In this document: piece by piece, positions 1-64,000 of the stretch | Numbering within the stretch: the stretch's first letter is position 1 | Layout of the letters: the number at the start of each line of letters is the position of its first letter | Assembly: GCF_963506605.1 (NCBI RefSeq) | Contig: NC_083288.1 | Coordinates: 29,574,001-29,638,000, forward strand | DNA length: 64,000 bases | Direction: 5' to 3' | Source of the DNA: Zootoca vivipara | Lineage: Eukaryota | Notes under the pieces: generated by a model | The model's database searches: none | Told to the model about the DNA's origin: nothing | The model's input: only the letters and a program-made list of their open reading frames with translations | Made by a program: the position numbers and the translations under genes

Positions 1-327
1 ACGATATCAAAATATGTTTTGTCAATATGGGGATTCTCTCAAGGTGCATCTGCCCCCTGCATATTTCCACATACTAAGCAAGTACTGTACAGCAATGATG
101 GCAGTGGGACTCCCGTGTTCCTCCTCTAGCAGTGGCAGCATTCGACTTCAAGAGCTTGTGAACAGCACAACCTACTAGTTCTGAAACAGTGGTAGTTTAT
201 TTTAAAATAGTGATACAGTATATAGTCTATACGGAGTTGAAAGCTAAGTTCTCATTTGCATAAAGATTTATTGTTTCTCCTTTATTTTTGTTCACTTATT
301 TCTTTTACCTTCAACATCCAACAAAAC

Positions 328-358
328 CTACACTTCTCTCTGTTCCTGGTATTGTACA
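328..358 (+). pseudogene. ~30-bp relic of an olfactory receptor gene (TM1 start, LHFSLFLVLY)
   Basis: ctacacttctctctgttcctggtattgtac matches the TM1 coding sequence of the ORs (e.g. ~38088-38117). Bases 1-327 match the upstream region of the OR pseudogene (44655-44960). Confidence 0.7.
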
Positions 359-397
359 ATAATTAATGACTATGGTCTCAAAAGATGGCAAAGAGAG

Positions 398-2483
398 GGC
401 TTCCGGTCCAGCGCCAGCGCCGATCGGCGGGGTTTTTGTCTCGCTCTGAGGGGGGAGGGCAGCGAGAGCAATGCTGCACCCCATAGAACCTCGGGTCGAG
501 CGTCCCGGGGGCAAAATCGCTCAGTGGAGCCCCAATCCGGACTTCCCAACTCTCCGGTTGCCCTAGTAAGAGCGCCGGAGCGAGAAGGGTCGAAGTCGCG
601 GGGGCCATTTTGAGCACCATCGTTGCTCTAGCGGAGAGGAGCTCCGAGCCGGAGGCGGAGAGTGCTGGATTCTTCCAAAAGAAAGAATTGAAAATTAAGA
701 CTGTAAGTAAGCTTCTAAAAATTGGATTTGAAATTAATTTGGACTTGGGAGAGAGGGAAACAAAACGGAAGCCACCCCCTCCCATCGGTAATCCAAGAAA
801 CAGTAAATAAATACCCGAAGCCGGGAATTGAAGATTTTGGTTTAAAAGGTATCCTCAAAGACGCAAAAAAGTTCTCCCCTGGATGCAGGGTAAAAGGGGA
901 GAAGGACAGTGGTTATTGATCCCCTGCAGAAAGACGAAAAAGAATTAGGAAAACCTTTTGTTTCCCCGGGATCCGGCAGCCCAGACAGCCCAGCGAGCTG
1001 ACTAGGATTTATAAATGAACTTTCTTATTTAGACTTTTTAGAATTTTTGTGTACATGCTTTTGATATATTGGCTTGGATCTTTATATACTATGAGCTGGA
1101 AAATGCAGCCAGTTTGTTAAAATGAGGCTGGGAAAATAAGCAGCGACCATTTTCCACCCCACATGATAAGTAGTGACCTTGACAAGACTGAACTATGTCA
1201 ACAAAAAGGTATTCGCCTGAGTTCCAGCGAAGTGTTTTGACAACCCTGTGGGAAGTAAGAATAGGACTATGCCGAGATGAGACTCAACAGCAAGAGTTAA
1301 AGCAGCAATTCCAGATGGTGATTGCTAAATATGACTTTTCAGATGATGAAGGTACTGAAATTGAAGGGGAAGACAGTGACAATGACAGCGACAGCGATTT
1401 GGAAGACTTTGACAATGAAGGAGACTGTGATTTGGAGTGTAAAGATAATAATGATGACTGTGATAATACAACACAAAATGAAGCTCACCATGAAGGAAAA
1501 GATGATTTTTTTCCCACAAAAGGATAAGCAGAATACTCCTCTTTCGAGGAGGGAGTGACAGGAACAAGTGGAATTTCAGATTACCGACAAGGAGAAAGAC
1601 AAGAACAACCCAAGAAGGGGAGAAACTCAGGGGGGCCTTATGGATGCCTGGAGGGCAAACCATTGGAAAAAGGGGGTGAGATGAAGGGAGAATGGGTGGG
1701 TGATCAATAGGATGGATTATCAGGATTAAAACTGGACTGCTGACCACGGAACTTGCTGGATTGGAGGGAGGTAGCCGGAGATTGGGGAAGAAAGGTTATA
1801 TTGGGAATTGCTAGAGTGTAAATGAGATTTGATTATGGAAAAAGTTTAAGCTAAGGAAGTTTATTGAGGGGGGAAATTAGGCAAGGGAAGAAAAATTGGA
1901 TTTGGAATTATAAGGATTAAGAGATTTGGTGAAAATGATAATAGTTAAGTTTAAAAGTTTTATGAGGAATAAAAGTAATTATTTTATAGATAAGGAAACT
2001 GTTAAAGAGGATAATAAAGGGATGAAAACCGGGGAAGGGGGGAGGTAGGGGAAGCCCACAAAACATGGTTTATTAATGTTGATTTGAAAAAGATTATTTT
2101 TGTTTTTATTTTTCTTTTCTTTATATTTTCTTTTTTGTCGTTTTTTTCTATTTCTTCTTCTGCATTCTTTTTCTTCTTCTTTTTTAGTATAGATTTTTCC
2201 TTTTTGGTATGAGAATGGAAGGTTGGGTGGTTGTCTTCCTGCTTTCTGACCTGACCCCCTAGAGCTTTCTGGTGGCAGGAGGGGGCTTTGGGGTGGGGGA
2301 GGGGGAGGGGGACTTAAACCCAACCATAAAATGGACCACCTTCAACTGTTCGCCTGCATGGGATTCTCCTGTGGCAGGAGAGGGCCCAAGGAAGGGGGGT
2401 GGAAAGAAGGTGGAAAATCTGTTTATGTAAGTACCGTGTTTGTAACCTGTAAAATTAATAAAAATTATGAATAAATAAAAAAA
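398..2483 (+). mobile_element. ~2.1-kb non-autonomous L1-type retroposon inserted into an older L1
   Basis: TSD caaaagatggcaaaga(g/t)ag at 379-397 and 2484-2502; empty site at ~49989-50007; GC-rich 5' end starting CTTCCGGT; AATAAA and A-rich tail; no RT. Confidence 0.85.
1195..1527 (+). CDS. 110-aa ORF (helical N-terminus, Asp/Glu-rich tail) inside the non-autonomous retroposon
   Basis: ATG-initiated open frame; N-terminus resembles the ORF at 22940-23251 in the related element. Confidence 0.45.
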   Translation: MSTKRYSPEFQRSVLTTLWEVRIGLCRDETQQQELKQQFQMVIAKYDFSDDEGTEIEGEDSDNDSDSDLEDFDNEGDCDLECKDNNDDCDNTTQNEAHHEGKDDFFPTKG

Positions 2484-2502
2484 CAAAAGATGGCAAAGAT
2501 AG

Positions 2503-4135
2503 ATTTCCAAATTTGTCTGGGAGGGCAAAAGGCCAAGGATTAAACATAAAATACTTACAGATATAAAAGAAAGAGGAGGCTTTGCTCTCCCAGACCTAAA
2601 ATTGCATTACGAGGCCACATGTTTGGTATTGATTAGGAACTGGATAAAACTGGAAAAGGAGGAAGCTTTAGATTTAGAAGGTCATGATAATAGATATGGG
2701 TGGCCATACCTTTGGTATGGGAAAGGGAAGGTGCATAAAGGATTTTATAATCATATAATTAGGAGATCATTGATGAAAATTTGGGAAAGCTACAGGGACT
2801 TAATAGAGCAAAAAAACACCCTGGTGGTTATCACCAATTCAAGCTTCACTGCTCAACCACTTGGCAAAAAGGGGAAAATGGTCTATATATAAAGAGATAC
2901 TGAGAGATCAAGAAGGCAAATGGAAATTGAAAGAATATGATGAAATATAAGGCTATGTTCAGAGTTGGTTACATTGCAGACAATTAAATGAGATGTATAA
3001 GGAAGACAACAAAAAAGGGCTTAGCTATACAAGCTCCAGATTCCAAAAAGAGGTTATAGAAGAAGATGGGAAGCTGTTGAAGAAGGCTTATAGTATTTTG
3101 TTAGGGTGGGAAACAAAAGATGAAGAGGTCAAATCAGTTATGATTAAATGGGCACAAGATTTCGGACACAATATACAATTTGAAGATTGGGGAAAGTTAT
3201 GGAGAGTAAATTTGAAATTTACAGATTGTTCCTTGCTGAAAGAATATTATATGAAAATGATGTACAGATGGTATATTGCACCAGTTAAAATGGTAAAAAT
3301 GTACAAAACTGGGTCAAACATATGTTGGAAATGTAAAGAAAAAGAAGGAACTTTTTATATGTGGTGGGAATGTAGAGAAGTCAAAAAATATTGGGAAATG
3401 ATTCATAATGAATTGAAAAAAAGGTTATAAAGACTTTTGTTTAAAAAACCAGAAGCATTTTTATTAGGAATTTTAGGGCAAGATATATCGAAGAAAATGA
3501 AGAACTTATTTATGTATGCTACCACTGCGGCAAGAGTACTGCTAGCACAAGGGTGGAAGAAGGCAGAAATATCAACGAAAGAACAGTGGCAAGAGAAATT
3601 TAAGAACTATGCAGAACTTGCAAAATTAACATACAAATTATGTGAAAAGGACAATTGGGAATTCAAGGAACAATGGGAACTACAGTGGTACCTCGGTTTA
3701 TGAACACAATTGGTTCTGGATGTCTGTTCATAAACTGAAGCGTTCATAAACTGAAGCGAACTTTCCCATTGAAAGTAATGGAAAGTGAATTAATCCGTTC
3801 CAGATGGGTCCGTGGCGTTAGTAAACCGAAAATTTGTTAACCGAGGTGTTCATAAACCAAGGTTCCACTGTATTTACAAACTATTTGAAGAAACAACAGA
3901 GAAACTTCATTGGCAGGATTTGAATAAACATGTACAATTTCTTATTAGAACAATTAGGGAAATGAGATGTATAATTTTAAAACATGTAGAAACAATATGT
4001 AAAAATAAATCAGAGAAGGGAGCTGAGGGAAGTCTGGGAAGGGGGGAGGGGAAGGGAAAAATGTAGCTGTTGTAGCATTGATAAATTGCATTGGTTTAAT
4101 ATTGATAAATAAAATTAAAAAATAAAAATAAAAGT
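2503..4135 (+). mobile_element. L1-clade LINE, 5'-truncated (ORF2 C-terminus plus 3' UTR), degenerate
   Basis: GGFALPDLKLHY, CWKCKEKEGTFYMWWEC and LFMYATTAARVLLAQGWK motifs; A-rich tail; paralog at 49773-51230. Confidence 0.85.
3683..3870. mobile_element. Tc1/mariner-superfamily (pogo/Tigger-like) MITE
   Basis: TIR cagtggtacctcggtttatgaac / gttcataaaccaaggttccactg; TA TSD; empty site gaac-ta-tttac at ~50958. Confidence 0.85.
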
Positions 4136-4744
4136 CTTCCTAAATGAAAACTGAAAAGAAAAGAAAAGAAGAAATCTGAAGTTTCACACTGGAGAAGTAA
4201 TTCCATACAGAGAATTGAGGGTCAGCTTCCAAGATCCGATACAGGCCATCCCATTTATGATAGTATAGGAATACAGAACCTTTGCTAGGAGTAAAAACAT
4301 TTCATGCTCTGGGACTTATTGAAAGATGGCACACAATAAGTCAAACAAAAGACTTGTAACGAACAGGCAAGGTGAACAATGTATTTAAATGGAAAATATC
4401 ATTAGACATAAAGAGCATGACCATTAAAAATGGCCAGTTTCTACAAGTGCATGGACTGAAGTGAGATAGGGGGGAAATAATGCTCTTCAGATGGTTATAC
4501 GGGCCATCTCTACAGGCAAGTCAGCGCAATAGCTTCAGACTAGTGCAGTGGTGTGCAGTCATTGGACTAAGGGGACTAGGCTAGTGCTCTAAATGTTCCC
4601 CTGGTGCCTCCTTCCCAAAGCCCAGGAAGCTTCTGCCCAGCTTAGGGAAGGAGGTGCGATGCTCACATGCCTGACATCAGGAAATCAGAACACCACACAC
4701 ATGACATAACCCCCCCATGCCCTTTGCAAGTTAGTGCCTCTGGC

Positions 4745-4921
4745 CAGGGCAGTCTCGAGCAGGTCAGGCGCCTTGGCACTGAGGGGCGGAGATAGCTCCG
4801 GCGCCCCCACCCTCGCAGGGTGCAGCATGGCTTTCGCACGGCTTTGCCGCGCATCGCCCCGCCTACCGGTCCGGCGTCCTGGCACCCCGCACCACCAGGA
4901 CTCTACCTTGAGCCGGCCCTG
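4745..4921. mobile_element. hAT-type MITE
   Basis: cagggc...gccctg ends; 8-bp TSD cctctggc (4737-4744, 4922-4929); absent from paralogous sites (24965, 32037, 62550). Confidence 0.85.
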
Positions 4922-4959
4922 CCTCTGGCCCTAATGGTTCCCCTATGAGAGATTTCACC

Positions 4960-5260
4960 ACATAACACTAGACTAGAAGGCTCGAATAAGGAAAATAAAA
5001 ATTATAAAGCATCTGCTGAAAAAGCCTTTGACTCAAAACAGATCTTTATTTGGCATTACAAAATGACTAGAGAAATAAACATCTCTGCTGAGCTCTTGTT
5101 AAATAGAAAACTCAGGACCAGACTACAATGTGCAGAATACCTGAACTGTGACTTAACACAAGGCGTTCAGTCTCAGATCCAAAAGAGATGGAGACAAAAA
5201 TGTATTATGCCACAGGGTTATAAGCACAAATCCCATTACGACCAAAGGTGACTGTCAAAA
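4960..5260 (+). mobile_element. Degenerate Ty3/Gypsy integrase relic (copies at ~10730, 25020, 32090, 33520, 35820, 62610)
   Basis: AELLLNRKLRT resembles SPAELLMGRKLRT; preceded by a D-L/P-Y-L-A-L-like segment; repeated in every duplication unit. Confidence 0.65.
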
Positions 5261-5529
5261 TGCATGATGGTATCATCTGACACATAGGTCTCTTAACAAA
5301 AAAGCAACTTCCAGATCATATCAAATACAGGACTCAGATTGTAAAGTATTCAAATGCAACAGAAAACATCTACTTCAGAAATCATAAAAGGGAGGAAAGA
5401 ATAGCAGAAGCAGGAGGAACACAGTGGGGGTGGGATAGTGAGCTAGTCATATCTCACACCAGTATTTTAAATATTATATAGTAAATTGTTTTGAAATGGG
5501 ATGGTTTATTTACATACCTTGATTATTTG

Positions 5530-5858
5530 TGTTAGACCCATAGGGCAAAGTCTTTAAAAAACCACCATGGTTGTTTTGTGTGTGACTCCTGAGTACAAGC
5601 ATCCAGGAACACAATTACTAATTTGTTTGGGGCTCTTGAGAGCAAACTCCCAGGAATATAAATGGAATAATAATAATAATTTCCACCTAATGGTAAAAGC
5701 ATCATTCTGCAAGTGTATACAAACATTTTCACTGTCTCAGAAGAAAAGGAGGGAGAGAAAGAAAATGTTCCATGAGTTGCTAGAAGAATACAGAACATCT
5801 TAAAGTGATAAAGAAAATGCATCTGGAAATCTATTTTCTATAAAGGAAAAGAGTAAGG
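5530..5858 (+). promoter_or_regulatory. Putative OR promoter plus non-coding first exon, ending at a GTAAG splice donor (5853)
   Basis: Block conserved upstream of every OR (also ~11285, 25590, 36525, 43305, 52680, 63180). It contains O/E-like CTCCCAGGAA and CTCTTGAGA sites, TAATT cores, a (t/c)ataaat box and a conserved GA|GTAAG. Function is inferred. Confidence 0.45.
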
Positions 5859-6956
5859 TGTTTATATTTTTTTTATAGCATTAGTGATACCTGGATAGCT
5901 TTTGGAGAGCAAAATGCAGACAATACTACTATACTATAGTCTATTGTGTAGAATGGGAAATTGTCCTTGTTCTAGGTTTCTCCAGAAACCTAATATCGAC
6001 TGCACATAGAAAAACCAGTGACCTGGTTTCCATGACACGCTAAGCTAAATTTTAGCTCAGTGAGACTGCATAAATGTGCAACCTCATGGAGAGAGGATTA
6101 CAATTGCTTTGCTACTCCATGCTCCTTTGTACAGCCCTCACAAGCTACACCAGGTTTTGACATAGCATATAATCCAAACCAGGACTAGTGGTTAGCCTCT
6201 CTCCTAACCCACCTTGAGCTGCAACCAAGAACAAACCTTCATTGCAGCTCCTAGTGAGTGAAGAGAGGGCTTTAGCACGTCACTTGTCTTATCATTGTGG
6301 CAGCAAAAAGTTCTGGGAAGCAGCTAAGCAGCTGGAAACTTCTCTACAAGAGCTTACATATTTGTACATTCAATTTGTACATACATTTGTGCACAGTGTA
6401 CATTAAGGTTAGAAACATACAACAAAGATTAAAACAGTTGAAACCTCTGTGATCTCAGCTAGGAAGGAGTTGCAAAGCATCGGACCCAGAATACTGAATG
6501 CATGGCACTCCTAGGAAGTATGAGCTATGTGTCTGAGCCATGTGGAGCCACTACCAGTGACTCAGTCAAAGACCTCACTGATCAAACAGGGATATAAGGA
6601 ATCAAGCTGTTAAGGTATCCTGGACCCAAGTTGTGATGGCCATTGCACTGGACATTAACAAACATAAAGTGAATTTGAGTCTGCATTATATGGGCATATA
6701 ATATGGGCACCTAATCCTCCTATATTTAAGGATTACTGTAATTCAGTATCAAAATCGAAGTAATAACTATCCAAATGTGTGTTGTAAATATGGAGATGAT
6801 AGCAAGAGGCATCTGCCCTCTGCACATTTTTTCTGCAGACGTCCACATAGACAGAAAATATGCCAAGGATGGAGGCTGAACTGCAGCAGTGGCAACATTC
6901 ATCTCCAAGTGATTGTGGTTAGCAGCATCTACTAGTTTTGAAACAGCAGTAGTTTA

Positions 6957-7400
6957 TTTTTATTTTTTAATTCATGATTTTCAGTTATATACATTTCAAT
7001 TCAAAACTTGACTCTTTCTGCAGTTCCTTGGATTTATTTTTATCATTTCCTGCATATTCTAAATTACCTTAACTTATTCTTTTATTCATCTACCTTAATT
7101 GTATACTCTTATGAAACTGCAGTTTATTATAGTAATCCTGCCAATGTCTTTATCTGTTTACAATTTGTTTGTAAATATTCAATAAACCATTTCCATTCTT
7201 TTATAAAAAGTTCATCTTGATTTCTTATTTTTCCAGTAAATTTCACCATTTCTGCATAGTCCACAAGTTTTTGTATCCATTTTTTCACTGAGACTTCTTC
7301 TTGCCATTTTTGGGAAAATAATATTCTTGCCACTGTAGTAGCATACATGAACAAATTTCTATACTGTTCGGGAAGAGTTGTACTCCTATAATTTCCAGGG
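6957..7400 (-). mobile_element. L1 3' fragment (copy at ~26950-27395)
   Basis: FMYATTVARILFSQKWQ...LVDYAEM on the - strand; T-rich tail. Confidence 0.75.
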
Positions 7401-7650
7401 GGGGGGGGGGAGAATACTTAGCAGTAACTTATTTTAAGATAAGGGTGCATTATCTATATGGAGTTTAAAGCTAAATTCTCCTTTAGATGAAGATTTATTA
7501 TTACACCGTTTTTTTCACGTCTTTCTTTTAAATCTACATCCCACAAAAACCACACCCAAATCAGTATTGGATAACAAGTATTTGTTATCAGAAGAGGACT
7601 TAAACCTATGCTTGTCTTCCTGTTTTCTTCTAGAAGCAGCAATCATTTTA

Positions 7651-8631
7651 ATGATGAATGCAAAGATAGGCAATGAATCCTCTGTCTCTGAATTTCTACT
7701 CCTGGAGTTTTCAGCTGTACGGGAACTGCAGATTCTACACTTCTTTCTGTTCCTGTTATTGTACCTGGCAACTGTATTTGGGAATCTTCTCATCATCTCT
7801 GCTGTAGCTTTTGACCACCACCTTCACACTCCCATGTACTTCTTTCTGGTGAACCTGGCCATACAGGACATAGGGGCTGTTTCAGTCACCATCCCCAAAT
7901 CCATGGCCAATTCTCTCATGAATATCAGACACATATCTTATGCTGGATGTGTTGCTCAAGTGCTTTCATTATTTTTCTTTGCATCATCTGATGTCGCCCT
8001 TCTTACAGTCATGGCGTACGATCGCTATGTTGCCATTTGCAATCCCTTACAATATGAAATGGTGATGAACAAGGCAGCCTGCAAACAAATGGTTGCTGGT
8101 GTGTGGGTTGCTGGCCTTCTCAATGCAGTCATGCACACTAGTGCAACTTTTGCAACCCCTTTCTGCTCAAACATTGTCAATCAGTTTTTCTGTGAGATCC
8201 CACAGTTAATTACACTTGCCTGCTCTAATTTATACCTTACAGAAATTGGAGTCTTGTTGGTGAGCATTACATTTGTGTTTGGATGTTTTGTCTTCATTGT
8301 TGTCACTTATGTGCACATTTTTACTGCAGTTCTGAAACTCCCTTCTGTACAGGGAAGGAAAAAGGCTTTCTCCACTTGCATACCCCACCTTGTTGTCTTC
8401 TCTGTGTTTTGTTTCACAGCATCTTTTGCTTACTTTAGGGTTCCCTCTAAATCTCCATCAGACCTGGACTTTGCATTAACTGTGATATATAGTCTTGTAC
8501 CACCCATGTTCAATCCAATAATCTATAGCATGAGAAATAAAGAGATTAAAAGTGCTTTATCAAAGCTGTTCGGTTTGAGGCATTCTTCTCTGGATATATC
8601 TTCCAAGCTTGTTCTGAAAAGGTATAATTAA
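7651..8631 (+). CDS. Olfactory receptor, class II family-14-like, intact (326 aa)
   Basis: LHTPMYFFL, MAYDRYVAIC, FFCEIPQL, KAFSTCIPHL and PPMFNPIIYSMRN motifs; N-glycosylation site NES; ATG follows a polypyrimidine/AG acceptor at 7633. Confidence 0.95.
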   Translation: MMNAKIGNESSVSEFLLLEFSAVRELQILHFFLFLLLYLATVFGNLLIISAVAFDHHLHTPMYFFLVNLAIQDIGAVSVTIPKSMANSLMNIRHISYAGCVAQVLSLFFFASSDVALLTVMAYDRYVAICNPLQYEMVMNKAACKQMVAGVWVAGLLNAVMHTSATFATPFCSNIVNQFFCEIPQLITLACSNLYLTEIGVLLVSITFVFGCFVFIVVTYVHIFTAVLKLPSVQGRKKAFSTCIPHLVVFSVFCFTASFAYFRVPSKSPSDLDFALTVIYSLVPPMFNPIIYSMRNKEIKSALSKLFGLRHSSLDISSKLVLKRYN

Positions 8632-9149
8632 AGAGATTTCCTGGAACAGAGCATCATTTCAAGTGAAATCTTCCTGATAGAATCAGATATGCAAACTCAA
8701 CATCTGCATTGTTTTACATGGTCACCTTGCATTCCTTCAGCTCAGCTGTATCTTTCACACTTTTCCTTGTCACATCCCATGGCATGTTGATAATACATTT
8801 ACATATGTATGTTGACGTTTATACCCCATTGTTCACTGAACACATCTCAGCAACCCTTATTCTTCTAAAATATGAATAGTAACATTTCATGTTTCCTTTC
8901 AGCTCTGACACCCCGCAGCATGTAAACAGCAATTTTAACCTAGTATTCAGGTTTTCAAGGTAGTGATAGCACTTAAATGAAAATATTTTGGGGGGAGTAG
9001 GAATTCACACAATTACTAGAATGTCACATGCACACATATCTGAATTAACATCTAAGCAAAAAGTACATGTATCTTGGAGGCAGTCAGTAACACATACACT
9101 GCCCTGTGATAGGGAAGTTTCAGAATGCATGGGGGGATGCAACTTCTTT

Positions 9150-9395
9150 GCAACAACAACAACAACAACAACAATTTATTATTTATACCCCGCCCCTCTG
9201 GCTGGGTTTCCCCAGCCACTCTGGATGGCTTCCAACAGAAAAATAAAATAATCTATTAAACATTAAAAGCCTCCCTAAACAGGGCTGCCTTCAGATATCT
9301 TCTAAAAATCTAGTAGCTTCTTTTTCTCTTTGACATCTGATGGGAGGGTGTTCCACAGGGCGGGCGCCACCACCGAGAAAGCCACCACCGAGAAA
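9150..9395 (-). mobile_element. L2 3'-end fragment with a simple-repeat tail
   Basis: Matches the 3' end of the L2 at 46700-46930; partly deleted in the paralog at 29853-29925. Confidence 0.75.
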
Positions 9396-12300
9396 ATATG
9401 TTGCCATCTAAAGGAAGCTCAGGAGAAAATACAAAAAAGAGAAACCTCCTCACTGGACAATGCAGATTTTTACATCACTACTGAAATAAGAACAGAATAG
9501 GTACCAGAGGTATTCACCATTCCCTTAGAAACAAATGGAAGTGTGATGGAATAGCAGCATAGATAAAGGTGATTGCAATGGTCAGATCTTGAGTCAGCAG
9601 CAGTCAGAGTTTATTAAAACACCAACCAATCTGGAAGAACTGGTGAGTCAAAAAATACAGAACTTTGCTGTCAAACAGAGTGGGATTGTATGTCAGCTAG
9701 ATAGAGGGACTGTTTGTCATTTAGACAGCAACCTGAAGAGAGAAGGACCTTTTCTGATTGGGATTAGGAACTAGCTAAACATGGATGACCAATTTTATTC
9801 CTTGAAGGGGAATTAAATAGTTTAGGAGAAGTTGTAAGATAGTTGCTAGGGCAGTGAATCAAATGCCCATTATAAGTGGAAATAATCTATCCTGCAAAGT
9901 AGTTTGAAGAAAAATGCTGACTGGGGTTTTAAAGTTCAGTGTAAAGAGTGTCTGCCTGAAACTACATATTGTGTCTTACATGAATAAGCATGAGTAAAAT
10001 GAAGTGCCGTGCCTTTGAAGAGTAACCGTTAAGTTGTAACCCACAATGAGTGTAAGTAAACAGATGTATCCAGTGCTGTTACTAAGGAGAATTGTATCTT
10101 TTAAACACTGAGAAAATTGGTCATGCTATCCAGTCGCGTGTCAAGACCCTTTAAACCAACCCCCCGTTGGAATAAAGAACTTCAAACGGACACAGAATTT
10201 AAGTTTAAGGTTATTGGGCAAATTTTGGACAAAACTTTATTGATTACAAATGTGAGCGGTATTGGCTTAAGCATTGTCTAAAGACTATATCTTTATAGGA
10301 TTTTCCCCCAGGTGAAATCTATGGTATTTCCTTAGAGTTTACACCTGGTGGAAATTTACTGGTGGTTCATGCATTGCCCAGAGCTTTTAGCACAGTGGAG
10401 ATAAGCAGTGAGACTGACTGTGAGGTGGTATGTGTCAGATGATAGTTTAAAAATGGCCAGTCTCTATAAGTGCATGGACTGAACTGAGATAGGGCAAAAT
10501 AATGCTCTTCATATGGACCATCTCTACAGGCGAGACAGTGCACAGAATGTCAAGTCCATACACCCACCCGACCCCAATAGCTTCAGAATAGTGTAATGCT
10601 GTACAGTCATTGGACTAAGGGGACTAGGTTGGTCCCCTAAATGTTCCTCTGGTGCCTCCTTTCCAAAGCTTAGGAAGCTTCTGCCCAGCTTAGGGAAGTA
10701 GGTATGAGGCTAGTAGGAGACTAGCAGGCTCGATGAAGGCAAAATAAAAATTATAAAGCATCTGCTGAAAAAAGCCTTTGACTCAAAACAGATCTTTATT
10801 TGGCATTACAAAATGACTAGAAAAACGAACATCTCTGCAGAGCTCTTGTTAAATAGAAAACTCAGGACCAGACTACAATGTGCAGAATACCTGAACTATG
10901 ACTTAACACAAGGCTTTCAGTCTCAGATCCAAAAAAGATGGAGAAAAAAATGTGTGATGGAACAGGGTTATAAGCACAAATCCCACTACAACCAAAAGTG
11001 ACCGTCAAAATGCATGATGGTATCATGTGGACACATAGGTTCTCTTAACAAAAAAGTAACTTCCAGATCATATCAAATACAGGACTCAGATTGTCAAGTA
11101 TTCAAATGCAACAGAAAGCATCTACTTCAGATATCATAAAAGGGGGGGGGGGAATTGCAGAAGTAGGAGGAACACAGTGGGGGCAGGATAGTGAGCTAGT
11201 CATATCTCACACCAGTATTTTAAATATTATATAGCAAATTGTTTTGAAACAGGATGGTTTATTTACATACCTTGATTATTTGTGTTAGACCCATAGGGCA
11301 AAGTCTTTAAAAAACCACCATGGTTGTTTTTTTGTGTGACTCCTGAGTACAAGCATCCAGGAACACAATTACTAATTTGTTTGGGGCTCTTGAGAGCAAA
11401 CTCCCAGGAATATAAATGGAATAATAATAATAATTTCCACCTAATGGTAAAAGCATCATTCTGCAAGTGTATACAAACATTTTCACTGTCTCAGAAGAAA
11501 AGGAGGGAGAGAAAGAAAATGTTCCATGAGTTGCTAGAAGAATACAGAACATCTTAAAGTGATAAAGAAAATGCATCTGGAAATCTATTTTCTATAAAGG
11601 AAAAGAGTAAGGTGTTTATATATTTTTATAGCATTAGTGATACCTGGATAGCTTTTGGAGAGCAAAATGCAGACAATACTACTATACTATAGTCTATTGT
11701 GTAGAATGGGAAATTGTCCTTGTTCTAGGTTTCTCCAGAAACCTAATATCGACTGCACATAGAAAAACCAGTGACCTGGTTTCCATGACAAGCTAAGCCA
11801 AATTTTAGCTCAGTGAGACTGCATAAATGTGCAACCTCATGGAGAGAGGATTACAATTCCTTTGCTACTCCATGCTCCTTTGTACAGCCCTCACAAGCTT
11901 CACCAGGTTTTGACATAACATATAATCCAAACCAGGACTAGTGGTTAGCCTCTCTCCTAACCCACGATGAGCTGCAACCAAGAACAAACCTTCACTGCAG
12001 CTCCTAGTGAGTGAAGAGAGGGCTTTAGCACGTCACTTGTCTTGTCTTATCATAGTGTGGCAGCAAAAAGATCTGGGAAGCAGCAAAGCAGCTGTAAACG
12101 TCTCTACAAGAGCTTACATATTTGTACATTCAATTTGTACATATCTTTGTGCACTGTGTACATTAAGGTTAGAAACATACGACAAAGATTAAAACAGTTG
12201 AAACCTCTGTGATCTCAGCTAGGAAGGAGTTTCAAAGCATTGGACCCAGAATACTGAATGCATGCCTCCTAGGAAGTATGAGCTATGTGTCTGAGCCATG

Positions 12301-12500
12301 TGGAGCCACTACCAGTGAATCAGTCAAAGACCTCACTAATCAAACAGGGATATTATAGAATCATAGAATCATAGAATCATAGAGTTGGAAGACACCACGA
12401 GGGCCATCCAGTCCAACCCCCTGCCAAGCAGGAAACACCATCAAAGCATTCTTGACATATGGCTGTCAAGCCTCTGCTTAAAGACCTCCAAAGAAGGAGA

Positions 12501-14006
12501 GTGAAGTCAAATGGGCCTTAGAAAGCACTGCTAATAACAAGGCCAGTGGAAGTGATGATATTCCAGCTGAACTATTTAAAATTTTAAAAGATGATGCTGT
12601 TAAGGTGCTACACCCAATATGCCAGCAAGTTTGGAAAACTCAGCAATGGCCAGAGGATTGGAGAAGATTAGTCTACATCCCAATTCCAAAGAAGGGCAGT
12701 GCCAAAGAATGCTCCAACTACCGCACAATTGCGCTCATTTCACACGCTAGCAAGGTTATGCTTAAAATTCTACAAGGCAGGCTTAGGCAGTATGTGGACC
12801 GAGAACTCCCAGAAGTGCAAGCTGGATTTCGAAAGGGCAGAGGAACCAGAGACCAAATAGCAAACATGCGCTGGATTATGGAGAAAGCTAGAGAGTTCCA
12901 GAAAAACGTCTACTTCTGCTTCATTGACTATGCAAAAGCCTTTGACTGTGTCGACCACAGCATACTATGGCAAGTTCTTAAAGAAATGGGAGTGCCTGAT
13001 CACCTCATCTGTCTCCTGAGAAATCTCTATGTGGGACAAGAAGCTACAGTTAGAACTGGATATGGAACAACTGAGTGGTTCAAAATTGGGAAAGGAGTAC
13101 GACAAGGTTGTATATTGTCTCCCTGCTTATTTAACTTATATGCAGAATTCATCATGCGAAAGGCTGGACTAGATGAATCCCAAGCCGGAATTAAGATTGC
13201 CGGAAGAAATATCAACAACCTCAGATATGCAGATGACACAACCTTGATGGCAGAAAGCGAGGAGGAATTAAAGAACCTTTTAATGAGGGTGAAAGAGGAG
13301 AGCGCAAAATATGGTCTGAAGCTCAACATCAAGAAAACCAAGATCATGGCCACTGGTCCCATCACCTCCTGGCAAATAGAAGGGGAAGAAATGGAGGCAG
13401 TGAGAGATTTTACTTTCTTGGGCTCCTTGATCACTGCAGATGGTGACAGCAGTCACGAAATTAAAAGACGCCTGCTTCTTGGGAGAAAAGCAATGACAAA
13501 CCTAGACAGCATCTTAAAAAGCAGAGACATCACCTTGCCGACAAAGGTCCGTATAGTTAAAGCTATGGTTTTCCCAGTAGTGATGTATGGAAGTGAGAGC
13601 TGGACCATAAAGAAGGCTGATCGCCGAAGAATTGATGCTTTTGAATTATGGTGCTGGAGGAGACTCTTGAGAGTCCCATGGACTGCAAGAAGATCAAACC
13701 TATCCATTCTTAAGGAAATCAGCCCTGAGTGCTCCCTGGAAGGACAGATCGTGAAGCTGAGGCTCCAATACTTTGGCCACCTCATGAGAAGAGAAGAATC
13801 CTTGGAAAAGACCCTGATGTTGGGAAAGATTGAGGGCACTAGGAGAAGGGGACGACAGAGGACAAGATGGTTGGACAGTGTTCTCGAAGCTACGAACATG
13901 AGTTTGACCAAATTGCGGGAGGCAGTGCAAGACAGGAGTGCCTGGCGTGCTCTGGTCCATGGGGTCACGAAGAGTCGGACACGACTAAACGACTAAACAA
14001 CAACAA
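12501..14006 (+). mobile_element. RTE-BovB LINE, 5'-truncated, with an open RT frame (12605-13996)
   Basis: [49 protein letters not shown]; (CAA)n tail; TSD caaagaaggaga at 12489-12500 and 14007-14018. Confidence 0.95.
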
Positions 14007-14688
14007 CAAAGAAGGAGACTCCACCACACTCCTTGGTAGCAAATTCCACTGCCGAACAGCTCTTACTGTCAGGAAGTTCTTCCTAATGTTTAGGTGGAAT
14101 CTTCTTTCTTGAAGTTTTAATCCATTGCTCCGTGTCCGCTTCTCTGGAGCAACAGAAAACAATCCTTCTCCTTCCTCCATATGACATCCTTTCATATATT
14201 TGAACATGGCTATCATATCACCCCTTAACCTTCTCTTCTCCAGGCTAAACATACCCAGCTCCCTAAGCCGTTCCTCATAAGGCATCGTTTCCAGGCCTTT
14301 TACCATTTTGGTTGCCCTCTTCTGGACACGTTCCAGCTTGTCAGTATCATTCTTGAACTGTGGTGCCCAGAACTGGACACAGTACTCCAGGTGAGGTCTG
14401 ACCAGAGCAGAATACAGTGGTACTATTACTTCCCTAGATCTAGATGCTATACTCCTATTGATGCAGCCCAGAATTGCATTGCCTTTTTTAGCTGCTGCAT
14501 CACACTGCTGACTCATGTCAAGTCTGTGGTCTACGAAGACTCCTAGATCCTTTTCACATGTACTGGTCTCAAGCCAGGTGTCTCCCATCCTGTATTTGTG
14601 CTTTTCATTTTTTTTTTGCCCAAGTGTAGTACTTTACATTTCTCCTTGTTAAAATTCATCTTGTTTGCTTTGGCCCAGTTGTCTAATC

Positions 14689-16063
14689 CAGGGGTTCCCA
14701 ACAAAATTTTCTCAAGGACCCCTCATCGAGCCGCTATTGTGACAAGGACCCCCATTAATTCCTAATCCTATTAATTCCTAATCCTATTAATTCCATTCTG
14801 ACACAGATGCATTGCAGGCAGGGGGTTGGGCTAGATGACCTCAGAGCCCTTTCAGTGATAGGCTGCTGACGACATGGGCCATGGGCCCGATCCAGCAGCT
14901 GGGATCTTCAATTTTGGCTGTTTAAGATAGTATCTTAAATCCATTCGGGGGCTCCCCTTCTTGCCCGCCTCTCTCTCTGTGCCTCCCTAACCCCCGTCTC
15001 TCTCTCTCTCTCCGCCCTCTCTTTGCAGGCTCCCATCCCCGCGTCGGCCTGCGGATGGCGCTCTTTTCGCAATGCCTGGAGCCCACGGGCTTCCTGCAGT
15101 TGCTGCGCTCCCTGGCGCTGGGCGCGGCGTCGCAGCTGCGGGGCTCGGCGACGGCGGAGGAGTCCGCCTTCGTCCGCCGCAAGCTGGCGCTGCTGGAGCG
15201 TGACCTGGCTGCCGGGCCGGGGTTGTCGCTGGACGGCGCGGACGAGCTGGGCGCGGGCGAGGACTGCGTGTCGGCCGCCTTCCAGCAGCTGGCTCTGGCG
15301 GTGCGCGCGGCTGGCACGGCATCGGCGGTGCGCGAGACCGAGCTCTTCGTGGCCGCGTGCGCGCGCGAGAAGCTGGAGCGGCGCCTGCTGGCTGCGTGGC
15401 GGCGCGTGCAGGGCTGCAGGGTGGCGGCGCAACGGCCCTTGCTGGCGCGTGCCGTCGAGGAGCACCGGCCACGGAGGCCTGAGATGGCGGGCGTGTGCCA
15501 GAAGCTGAACGCGCTGCTGGGCGCAGGGCTGCTGTGCCTGCTGTGCCAGGCGGGCCTCACCCAGCGCGACCCGGCGCTGCTGCTGGCCGTCTGGGAAGAG
15601 CGCGTGGGCGCCGTGCACCGGCACATGAAGGAGGCGCTGGCCGCCTGCGCCCGCTACTTCCTCGAGCAAGCGCAGGACAATGTCGGGCGGGCGCTGGCCG
15701 AGCTGCCCGCGGCGGTGCCCCCCGGGCCAGCCGAGCTGGCCTCCAGCGTCCTGCGCAAGCTGGAGCAGAACTACGACTGGCTGCGCTGGGCGGTGATGGC
15801 CTGGCAGGAGGGCGGAGACGGGGCGGGCGGTGAGGAGGTGCCGGCGCGGTCGCGGGGGAAAGGTTCGGCTCCCACGCAGCAGCGGCTGCGGTTTGCGTGG
15901 CTTTCTGCTTGTTTGGGGGCTGATTTGGCGGCGCTAGCACGTTCGCCGAGTTTAGGAGCTCCACGCCGCCATCTTGCCTTGTCGGAAGTCCCAGTCTTGC
16001 GGACCCCTCTCGCATAGCTCGCGGACCCCTGGGGGTCCGCGGACCACCAGTTGGGAAACACTG
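14689..16063. mobile_element. Non-autonomous hAT element carrying captured host DNA (Pack-type)
   Basis: TIR caggggttcccaa / ttgggaaacactg; 8-bp TSD gtctaatc (14681-14688, 16064-16071) splitting the CR1 ORF; termini shared with 26003-26461. Confidence 0.92.
15055..16017 (+). CDS. Captured rapunzel-like ORF (320 aa); the C-terminus is chimeric and runs into the transposon end
   Basis: Strong GC3 codon bias. The RPLL...M...C..L..L...GL..L...W..RV......M.E.L..C pattern and [12 protein letters not shown] resemble rapunzel-like proteins as recalled; not searched. Preceded by a (CT)n tttgcag acceptor at 15028. Confidence 0.7.
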
Positions 16064-17113
16064 GTCTAATCTGTTAAGGTCATTTTGAAGTGTGATCCTG
16101 TCCTCTGGGGTATTAGCCACCGCTCCCAATTTGGTGTCATCTGCAAACTTGCTCAGGATGCCCTCAAGCCCATCATCCAAGTCATTGATAAAGATGTTGA
16201 ATAAGACTGGGCCCAAGACAGAACCCTGTGGCACCCCACTAGTCACTACTCTCCAGGATGAGGAGGAGCCATTGATGAGCACCCTTTGGGTTCGGTCAGT
16301 CAGCCAGTTACAAATCCACTGAATGGTAGCATTGTCTAGCCCGCATTTTACCATCTTCTTTACAAGAATATCATGGGGCACCTTGTCAAAGGCCTTGCTG
16401 AAATCAAGATAGGCTACATCCACAGCGTTCCCTTCATCTAACAGGCTTGTAATTTTGTCAAAAAATGAGATCAGATTAGTCTGACATGACTTATTTTTCA
16501 GAAACCCATGCTGACTTTTAGTGATCACAGAGTTTCTTTCTAGGTGCTCACAGACTGTTTGCTTGATGATCTGCTCTAGAATCTTTCCTGGTATTGATGT
16601 CAGGCTTACTGGGCGGTAATTGTTTGGGTCCTCTTTTTTCCCCTTTTTGAAAATAGGGACAACATTTGCCCTCCTCCAGTCTGCTGGAACTTCGCCTGTT
16701 CTCCAGGAATTATCAAAGATTATTGCCAGTGGTACTGAAATCACCTCTGCCAGTTCTTTTAATACTCTTGGATGTAGTTCATCTGGCCCTGGAGACTTGA
16801 ATACATCTAAACTATTCTTGTACTACCTCCTTACTTGTTCTGGGCTGTGTTTCCCCTGCTGAATCATCTGCTCCATATTCTTCAGGTCGGGCATTGTTTT
16901 CTTTTTTGGAGAAGACTGAGGCTTCAAGCTGTTAAGGTATCCTGGACCTAAAGTTTTCCTTTAGATGAAGATTTATTATTACACTATTTTGTTCACTTCT
17001 TTTTTAAAAATCTGCATCCCACAAAAATCACATCCAAAGCAGTATTGGATAACAAATATTTGTTATCAGAAGAGGAATTAAATATATGCTTGTCTTCCTG
17101 TTTTCTTCTAGTG

Positions 17114-18100
17114 ATGAATGCAAATATTGTCAATGAATCCTCTGTCTCTGAATTTCTACTCCTAGAGTTTTCAGCTGTACGGGAACTGCAGATTCTACAC
17201 TTCTCCCCGTTCCTGGTATTGTACCTGGCAATTGTATTTGGGAATCTTCTCATCATCTCTGCTGTAGCCTTTGACCACCACCTTCACACTCCCATGTACT
17301 TCTTTCTGATGAACTTGGCCATACAGGACCTAGGGGCTGTTTCAGTCACCATCCCCAAATCCATGGCCAATTCTCTCATGAATATCAGACACATATCTTA
17401 TGCTGGATGCATTGCTCAAGTGCTTTCATTCTTTTTCTTTGCATCATCTGATGTCGCCCTTCTTACAGTCATGGCGTATGATCGCTATGTTGCCATTTGC
17501 AATCCCTTACAATATGAAATGGTGATGAACAAGGCAGCCTGCAAACAAATGGTTGTTGGTGTGTGGGTTGCTGGAATTTTCAATGCAGTCATGCACACTA
17601 GTGCAACTTTTGCAACCCCTTTCTGCTCAAACAATGTCAATCAGTTTTTCTGTGAGATCCCACAGTTACTTACACTTGCTTGCTCAAACTTCTACCTAAC
17701 GGAAATTGGAGCTATAGTGGTGAGTATAATACTTGTTTCTGGGTGTTTTGTCTTCATTGTTGTCACTTATGTACACATCTTTACTGTGGTTTTGAACGTT
17801 CCATCTCTTCAGGGAAGGAAAAAGGCCTTCTCCACTTGCATACCTCACCTTGTTGTCTTCTCCCTATTTTGTTTCACAGGATGTTTTGCTTACCTTAGGC
17901 CTCCTTCAAAAACTCCATCTGATGGTGACTTTGCAATAACTTTGATGTATACCATTGTACCACCCATGTTCAATCCAATAATTTACAGCATGAGAAATAA
18001 AGAGATTAAAAGTGCTGTATCAAAGCTCTTGGGTGTGAAGCACTCTTCTATGAATATCTTTTCCAGGCTTTTCCTGAAAAGGTTCCATTTCTCTCTGTAG
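17114..18100 (+). CDS. Olfactory receptor, family-14-like, intact (328 aa)
   Basis: All canonical OR motifs present; closest paralog is 54164-55153. Confidence 0.95.
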   Translation: MNANIVNESSVSEFLLLEFSAVRELQILHFSPFLVLYLAIVFGNLLIISAVAFDHHLHTPMYFFLMNLAIQDLGAVSVTIPKSMANSLMNIRHISYAGCIAQVLSFFFFASSDVALLTVMAYDRYVAICNPLQYEMVMNKAACKQMVVGVWVAGIFNAVMHTSATFATPFCSNNVNQFFCEIPQLLTLACSNFYLTEIGAIVVSIILVSGCFVFIVVTYVHIFTVVLNVPSLQGRKKAFSTCIPHLVVFSLFCFTGCFAYLRPPSKTPSDGDFAITLMYTIVPPMFNPIIYSMRNKEIKSAVSKLLGVKHSSMNIFSRLFLKRFHFSL

Positions 18101-18536
18101 GTATAAGCATAGCGATCTACAGAGATATTGCAACCAGTTCCAGCTTCTAGATAAATTTTGATATGCAGACTCAAAATCTGCCGGGTGTCACAATGACATC
18201 TTGTGTTCCTTCACCTTAGATGTACTATTAATAATTTTGCATCTCTGATCACACGGCTTGTAAATCATACATTTAGAGAGGGACTGTTTGTCATTTAGTG
18301 CATGCCTACCCTTTCTCTTGTCCCACTGCTTTCATCAGGCAATCAGCTTTTCTGTGGATTGTCATTTCTTTCTATTTGAAGCTAAAGAGTGGGTTTTCCT
18401 GGGAAATGGAGCAGTGAAAGCAGACCACTCACATCATTAGTTTCTAGCTATAGAAGAAGCAAAAGTGTGGATGAGCCCTTGTTTAGGAACCTGGGGTGAG
18501 AAAGACTTGTTCAGATTAGATTTAGGCAATAACTTT

Positions 18537-19106
18537 AGGTAAAGGTACTAAATAAAGGGACCCCTCACCATTAGGTCCAGTTGTGACCGACTCTGGGCTT
18601 GTGGCACTCATCACACGTTATTGGCCAAGGGAGCCGGCTTACAGCTTCCAGGTCATGTGGCCAGCATGACAAAGCCACTTCTGACGAACCAGAGCAGCAC
18701 ATGGAAACGCCGTTTACCTTCTTGCTGTAGAGGTACCTATTAATCTACTTGCAGTTTGATGTGCTTTCGAACTGCTAGGTTGGCAGGAGCTGAGACTGAG
18801 CAACGAGGGCTCACCCCGTTGTGGGGATTTGAACAACTGACCTTCTGATCAGCAAGCTCTAGGCCAGGCATCCCCAAACTGCGGCCCTCCATATGTTTTG
18901 GCCTACAACTCCCATGATCCCTAGCTATTAATCTATTTGCCTATTTAACCTATTAATCTATTTGCACTTTGATGTGCTTTCGAACTGCTAGGTTGGCAGG
19001 AGCTGAGACTGAGCAACAGGGGCTCACCCCGTCTCGGGGATTTGAACAACCGACCTTCTGATCAGCAAGCTCTAGGCTCTGAGGTTTAACCCACAGTGCC
19101 ACCTGT
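18537..19106 (-). mobile_element. Sauria-type SINE with an internal partial duplication
   Basis: ggtaaagg...gacccct...aggtccagt...gactctggg...gtcatgtggccagcatgac signature; unduplicated paralog at 59140-59495. Confidence 0.8.
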
Positions 19107-20239
19107 TTTGCAGGGCAACCCAATCTGCTTAGCTGAAGCTAAGGGAGAAACTTTAGAAGGGGCTGTGAGATTCTTGCTAGGCAGTGACACAAATATCCAA
19201 TTTAGTTGGAAATAGTCTGTCCTGAGACTAGTTTTAAACAAGAATGCTAACTGAGGCTTAAAAGTTCTCTCTAAAGAGTTTTTGCCTGAAACTATTGCAA
19301 CCCACATAAGTAACCTTTCTAAAATGAAGTGTTGTGCCTTAAGAGAGTGACTCTTAAGTTTGAATCCTCAATGAATGTAAATATATAAAAGTCTATCTTT
19401 GTAGCAGAAGTGCCTCCTCATTACTTTGAGCCTTTGGTGGGAGATAGGTGGACCCAGGGCATCCTTCTTATAAGCAGAACACCTGGCTGTTTTTTGTTTT
19501 TTTTACTGACAAAGAGTTAAAACACATGTCCCCAGTGATTTTTTACTGGGGAGTATTGTATCTTTTAGATACCCAGGAAATTTGTCCCAACCTTAGTGGT
19601 GAGTCTGACACAGTGGCCATGACATAATTTCACAAAATCTTTTTTAAAAACCACATCCTTTGGGAAAATATAAGACTGGAATTTCACAAAGGGTAAGTAA
19701 TTCCACAAAGGGGAATGGAGGTCAGCTTCCCAGAACTGATAGAGTTCATCCTATTTGTGAAAGTGTATGTGAATATAGAACCGTTGCTTAGAGCAAAAAC
19801 TTGCTATACTGTGGAATTCATTTAAAGATGACGCATAATATGCCAAACAAAAGACCTTCACATTGAACAGAGGTACCCTTATGTATTTTGAGGAATGGGC
19901 AAAGTGAACGATGTATATAAAATCTAAATAATATAGCCAAAAAGACCAGTGGCACATGTTCCTTGCAATGTTTCTAGAAGTACTCAAATGTATGTAATCT
20001 TTATGAATCTTTATGAATAAATGAAAAGAACTTCATGCTCTGTAGACATGGTATGCTAACATAGTGTAAAGATTTGAACACAATAGTTAGTCTGATTATG
20101 AAATGCCCATAGTTGCCTCAGAGAAGGCATAGGAACTGCTTTGATTGTTAAATTGTTAATTTATTTATTAGATTGTCAGTCACTATATTTTGCCAAGGGC
20201 AACCCAAGTCAGCATTGATACACATTAAATCCCACAAAA

Positions 20240-20460
20240 GCATGGACACTCTGGAGGCAGGTAGTATGTGCTACAAGGCCTCCCACCGACCCCAAAAGCA
20301 ACCATGCACAAATAGAAAAAAGAGGTGCTGGCCCTTCTATTTGAATGTCAAAAAAGTCCACACATTTATATATGGGAGACCAATATTAACAGAAGCAGAT
20401 CACAAATCCCTTGTCTACATTGCAAATGGTGGCTTCAAGGATACCCTTCCATCTTTTTTT
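20240..20460 (+). mobile_element. Degenerate Gypsy RNase H relic (copies at ~22060, 42480, 57760 (-), 61700)
   Basis: QIEKE...HTFIYGRPILTEADHKSLV resembles QIEKELLA...FHTYIYGR...TDHKPL. Confidence 0.65.
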
Positions 20461-20977
20461 CTTTCTTGTGGAACACTATGGTATTTCCTTAAAGTTATTG
20501 TTATTATTTTACTATTTGTTGGATTTAAATACCACCCTTCATCACAAGCTCTCATGGCAGTTCACAAAATAAACACCTGGGTGAAATTTAGAGCATTGAC
20601 CAAAACACAGCAGAAGGTAGGGAATGGAGCAGAGAACACTTAGCCAGTCATAACTCACACAACTCTCTGTACCATGAAAATAAATAAAAACAATGTTTTA
20701 AAAAGAAAGAAAGAAAGAAATGAGTCTGAGAAAGTCCAGTTGAAACCAGAAGGTTCCAGACAGACTTATGTAGCAACACAGTATTATTATTTTAAATATT
20801 ATATAGTGTGCTGTTTAGAAACGGTAATTATATTATATTATACACTTAACCTCATTTGCTGTTGCCATGGTAACAAAGTGCACCTGGCACCCTTATCTCA
20901 GAACATCTAGACATGGGGTATTTACACCTTAAGACAGGAGCCCAAGCACTGTGCAATTTTCCCTATTGTTCATATTA

Positions 20978-21410
20978 CAGTCATACCTTGGTTTAAGTAC
21001 GCTTTGGTTTGAGTACGTTCAGTTTAAGTACTCCGCGGACCCATCTGGAACGGATTAATCCACTTTCCATTACTTTCAATGGGAAAGTTTGCTTCAGGTT
21101 AAGTACACTTCAGGTTTAGTACGGACTTCTGGAACCAATTACACTCATACTTCAGATTACCGGTAAGTACGCTTCAGGTTGAGTAGTCCGCGGACCCGTC
21201 TGGAACGGATTAATCCACTTTCCATTACTTTCAACGGGAAAGTTCGCTTCAGGTTAAATACGCTTTAGTATAAGTACTCCACGGACCGTCTGGAATGGAT
21301 TAATCCACTTTCCATTACTTTCAATGGTAAAGTTTGCTTCAGGTTAAGTACGCTTCAGGTTAAGTACAGACTTCCGGAACCAATTGTGTACTTAAACCAA
21401 GGTACCACTG
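20978..21410. mobile_element. pogo/Tigger-like MITE with internal tandem repeats
   Basis: cagt..taccttggtttaagtac TIRs; TA TSD; shorter paralog at 56886-57222. Confidence 0.8.
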
Positions 21411-21461
21411 TATACCCACAAGACTATATATCACATTTTTAAAGGAAAACACTAAGATATA

Positions 21462-21980
21462 TGTCAGGGTTGAGACAGACGAGGAGGAGTGGTGACTAGC
21501 TCCCCCTGACAAGCCCCACAGAGGCAAGCCCCCACAGAGGAATCTGAGGAATTCACACTTGGGGAAGACTGGTGGAGGCACTCATCGGAAGAAGAGCAAT
21601 CTGACAGGGAGGAGGGAAGATCAGAACTGCAGCAACAAGTCGATCCAGAACCAGGCCCCAGTGAAGCAGGTTATCAGATAGCCCCTCCCCCCTCCCTTCT
21701 CTGCAAAGGAACGCAGAGCTGAAAAACGCCAGCTGCAATTAGAAACAGCTGCAGCTCATAAAAGCGGGGGAGGGAACCTGCTACTTAAGAGAGAGGTCGG
21801 CTGGCCACTCCTCAGTGTTTGCAACGTCGTACTGAAGTGCCTAGTTGCCTCGCTCATCTTGTCCTTGGTTCCTGTTGACGTAACCAACTGACTTCAACTG
21901 GCTCTGACCAGACTGTTGACCTTGGCTTATCCGACCCTGTCTGCTGCTCTTCAGTGTGCCTACTTGCTGGCACCCTAACA
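21462..21980. mobile_element. Solo LTR (probably Gypsy)
   Basis: tgtcaggg...ccctaaca (TG..CA with short inverted ends); 5-bp TSD atata; absent from the paralog near 56850. Confidence 0.8.
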
Positions 21981-22202
21981 ATATATACTGTATATGAAAT
22001 CCTTACTTGGGGTAGTACTATCACAGAATGTGATTAATGACTACAGAAATTTTTAGAAAATTATCAGGTCACAAATAGAAAAAGAGGTGCTGAATATAAA
22101 ACAATTGACACTTTTCTATATGTGAGACCAATATTAGCAGAACAGATCACAAACTCTTAGTCACCATTGCAAGCAAGGCCCTCAAGAATACTACAGATAT
22201 CC

Positions 22203-24213
22203 AGACTTCCGGTCTGCCACGCTGGAAAGAAGACGCAGAGACCTCGAGCTCCGAGGTCTCTGGCATCGCGGAGGGGGGGAAATCCGCGGGGCGCACGGAT
22301 TCCCCAAAAGAACCCCGGGAAGAGCGTCCCTGGGGGCTTAGCAGCCCAGCTGAGCTCCGAAACTTGGCGATTCCTTCGCTGCCCGGGAGGTTCAGTAGAA
22401 CCGGCCGTGAGCCAGCGGAGTGGAGTCGCGGGAGCCATTTTGGGCACCACCGTCACCTCCGAGTAGCGAAGCCCCGAGTCTTCTACCAGCAAGCGGCAGA
22501 TTCTTCTAAAGAAACAAAAGATTTGGACAAAGTAAGTGAAATCTCTAATTGGATTTATCAGAATTTAATCGGAATTTTAGGAAGAGTTTTAAAAAATGGA
22601 AGTCGATCTCTTCCTACTGTGGACTTTAGAGGGGCGAAAATATCCCAAAGCCGAAAGGGAGAAGGACAGTTTCAAAAACTCCAAAGAAAGAAAGCCTTTT
22701 TAACCCCTTCTTGACCTTGGAGCCGGCACCCTACGAGGAGCAGCAAGGCTATTAAGAAATAAATTTGACAGCTGTCAAAAAGGGAAAGGAGAAATTTTCG
22801 TTAAGGACGCTATTTGATATTGGAAGATGTTAAAGAGTTTGAAAAAAGGTTAGCCAAGATGGAGGTAACCGTTCTCAAGGAAGGAAATTTCCAGTGTCTA
22901 CTGTCTTCTAATCTCCATTCTGCTTGTGGTTAAGAAAGAATGTCAACAACCTACTCAGCAGCCTTCCGGCAGACTGTTTTAAACTACTTGGAAATTCTGG
23001 GAGAAATGAGAGATCTCTTAAAGGGACAGGAACAACTTAGTTCACCGTTGACGAATACAGTGGATTATGATCAGGACCAAGACAACATTTTTGAAAAGGA
23101 AAGGGCTCTCAAAAATCAAGAAGAGGATGATGCTCAACAAAAGGTGGAAAAAGAAGAAGATGAATATAAGAGTACCAACACTAGCAGCTTTTGGAATTTA
23201 AGTGAGAAAGCAATCCTTGAGGAGAAGCATCACCCCCCCCCCAATGGATAATGATATTTGAAAATGGGGAGACTGAGGAAAATGGAAAAGAGAGAAGTGA
23301 GATTGAGGGGTGGGAAAAGCAGAGGGAGGGGAACACAGAGACTGGAAGTTTGATTTGGGAAAGACTTGGTGTGGGCTGAAAAAAGTGGTAAATTGGTAAT
23401 TTAGTCTGGCTGAAAAACGGTTCTGAAATCTTGGCTGGATGAAGGATATGCTGTACCAACGGGGGAAAGACTCCGGTGGGAAGAAGAGGGTGTTTAAGAG
23501 AATAATGTTAAGATGTTTGGTTAGAGATCTTAATAATATGTAATAATTGATATTTCTTGTGGGGGGTAGAGGAAGGGCTGGGGGAAAGAAATTTTAGATT
23601 TGTGGAGTAGCAAAGTTATGTTTAGACAGGTAGTTGGGTGGATAGCCACATATCTCCCTCCCTATCGACCTGAAACCTCTGGTGGCAGGGGGGGCTTTGG
23701 GGGGAGGGAGGGGTGGAAGGAAACCCAATTACAAATTAGACCTCCCTTGGAGTGTCGTACCTCATGGGTGCCCCTTGTGGCAGGAGTTTTAAGAATTAGA
23801 ATAGGAAATAAGAATAAGAAACCCGCCATAATTATATTTAAGAATCATGAAAATCAGGAAGAAGGGATCTGAGGAAGTCACAAATATAATGTCTAACAAA
23901 TTAAGAATTTGATATTTTTTTATTTGTTTGTTTGTCTGTCTATTATGCTGAAAGATATAAATGATTGGGGGGTTCCCTATCCCAATCTCTCCTTATTTCT
24001 CGGGGCCTCCTGGTGGCGGGGGGGGGGGTTCAGGAGCTGGGGAGAGGGGGGTGGGGACAAAACCAGCCTTAAAATGGACTACCTTCGACTCTCAACACCC
24101 GCAGGATCCACTTGTGGCAGAAGGGGACTTGTGGGGGGAGGGGGGAGACGGTGGGCAGAAATGTTCTTTTTTAATGTTTTGTCTTTTTGTGTTATTATTA
24201 TTATTATTTTAAA
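22203..24213 (+). mobile_element. ~2.0-kb non-autonomous L1-type retroposon related to 398-2483
   Basis: TSD aagaatact(a/c)cagatatcc at 22184-22202 and 24214-24232; empty site at ~61822; starts gacttccggt; shares 5' and 3' motifs with 398-2483. Confidence 0.85.
22940..23251 (+). CDS. 103-aa ORF (helical N-terminus, acidic tail) in the non-autonomous retroposon
   Basis: MSTTYSAAFRQTVL versus MSTKRYSPEFQRSVL at 1195; same relative position in the element. Confidence 0.45.
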   Translation: MSTTYSAAFRQTVLNYLEILGEMRDLLKGQEQLSSPLTNTVDYDQDQDNIFEKERALKNQEEDDAQQKVEKEEDEYKSTNTSSFWNLSEKAILEEKHHPPPNG

Positions 24214-24305
24214 AAGAATACTCCAGATATCCCCCCACCGCCCCCAAGTAAAATCTATGTGGAGATAAGCAGTGACACTAACTGTGAGGTGGTATGTGTC
24301 AAATG

Positions 24306-24395
24306 CATAGCTGCCAAGTTATCCCTTTTTTAAAGGGATTTTCCCTTATGCTGAATAGGCTTCCTCGCGAGAAAAGGGAAAACGTGGCAGCTATG
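24306..24395. mobile_element. 90-bp MITE with an 8-bp TSD
   Basis: TIR catagctgcca / tggcagctatg; TSD gtcaaatg; absent from paralogs (~31657, ~61983). Confidence 0.85.
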
Positions 24396-26002
24396 GTCAA
24401 ATGACAGTTTAAAAATTGTCAGTCTCTACAAGTGCATGGACTGAACTGAGATAGGGCAAAATAATGCTCTTCAGATGGTTATATGGGCCATCTCTACAGG
24501 CGGGTCAGCCCACAGAATGTCAAGTCCATACACTCATCCTACAGTTAAACTCATGGTAACTGACGGGGTAATATTTAAAGGAGAAATTCTAGACCCCAAT
24601 AGCTTCAGACTAGTGCAGTGGTGTGCGGTCATTGGACTAAGGGGACTAGGCTAGTCCTCTAAATGTTCCCCTGGTGCCTCCTTTCCAAAGCCCAGGAAGC
24701 TTCTGCCCAGCTTAGGGAAGGAGGTACGAGGCTCCAATGGGTCCAACATCCATCCTGCCATTTTCCCAAAGCCCATCTGGCTTTTGGAAGGAGACAGGAG
24801 GGCTCCAGCAGCATGTCAGAGCCCTACCACCACCTCCACATTGTGACCTAAGCTTCTGCCCAGCTGAGGGATGGAGGTGCAATGCTCACATGCCTGACAT
24901 CAGGAAATCACAACATCACACACATGATATTGACCCCCCCCCCAATGCCCTTTGGAAGTTAGTGCCTCTGGCCCTAGCTGTTCCCCTATGAGAAATTTCA
25001 CCGCATGCCACTGGAATAGTAGGCTCAATGAAAGCAAAATAAAAATTATAAAGGATTTGCTGAAAAATGCCTTTGACTCCAAAAAGATATTTATTTGGCA
25101 TCACAAAATGACTGGACCATGTGACTAGAAAAAGGAAAATCCCCTGCTGAGCTCTTGTTCAATAGAAAACTCAGGACCAAACTACAATGTGCAGAATACC
25201 TGAACTGTGACTTAATACTAGTTCAGTCTCAGATACAAAAGAAATGGAGACAAAAAATGTATTATGCCACAGGGTTATAAGCACAAATCCCATTACAACC
25301 AAAGGTGACCGTCAAAATGCATGATGGTATCATCTGACACAAAGGTCTTTTAACAAAAAAGTAACTTCAAGATCATATCAAATACAGGACTCAGATTGCC
25401 AAGTATTCAAATGCAACAGAAAGCATCTACTTCAGATATTATAAAAGGGAGGAAAGAATGGCAGAAGTAGGAGGAACACAGTGGGGGAGGGATACTGAGC
25501 TAGTCATATCTCATACAAGTATTTTAAATATTATATAGTAAGTTGTTTTGAAACAGGATGGTATATTTACATGCCTTGATTATTTGTGTTAGACCCATAG
25601 GGCAAAGTCTTTAAAAAACCACCATGGTTGTTTTGTGTGGGACTCCTGGGTCCAAGCATCCAGAAACACAATTGCTAATTTGTTTGGGGCTCTTGAGATC
25701 AAACTCCCAGGAACATAAATGGAATAATAATAATAATTTCCACCCAATGGTAAAAGCATCATTCTGCAAGTGTATACAAACATTTTGACTGTCTCAGAAG
25801 AAAAGCAGGGAGAGATTTAAAAATAAAATGTTCCATGAGTGGCTAGAAGAATACAGAACATCTTAAAGTGATGAAGAAATTGCATCTGGAAATCTATTCT
25901 CTATAAAGGAAAAGAGTAAGGTGTTTATATTTTTTATAGCATTAGTGATACCTGGATAGCTTTTGGAGAGCAAAATGCAGACAATACTACTATACTATAG
26001 TC

Positions 26003-26461
26003 CAGTGGTTCCCAACAGGTGGTCTGGGGACCCCCAGAGGTCCGCGAGCTATGCCAGAGGGGTCCGCAAGATGCTATTAGAATAAAAAATATATTAAATA
26101 TATTTCGTATGATAACAGATTTTTTGTTTTGGCCGCTTCCTGCATGAGCAGAGTCTAGCGCAAAACTAGAATTAGATAGAGGCAGTAGTTTTGCTGTATG
26201 CCGTTAAGTGGCACTTTACAAACACTACTGATTCTACTAACGCTCACCTCCCCAAGATGCTTTGCGCGCGTCGGCTTCATTTGTGCGCTACTGCGCAGGT
26301 ACCCTGTCTTCTCCATTCCCCTCCCTCCTCCCTGGACTCTTATAAAAACACTCTTAATTTGGCTCTCACTTTTTAATTTTAGGATTAGGAATTAATGGGG
26401 GTCCTTGTCACAATAGCGGCTCGATGAGGGGTCCTCAAGAAAATTTTGTTGGGAACCCCTG
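26003..26461. mobile_element. Non-autonomous hAT with the same termini as 14689-16063, in opposite orientation
   Basis: TIR cagtggttcccaac / gttgggaacccctg; TSD ctatagtc (25995-26002, 26462-26469); empty sites at ~5934, 11687, 53088. Confidence 0.92.
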
Positions 26462-27644
26462 CTATAGTCTATTGTGTAGAATGGGAAATTGTCCTTGTTC
26501 TAGGTTTCTCCAGAAACCTAATATCGACTGCACATAGAAAAACCAGAGACCTGGTTTCCATGACAAGCAAAGCCAAATTTTGCTCAGTGGGACTGCATAA
26601 ATGTGCAACCTCATGGAGAGAGGATTATAATTGCTTTGCTACTCCATGCTCCTTTGTACAGCCCTCAGAAGCTACAACAGGTTTTGACAGAAAATATGCC
26701 AAGGATGGAGGCTGAACTGCAGCAGTAGCAAAATCGAAGTAATCAAAATCGAAGTAATAACTATCAAAATGTGTGTTGTAAATATGGAGATGATAGCAAG
26801 AGGCATCTGCCCTCTCCACATTTTTTTCTGCAGACGTCCACATAGATAGAAAATATGCCAAGGATGGAGGCTGAACTTCAGCAGTGGCAACATTCATCTC
26901 CAAGTAATTCTGGTTAGCAGCATCTACTATTTTTGAAACAGCAGTAGTTTATTTTTATTTTTTAATTCATGATTTTCAGTTATATACATTTCAATTCAAA
27001 ACTCGAATCTTTCTGTAGTTCCTTGAATTTATTTTTATCATTTCCTGCATATTCTATATTACCTTAACTTATTCTTTTATTCATCTACCTTAATTGTATA
27101 CTCTTATGAAACTGCAGTTTATTATAGTAATCCTGCCAATGTCTTTATCTGTTTACAATTTGTTTGTAAATATTCAATAAACCATTTCCATTCTTTTATA
27201 AAAAGTTCATCTTGATTTCTTATTTTTCCAGTAAATTTCACCATTTCTGCATAGTCCACAAGTTTTTGTATCCATTCTTTCACGAGACTTCCTCTTGCCA
27301 TTTTTGGGCAAATAATATTCTTGCCACTGTAGTAGCATACATGAACAAATTTCTATACTGTTTGGGAAGAGTTGTACTCCTATAATTCCCAGGAGGGGAA
27401 AAAAGGAATACTTAGCAGTAACTTATTTTAAGATAATGGTGCATTATCTATATGGAGTTGAAAGCTAAGTTCTTCTTTAGATGAAGATTTATTATTACAC
27501 CGTTTTTTTCACTTCTTTATTTTAAATCTACATCCCACAAAAACCACACCCAAATCAGTATTGGATAACAAATATTTGTTATCAGAAGAGGACTTAAACC
27601 TATGCTTGTCTTCCTGTTTTCTTCTAGAAGCAGCAATCATTTTA

Positions 27645-28601
27645 ATGATGAATGCAAAGATAGGCAATGAATCCTCTGTCTCTGAATTTCTACTCCTGGA
27701 GTTTTCAGCTGTACGGGAACTGCAGATTCTATACTTCTCTCTGTTCCTGTTATTGTACCTGGCAACTGTATTTGGGAATCTTCTCATCATCTCTGCTGTA
27801 GCTTTTGACCACCACCTTCACACTCCCATGTACTTCTTTCTGATGAACCTGGCCATACAGGACATAGGGGCTGTTTCAGTCACCATCCCCAAATCTATGG
27901 CCAATTCTCTCATGAATATCAGACACATATCTTATGCTGGATGTGTTGCTCAAGTGCTTTCGTTATTTTTCTTTTTATCATCTGATGTCGCCCTTCTTAC
28001 AGTCATGGCATACGATCGCCATGTTGCAATTTGCAATCCCTTACAATATGAAATGGTGATGAACAGGGCAGCCTGCAAACAAATGGTTGGTGGTGTGTGG
28101 GTTGCTGGCCTTCTCAATGCTGTCATGCACACTAGTGCAACTTTTGCAACCCCTTTCTGTTCAAACATTGTCAATCAGTTTTTCTGTGAGATCCCACAGT
28201 TACTTACACTTGCCTGCTCTAATCTCTACCTAGTAGAAATTGGAGTCTTGTTGCTGAGCATAGCATTTGCGTTTGGATGTTTTGTCTTCATTGTTGTCAC
28301 TTATGTGCACATTTTTACTGCAGTTCTGAAACTCCCTTCTGTACAGGGAAGGAAAAAGGCCTTCTCCACTTGCATACCCCACCTTGTTGTCTTCTCTGTG
28401 TTTTGTTTCACACCATCTTTTGCGTACCTTAGGCTTCCCTCTAAAACTCCATCTGACCTGGACTTTGCATTAACTGTGATGTATACCATTGTCCCACCCT
28501 TGTTCAATCCAATAATTTACAGCATGAGAAATAAGGAGATAAAAAATGCTTTATCAAAGCTGTTGGGTTTGAGGCAATCTTCTCTGAAAAGGTATAATTA
28601 A
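27645..28601 (+). CDS. Olfactory receptor, family-14-like, open (318 aa; DRH variant)
   Basis: OR motifs present; MAYDRHVAIC; 24-bp in-frame deletion in the C-tail relative to 7651-8631. Confidence 0.92.
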   Translation: MMNAKIGNESSVSEFLLLEFSAVRELQILYFSLFLLLYLATVFGNLLIISAVAFDHHLHTPMYFFLMNLAIQDIGAVSVTIPKSMANSLMNIRHISYAGCVAQVLSLFFFLSSDVALLTVMAYDRHVAICNPLQYEMVMNRAACKQMVGGVWVAGLLNAVMHTSATFATPFCSNIVNQFFCEIPQLLTLACSNLYLVEIGVLLLSIAFAFGCFVFIVVTYVHIFTAVLKLPSVQGRKKAFSTCIPHLVVFSVFCFTPSFAYLRLPSKTPSDLDFALTVMYTIVPPLFNPIIYSMRNKEIKNALSKLLGLRQSSLKRYN

Positions 28602-28833
28602 AGAGATTTCCTGGAACAAAGCATCATTTCAAGTGAAATCTTCCTGATAGATTCAGATATGCAAACTCAACATCTGCATTGTTTAAAATGGTCATCTTGC
28701 ATTCCTTTAGCTCAGCTGTATCTTTCACACTTTTGCTTGTCAGATCCCATGGCATGTTGATAACACATTTACGTATGTATGTTGACATTTATACCCCATT
28801 GTTCACTTGCATGATTCTTAAAGTGGCCTACAG

Positions 28834-29720
28834 TGACCGTGCCCCATATAAAAGGGGTGCACATTTTGCACGGTCGCACTTAGCACCCTGGGAGCCTCAG
28901 GCAGCCCCCAGCAGTTCGGAGGCTGGCACCACCTTCCCAGGCTGGATACCTGTGGTCTCTGCCCACACAGCCAGCCGTCCAATCCAGCCGGGGGAGGTGT
29001 TGCCGGGGGGGGGGGATTGGCAAGGTAGGAGGAGGTAACCATCCAGTGCCCACAGCAGAAGGCGAGACATACATGGGAAGCATTCAACGACTCCAGAGCT
29101 TTCCCACCCTCCACTCCCAAAAGTTAATGCTTACATTACAGGATAACCCCCTTTTTTCTTCCGCAGGCAAACATGCACGCTGAAGCTGCTACGACAAGGC
29201 CGCTGTTGAAGGGCTGGAAATGACTTTCCTTGCATTGGCAGGTTTTGCCTTTCCCGTAGCAATTTGTCACAACTTTGGTGGTTGCAGGCCTTGGGCAGAA
29301 TCCTTTAGACATTTACCAAAATTTGGGGTGTGTGGGGGAGGTAGCCCCCCCACCCCCATTGCGGTGGTGATACCAGAATTCCTGTTAAAGGGGTCTAGGA
29401 GGGAGGCATTGACCATTCGCCCAGGGGCTGTCAGTGGCCTCCCCCTCCAGCAGCAGCGAAAAGGGGGGGCGGGCTATCTGCTTGAACATATGTTCTCCAG
29501 AGCTAGCCCAACCCCCATATATCCTGGATAACCCAGAAATTACCCAGATCCCCGGCTGGGGGGCTGGGAAGGATAAACGCCCAATGTCTGTGCCAAGGTC
29601 TCCCTACACCTAAATCTTAATAAAGTTGTGGCCAATTTTAATCCCATAGAACATTGTCTGGTGGTGTTATTCTGCCTGGGGGCTGCCTGGGGTTTTGGGG
29701 GTCTCTGCCTGACCACGCAA
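28834..29720 (+). mobile_element. 887-bp insertion without a TSD; possibly a DIRS/Ngaro-type (tyrosine recombinase) non-autonomous element
   Basis: Paralog at 46095-46115 reads cctacag|taggctg. The insert has a TATAAAA near its start and aataaagttgtggcc near its end, with no duplication. Family assignment is tentative. Confidence 0.55.
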
Positions 29721-30453
29721 TAGGCTGAACACATCTCAGCAACCCTTAATCTTCTACAATATGGATGGTAACAGGTCATGTTTCCTTTCAGCCCTGACAC
29801 CCCGCAGCATGTAAACAGCACTTTTAACCTAGTATTCAGGTTTTCAAGGTAGTGTCTCTTTGACATCTGATGGGAGGGCGTTCCACAGGGTGGGCGCCAC
29901 CACCGAGAAGGCCACCACTGAGAAAATATGTTGCCATCTAACGGAAGCTCAGGAGAAAATACAAAAAAGAGAAACCTCCTCACTGGACAATGCAGATTTT
30001 TACATCACTACTGAAATAAGAACAGAATAGGTACCAGAGGTATTCACCATTCCCTTAGAAGCAGCATAGATAAAGGTGATTGCAATGGTCAGATCTTGAG
30101 TCAGCAGCAGTCAGAGTTTATTAAAACACCAACCAATCTGGAAGAACTGGTGAGTCAAAAAATACAGAACTTTGCTGTCAAACAGAGTGGGATTGTATGT
30201 CAGCTAGATAGAGGGACTGTTTGTCATTTAGACAGCAACCTGGAGAGAGAAGGACTTTTTCTGATTGGGATTAGGAACTAGCTAAACATGGATGACCAAT
30301 TTAATTCCTTGAAGGGGAATTAAAAAGTTTAGGAGAAGTTGTAAGATAGTTGCTAGGATAGTGAAACAAATGCCCATTATAAATGGAAATAATCTATCCT
30401 GCAAAGAGGTTTGAAGAAATGTGCTGACTGGGGTTTTAAAGTTCAGTGTAAAG

Positions 30454-31160
30454 CAGTGATGGCGAACCTATGACACGCGTGTCAGACGTGACACGCAGAG
30501 CCCTCACTGCTGGCACGCGCCCCATCTGCCCATTCACGCTGTTGTTGTTCCACCCCCATTTGTTCTCCCGCTCCTCCTACAACTTGTCTCCGCTGTTAAA
30601 ACCCGGGTCCTTTTGTTGTGGTGGTTGTTGTTGTTGCTGGTAGCCAGAGATTGGTTTTTTAACCCTTTCTGTGCTGTTTTTTCTGGCGCTTTGACAGACT
30701 ATGTTTGGGTGTAACAGCGTTCATTTTTTAAGCCGTTCTGTGCTGGTTTTTTTGGTGCTTTGGCAGACTATGTCGGTGCTGCATGTCAGTTCCAGCGAAG
30801 GTATTATTCATTATTTATTTCTGTTCTCTGCCCCCAAAGCGCAGCAGCTTTGGGGCACCCCCTCAAAAAAAGCAAAGCAACTTTTGCACCCCCCAAAAAA
30901 CCTCCAAAACTTTGGTCAGCAGCTCCTCCCAAAAAGCTCAACAACTCTGGGCACTTTGTGATAAATAAGGGTTTTTTGGTTTGGTTTGGTTAAATAATTA
31001 GGTTTTGATACAGTTATCTATTACAATTATACATTTTTGTTATTTAAACTATAAATATCACGAAATTATGGTTTTTTTCTCGACGTGACACACCACCCGA
31101 GTTATGCTCGGTTTTTTGGCAAATTTTGATACACCAAGCTCAAAAGGTTGCCCATCACTG
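30454..31160. mobile_element. Non-autonomous hAT with hAT1/nhAT1-like termini
   Basis: TIR cagtgatggcgaacct / aggttgcccatcactg; TSD gtgtaaag; empty site at ~9939. Confidence 0.88.
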
Positions 31161-34129
31161 GTGTAAAGAGTGTCTGCCTGAAACTACATATTGTGTCTTA
31201 CATGAATAAGCATGAATAAAATGAAGTGTCGAGCCTTAGAAGAGTAACCGTTAAGTTGTAACCCACAATGAGTGTTAGTAAACAGATGTATCCAGTGTTG
31301 TTACGTACTAAGGAGAGTTGTATCTTTTAAATACTGAGAAAAATGGTCATGCTATCCAGTCGCGTGTCAAGACCATCAAACCAACCCCCCATTGGAATAA
31401 AGAACTTCAAACGGACACAGAATTTAAGTTTAAGGTTATTGGTCAAATTTTGGCCACAACTTTATTGATTACAAATGTGAGCGGTATTGGCTTAGGCATT
31501 GGCTAAAGATTATATCTTTTGAGGATTTCCCCCCGGGTGAAATCTAAGGTATTTCTGAGAGTTTACACCTGGTTGAAATTTAGTGGTGGTTCATGCATTG
31601 CCCAGAGCTTTTAGCACAGTGGAGATATGCAGTGAGACTGACTGTGAGGTGGTATGTGGCAAATGATAGTTTAAAAATGGCCAGTCTCTACAAGTGCATG
31701 GACTGAACTGAGATAGGACAAAATAATGCTCTTCAGATGGTTATATGGGCCATCTCTACAGGCGAGTCAGCGCACAGAATGTCAAGTCCATACACCCATC
31801 TGACCCCAATAGCTTCAGAATAGTGTAATGCTGTGCAGTCATCGGACTAAGGGGACTAGGCTAGTCCCCTAAATGTTCCTCTGGTGTCTACTTGCCAAAG
31901 CCCAGGAAGTTTCTGCCCAGCTTAGGGAAGGAGGTACAAGGCTCCAATGGGTCCAAGATCCATCCTGTCATCTTCCCAAAGCCCATCCACACACATGACA
32001 TAACGCCCCCCCCCCCAATGCCCTTTGCGAGTTAGTGCCTCTGGCCCTAATGGCTCCCCTATGAAAAATTTCACCACATGCCACTAGACTGGCAGGCTCG
32101 ATGAAGGCAAAATAAAAATTATAAAGCATTTGCTGAAAAAAGCCTCTGACTCAAAACAGATCTTTATTTGGCATTACAAAATGACTAGAAAAACGAACAT
32201 CTCTGCTGAGCTCTTGTTAAACAGAAAACTCAGGACCAGACTACAGTGTGCAGAATACCTGAACTGTGACTTAACACAAGGCGTTCAGTCTCAGATAGAA
32301 AAGAGATGGAGACAAAAAATGTGTGATGGCACAGGTTTATAAGCACAATCCCACTACAACCAAAGGTGACCGTCAAATGCATGATGGTATCATGTGGACA
32401 CATAGGCTCTCTTAACAAAAAAGTAACTTCCAGATCATATCAAATACAGGACTCAGATTGTCAAGTATTCCAATGCAACAGAAAGCATCTACTTCAGATA
32501 TTATAAAAGGGAGGAAAGAATAGCAGAAGTAGGAGGAACACAGTGGGGGGGATACTGAGCTAGACATATCTCATACAAGTATTTTAAATGTTATATAGTA
32601 AGTTGTTTTGAAACAGGATGGTTTATTTACATGCCTTGATTATCTGTGTTAGACCCATAGGGCAAAGTCTTTAAAAAACCACCATGGTTGTTTTGTGTGT
32701 GACTCCTGAGTCCAAGCATCCAGGAACACAATTGCTAATTTGTTTGGGGCTCTTGAGATCAAACTCCCAGGAACATAAATAGAATAATAGTAATAATTTC
32801 CCACCCAATGGTAAAAGCATCATTCTGCAAGTGTATACAAACATTTTGACTGTCTCAGAAGAAAAGCAGGGAGAGATTTAGAAAGAAAATGTTCCATGAG
32901 TGGCTAGAAGAATACAGAACATCTTAAAGTGATGATGAATTTGCATCTTTTCTATAAAGGGAAAGAATAAGATGTTTATATTTTTTATAGCATTAGTGAT
33001 ATCTGGATAGCTTTTGGAGAGCAAAATGTAGACAATACTACTATAGTCTATTGTGTAGAATGGGAAATTGTCCTTGTTCTAGGTTTTTTAGAAATGGCCA
33101 GTCTCTACAAGTGCATGGCCTGAACTGAGATAGGGCAAAAGAATACTCTTCAGATGGTTATATGGGCCATCTCTACAGGTGGGTCAGCCCACAGAATGTC
33201 AAGTCCATACACTCACCCTACAGTTAAATGCATGGTAACTAATGGCGTAGTATTAGAGACATTAGAGTCCCAAATAGCTTCAGACTAGTGCAGTGGTGAG
33301 CAGTCATGGGGACTAGGCTAGTCCCCTAAATGTTCCCCTGGTGCCTCCTTCCCAAAGCCCAGGAAGCTTCTGCCCAGCTTAGGCATCGAGGCGTGACATC
33401 AGGACGTCACAGCGTCACACACATAAAATCGACCCCCACATGCCTTTGCAAGCTAGTGCCTCTGGCCCTAACTGATCCCCTATGAGAAATTTCACTGCCT
33501 GCCACTGGACTGGCGGGGTGGCAGAAAGCAAAATAAAAATTATAAAGAATTTGCTGTAAAATGCCTTAGACTCAAACCTGAGCTTGATTTGGTATTACAA
33601 AATGATTGGGTCACTTAACAAGCTAAGCGCTTATTTAATAGAAAGCTCAGGACTAGACTACAATGTGCACAACACCCTAACTCAGATTTAACACAAGGCA
33701 TTCAGTATCAGATACAAAAGAGCTGGAGGAAAAAATGTGTGACAGCACAGGGTTATAAGCACAAATCCCACTACACCCAAAGGTGACAATCAAAAAGGCA
33801 TGATTGTATCATATGGACACATAGGGCTCTTAAAAAAAAGTAACGCCCACATCATATCAAATACAGACCTCAGATTGTCAAGAATTAAAATACAACAGAA
33901 AGCATCTACTTCAGATATCATAAAAGGGAGGAAAGAATGGAAGAAGCAAGAGGAACACAGTGGGGGGGGGGGACACACTGAGCTAGTCATATCTCACAGA
34001 AGTATTTTAAATGTTATATAGTAAGTTGTTTTGAAACAGGATGGCTTATTTACATACCTTGATTATTTGTGTTAGACTCCTTGGACAAAGTATTAAAAAA
34101 AGACCATTGTTGTTTTGTGTGGGATTCCT

Positions 34130-34372
34130 GAGTTTTGTAAGGAGAATTACATGAATTATTCCAAAAAAGGCCAAAAAGGAATTTATTTAGGATTTGGATT
34201 TTATAGCAATAACTATTCAAATAAAATGCAGAATCAGAAAGAAAGTTAGAAAACAATTAGTCGAGGCTGACGGAAGTGCTAGGCTGTGATAGCCAAAGGT
34301 TTGTTATATTGTATAAAATGGGATGTTATATCTCGAAAACATGTGCAAAAACCAATAAAGAGAGAGAGAGAA
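34130..34372 (+). mobile_element. L1 3'-end fragment
   Basis: gaggctgacggaagt 3'-UTR-like motif, AATAAA and a (GA)n tail; truncates a promoter-block copy. Confidence 0.5.
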
Positions 34373-46693: not shown

Positions 46694-49600
46694 TAATAAT
46701 AATAATAATAATTTATTATTATTATTTATACCCCGCCCATCTGGCCGGGTCTTCCCAGCCACTCTGGGCGGCTTCCAACAGAAGAATAAAACACAATAAT
46801 CTATTAAACATTAAAAGCCTCCCTGAACAGGGCTGCCTTCAGATGTCTTCTAAAAGTCTGGTAGTTGTTTTCCTTTTTGACATCTGTTGGGAGGGCGTTC
46901 CACAGGGTAGGCACCACCACTGAGAAGGCCCTCTGCCTAGTTCCCTGCAACTTGGCTTCTCGCAACGAGGGAACCGCCAGAAGGCCCTCGGTGCTGGACC
47001 TCAGTGTCCGGGCAGAACGATGGAGGTGGAGACGCTCCTTCAGGTATACTGGACCAAGGCCATTTAGGGCTTTAAAGGTCAGCACCAACACTTTGAATTG
47101 TGCTCGGAAACGTACTGGGAACCAATGTCGATCTTTCAAGACCGGTGTTATGTGGTCTCGGCGGCCGCTCCCAGTCACCAGTCAAGCTGCCGCATTCTGG
47201 ATTAGTTGCAGTTTCCGGGTCACCTTCAAAGGTAGCCCCACATAGAGTGCATTGCAGTAGTCCAAGTGGGAGATAACTAGAGCATACACCACTCTGGCTA
47301 GACAGTCTGCAGGCAGGTAGTGTCTCAGCCTGCGTACCAGATGGAGCTGATAGACAGCTGCCCTGGACACAGAATTGACCTGCGCCTCCATGGACAGCTG
47401 TGAGTCCAAGATGACTCCCAGGCTGCACACCTGGTCTTTCAGGGGCACAGTTACCCCATTCAGAACCAGGGAATCCTCAACACCTGCCCGCCTCCTGTTC
47501 CCCACGAACAGTACTTCTGTCTTGTCAGGATTCAATCTCAATCTGTTAGCCGCCATCCATCCTCCAACCGCCTCCAGGCACTCACACAGGACCTTCACTG
47601 CCTTCACTGGTTCTGATTAGAAAGAGAGGTAGAGCTGGGTATCATCCGCATACTGATGAACACCCAGCCCAAACCCCCTGATGATCTCTCCCAGCGGCTG
47701 CATGTAGATGTTAAAAAGCATGGGGGAGAGGACAGAACCCTGAGGCACCCCACAAGTGAGAGCCCAGGGGTCTGATCACTCATCCCCCACCACCACTTTC
47801 TGAACACGGCCCAGGAGGAAGGAGCGGAACCACCGTATAACAGTGCCCCCAGCTCCCAAGCCCTCTAGATGGTCCAGAAGGATGTTATGGTCGATGGTAT
47901 CAAAAGCCGCTGAGAGATCCAGCAGGACTAGGAAGCAGCTCTCACCTTTGTCTCTAGCCCACCGGAGATCATCAACCAGTGCGACCAGGGCCGTTTCAGC
48001 CCCATGATGAGGCCTGAATCCTGACTGGAAGGGATCCAAATGGTCTGCTTCTTCCAGGCGTGCCTGGAGTTGTTCAACAACCACTCGCTCAATCACCTTG
48101 CCCAAGAATGGAAGATTTGAGACTGGGCGATAGTTGGCCATATTGGCCGGATCTAAAGATGGTTTTTTAAGAAGCGGTTTAATAACCGCCTCTTTCAGCG
48201 GGTCTGGGAAGGCTCCCTCATGGAGAGAAGCATTTACCAACCCGCGAAGCCCATCGCCCAGCCCTTCCTGGCTAGCTTTTATAAGCCAGGATGGGCAAGG
48301 ATCAAGGAGACAGGTGGTTGGTTTCACTCGTCTAAGCAGCCTGTCCACATCCTCGGAGGTAACAAATTGAAATTGATCCCATGAAACACGACTAGACAGG
48401 GCTCCAGCACTCTCCCGCCCCGGCCCTGCTCCCACGGTGGAGTCTGCCTCCCTCTGAATCTGAGTGACTTTATCTGCAAAAAAACTTTGCAAAAGCATTA
48501 CAGGAGATATTGGGGTCCCTACCAGGTCCTGATGACGAAGGTGGTTCAGATAGATTGCGAACCACCTGGAACAGTCTCCTGCTGCTGTTTTCTGCAGATG
48601 CAATAGAAACGGTGAAGAAGGTCCTCTTTGACGTCGCCATTGCCACTTGGTAGGCTCGAAGTTGAGCTCTAGCCTGTGTTCGGTCGGATTCTCAACGACT
48701 GTTTCATCGCCCTCAGCTCCGGGGAAAACCACAGGGTTGTCCCAGCTCCATGCAATCGGAGAGGGCGCTTCGGAGCCAAAGAGTCAATAGCCCTGGTTAA
48801 CGCCACATTCCAGCGGGCCACCAGGGAATCGGCTGAGAGGCCATCAACATGGGATAAGACATCCCCTACCACTCTCTGAAAACCATTTGGATCCATTAAG
48901 TGGTGGGGGTGGACCATCCAAATAGGTCCCACCTCCCTGCAGAGGGGAAGGGTCGCGGAGAAGTCCAGTTGCACCAGGTAGTGATCTGACCATGGCACTT
49001 TGTTAGTTTCGCTTTTACTTAGTGTCAGATCACCACCATCCATAGAGGTAAACACCAGGTCCAAGGCATGTCCGCGGCTATGAGTTGGGCCAGACTTATT
49101 CAGGGACAGCCCCATGGAGGCCATGCTTTCCACGAAGTCCCGAGCGGCTCCTTGTAAGGTCGTGTCTGCATGGATGTTAAAATCCCCTAAGACAACCAGG
49201 CCAGGTGTCTCCAGGAGCACATCCGACATGACCTGAAGTAGCTCGGGCAGGGAATCCTTGGTGCAGCGGGGAGGTCGGTACACCAAAAGGAACCCTGTGC
49301 TGCCCCTATTGCCCAACTTCCAGAACATGCACTCAGAAAACCTGGTCTCACCAATAGGACGCCTGGTACAAACTAATGACTTCCTAAAAATCACTGCAAC
49401 CCCCCTCCCCACCCAGATGGCCTGGGTTGCTGTGCATAAGAGAAACCTGGTGGACAAGCAGCGGCAAGGACAGGCGCATCTGCTTCATCCAGCCAGGTCT
49501 CTGTCACACATGCCAGGTCAAAGCCTCCATCCACAATCAGGTCGTGGATGGCAGTGGTCTTGTGGATCATTGACCTGACATTGCACAGCAGCACCTTCAG

Positions 49601-49772
49601 GTCATGTGGGTATCCCTTGCTGATTCCAGTAACCATCCGGTCAGGACCAGACCCGGAGGCAGGGATAGTCCTCAAACAAAGACTGTACCTGCCTCCTCGG
49701 TAATGACATGGTCTGGTCTTAGCATAACTCCTCCTCCTACCCATGATCACTGAGATCCGTTCTCCATGATCG
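46694..49772 (-). mobile_element. L2-clade LINE (APE endonuclease plus RT, disrupted)
   Basis: LACVTETW, VYRPP, LGDFNIH, YRPVSNLPFLGK, LDLSAAFDT and HITPVLK..HW motifs; simple-repeat tail. Confidence 0.9.
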
Positions 49773-51230
49773 TTTGAGATCAACAAAAAAGTTAAATATT
49801 TAGCAATATGGCTAACAGTTATATATATATATATGAAAAAGTGTGGTTGGAGGTAAAAGAAATTTGGAAATATTGAGCAAAATGAATCTTTCTCTACTAG
49901 GAAGAATTGTGGTGATAAAAATGAATGTGCTACCAAAAATGTTCTTTCTTTTCCAGACGGTTGCAATAATGATTAAGGACTATGGTCTCAAAAGATGGCA
50001 AAGAGAGATTTCCAAATTTGTCTGGGAGGGCAAAAGGCCAAGGATTAAACATAAAATACTTACATATATAAAAGAAAGAGGCTTTGCTCTCCCGGACCTA
50101 AAATTGTATTAGGAGGCCACATGTTTGGTATGGATTAGGAACTGGATAAAACTGGAAAAGGAGGAAGCTTTAGATTTAGAACGTCATGATAATAGATATG
50201 GGTGGCCATACCTTTGGTATGGGAAAGGGAAGGTGCTTAAAGGATTTTATAATCATATAATTAGGAGATCATTGATGAAAATTTGGGAAAGCTACAGGGA
50301 CTTAATAGAGGGGGGGGGGGAACCACCCTGGTGGTTATCACCAATTGAAGCTTCACTGCTCAAACCACTTGGCAATAAAGGGAAAAAAATGGTCTATATA
50401 TAAAGAGATACTGAGAGATCAAGAAGGCAAATGTAAATTGAAAGAATATGATGAAATATAAGGCTATGTTCAGAGTTGGTTACATTGCAGACAATTAAAT
50501 GAGATGTATAAGGAAGCCAACAAAAAAGGGCTTAGCTATACAAGCTACATATTCCAAAAAGAGGTTATAGAAGAAGATGGGAAGCTGTTGAAGAAGGCTT
50601 ATAGTATTTTGTTAGAGTGGGAAACAAAAGATGAAGAGGTCAAATCAGTTATGATTAAATGGGCACAAGATTTCGGACACACTATACAATTTGAAGATTG
50701 GGGAAAGTTATGGAGAGTAAATTTGAAATTCACAGATTGTTCCTTGCTGAAAGAATATTATACGAAAATGATGTACAGATGGTATATTGCACCAGTTAAA
50801 ATGGTAAAAATGTACAAAACTGGATCAAACATATGTTTGAAATGTAAAGAAAAAGATGGAACTTTTTATCATATGTGGTGGGAATGTAGAGAAGTCAAAA
50901 AATATACAAACATACAAATTATGTGAAAAGGACAATTTGGAATTCAAGGAAGAATGGGAACTATTTACAAACTATTTGGAGAAACAACTTCATTGGCAGG
51001 ATTTGAATAAACATGCACAATTTCTTATTAGAACAATGTAAACAATTAGGGAAATGAGATGTATAATTTTAAAACATGCAGAAACAATATGTAAAAATAA
51101 ATCAGAGAAGGGAGCAGAGGGAAGTCTGGGAAGGGGGGAAGGGAGAAAATGTAGTTGTTGTAGCATTGATGAATTGCATTGGTTTAATATTGATAAATAA
51201 AATTTAAAAATAAAAAATAAAAATAAAAGT
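49773..51230 (+). mobile_element. L1 3' fragment, paralog of 359-4135 without the nested insertions
   Basis: LSLLGRIVVIKMNVLPK...FALPDLKLY; high similarity to 2503-4135; internal deletion near 50903. Confidence 0.88.
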
Positions 51231-52224
51231 CTTCCTAAATGAAATCGGAAAAGAAAAGAAAAGAAGAAGTCTGAAGTTTCACACTGGAGAAGTAATTCCA
51301 TACAGAGAATTGAGGGTCAGCTTCCACGATCCGATAGAGGCCATCCCATTTATGATAGTATGGGAATACAGAACCTTTGCTAGGAGTAAAAACTTTTCAT
51401 GCTATGGGACTTATTGAAAGATGGTATACAATAAGTCAAACAAAAGACTTTTAACGAACAGGCAAGGTGAACAATGTATTTAAATGGAAAATACCATTAG
51501 ACATAAAGAGCTCGTGTTTGTGCACATGAAATGTGACTTTAAGGTACCATTGCTTCTGCAGATTGCCATTTCGTATTAAATCTGCCTCCAAGGTGCACCA
51601 CAAGACATGCTGGTGCCTTGTCACAGTCAGTTCCAGAGTCCCCAGGTAATGGAAAACCATTTCATACACAGTTCAAAGTACCAAAGTGTTTATTGTCTCC
51701 AGACACAAGAGAAACCTAAACACGACTATATTTACAGTTCTTCTGGACTTTGAAGTAAAGATATATATGTACAGTGATCTGCTAACACTATCACCATGCT
51801 AGCTAACATTGCTTTGTAAAGCCTACAACCTTTTCCCCTTTTTCTCACATATTCAGACCCTGACAGCAACAGGATATGCACAGCAAAACCATAATGAAAG
51901 CAAAGCTCTAGAGATTATTACCCCTTTGTCTATGTGTAGACATGTTTCCTGAACCAATGGCTCAGTAAGTCATACACTCAACCTTGTTGGTGTTGCCGTG
52001 GTAACAAAGTGCACCTGGTACCCTTATCTCAGAACACCCAGACATGGGGTATTTACACCTTAAGACAGGAGCCCAAGCACTGTGTAATTTAACCTATTGT
52101 TTATATTACACCAACAAAACAATGTATCACATTTTAAAAGCAATTGATGGCACTAAGATATATATTAAATCCTTACCTGGGATAGTACTATCACAGAACA
52201 TGATGAATGACTACAGCAAGCGTG

Positions 52225-52303
52225 ACACACTATTGTATTTTAATATTTTGTTGGAAGCCGCCCAGAGTGTCTGTGGAGGCCGAACCAGATGGGCAGCGTA
52301 TAA

Positions 52304-52351
<48 letters not shown>
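52225..52351 (+). mobile_element. L2-like 3' end with a (TTA)n tail
   Basis: ggaagccgcccagagtg...ccagatgggc..tataaa(tta)n. Confidence 0.7.
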
Positions 52352-54163
52352 GATATAATTCCTGAAGTAATGGCTCAGTAAGTCATACACTTGACCTCGT
52401 TGGTGTTGCCATGGTAACAAAGTGCACCTGACACCCTTATCTCAGAACATACAGACACGGGGTATTTACACTGTGTACAGGACTCAGATTGTCAAGTATT
52501 CAAATGCAACAGAAAGCATCTACTTCAGACATCATAAAAGGGAGGAAAGAATGGCAGAAGTAGGAGGAACACAGTGGGGGCGGGATAGTGAGCTAGTCCT
52601 ATCTCACACCAGTATTTTAAATATTATATAGTAAATTGTTTTTAAACGGGATGGTTTATTTACATACCTTGATTATTTGTGTTAGTCCCATAGGGCAAAG
52701 TCTTTTAAAAAACACCATGGTTGTTTTGTGTGGGACTCCTGAGTCCAAGCATCCAGAAACACAATTGCTAATTTGTTTGGGGCTCTTGAGATCAAACTCC
52801 CAGGAACATAAATAGAATAATAGTAATAATTTTCCACCCAATGGTATAAGCATCGTGCTGCAAGTGTATACAAACATTTTCACTGTCTCAGAAGAAAAGG
52901 AGGGAGAGATTTAGAAAGAAAATGTTCCATGAGTAGCTAGAAGAATACAGAACATCTTAAAGTGATGAAGAAATTGCATCTGGAAATCTATTTTCTAAAA
53001 AGGAAAAGAGTAAGGTGTTTATATTTTTATAGCATTAGTGATACCTGGATAGCTTTTGGAGAGCAAAATGCAGACAATACTACTATACTATAGTCTATTG
53101 TGTAGAATGGGAAATTGTCCTTGTTCTAGGTTTCTCCAGAAACCTAATATCGACTGCACATAGAAAAACCAGAGACCTGGTTTCCATGACAAGGTAAGCC
53201 AAATTTTAGCTCAGTGAGACTGCATAAATGTGCAACCTCATGGAGAGAGGATTACAATTGCTTTGCTACTCCATGCTCCTTTGTACAGCCCTCAGAAGCT
53301 GCACCAGGTTTTGATAATCCAAACCAGGACTAATGGTTAGCCTCTCTCATACCCAAACGTGAGCTGCAACCAAGAACAAACGTTCACTTCAGCTCCTAGT
53401 GAGTGAGGAGAGAGCTTCAGCACTTCATTTGGCTTGGCTTGGCTTGGCTTGGCTGGGCTTGGTTTATCATAGTGTGGCAGCAAAAAGATCTGGGAAGCAG
53501 CAAAGCAGCTGTAAGCTTCTCTACAAGAGCTTATACATTTCTACATTCAGTTGGTACATACATATATGCACAGTGGACATTAAGATTAGAAACATACAAC
53601 AAAGATTAAAACAGTTGAAACCTCTGTGATCTCAGCTAGGAAGGAGTTGCAAAGCATCGGACCCAGAATACTGAATGCATGCCTCCTGGGAAGTAGGAGC
53701 TATGTGTCTGAGCCATGTGGAGCCACTACCAGTGACTCAGTCAAAGACCTCACTGATCAAACAGGGATATTAGGAATCAAGCTGTTAAGGTATCCTGGAC
53801 CCAAGTTGTGATAGCCATTGCAGTGGACATTAACAAACAAAATGTGAATTTGAGTAGCATACATGAATAAATTTCTATATTGTTTAGGTAAAGTTCTATT
53901 CCAATCATTCCCAGAATATAAAATATTTCTTAGCAGTAACTTATTTTAAGATAATGGTGTGTTATCTATGTGGAGGTGAAAGCTTAGTTTTCTTTAGATG
54001 ACGATTTATTATTACACCGTTTTGTTCACTTCTTTTTTAAAAAAATCTGCACCCCACAAAACTCACATCCAAAGCAGTATTGGATAACAAATATTTGTTA
54101 TCAGAAGAGGACTTAAACCTATGCTTGTCTTCCTGTTTTCTTCTAGAAGCAGCAATCATTTTA

Positions 54164-55153
54164 ATGATGGATGCAAAGATAGGCAATGAATCCTCTGTCT
54201 CTGAATTTCTACTCCTGGAGTTTTCAGCTGTACGGGAACTGCAGATTCTACACTTCTCTCTGTTCCTGTTATTGTACCTGGCAATTGTATTTGGGAATCT
54301 TCTCATCATCTCTGCCATAGCTTTTGACCACCACCTTCACACTCCCATGTGCTTCTTTCTGATGAACTTGGCCATACAGGACCTAGGGGCTGTTTCAGTC
54401 ACCATCCCCAAATCCATGGCCAATTCTCTCATGAATATCAGACACATATCTTATGCTGGATGTGTTGCTCAAGTGCTTTCATTCTTTTTCTTTTTATCAT
54501 CTGATGTCGCCCTTCTTACAGTCATGGCATATGATCGCTATGTTGCCATTTGCAATCCCTTACAATATGAAATGGTGATGAACAGGGCAGCCTGCAAACA
54601 AATGGTTGCTGGTGTGTGGGTTGCTGGAATTTTCAATGCAGTCATGCACACGAGTGCAACTCTTGCAACCCCTTTCTGCTCAAACATTGTCAATCAGTTT
54701 TTCTGTGAGGTCCCACAGTTACTTACACTTGCTTGCTCAAACTTCTACCTAACCGAAATCGGTGCTATATTGGTGAGTATAATATTTGCTTCTGGGTGTT
54801 TTGTCTTCATCGTTGTCACTTATGTACACATCTTTACTGTGGTTTTGAACGTTCCATCTGTTCAGGGAAGAAAAAAGGCCTTCTCCACTTGCATACCTCA
54901 CCTTGTTGTCTTCTCCCTATTTTGTTTCACAGGTTGTTTTGCTTACCTAAGGCCTCCTTCAAAAACTCCATCTGATGGTGACTTTGCAATAACTGTGATG
55001 TATACCATTGTACCACCCATGTTCAATCCAATAATTTACAGCATGAGAAATAAGGAGATTAAAAGTGCTGTATCAAAGCTCTTGGGTGTGAAGCACTCTT
55101 CTATGAATATCTTTTCCAGGCTTTTCCTGAAAAGGTTCCATTTCTCTCTGTAG
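54164..55153 (+). CDS. Olfactory receptor, family-14-like, open (329 aa; PMC variant)
   Basis: OR motifs present; LHTPMCFFL. Confidence 0.93.
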   Translation: MMDAKIGNESSVSEFLLLEFSAVRELQILHFSLFLLLYLAIVFGNLLIISAIAFDHHLHTPMCFFLMNLAIQDLGAVSVTIPKSMANSLMNIRHISYAGCVAQVLSFFFFLSSDVALLTVMAYDRYVAICNPLQYEMVMNRAACKQMVAGVWVAGIFNAVMHTSATLATPFCSNIVNQFFCEVPQLLTLACSNFYLTEIGAILVSIIFASGCFVFIVVTYVHIFTVVLNVPSVQGRKKAFSTCIPHLVVFSLFCFTGCFAYLRPPSKTPSDGDFAITVMYTIVPPMFNPIIYSMRNKEIKSAVSKLLGVKHSSMNIFSRLFLKRFHFSL

Positions 55154-55161
55154 GTATAAGC

Positions 55162-56035
55162 CACGGGTGTCAAACACAAGGCCCGGGGGCCAAATCCGGC
55201 CCGCCAGACCTCGTCATGTGGCCCGCCGAGCGCCCCAGCCAGCAGGACCCAGCAGCGGGACCTTGCTGCTGAAGCGCCGCTGCCGACAAAGCGCCGACAA
55301 ACAGCTGGGGCCAGGGGGGTAGAAAGGCGGCCGGAGCAGCGCTGCGTGGAGCGCCCCAAGCCACAGCAGGAGAAGGAGGAGGCAGCTTGCCGGGTCAGCG
55401 CCCGGCAGCGCTGTGCAGAGAGTCCCGAGCCTCTGGGACGCAGCAGTGCTCTGTAGCACTTTGAATCCTCCTCCTCCTGCCACGGCTCGGCGCCTGGAAA
55501 TGGTTGCTGCTGCTGCTGCTGCTGCTGAAGCACAGACAGAGCACCCAGCAGCGCCGCATGGAGGAGGAGGAGGATTCAAAGTGCTACAGTGCACTGCTGC
55601 GTCCCAGAGGCTCGGGACTCTCCACACGGCGCTGCCGGGCACCGACCTGGCAAGCCGCTGCCTCCTCCTCCTCTTGCCTCACCTCCTCCTCCTCCTGAAC
55701 GTGAGCTCAGCAGCGGCTCAGCCTCATGAACGTGCAACTCTGAGGCTTCATGCACTTCTCCTAAAACGGACACCCGCTGCCTCACGCTGCACGGGAAATG
55801 CTTTTTGCCCCTGGGTCCCTTCGCGCTCTTTTCTGGCGCTGAATCAAGGCAGCGACCCCCCCCCTTCCCTTTCTTTCTTCCTCTCTCTCGTTCTTATTCT
55901 TTCTTTCCCTCTCCTTCCTTCCTTCTTTATCTCTGTCTTCTCTCCCTCTTTCTTTTTCTTTCCTTCTTTATTCCTTCTTTCCTACTCTTCTTTCTCTCAC
56001 CTCTTTCCTTCCTCTCTCCCTCCTGCTCCCTCTTT

Positions 56036-56088
<53 letters not shown>

Positions 56089-56835
56089 TTTACTTCCTTC
56101 CTTTCTTCCTTCCGTCCTTCCCATCTTTCTTCCTCTCCCTCATTCTTATTCTTTCTTTCCCTCTACTTCCTTCCTTCTTTCTCCCTTTCCGTCTTCTCTC
56201 CCTCTTTCTTTTTCTTTCCTTCTTTATTCCCTTCCTTATTTCCTACTCTTCTTTCTCTCCCCTCTTTCCTTCCTTCCTCTCTCCCTCCCACTCCCTCTTT
56301 CCTTCCTTCCTTCCTTCCTTCCTTCCTTCCTCCCCTCCCCTCCCCTCCCTCTCCCTCTCCTCAGAAACATAGGATGCTGCTTTATACTTCTGGCCCTTAA
56401 ACCCTGGAACCAGGAGAGCAGCTCCAGTGAGTCAACCTAAGCCAGTCCCTTTGGTGAAGGGTGGTGGCTCACTGGCAGAACATCTGTCCTGCATGCAGAA
56501 GGACCCCAGCATCTCCAGGTACCAGTAGCTCTGCAAAGCTCCTGCATGAAACCCTAGCGAGCCTCCACCACCCAGTGCAGTTACCAAAAATCATTTTTCA
56601 ATAAATTGTACAATAATTGTACATTTGAATATCTACTTGCCATTATTCTGACTATGTTTCTGCTTTCAGAGCTAGTTATTACTTACATTATTACAAAAAA
56701 CAGTAATAATTGAATGCAGTGACAATAATTTATGATAATAAAGAGTGGACACATAGTCCTACAGATACAACCGGCCCTTTGAGGGTGACCAAACTGCTGA
56801 TGCGGCCCCCGATGAATTTGAGTTTGACACCCCTG
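55162..56835 (+). mobile_element. 1.67-kb non-autonomous hAT with composite internal DNA (copy 1)
   Basis: TIR cacgggtgtcaaac / gtttgacacccctg; flanks gtataagc and atatacag. Confidence 0.88.
55860..56360. repeat. Polypyrimidine low-complexity / (TTTC)n / (TTCC)n tract inside the hAT
   Basis: Read directly; mirrored at 60546-60930. Confidence 0.9.
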
Positions 56836-59800
56836 ATATACAGTATATATCCTTTAAAATTGTGATATATCGTCTTGTAGGTGTACAGTGTTACCTTGGT
56901 TTAAGTACACAATTGGTTCCGGAAGTTTGTACTTAACCTGAAGTGTACTTAACCTGAAGTGAACTTTCCCATTGAAAGTAATGGAAAGTGGATAAATCCG
57001 TTCCAGATGGGACCACGGAGTCCTCAATCTGAAGCATACTTAACCCGAAGTATGAGAGTAATTGGTTACGGAAGTCCGTACTTAACCTGAATTGTACTTA
57101 ACCTGAAGCAAACTTTCCCATTGAAAGTAATGGAAAGTGGATTAATCCGTTCCAGATGGGTCCGCGGAGTACTTAAACTGAACGTACTCAAACCGAAACG
57201 TACTTAAACCAAGGTATGACTGTAATATGAACAAAAGGTAAAATTACACAGTGCTTGGGCTCCTGTCTTAAGGTTTAAATACCCCATGTCTGGATGTTCT
57301 GAGATAAGGGTGCCAGGTGCCCTTTGTTACCCTGGCAACAGAAATCACTTACTGAACCATTACTTCAGAAATTATATCTATAATATAATTACCGTTTCTA
57401 AACAGCACACTATATAATATTTGAAATAATAATACTGCTACATAAGTCTGTCTGGAACCTTCTGGTTTCAACTGGACTTTCTCAGACTCTTTTCTTTCTT
57501 TCTATTTAAAATATTATTTTTATTTATTTTCATGGTACAGAGAGTTGTGTGAGGTATGACTGGCTCAGTGTTCCCTGCTCCATTCCCTCCCTTCTGCTGT
57601 GTTTTGGTCAATGCTCTAAATTTCACCTAGGTGTTTATCATGTGAACGGCCATGAGAGCGTGTGATGAAGGGTGGTATTTAAATCCAACAAATAGTAAAA
57701 TGAAAATAATAACTTTAAGGAAATATCATAGTGTTCAACCTGAAAAAAAAGTTGGAAGGGTATCCTTGAAGCCAGCATTTGCAATGTACACAAGGGATTT
57801 GTGATCTGCTTCTGCTAATATTGGTCTCCCATATATAAATGTGTGGACTTTTTTGACATTCAAATACAAGGGCCAGCACCTCTTTTTCTATTTGTGCATG
57901 GTTGCTTTTGGGGTCGGTGAGAGGCCTTGTAGTACATACTACCTGTCTTCAGATTGTCCATATTTTTGTGGGATTTAATGTGTATCAATGCTGACTTGGG
58001 TTGCCCTTGGCAAAATATAGTGACTGACAATCTAATAAATAAATTAACAATTTAACAATATGTTTTTTTTTTAAAAAAATATCCCTACATCAAAGCAGTT
58101 CCTATGCCTTCTCTGAGGCAACTATGGGCAGTTCATAATCATACTAACTATTGTGTTCAAATCTTTTTACTATGTTAGCATACCATGTCTACAGAGCATG
58201 AAGTTCTTTTCATTTATTCATAAAGATTCATAAAGATTCCATACATTTGAGTACTTCTAGAAGCATTGCAAGGAACATGTGCCACTGGTCTTTTTGGCTA
58301 TATTATTTTATATACATCGTTCACTTTGCCCATTCCTCAAAATACATAAGGGTACCTCTGTTCAATGTGAAGGTATTTTATTCGGCATATCGCCTGTCAT
58401 CTTTAAATGAATTCCACAGTATAGCAAGTTTTTGCTCTAAGCAACTGTTCTATATTCACATACACTTTCACAAATACGATGAACTCTATCAGTTCTGGGA
58501 TGTTGACCTCCATTCCCCTTTATGGAATTACTTCCCCTGTGTGAAACTCCAGTCTTATGTTTTCCAAAAGGATGTAGTTTTTTAAAAAAGGTTTTGTGAA
58601 ATTATGTCAGTGGCCACTGTGTCAGACTCACCACTTAGGATGGGAGGTGGTTGACATGACCAATTTCCTGGGTTTCTAAATGATACAACACTCCCTAGTA
58701 AAAATCACTGGGGAAATGTGTTTTAACTCCTTGTCAGTAAAAAAACAACAACAACAACCAGGTGTTCTGCTTATGAGAAGCATGCCCTGGGTCCAGCTAT
58801 CTCCCACCAAAGGCTCAAAATAATGAGGAAGCACTTCGGGAAGAAAGGTAGAATTTTATATATTTACATTCGTTGAGGATTCAAACTTAATAGTCACTCT
58901 CTTAAGGCACAACAGTTCATTTTAGAAAAGTTACTTATGCGGGTCACAATAGTTTCAGGCAAAAACTCTTTACAGAGAACGTTTAAGCCCCAGTCAGCAC
59001 TCTTGTTTAAAACTAGTCTCAGGACAGACTATTTCCAACTAAATTGGACATTTGTGTCACTGCCTAGCAAGAATCTCACAGCCCCTTCTAAAGTTTTCCC
59101 CTTAGCTTCAGCTAAGCAGATTGGGTTGCCCTCTAAAGCAGGTGGCAATGTGGGTTAAACTACAGAGCCTAGAGCTTGCTGATCAGAAGGTCAGTTGTTC
59201 AAATCCCCACGACGGGGTGAGCCCCCGTTGCTCAGTCTCAGCTCCTGCCAAACTAGCAGTTTGAAAGCACATCAAAGTGCAAGTAGATAAATAGGTACCG
59301 CTACAGCAGGAAGGTAAACAGTGTTTCCATGTGCTGCTCTGGTTCGCCAGAAGCGGCTTTGTCATGCTGGCCACATGACCTGGAAGCTGTGCGCCGGCTC
59401 CCTTGGCCAATAACGTGCGATGAGTGCCACAACCCCAGAGTCGGTCACGACTGGACCTAATGGTGAGAGGTCCCTTTACCTTGTACCTTTACCTAAAGCT
59501 AATGCCTAAATCTAATCAGAACAGGTCCTTCTCACCCCAGGTTCCTAAACATGGGCTCATCCACACTTTTGCTTCTTCCACAGGTAGAAAGCAAGAATGT
59601 GAGTGGTCTTCTGCTTTCACTGCTCCATTTCCCAGGAACACCCACTCTTTAGCTTCAAATAGAAAGAAGTGACAATACACTGAAATGCTGATTGCCTGAT
59701 GAAAGCAGTGGGACAAGAGAAAGTGTAGGCATGCACTAAATGACAAACAGTCCCTCTCTAAATGTATGATTTACAAGCCGTGTGATCAGAGATGCAAAAT

Positions 59801-59933
59801 TATTAATAGTACATCTAAGGTGAAGGAACACAAGATGTCATTGTGACACCCTGCAGATTTTGAGTCTGCATATCAAAATTTATCTAGAAGCTAGAACTGG
59901 TTGCGATATCTCCGTAGATCGCTATGCTTATAC
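56836..59933 (-). other. 3.1-kb segment inverted relative to the paralog at 18101-21995
   Basis: Reverse-complement match, including the Sauria SINE, the Gypsy relic and the MITE. Confidence 0.9.
59140..59495 (+). mobile_element. Sauria-type SINE
   Basis: Inverted paralog of 18537-19106; (acctttt)-like tail. Confidence 0.8.
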
Positions 59934-60705
59934 CAGGGGTGTCAAACTCAAATTCATCGGGGGCCGCATCAGCAGTTTGGTCACCCTCAAAGGGCCGGTT
60001 GTATCTGTAGGACTATGTGTCCACTCTTTATTATCATAAATTATTGTCACTGCATTCAATTATTACTGTTTTTTGTAATAATGTAAGTAATAACTAGCTC
60101 TGAAAGCAGAAACATAGTCAGAATAATGGCAAGTAGATATTCAAATGTACAATTATTGTACAATTTATTGAAAAATGATTTTTGGTAACTGCACTGGGTG
60201 GTGGAGGCTCGCTAGGGTTTCATGCAGGAGCTTTGCAGAGCTACTGGTACCTGGAGATGCTGGGGTCCTTCTGCATGCAGGACAGATGTTCTGCCAGTGA
60301 GCCACCACCCTTCACCAAAGGGACTGGCTTAGGTTGACTCACTGGAGCTGCTCTCCTGGTTCCAGGGTTTAAGGGCCAGAAGTATAAAGCAGCATCCTAT
60401 NNNNNNNNNNNNNNNNNNNNNNNNNNNNNNNNNNNNNNNNNNNNNNNNNNNNNNNNNNNNNNNNNNNNNNNNNNNNNNNNNNNNNNNNNNNNNNNNNNNN
60501 NNNNNNNNNNNNNNNNNNNNNNNNNNNNNNNNNNNNNNNNNNNNNGAGTAGGAAATAAGGAAGGGAATAAAGAAGGAAAGAAAAAGAAAGAGGGAGAGAA
60601 GACGGAAAGGGAGAAAGAAGGAAGGAAGTAGAGGGAAAGAAAGAATAAGAATGAGGGAGAGGAAGAAAGATGGGAAGGACGGAAGGAAGAAAGGAAGGAA
60701 GTAAA

Positions 60706-60754
<49 letters not shown>

Positions 60755-61626
60755 AAAGAGGGAGCAGGAGGGAGAGAGGAAGGAAAGAGGTGAGAGAAAG
60801 AAGAGTAGGAAAGAAGGAATAAAGAAGGAAAGAAAAAGAAAGAGGGAGAGAAGACAGAGATAAAGAAGGAAGGAAGGAGAGGGAAAGAAAGAATAAGAAC
60901 GAGAGAGAGGAAGAAAGAAAGGGAAGGGGGGGTCGCTGCCTTGATTCAGCGCCAGAAAAGAGCGCGAAGGGACCCAGGGGCAAAAAGCATTTCCCGTGCA
61001 GCGTGAGGCAGCGGGTGTCCGTTTTAGGAGAAGTGCATGAAGCCTCAGAGTTGCACGTTCATGAGGCTGAGCCGCTGCTGAGCTCACGTTCAGGAGGAGG
61101 AGGAGGTGAGGCAAGAGGAGGAGGAGGCAGCGGCTTGCCAGGTCGGTGCCCGGCAGCGCCGTGTGGAGAGTCCCGAGCCTCTGGGACGCAGCAGTGCACT
61201 GTAGCACTTTGAATCCTCCTCCTCCTCCATGCGGCGCTGCTGGGTGCTCTGTCTGTGCTTCAGCAGCAGCAGCAGCAGCAGCAACCATTTCCAGGCGCCG
61301 AGCCGTGGCAGGAGGAGGAGGATTCAAAGTGCTACAGAGCACTGCTGCGTCCCAGAGGCTCGGGACTCTCTGCACAGCGCTGCCGGGCGCTGACCCGGCA
61401 AGCTGCCTCCTCCTTCTCCTGCTGTGGCTTGGGGCGCTCCACGCAGCGCTGCTCCGGCCGCCTTTCTACCCCCCTGGCCCCAGCTGTTTGTCGGCGCTTT
61501 GTCGGCAGCGGCGCTTCAGCAGCAAGGTCCCGCTGCTGGGTCCTGCTGGCTGGGGCGCTCGGCGGGCCACATGACGAGGTCTGGCGGGCCGAATTTGGCC
61601 CCCGGGCCTTGTGTTTGACACCCGTG
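59934..61626 (-). mobile_element. 1.67-kb non-autonomous hAT (copy 2, inverted; contains an assembly gap)
   Basis: Near-identical reverse complement of 55162-56835; flanks gcttatac and ctgtatat. Confidence 0.88.
60401..60545. other. Assembly gap (N run)
   Basis: Read directly from the sequence. Confidence 1.
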
Positions 61627-64000
61627 CTGTATATTAAATCCTTACTTGGGGTAGTACTATCACAGAACGTGATTAATGACTACAGAATTTTTTTGAAAAT
61701 GATCAGGTCACAAATAGAAAAAGAGGTGCTGAATATAAAACAATTCACATTTTCTATATGTGAGACCAATAGTAGCAGAACAGATCACAAACTCTTAGTC
61801 ACCATTGCAAGCAAGGGCCTCAAGAATACTCCAGATATCCCCCCCACCCCCCCGGCCCAAGTAAAATCTATCATATTTCGTTAGAGTTTCCACCTGGTTG
61901 AAATTTAGTGGTAGCTCATGCATTGCCCAGAGCTTTTAGCACAGTGGAGATAAGCAGTGAGACTGACTGTGAGGTGGTATGTGGCAAATGATAGTTTAAA
62001 AATGGCCAGTCTCTACAAGTGCATGGACTGAACTGAGATAGGGCAAAAGAATACTCTTCAGATGGTTATATGGGCCATCTCTACAGGTGAGTCAGCCCAC
62101 AGAATGTCAAATCCATACACTGATCCTACAGTTAAGACTCATGGTAACTGACGGGGTAATATTTAAAGGAGAAATTCTAGACCCCAATAGCTTCAGACTA
62201 GTGCAGTGGTGTGCGGTCATTGGACTAAGGGGACTAGGCTAGTCCTCTAAATGTTCCCCTGGTGCCTCCTTCCCAAAGCCCAGGAAGCTTCTGCCAAGCT
62301 TAGGGAAGGAGGTACGAGGCTCCAATGGGTCCAACATCTATCCTGCCATCTTCCCAAAGCCCATCTGGCTTTTGGAAGGAGACAGGAGGGCTCCAGCAGC
62401 TTGGCAGAGCCCTACTACCACCTTCACATTGTGACCTAAGCTTCTGCCCAGCTGAGGGATGGAGGTGCAATGCTCACATGCCTGACATCAGGACATCACA
62501 ACATCACACACATGATATTGACCCCTCCCAATGCCCTTTGGAAGTTAGTGCCTCTGGCCCTAGCTCTTCCCCTATGAGAAATTTCACCGCATGCCACTGG
62601 AATAGTAGGCTCGATGAAAGCAAATTAAAAATTATAAAGGATTTGCTGAAAAATGCCTTTGACTCCAAACAAATGTTTATTTGGCATCACAAAATGACTG
62701 GACCATGTAACTAGAAAAAGGAAAATCCCCTGCTAAGCTCTTCTTCAATAGAAAACTCAGGACCAGACTACAATGTGCAGAATACCTGAAATGTGACTTA
62801 ACACAAGGCATTCAGTCTCAGATACAAAAGAAATGGAGACAAAAAATGTATGATGTCATAGAGTTATAAGCACAAATCCCATTACAACCAAAGGTGACCG
62901 TCAAAATGCATGATGGTATCATATGGACACATAGGTTCTCTTAACAAAACAGTAACTTCCAGATCATATCAAATACAGGACTCAGTTTGTCAAGTATTCC
63001 AATGCAACAGAAAGGATCTACTTCAGATATCATAAAAGGGAGGAAAGAATGGCAGAAGTAGGAGGAACACAGTGATGGTGGGATAGTGAGCTAGTCATAT
63101 CTCACACCAGTATTTTAAATATTATATAGTAAGTTGTTTTGAAACAGGATGGTTTATTTACATACCTTGATTATTTGTGTTAGACCCATAGGGCAAAGTC
63201 TTTAAAAAACCACCATGGTTGTTTTGTGTTGGACTCCTGAGTCCAAGCTTCCAGGAACACAATTGCTAATTTGTTTGGGGCTCTTGAGAGCAAACTCCCA
63301 GGAACATAAATAGAATGATAATAATAATTTCCCACCCAATGGTAAAAGCATCGTTCTGCAAGTGTATACAAACATTTTCACTGTCTCAGAAGAAAAGGAG
63401 GGAGAGATTTAGAAAGAAAATGTTCCATGAGTGGTTAGAAGAATACAGAACATCTTAAAGTGATGAAGAAATTGCATCTGGAAATCTATTTTCTATAAAG
63501 GAAAAGAGTAAGGTGTTTATATTTTTTTATAGCATTAGTGATACCTGGATAGCTTTTGGAGAGCAAAATGCAGACAATACTACTATATTATAGTCTATTG
63601 TGTAGAATGGGAAATTATCCTTGTTCTAGGTATCTCCAGAGGATTACAATTGCTTTGCTACTCCATGCTTTTTTGTACAGCCCTCAGAAGCTGCACCAGG
63701 TTTTGATAATCCAAACCAGGCCAGGACTAATGGTTAGCCTCTCTCATACCCAAACCTGAGCTGCAACCAAGAACAAAACTTCACTTCAGCTCCTAATGAG
63801 TGAGGAGAGGGCTTCAGCACTTCATTCGGTTTGGCTTGGCTTGGTTTATCATAGTGTGGCAGCAAAAAGATCTGGGAATCAGCAAAGCAGCTGTAAGCTT
63901 CTTTACAAGAGCTTATACATTTCTACATTCAGTTGGTACATACATATATGCACAGTGGACATTAAGATTAGAAACATACAACAAGAATTAAAACAGTGGA
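61627..64000 (+). repeat. Start of the next OR duplication unit (paralog of 21988-26700 without the young insertions)
   Basis: Colinear similarity and a promoter block at ~63180-63515; suggests another OR beyond the window. Confidence 0.8.

Follow-up and report, generated by a model that had tools for sequence, protein, structure and literature searches.

The window analyzed here, i.e., the whole stretch of 64,000 nucleotides from Zootoca vivipara (assembly size, 1.44 Gb), contains a tandem cluster of genes that we take, from their MAYDRYVAIC motif, to be olfactory-receptor-like. Five such frames are open on the forward strand (7438-8631, 16952-18100, 27462-28601, 37821-38993, and 54041-55153), and a split copy lies at 44951-45871. 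A very recent inverted duplication, 99.4-99.8% identical, occupies 55162-56840 and 59929-61626 and includes an internal palindrome (55366-55677), and a GC-rich (73%) stretch on the reverse strand at 14926-16017 carries a 363-aa open frame that is unique within the window and is possibly a retrocopy or an exon. Reverse transcriptase (RT)-bearing fragments, which presumably resemble RTE/BovB, CR1, and L2, are found at 12482-13996 on the forward strand and at 13965-14633, 15557-16822, and 46804-49484 on the reverse strand. This article is focused on two related retroposon copies within the cluster, copy 1 (lineage A, 398..2483) and copy 2 (lineage B, 22203..24213); both copies, their target sites, and all of their features described below are read on the forward strand.

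Both copies bear the marks of insertion that the original prediction had claimed, i.e., a target-site duplication of 19 bp and an empty counterpart elsewhere in the window. The 5′ duplication of copy 1 (379..397) lies within an old L1 ORF2 fragment and is repeated with one mismatch at 2484..2502, and at the empty site (49989..50007) the target occurs once and the ORF2 fragment is uninterrupted. The duplications of copy 2 (22184..22202 and 24214..24232) likewise differ by one mismatch, and a single copy of the target is present at the empty paralogous site (61822..61840). The claim that the insertions followed duplication of the surrounding unit is firm for copy 2, whose flanks are approximately 95% alike to the empty site on both sides, but only likely for copy 1, because its left flank matches over approximately 40 bp only, whereas the right flank is alike for approximately 1.9 kb (91-96%). 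No RT or endonuclease (EN) frame was found inside either copy, as had been stated. All the shared blocks named earlier were located in colinear order in both copies, and global alignment of the two gave a score of 816 against 532 ± 24 for 30 local shuffles (maximum 594), at an aligned identity of 52.6%. The copies are much closer to other family members: copy 1 is 95.5-95.9% identical to its two closest sisters, and copy 2 is 95.0% identical to its nearest sister. Their description as full length holds overall, although copy 1 has a 20-bp gap near +49 and copy 2 has lost the terminal AATAAA; a 3′ block occurs twice in copy 2 and once in copy 1.

Multi-copy expansion, which had been set beforehand as a test, is evident from searches of the genome, which returned 1246 (A, 5′ end), 1313 (A, 3′ end), and 1028 (B, 5′ end) first-look candidates, i.e., more than 1,000 for each of the main lineages A and B; these figures are not copy numbers, with 40 candidates scored and 20 matches fetched per search. 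Among matches picked via the 5′ end, 19 of 20 in lineage A span the whole length and 20 of 20 in lineage B extend to the 3′ end; some of these copies contain later insertions or have a deletion. The 20 picked via the 3′ end comprise 13 complete copies and seven with a truncated 5′ end, and a same-strand piece of the ORF2 C-terminus adjoins none of the seven. In 48 of the 58 copies with a located 5′ start, an exact target duplication of at least 11 bp (median, 17 bp) directly follows the poly(A) signal, compared with 0 of 58 control anchors. A C or T precedes the duplication in 41 of the 48, followed by A-rich sequence, where the A tail blurs the boundary. Such duplications with an A tail are the marks of L1-type target-primed insertion, and dependence of the element on L1 is likely on the basis of these marks.

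Five lineages (A-E) of 1.8-2.3 kb were found, none of which contains RT or EN. Lineage C (2.3 kb) was reached from a loose end of RNA reads, and a reading of that end as a splice at the donor-like site described below was rejected when it proved to be lineage C itself. Lineage D and one E copy were revealed by flank scans. Searching with the protein of the E frame brought up 59 matches; among the 20 fetched, a target duplication surrounds 1.77-1.98 kb in four and the hairpin module described below is present in 11, and six E copies share a mutual identity of only 57-72%. Within lineages, subfamilies are nested, and the closest pairs share 99% identity in A, 99% in C, and 97% in B; nested subfamilies with pairs at 98-99% imply successive source elements. 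The original prediction of a long-lived, diversified parasite of L1 is supported: the insertion marks are of L1 type, the CpG-island 5′ end is related to that of L1, and the subfamilies reach down to 99%-identical pairs. The element has no Pol III head and is not a SINE: a pair of A and B boxes is absent from the four copies inspected, which contain 15-24 TTTT runs. Full-length copies also occur inside or beside other family copies, across lineages too (L061:3513-5596 and L067:3985-6060; neighbors at L025, L047, L049, and L064). On the 9.3-Mb contig C18 (G000:C18:5547742-6974685), eight clustered copies that have one and the same score and share a shortened 108-aa open frame were probably amplified via segmental duplication. 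Locus L041 holds an internally deleted B copy of 916 bp, without the reading frame and with a 19-bp target duplication, and the deletion may predate or postdate insertion.

The 5′ region of copy 1 (398..730), which starts with GGCTTCCGGT, is a CpG island (GC 0.58, CpG observed/expected 0.95) related to the 5′ untranslated regions (UTRs) of lizard clade-1 L1, and is predicted to be an internal Pol II promoter. A motif GCCATTTT, which we take to be of YY1 type, lies at 604..611 (22434 in copy 2) and recurs at about +225 in lineages A-D, being absent from E. Pairwise alignment of the first 450 nt of the element with L1 5′ UTRs gave 111.5 versus 43.9 ± 6.9, and with an element 5′ profile at a cut-off of E ≤ 1e-4, four of 13 L1s were matched, and none of the 13 when reversed. 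Potential helpers are present in the same genome, i.e., intact young 6.3-kb L1s with an ORF1 of 352 aa and an ORF2 of 1249 aa, together with many related families, and no specific helper L1 family was picked out. The four longest intact L1s are 98.5-99.4% alike and start with (GGA)CTTCCGGT, and the 5′ terminus of the sampled L1s is the one described for clade 1 of lizards, given as GACTTCCGG in the available text of Boissinot and Sookdeo (2016; PMC5381506). On the evidence of sequence, the element is L1-derived at its 5′ end.

The element is nevertheless set apart from L1 in this very region. Trees built on the first 470 and 340 nt place 21 elements (A-E) apart from 14 autonomous L1s with full support (100/100), where the L1 sample is of clade-1 type only and related to one query. 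Three mixed groupings of elements and L1s were rejected (p-AU of 1e-92, 2e-4, and 5e-4), in a tree without outgroup and with groups named after an earlier tree had been seen. Because the element 5′ ends group apart from all 14 sampled L1s, the possibility that would have undone the original prediction, namely chance deletions arising independently in two ordinary L1s, does not hold. The L1-3′UTR-like motif that had also been claimed, a purine block AAACC...GGGGAAG followed by a T-rich tract (2026..2200), resembles L1 at the level of motifs, recognized by eye only, but a 3′ profile match to L1 does not exceed the reversed control. Among the L1 5′-UTR loci examined (L072, L094, L095, L096, L098, and L109), several clade-1 families carry a pyrimidine tract and AG directly 5′ of the ORF1 ATG and some carry GTAAG at about +270-280, other families having no acceptor or donor; this sequence pattern suggests that some autonomous clade-1 L1s have a 5′-UTR intron.

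A donor-like site of the form GT(A/G)AGT is also present in the element. The GTAAGT noted earlier at 703..708 in copy 1 and at 22532 in copy 2 is indeed conserved, at about +325, in nearly all A-C copies, but its use was not observed. Three RNA runs (about 6% of each) yielded 29-130 reads per run, mostly partial, from related lineages and on both strands, the strand being derived from one chimeric read set. Sense reads cover the leader between the donor and the ATG, and no donor-to-ATG joint was seen at this low depth. A search for spliced genomic copies with two exact junction patterns, one subfamily each, gave 0 matches, a weak negative. At L021:1367 and L113 (G000:C13:3517403), 13 and 12 RNA reads from two runs join an antisense AG of the element to a unique genomic stretch with a GTAAGT donor at its end, which would fit exon use of an antisense copy; since no copy is present in the next 60 kb of the assembly, the copy concerned may be farther away or polymorphic.

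The original prediction had also mentioned a short open reading frame, which is present in both copies but whose importance was underrated: a frameshift has shortened the family frames of 162 and 144 aa to products of 110 and 103 aa, respectively. In copy 1 the family frame spans 1195..1684 (ATG at 1195, stop at 1527 after 110 aa) and in copy 2 it spans 22940..23379 (ATG at 22940, stop at 23251 after 103 aa), and the frameshift lies in a homopolymer run in both. Intact frames comprise 161-165 aa in A, 138-144 aa in B, and 130-134 aa in C; they start at an ATG 740-830 nt into the element and stop after GVG, and the E frame ends alike. With all aligned copies counted, the frame is kept in 25 of 29 copies in A and in 12 of 18 in B, with five different in-frame lengths per lineage, whereas equal-sized non-coding windows are in frame at a mean of 0.32 in A (14 windows, maximum 0.52) and 0.38 in B (18 windows, maximum 0.61). 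Maximum-likelihood omega, obtained for intact frames only, is 0.49 in A (24 copies) and 0.54 in B (nine copies), and the three frames give 0.50/1.6/0.74 and 0.55/1.5/0.76, respectively, which is the usual coding pattern. The family frame has the lowest omega among the 12 frames tested per lineage, the nine non-coding control frames ranging over 0.62-1.29 (A) and 0.61-1.24 (B). When internal and terminal branches are separated roughly, via shared and singleton variants, synonymous changes are in excess among the shared variants of A (p = 0.002), whereas those of B give a ratio of 0.85 that is not significant (p = 0.18). Among distant pairs of A, the first 40 codons have a dN of 0.095 versus a dS of 0.298. 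The frame is under selection, which is real but moderate, because control frames reach 0.62 (A) and 0.61 (B) and the shared variants of B are not significant.

The encoded small protein is predicted by AlphaFold to consist of two confident N-terminal helices and a disordered acidic remainder. Between lineages, protein identity is only about 20-33%; an F..VL helix and the GVG stop recur, and the hydrophobic helix pattern, with an invariant or nearly invariant F, persists from A to E. Homology to ORF1p was not detected: HHalign gave probabilities of 0.1% and 0.7% against 11-21 clade-1-type ORF1p sequences, the best ORF1p profile score was 4.2 bits versus a shuffled maximum of 4.8, and neither RRM nor C-terminal domain (CTD) similarity was seen. 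A genome search with Pfam Transposase_22 gave no match, and its controls were likewise silent. No homologous protein was found in Pfam at the cut-off, in a collection of 5.8 billion sequences, or among 1.84 billion representatives; a fold search gave no match at E ≤ 0.001, and the ESM Atlas (P0001) gave no usable match. CHCH-type leads from the ESM Atlas (P0003, under 0.9) were rejected, since only lineage E has the cysteines.

The conserved motifs near the 3′ end, whose location had been stated correctly, had not been recognized as the tips of two long predicted stems. In copy 1 this twin-hairpin module occupies 2229..2414, with tips GGTGGCAG (2271) and TGTGGCAG (2370), and is followed by AATAAA signals and a short A-rich tail (2456..2483). 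Copy 2 has two modules, at 23639..23820 (tips at 23681 and 23776, the 3′ arm of the second hairpin being lost in a 47-bp gap) and at 23970..24157 (tips at 24012 and 24113). The E module lies upstream of the L1-like 3′ UTR, B and C have a second module downstream of it, and A retains the last module only. Single modules have a folding z of -2.8, and across 29 modules 92.9% of cells are paired, compared with 46-67% when the structure is slid, with double changes in 12 of 22 pairs. This covariation is support and not proof, since the alignment that gave the structure also served to assess it and its rows are related. Whereas the stems drift, the GUGGCAG tip hardly varies. The module was not found in 40 L1-bearing loci, and the hairpin is not in Rfam, where copy 1 has no match and copy 2 has three weak ones. 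CNGG(N)-loop elements (HBV PRE, ZCCHC14-TENT4) are described with a CNGGN pentaloop in the available text of PMC11055085; identity with such loops was rejected, as CNGG occurs at only 91 of 164 hairpin tips and the constant part is GUGGC(A/G).

Several known systems share parts of this organization. The SVA and LAVA elements of apes are Pol II passengers of L1 of about 2 kb with structured RNA parts, and SVA is non-coding and a composite of Alu, VNTR, and ERV sequences. The lizard element is likewise a probable Pol II passenger of about 2 kb with predicted structured RNA parts; unlike SVA, it has no VNTR and has a selected frame. As far as the available sources describe it, mammalian HAL1 (half-L1) is similarly L1-derived, non-autonomous, and Pol II-type, lacks ORF2, and carries one long-kept selected frame, which in guinea pig was kept for 29-44 Myr (PMC3627910); its own multi-copy amplification, L1-type target duplications, and A tail are also shared. 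However, HAL1 encodes ORF1p, whereas the lizard frame is about half that size and has no detectable RRM/CTD or ORF1p homology, the lizard element adds the twin-hairpin module, and its host is a reptile. Bipartite non-autonomous LINEs and SIDEs (Bov-A, RIME, NARTc, RTESINE, and Persaeus), as portrayed in parts of PMC5786205 and PMC6740152, combine LINE 5′ and 3′ parts without RT and are trans-mobilized; those without an ORF are known, in the same portions of these sources, only from RTE, Ingi, Vingi, and R2 (PMC5786205), plus CR1 (PMC6740152). The lizard element, likewise without RT and probably trans-mobilized, is L1-related, 2 kb long, and coding (omega of about 0.5). With clade-1 L1 of lizards, as presented in the available text of PMC5381506, it shares the 5′ terminus, a long CpG-rich 5′ UTR, AATAAA with an A tail, and the T-rich 3′ tract, but it lacks ORF1p and ORF2p, its 5′ ends form their own group, and its leader measures about 720-850 nt versus 1.3-1.7 kb. 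No description of such a reptile family was found in the open-access literature searched, although supplements, subscription papers, Repbase, or Dfam may contain one, and the available part of PMC6050309 holds nothing on such an element. New here, relative to that literature, are a selected frame without detectable ORF1p homology and a covarying twin hairpin, both on an L1-related reptile retroposon.

Taken together, these data show a coding, L1-related retroposon that is not autonomous and has a long history of its own, and they make it probable that both copies belong to a single old, multi-lineage family with an L1-related 5′ end and a selected frame of 130-165 aa, likely copied in trans by L1 ORF2p. 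The best reading is a HAL1-like, Pol II, L1-mobilized parasite whose protein differs from ORF1p, in which we infer the roles of the protein and the hairpins. In the proposed mechanism, transcription by Pol II, driven by the CpG-island 5′ end, would very probably begin at GGACTTCCGG, as it does in clade-1 L1 of lizards, and yield an RNA with a cap and a poly(A) tail. The unspliced RNA would be the form that is copied, and the conserved donor is likely a promoter-proximal U1 site and not part of a used intron, a step we favor with some reserve. With high confidence, a helper ORF2p is expected to prime on the poly(A) tail at Y/A-rich targets. For the small protein, probably a remnant of the coiled-coil start of ORF1p joined to an acidic tail, the proposed role is to dock the RNA that encodes it onto helper L1 particles; the hairpins with GUGGCAG tips would offer a protein-binding site that helps docking or stabilizes the RNA. 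Taken jointly, protein docking, the ORF1p remnant, and the hairpin binding site are advanced tentatively; the remnant rests on position and composition, as ORF1p homology was not found.

Other explanations bear on different parts of this reading. It is quite possible, and about as likely as the adaptor role of the protein and hairpins, that the protein sequence hardly matters and that translation itself is what is needed, through ribosome loading, escape from decay, or nearness to nascent ORF2p. Most of the protein is predicted to be disordered, lineages share little amino-acid identity (about 20-33%), and conservation of the frame exceeds that of amino acids, all of which would agree with a requirement for translation alone; the hydrophobic helix pattern with its invariant or nearly invariant F, which persists from A to E, and the low dN relative to dS in the first 40 codons of distant A pairs argue for a constrained product. 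An ordinary HAL1, i.e., an ORF1-only L1 derivative whose helper ORF1 lies outside the sample, or a family already in Repbase or Dfam, is considered unlikely. The frame does occupy the position of ORF1 behind an L1-type 5′ UTR, and the start of the ORF1p coiled coil is where the weak HHalign match lies, but a frame of 130-165 aa compares with 326-385 aa in the sampled ORF1p, similarity to RRM/CTD and matches in protein collections were not found, and HAL1 is defined by encoding ORF1p in the available text of PMC5753468.

If ordinary L1s had undergone internal deletions independently, or if the copies had been retrocopied from a host gene or an lncRNA, this would account for the low likeness of copies 1 and 2 (52.6%) and for their mRNA-like RNA ends. 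Such an origin is largely refuted and highly improbable, given nested subfamilies with 98-99% pairs that imply successive sources, the grouping of all lineages together and apart from L1, a common hairpin module missing from the sampled L1 loci, and elements that start with the L1 clade-1 terminus. The preferred reading of an L1-mobilized parasite with its own protein may be extended further: the family would then represent a third kind of non-autonomous LINE that carries no ORF1 and yet does not lack an ORF, namely an ancient L1 parasite that encodes an adaptor protein of its own, distinct from ORF1p, bears a dedicated twin hairpin with GUGGCAG tips, uses both to break the cis preference of L1 and capture helper particles, and may also restrain L1 in lizards. 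This extension is speculative and regarded as doubtful.

To our knowledge, Alu is the main case in which it is understood how passengers reach L1 ORF2p in spite of cis preference. The family described here is a reptile passenger that has persisted across no fewer than five deep lineages while conserving two devices that can be separated, i.e., a small protein and a pair of covarying hairpins, and because intact young helpers and passengers share one genome, the question of access is directly testable in a standard retrotransposition assay. Furthermore, the family would fill a gap in the scheme set out in the available text of PMC5786205, where L1 yields only ORF1-bearing derivatives, and with probably thousands of copies it may be mislabeled in the repeat annotation of lizards.

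What the first reader, a model, noticed from the sequence alone, without database searches (positions are those of the whole stretch)
14689..16063. Pack-type hAT transposon carrying a captured rapunzel-like host gene segment
Seen: an element with 13-bp imperfect TIRs and a perfect 8-bp TSD (gtctaatc) interrupts a CR1 ORF. Only ~80 bp at the left end and ~70 bp at the right end match the sister element at 26003-26461. The ~1.2 kb in between is very GC/CpG-rich foreign DNA: an intron-like stretch that includes a worn CR1-3'-like piece at ~14805-14850, then a (CT)n-tttgcag acceptor, then a stop-free 320-codon ORF. The left junction has a short templated triplication (ttaattcctaatccta twice, then ttaattcc), typical of gap-repair template switching. 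Known: Pack-MULE and Pack-TIR elements capture host DNA in this way. From memory the protein matches rapunzel-like proteins (RPLL..M..C..GL..W..RV..M..C; YDW.W). Inference: DNA-level gene capture by a vertebrate hAT, followed by transposition of the loaded element. Intact CpGs suggest it is recent.
Basis: partly seen in the sequence, partly recalled or inferred. Interest (0 to 1): 0.92.

Follow-up and report, generated by a model that had tools for sequence, protein, structure and literature searches.

The report
Lizard hAT transposon carrying rapunzel gene piece
A 1,375-base cut-and-paste (hAT) transposon inside a CR1 retroelement of a lizard olfactory-receptor cluster has had its interior replaced by about 1 kb copied from a rapunzel-family gene (upstream DNA plus the first ~263 of ~378 codons); this is a real case of a known kind of gene-fragment capture, and the copy looks single, silent and decaying.

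Summary
Positions 14689-16063 are one insertion with a perfect 8-bp target duplication. Taking it out restores the CR1 reverse-transcriptase frame. Only its ends (82 and 69 bp) match the sister MITE at 26003-26461.

The interior is not transposon consensus. Read depth there is 14-90, against 10^5-10^6 for the ends. Codons 1-~263 of the ORF are 84% identical to Podarcis muralis LOC144327439. That gene belongs to a vertebrate family (PF27742) that some sources name rapunzel, rapunzel 4 or rapunzel 5.

Contigs from the same species and from a related species carry the same gene without the hAT ends. They run on where the element diverges, so they are the TIR-free donor and its orthologue.

The captured copy lacks the conserved C-terminal ~115 residues. 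It is about 2-2.7% diverged from the donor, mostly by CpG transitions. Its non-synonymous to synonymous ratio is 9:6, which is the neutral expectation. One RNA run shows essentially no reads on it.

Positions 15852-15994 are a separate sequence present in tens of copies.

The scan has noted other Pack-hATs in this genome.

The parts
14681..14688 (.). Left copy of the 8-bp target-site duplication GTCTAATC
   Evidence: Sequence. Empty-site joints in paralogous CR1 copies have 8 letters that fit both sides.
14689..14770 (+). Left hAT end, including the 14-bp TIR CAGGGGTTCCCAAC (14689-14702)
   Evidence: 97.6% identical to 26461-26380 of the sister MITE. Read depth is 10^5-10^6 in organism A. At 14770 the reads of the canonical family run on into the sister-type interior (loose ends).
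14754..14794 (+). 16-bp unit ATTAATTCCTAATCCT repeated 2.6 times at the left junction; the canonical MITE has one copy
   Evidence: Tandem Repeats Finder reports 100% match. The sister sequence has a single unit. One X1 contig covers this junction at depth 24.4, with a 6-bp length difference.
14795..15054 (+). Captured non-coding DNA upstream of the donor's start codon. It holds a CR1-3'-like remnant (~14817-14855), (TC)8 at 14997-15012, an acceptor-like tttgcag ending at 15030, and 24 bp before the ATG.
   Evidence: Contigs of organism A (14809-15149, 2 differences) and organism B (14988-15838, plus others back to ~14810) cover it at low-copy depth. CR1-like alignment. Whether it is intron or promoter was not tested.
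15055..15845 (+). Captured coding fragment: codons 1 to ~263 of a rapunzel-family (PF27742) gene, with its native start codon
   Evidence: 84% identity to P0001 (Podarcis muralis LOC144327439, 378 aa), E 5.6e-130. The family alignment shows homology ending after …EEV(P/L)A. The donor contigs stop matching at 15810 and 15838.
15055..16017 (+). 320-codon ORF: 263 inherited codons, then read-through into unrelated DNA, with the stop inside the right hAT end
   Evidence: The conserved C-terminal ~115 residues of the family are absent.
15852..15994 (.). Separate segment of unknown origin, present in tens of copies in this species. The minus strand looks like a CpG-island promoter or 5'UTR (ACTTCCG, AAGATGGCGGCG).
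   Evidence: Depth is 490-570 in X1, against 14-90 for the cargo, and ~0 in organism B. Sequence. No Rfam hit. No other copy in the window.
15995..16063 (-). Right hAT end, including the TIR CAGTGTTTCCCAAC (16063-16050 on the minus strand)
   Evidence: 91.3% identical to 26071-26003 of the sister. At 15995 the canonical family's reads run on into the sister-type interior.
16064..16071 (.). Right copy of the TSD GTCTAATC
14300..16744 (-). Host CR1 copy (reverse-transcriptase region) split by the insertion
   Evidence: The frame is restored on excision. RVT_1 hit, E 1.2e-29.
26003..26461 (-). Sister MITE of the same hAT family with the canonical interior and its own TSD CTATAGTC
   Evidence: Its interior matches the consensus of the loose ends at 14770 and 15995.

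Best explanation
This is a Pack-type non-autonomous hAT element. A short hAT MITE belongs to a family that is hugely abundant in this lizard and almost absent from a related species. Its interior was replaced by about 1.05 kb of genomic DNA copied from a rapunzel-family gene located elsewhere in the genome. The copied piece holds about 260 bp upstream of the start codon plus codons 1 to ~263 of ~378.

The likely mechanism is inferred, not shown. A double-strand break or excision gap in the element was repaired by DNA synthesis. Synthesis copied the element's ends, slipped twice on a 16-bp unit at the left junction, and then switched template to the GC-rich gene.

The result is a truncated, promoter-less or promoter-uncertain gene fragment without the family's conserved C-terminal domain. 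It appears single-copy, evolves neutrally with CpG decay, and shows essentially no transcripts in the RNA run examined. The data cannot tell whether the cargo was acquired at this very site or before the element arrived here. The segment next to the right end (15852-15994) is a different, tens-of-copies sequence, so the recipient was probably a rarer subfamily or an already loaded element.
For: **Insertion anatomy**
- TSD, TIRs and a restored CR1 frame.
- Empty sites in paralogous CR1 copies.

**Family ends only**
- 82 bp and 69 bp are shared with the sister.
- Thousands of family copies diverge exactly at 14770 and 15995 into the sister-type interior (loose ends).

**Cargo is a host gene**
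- E 5.6e-130 and 84% identity over 272 aa to a 378-aa lacertid protein.
- The family is conserved in ray-finned fishes, coelacanth, amphibians, turtles and squamates, and all hits carry PF27742.

**Low copy number**
- Depth is 14-90 on the cargo, against 10^5-10^6 on the ends.

**TIR-free donor**
- An X1 contig of 1,659 bp matches 15511-15810 with 8 differences, then runs on for 1,359 bp unlike the window.
- An organism B contig of 1,706 bp matches 14988-15838, then runs on for 870 bp.
- The hAT ends are nearly absent in organism B: depth 4 and 229 in the bins that hold them.

**Direction of change**
- At 15 sites the donor of organism A agrees with organism B, and where non-synonymous also with Podarcis, against the window copy.
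- 13 of the 15 are C>T or G>A, and 10 lie in CpG.
- The non-synonymous to synonymous ratio is 9:6, against a neutral expectation of 54-61% non-synonymous.

**Slippage repeat and expression**
- The 16-bp repeat at the left junction.
- About 1.1 billion letters of a raw RNA run gave zero depth on 14796-15983, apart from a few reads near 15735.
Against: - The donor was seen only as contig pieces in read tables.
- Copy number rests on contig word depth in a region of 75% GC.
- In X1 the window's own version of 15588-15851 was not among the contigs; only the donor version was. The right half of the loaded element therefore has no independent confirmation.
- No transposase or autonomous partner was seen, so the hAT assignment rests on the 8-bp TSD and the TIR form.
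Confidence: 0.85

Rival explanations
1. One reading: the cargo was captured at another site, and the loaded element then transposed into this CR1.
For: - The family was very active in this lineage (ends at 10^5-10^6 word depth).
- The TSD is perfect.
- Unchecked scan notes report multicopy Pack-hATs elsewhere in this genome.
- Cut-and-paste movement need not raise the copy number.
Against: - No second copy with a different TSD was seen.
- The unique left junction is at single-copy depth, 24.4.
- In 100 animal genomes most single-copy Pack-TIRs arose by gap filling at the resident site without transposition (PMC8277862).
- The TSD would be equally present if a plain MITE inserted here first.
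Confidence: 0.4
2. The interior is ordinary transposon sequence, or the rapunzel-like ORF is a transposon gene.
For: Both ends belong to a transposon. 15852-15994 is repeated tens of times.
Against: - Cargo depth is three to five orders of magnitude below that of the ends.
- The homologues are full-length genes of 375-400 aa, conserved from bichir to squamates.
- TIR-free copies exist in two species.
Confidence: 0.02
3. An assembly chimera joined a GC-rich gene fragment to MITE ends.
For: The flanks are highly repetitive, and the GC-rich cargo is poorly assembled in short-read contigs. The best runs hold only 0.44-0.60 of the sampled words.
Against: - Runs from at least three studies hold roughly half of the words of the stretch.
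- One X1 contig at single-copy depth crosses the unique left junction at 14776.
- The TSD and the restored CR1 frame fit one clean insertion.
Confidence: 0.03
4. The captured fragment is functional. It could be a truncated N-terminal Rapunzel protein, or an exon trapped into transcripts of the olfactory-receptor gene 1 kb downstream (17045-18100).
For: - The start codon is intact, the ORF has 320 codons, and CpG o/e is 0.98.
- It has the same orientation as the OR genes.
- It has an acceptor-like site upstream of the ATG.
Against: - The non-synonymous to synonymous ratio of 9:6 equals the neutral expectation.
- Residues conserved in Podarcis, in the donor and in organism B are lost in the copy.
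- The conserved C-terminal domain is missing.
- There is essentially no RNA coverage, although the tissue is unknown and only about 6% of the run was read.
- Long ORFs are expected at 75% GC.
Confidence: 0.05

Closest known systems
Pack-TIR elements of animals, especially Pack-hAT (Tan et al. 2021, Nat Commun 12:4280, PMC8277862)
   Same: The TIRs and TSD of a DNA transposon enclose a non-TE fragment copied from a parental gene. hAT is the commonest carrier (208 of 370 cases). Template switching during break repair is the accepted origin. Most cases are single-copy.
   Different: - The cargo is large (~1.05 kb) and holds two thirds of a CDS with its start codon.
- The left junction shows a 16-bp slippage repeat.
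- The carrier family is lineage-specific and extremely abundant.
- A second, tens-of-copies segment sits beside the cargo.
- No lizard or Anolis is mentioned in that paper's main text (the words do not occur).
Pack-MULEs of rice and other plants
   Same: DNA-level capture of GC-rich gene fragments, often the 5' ends of genes, between transposon ends. The captured fragments are mostly pseudogene-like.
   Different: The superfamily differs (Mutator, 9-bp TSD, long TIRs). Pack-MULEs are typically amplified and often transcribed. Here no amplification or transcription is shown.
Rapunzel family (zebrafish rpz, rpz2-5; Pfam PF27742)
   Same: The cargo's first ~263 residues align along the family's N-terminal two thirds with its invariant motifs ([19 protein letters not shown]). 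Homologues are named rapunzel, rapunzel 4 or rapunzel 5 by their sources. Rpz5 is reported as a TBK1-interacting negative regulator of interferon signalling (as cited in PMC13563047).
   Different: It is a fragment, not a gene. The highly conserved C-terminal part (LEWKLPNPPPEVYA…HRLASGTVCIFG) is absent. Which zebrafish paralogue the squamate gene corresponds to was not tested.

Membership tests
Pack-TIR / Pack-hAT (transduplicating DNA transposon) | Both termini are those of an identifiable TIR transposon family | tested here: met
   82 bp and 69 bp match the sister MITE. The TIR motif occurs only at the four element ends in the window. The ends have very high read depth.
Pack-TIR / Pack-hAT (transduplicating DNA transposon) | A target-site duplication flanks the whole unit | tested here: met
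   Perfect 8-bp GTCTAATC. The CR1 frame is restored on excision. Empty sites occur in paralogous CR1 copies.
Pack-TIR / Pack-hAT (transduplicating DNA transposon) | The internal sequence is non-TE DNA homologous to a host gene | tested here: met
   E 5.6e-130 to a conserved vertebrate gene family. Depth is low-copy.
Pack-TIR / Pack-hAT (transduplicating DNA transposon) | A parental locus without TIRs exists in the same genome | tested here: met
   An X1 contig of 1,659 bp matches 15511-15810 (97.3%) and then runs on for 1,359 bp unlike the element. An organism B contig behaves likewise. The donor was seen only in tables; its sequence was not read.
Pack-TIR / Pack-hAT (transduplicating DNA transposon) | Mobilisation of the loaded element (two or more copies with different TSDs); this defines the multicopy class only | tested here: inconclusive
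   The left-junction contig is at single-copy depth, 24.4, and cargo depth fits about 2-4 loci including the donor. No genome search was possible.
hAT superfamily | 8-bp TSD and short TIRs beginning CAG/TAG | tested here: met
   Both elements in the window have 8-bp TSDs and CAG… TIRs. That these traits define hAT is from general knowledge.
hAT superfamily | An autonomous partner encodes a hAT transposase (DDE plus hAT dimerisation domain) with the same ends | not testable with these tools
   There is no autonomous copy with these TIRs in the window. Earlier scan notes call the family SPIN-like; this was not checked here.
Rapunzel family (PF27742) | Significant sequence similarity to family members along the N-terminal region | tested here: met
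   Every hit carries a precomputed PF27742. The local Pfam copy lacks this model and gave no hit.
Rapunzel family (PF27742) | Full-length architecture including the conserved C-terminal ~115 residues | tested here: not met
   The alignment shows the window ORF unrelated after about residue 265. tblastn finds no C-terminal part anywhere in the window. It is therefore a gene fragment, not a family member gene.

The most novel reading that the evidence does not exclude
This element is a two-step (nested) capture made by an unusually prolific vertebrate Pack-hAT system. In this reading, a lineage-specific and possibly horizontally acquired (SPIN-like) hAT family of this lizard repeatedly picks up the CpG-island 5' ends of genes. 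Some loaded elements amplify to tens of copies, and 15852-15994 would be such an earlier cargo. One of them then acquired the rapunzel fragment. That would make this genome an animal counterpart of the rice Pack-MULE system.
Probability: 0.2. Interest if true: 0.6.

Novelty: new member of a known kind. Interest (0 to 1): 0.35.

Why it matters
Gene-fragment capture by DNA transposons is well documented in plants. In animals it has been catalogued mostly as single, immobile cases. This is a clean reptile example:
- The donor, the direction of change and the junction slippage can all be read.
- It is large enough to carry two thirds of a coding sequence.
- It sits in a genome where the scan has flagged many similar elements.

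On its own it is a decaying pseudogene fragment with no sign of function. Its value is as one data point for a genome-wide study of how, and how often, this hAT family captures GC-rich gene starts.

Tried and rejected
- **Local Pfam scan of the ORF:** no hit, because that copy lacks PF27742.
- **ESM Atlas search with P0001:** only weak bacterial CHAT-like look-alikes (93-99 of 256 shared features). I disregarded these as chance.
- **Rfam scan of 14500-16300:** nothing.
- **Search of the window for further copies** of the cargo, of 14795-14870 or of 15840-15995: only short chance matches, apart from a loose CR1-3'-like similarity.
- **GT at 15828 as a splice donor:** rejected. The coding homology (EEV-A) continues past it in frame.
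- **Processed (RNA-derived) copy:** considered because fish homologues have an intron near residue 148. Rejected because the genomic contig of organism B is collinear across that point and the non-coding upstream DNA is shared.
- **RNA evidence:** one raw RNA run and one presumed-RNA contig set gave no coverage of the cargo. This is weak negative evidence only.
- **Not attempted:** the species was not identified, because names are coded.

Full report
**1. The observation**

The stretch 14689-16063 is bounded by GTCTAATC on both sides, at 14681-14688 and 16064-16071. Its termini are CAGGGGTTCCCAAC and, in reverse complement, CAGTGTTTCCCAAC. With up to two mismatches this motif occurs four times in the 64-kb window, exactly at the ends of this element and of the element at 26003-26461. 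Shuffles give 0.48 expected.

Deleting the element and one TSD copy in silico gives an uninterrupted CR1 reverse-transcriptase frame on the minus strand (…[49 protein letters not shown]…). The flank has an RVT_1 hit with E 1.2e-29. Contigs and reads from other CR1 copies show the uninterrupted site as a joint 14680>16064, with 8 letters fitting both sides. So the whole 1,375 bp is one insertion with a true 8-bp duplication.

Only 14689-14770 (97.6%) and 15995-16063 (91.3%) match the sister element, which lies in the opposite orientation and has its own TSD CTATAGTC.

The interior is 72-77% GC. CpG o/e is 0.98 in the ORF, against 0.17-0.34 in the flanks.

The left junction carries ATTAATTCCTAATCCT 2.6 times at 100% match. 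The sister has the unit once.

The ORF 15055-16017 has 320 codons. Openness is weak evidence at this GC content, because both strands show overlapping ORFs of 160-395 aa.

**2. What the interior is**

The ORF matches a 378-aa protein of Podarcis muralis (LOC144327439) with E 5.6e-130. The BLASTP alignment covers 272 aa at 84% identity, and tblastn gives the same alignment at 15055-15858. Other squamate, turtle and teleost proteins also match, and all carry a precomputed PF27742.

A profile search extends the family to gar, bowfin, sturgeon, bichir, coelacanth, caecilian, newt and frogs. The proteins are 375-400 aa long. A few sources name members 'Protein rapunzel' (Varanus, Dissostichus), 'Rapunzel 5' (Pelobates) or 'rapunzel 4' (Silurus). 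The exact zebrafish paralogue was not tested. The local Pfam copy lacks PF27742 and gave no hit.

In the family alignment the window ORF follows the family up to …[16 protein letters not shown]…EEV(P)A, about codon 263 or position ~15845. After that it is unrelated. The most conserved part of the family (LEWKLPNPPPEVYA…HRLASGTVCIFG) is missing and is found nowhere else in the window.

**3. Evidence from reads (runs chosen)**

I laid four runs on 14400-16350 at 80% or more likeness:
- X1: contigs, organism A.
- X13: contigs, organism B, a relative.
- X15: contigs of organism A, guessed to be RNA.
- X21: raw RNA reads, organism A.

*(a) Copy number.*

| Stretch | X1 depth (organism A) | X13 depth (organism B) |
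|---|---|---|
| CR1 flanks and hAT ends | 10^5-10^6 | CR1 flanks 10^5-10^6; bins holding the hAT ends 4 and 229 |
| Cargo 14796-15851 | 14-90 in most bins; 155-285 on the CR1-like, 14862-14927 and (TC)n bins | 9-89 |
| 15852-15983 | 490-570 | ~0-3 |

*(b) Where the family diverges.* At 14770 and at 15995 the many family copies run on into sequence identical to the sister's interior. This is shown by the loose-end consensus AAATTAAAAAGTGAGAGCC… and …TTATTCTAATAGCA. The sister therefore represents the canonical MITE, and this element's interior is the exception.

*(c) A TIR-free donor.* An X1 contig of 1,659 bp matches 15511-15810 with 8 differences and continues for 1,359 bp that do not match the window. 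An organism B contig of 1,706 bp matches 14988-15838 (42 differences, 15 gap letters) and continues for 870 bp. Other B contigs at single-copy depth reach back to about 14810. Gene-bearing loci without the element's right part therefore exist in both species.

*(d) The carrier family is lineage-specific.* The hAT ends are almost absent in organism B (depth 4 in 14730-14795 and 229 in 15984-16049).

*(e) Independent support for the left junction.* One X1 contig at depth 24.4, a single-copy level, covers the unique left junction at 14776, with a 6-bp length difference in the repeat. Nothing suggests that the loaded element is amplified.

*(f) Expression.* X21 gave zero depth over 14796-15983, apart from a handful of reads near 15735. 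About 1.1 billion letters, roughly 6% of the run, were read. X15 gave none on the cargo.

**4. Direction and mode of change**

Where X1 shows a second variant, 15 sites have the variant shared with organism B. At the non-synonymous ones it also matches the Podarcis residue: S16, P34, E43, G63, C68, P203, R207, D209. The window copy therefore carries the derived states.

Thirteen of the 15 changes are C>T or G>A, and ten destroy a CpG. Nine are non-synonymous and six synonymous. For C>T and G>A changes in this ORF the neutral expectation is 54% non-synonymous, or 61% within CpG; the binomial P values are 0.8 and 1.0. The copy behaves as unconstrained DNA that has begun to lose CpGs.

Copy-donor divergence is 8 in 300 and 3 in 152, about 2-2.7%. 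The organism A to organism B mismatch rate over 851 bp is about 4.9%. The capture therefore post-dates that split, which fits the absence of the carrier family in organism B. It is young but not brand-new.

**5. Mechanism**

*Shown:*
- hAT-type ends and a TSD.
- A genomic cargo, not a processed one. Non-coding upstream DNA is shared with the relative's locus, and there is no poly(A).
- A donor elsewhere in the genome.
- A slippage repeat at one junction.

*Inferred:* the interior was replaced during repair synthesis of a break or excision gap, with a template switch to the gene. This is the accepted origin of Pack-TIRs (PMC8277862).

*Not resolved:* whether this happened at this site or before transposition here. 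The TSD proves only that a hAT element inserted here. Cut-and-paste movement would leave the element single-copy in either case. Tan et al. report that single-copy animal Pack-TIRs mostly arise at the resident site.

The claim 'intron plus acceptor' is also untested. The tttgcag 24 bp before the ATG is compatible with it, but no transcript or gene model could be read.

The GT at 15828 is not a used donor site, because the coding homology continues past it.

Fish homologues have an intron near residue 148. The lizard genomic contigs are collinear across that point, so this gives no sign of an RNA intermediate.

**6. The segment 15852-15994**

This segment is not part of the rapunzel cargo. The donor contigs do not extend into it, and it is about 10-40 times deeper than the cargo in organism A and about absent in organism B.

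Its minus strand reads like a CpG-island promoter or 5'UTR (ACTTCCG, AAGATGGCGGCG). It has no ORF and no Rfam match.

It is either the interior of a rarer subfamily of the carrier or an earlier captured fragment. This remains unexplained.

**7. Context and earlier notes**

The element lies in a tandem olfactory-receptor cluster. ORFs with the 7tm_4 domain were scanned at 7567, 17045 and 27561, and further ORFs of similar size follow in the window. The element sits about 1 kb upstream of the ORF at 17045-18100 and in the same orientation.

The scan's notes list many other 'Pack-hAT' findings in this genome (MCAT, OSBPL10, EPB41L4B, AP4E1, DNAH10, NRG1). Several have follow-ups that report tens of copies and call the family SPIN-like. 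These are unchecked AI notes. I use them as context only and did not test them.

**8. Comparison and verdict**

This is a Pack-hAT in the sense of Tan et al. 2021, who found 370 Pack-TIRs in 100 animal genomes. Of these, 208 were on hAT elements, nearly all were single-copy, and multicopy cases were seen only in a frog and an alligator.

The present case meets the defining features: family termini, TSD, non-TE cargo and a TIR-free parent. It does not show mobilisation.

The cargo is a fragment of a rapunzel-family gene, not a gene. It is a new member of a known kind and is well documented. It has modest interest on its own and more as part of the recurrent captures apparently present in this genome.

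**Limits**
- No vertebrate genome could be searched.
- The donor was seen only through tables.

Noticed in passing
window 15852-15994: This segment lies between the rapunzel cargo and the right hAT end. It is present at roughly tens of copies in this species and is almost absent in the related species. Its minus strand looks like a CpG-island promoter or 5'UTR (ACTTCCG, AAGATGGCGGCG). It may be an earlier cargo or the interior of a rarer subfamily.
   Followed up: partly
window 14689-14770 and 15995-16063 (also 26003-26461): The hAT MITE family is enormously abundant in organism A (word depth 10^5-10^6) but nearly absent in organism B, although the host gene differs by only about 5% between the two. 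This points to a recent lineage-specific burst or a horizontal arrival. Earlier scan notes call the family SPIN-like.
   Followed up: partly
window 7567-8631, 17045-18100, 27561-28601 (scanned); 37920-38993, 54080-55153 and others (by size only): A tandem array of olfactory-receptor ORFs (7tm_4 in the three scanned), spaced about 10 kb apart, mostly on the + strand. The Pack element sits about 1 kb upstream of the one at 17045, in the same orientation.
   Followed up: partly
window 14566: Almost all CR1-family contigs and reads carry C where the window has G. This is a private change of this CR1 copy relative to its family.
   Followed up: no
proteins P0125-P0132 against P0102 (Triplophysa): Fish members of the rapunzel family have an intron near residue 148 (…FCVK|VNFVL…). 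The lizard locus is collinear across that point, so the gene structure differs between fishes and squamates.
   Followed up: partly
window 12605-13996: A second reverse-transcriptase ORF (463 aa, RVT_1) lies on the + strand just left of the CR1 copy that hosts the element.
   Followed up: no
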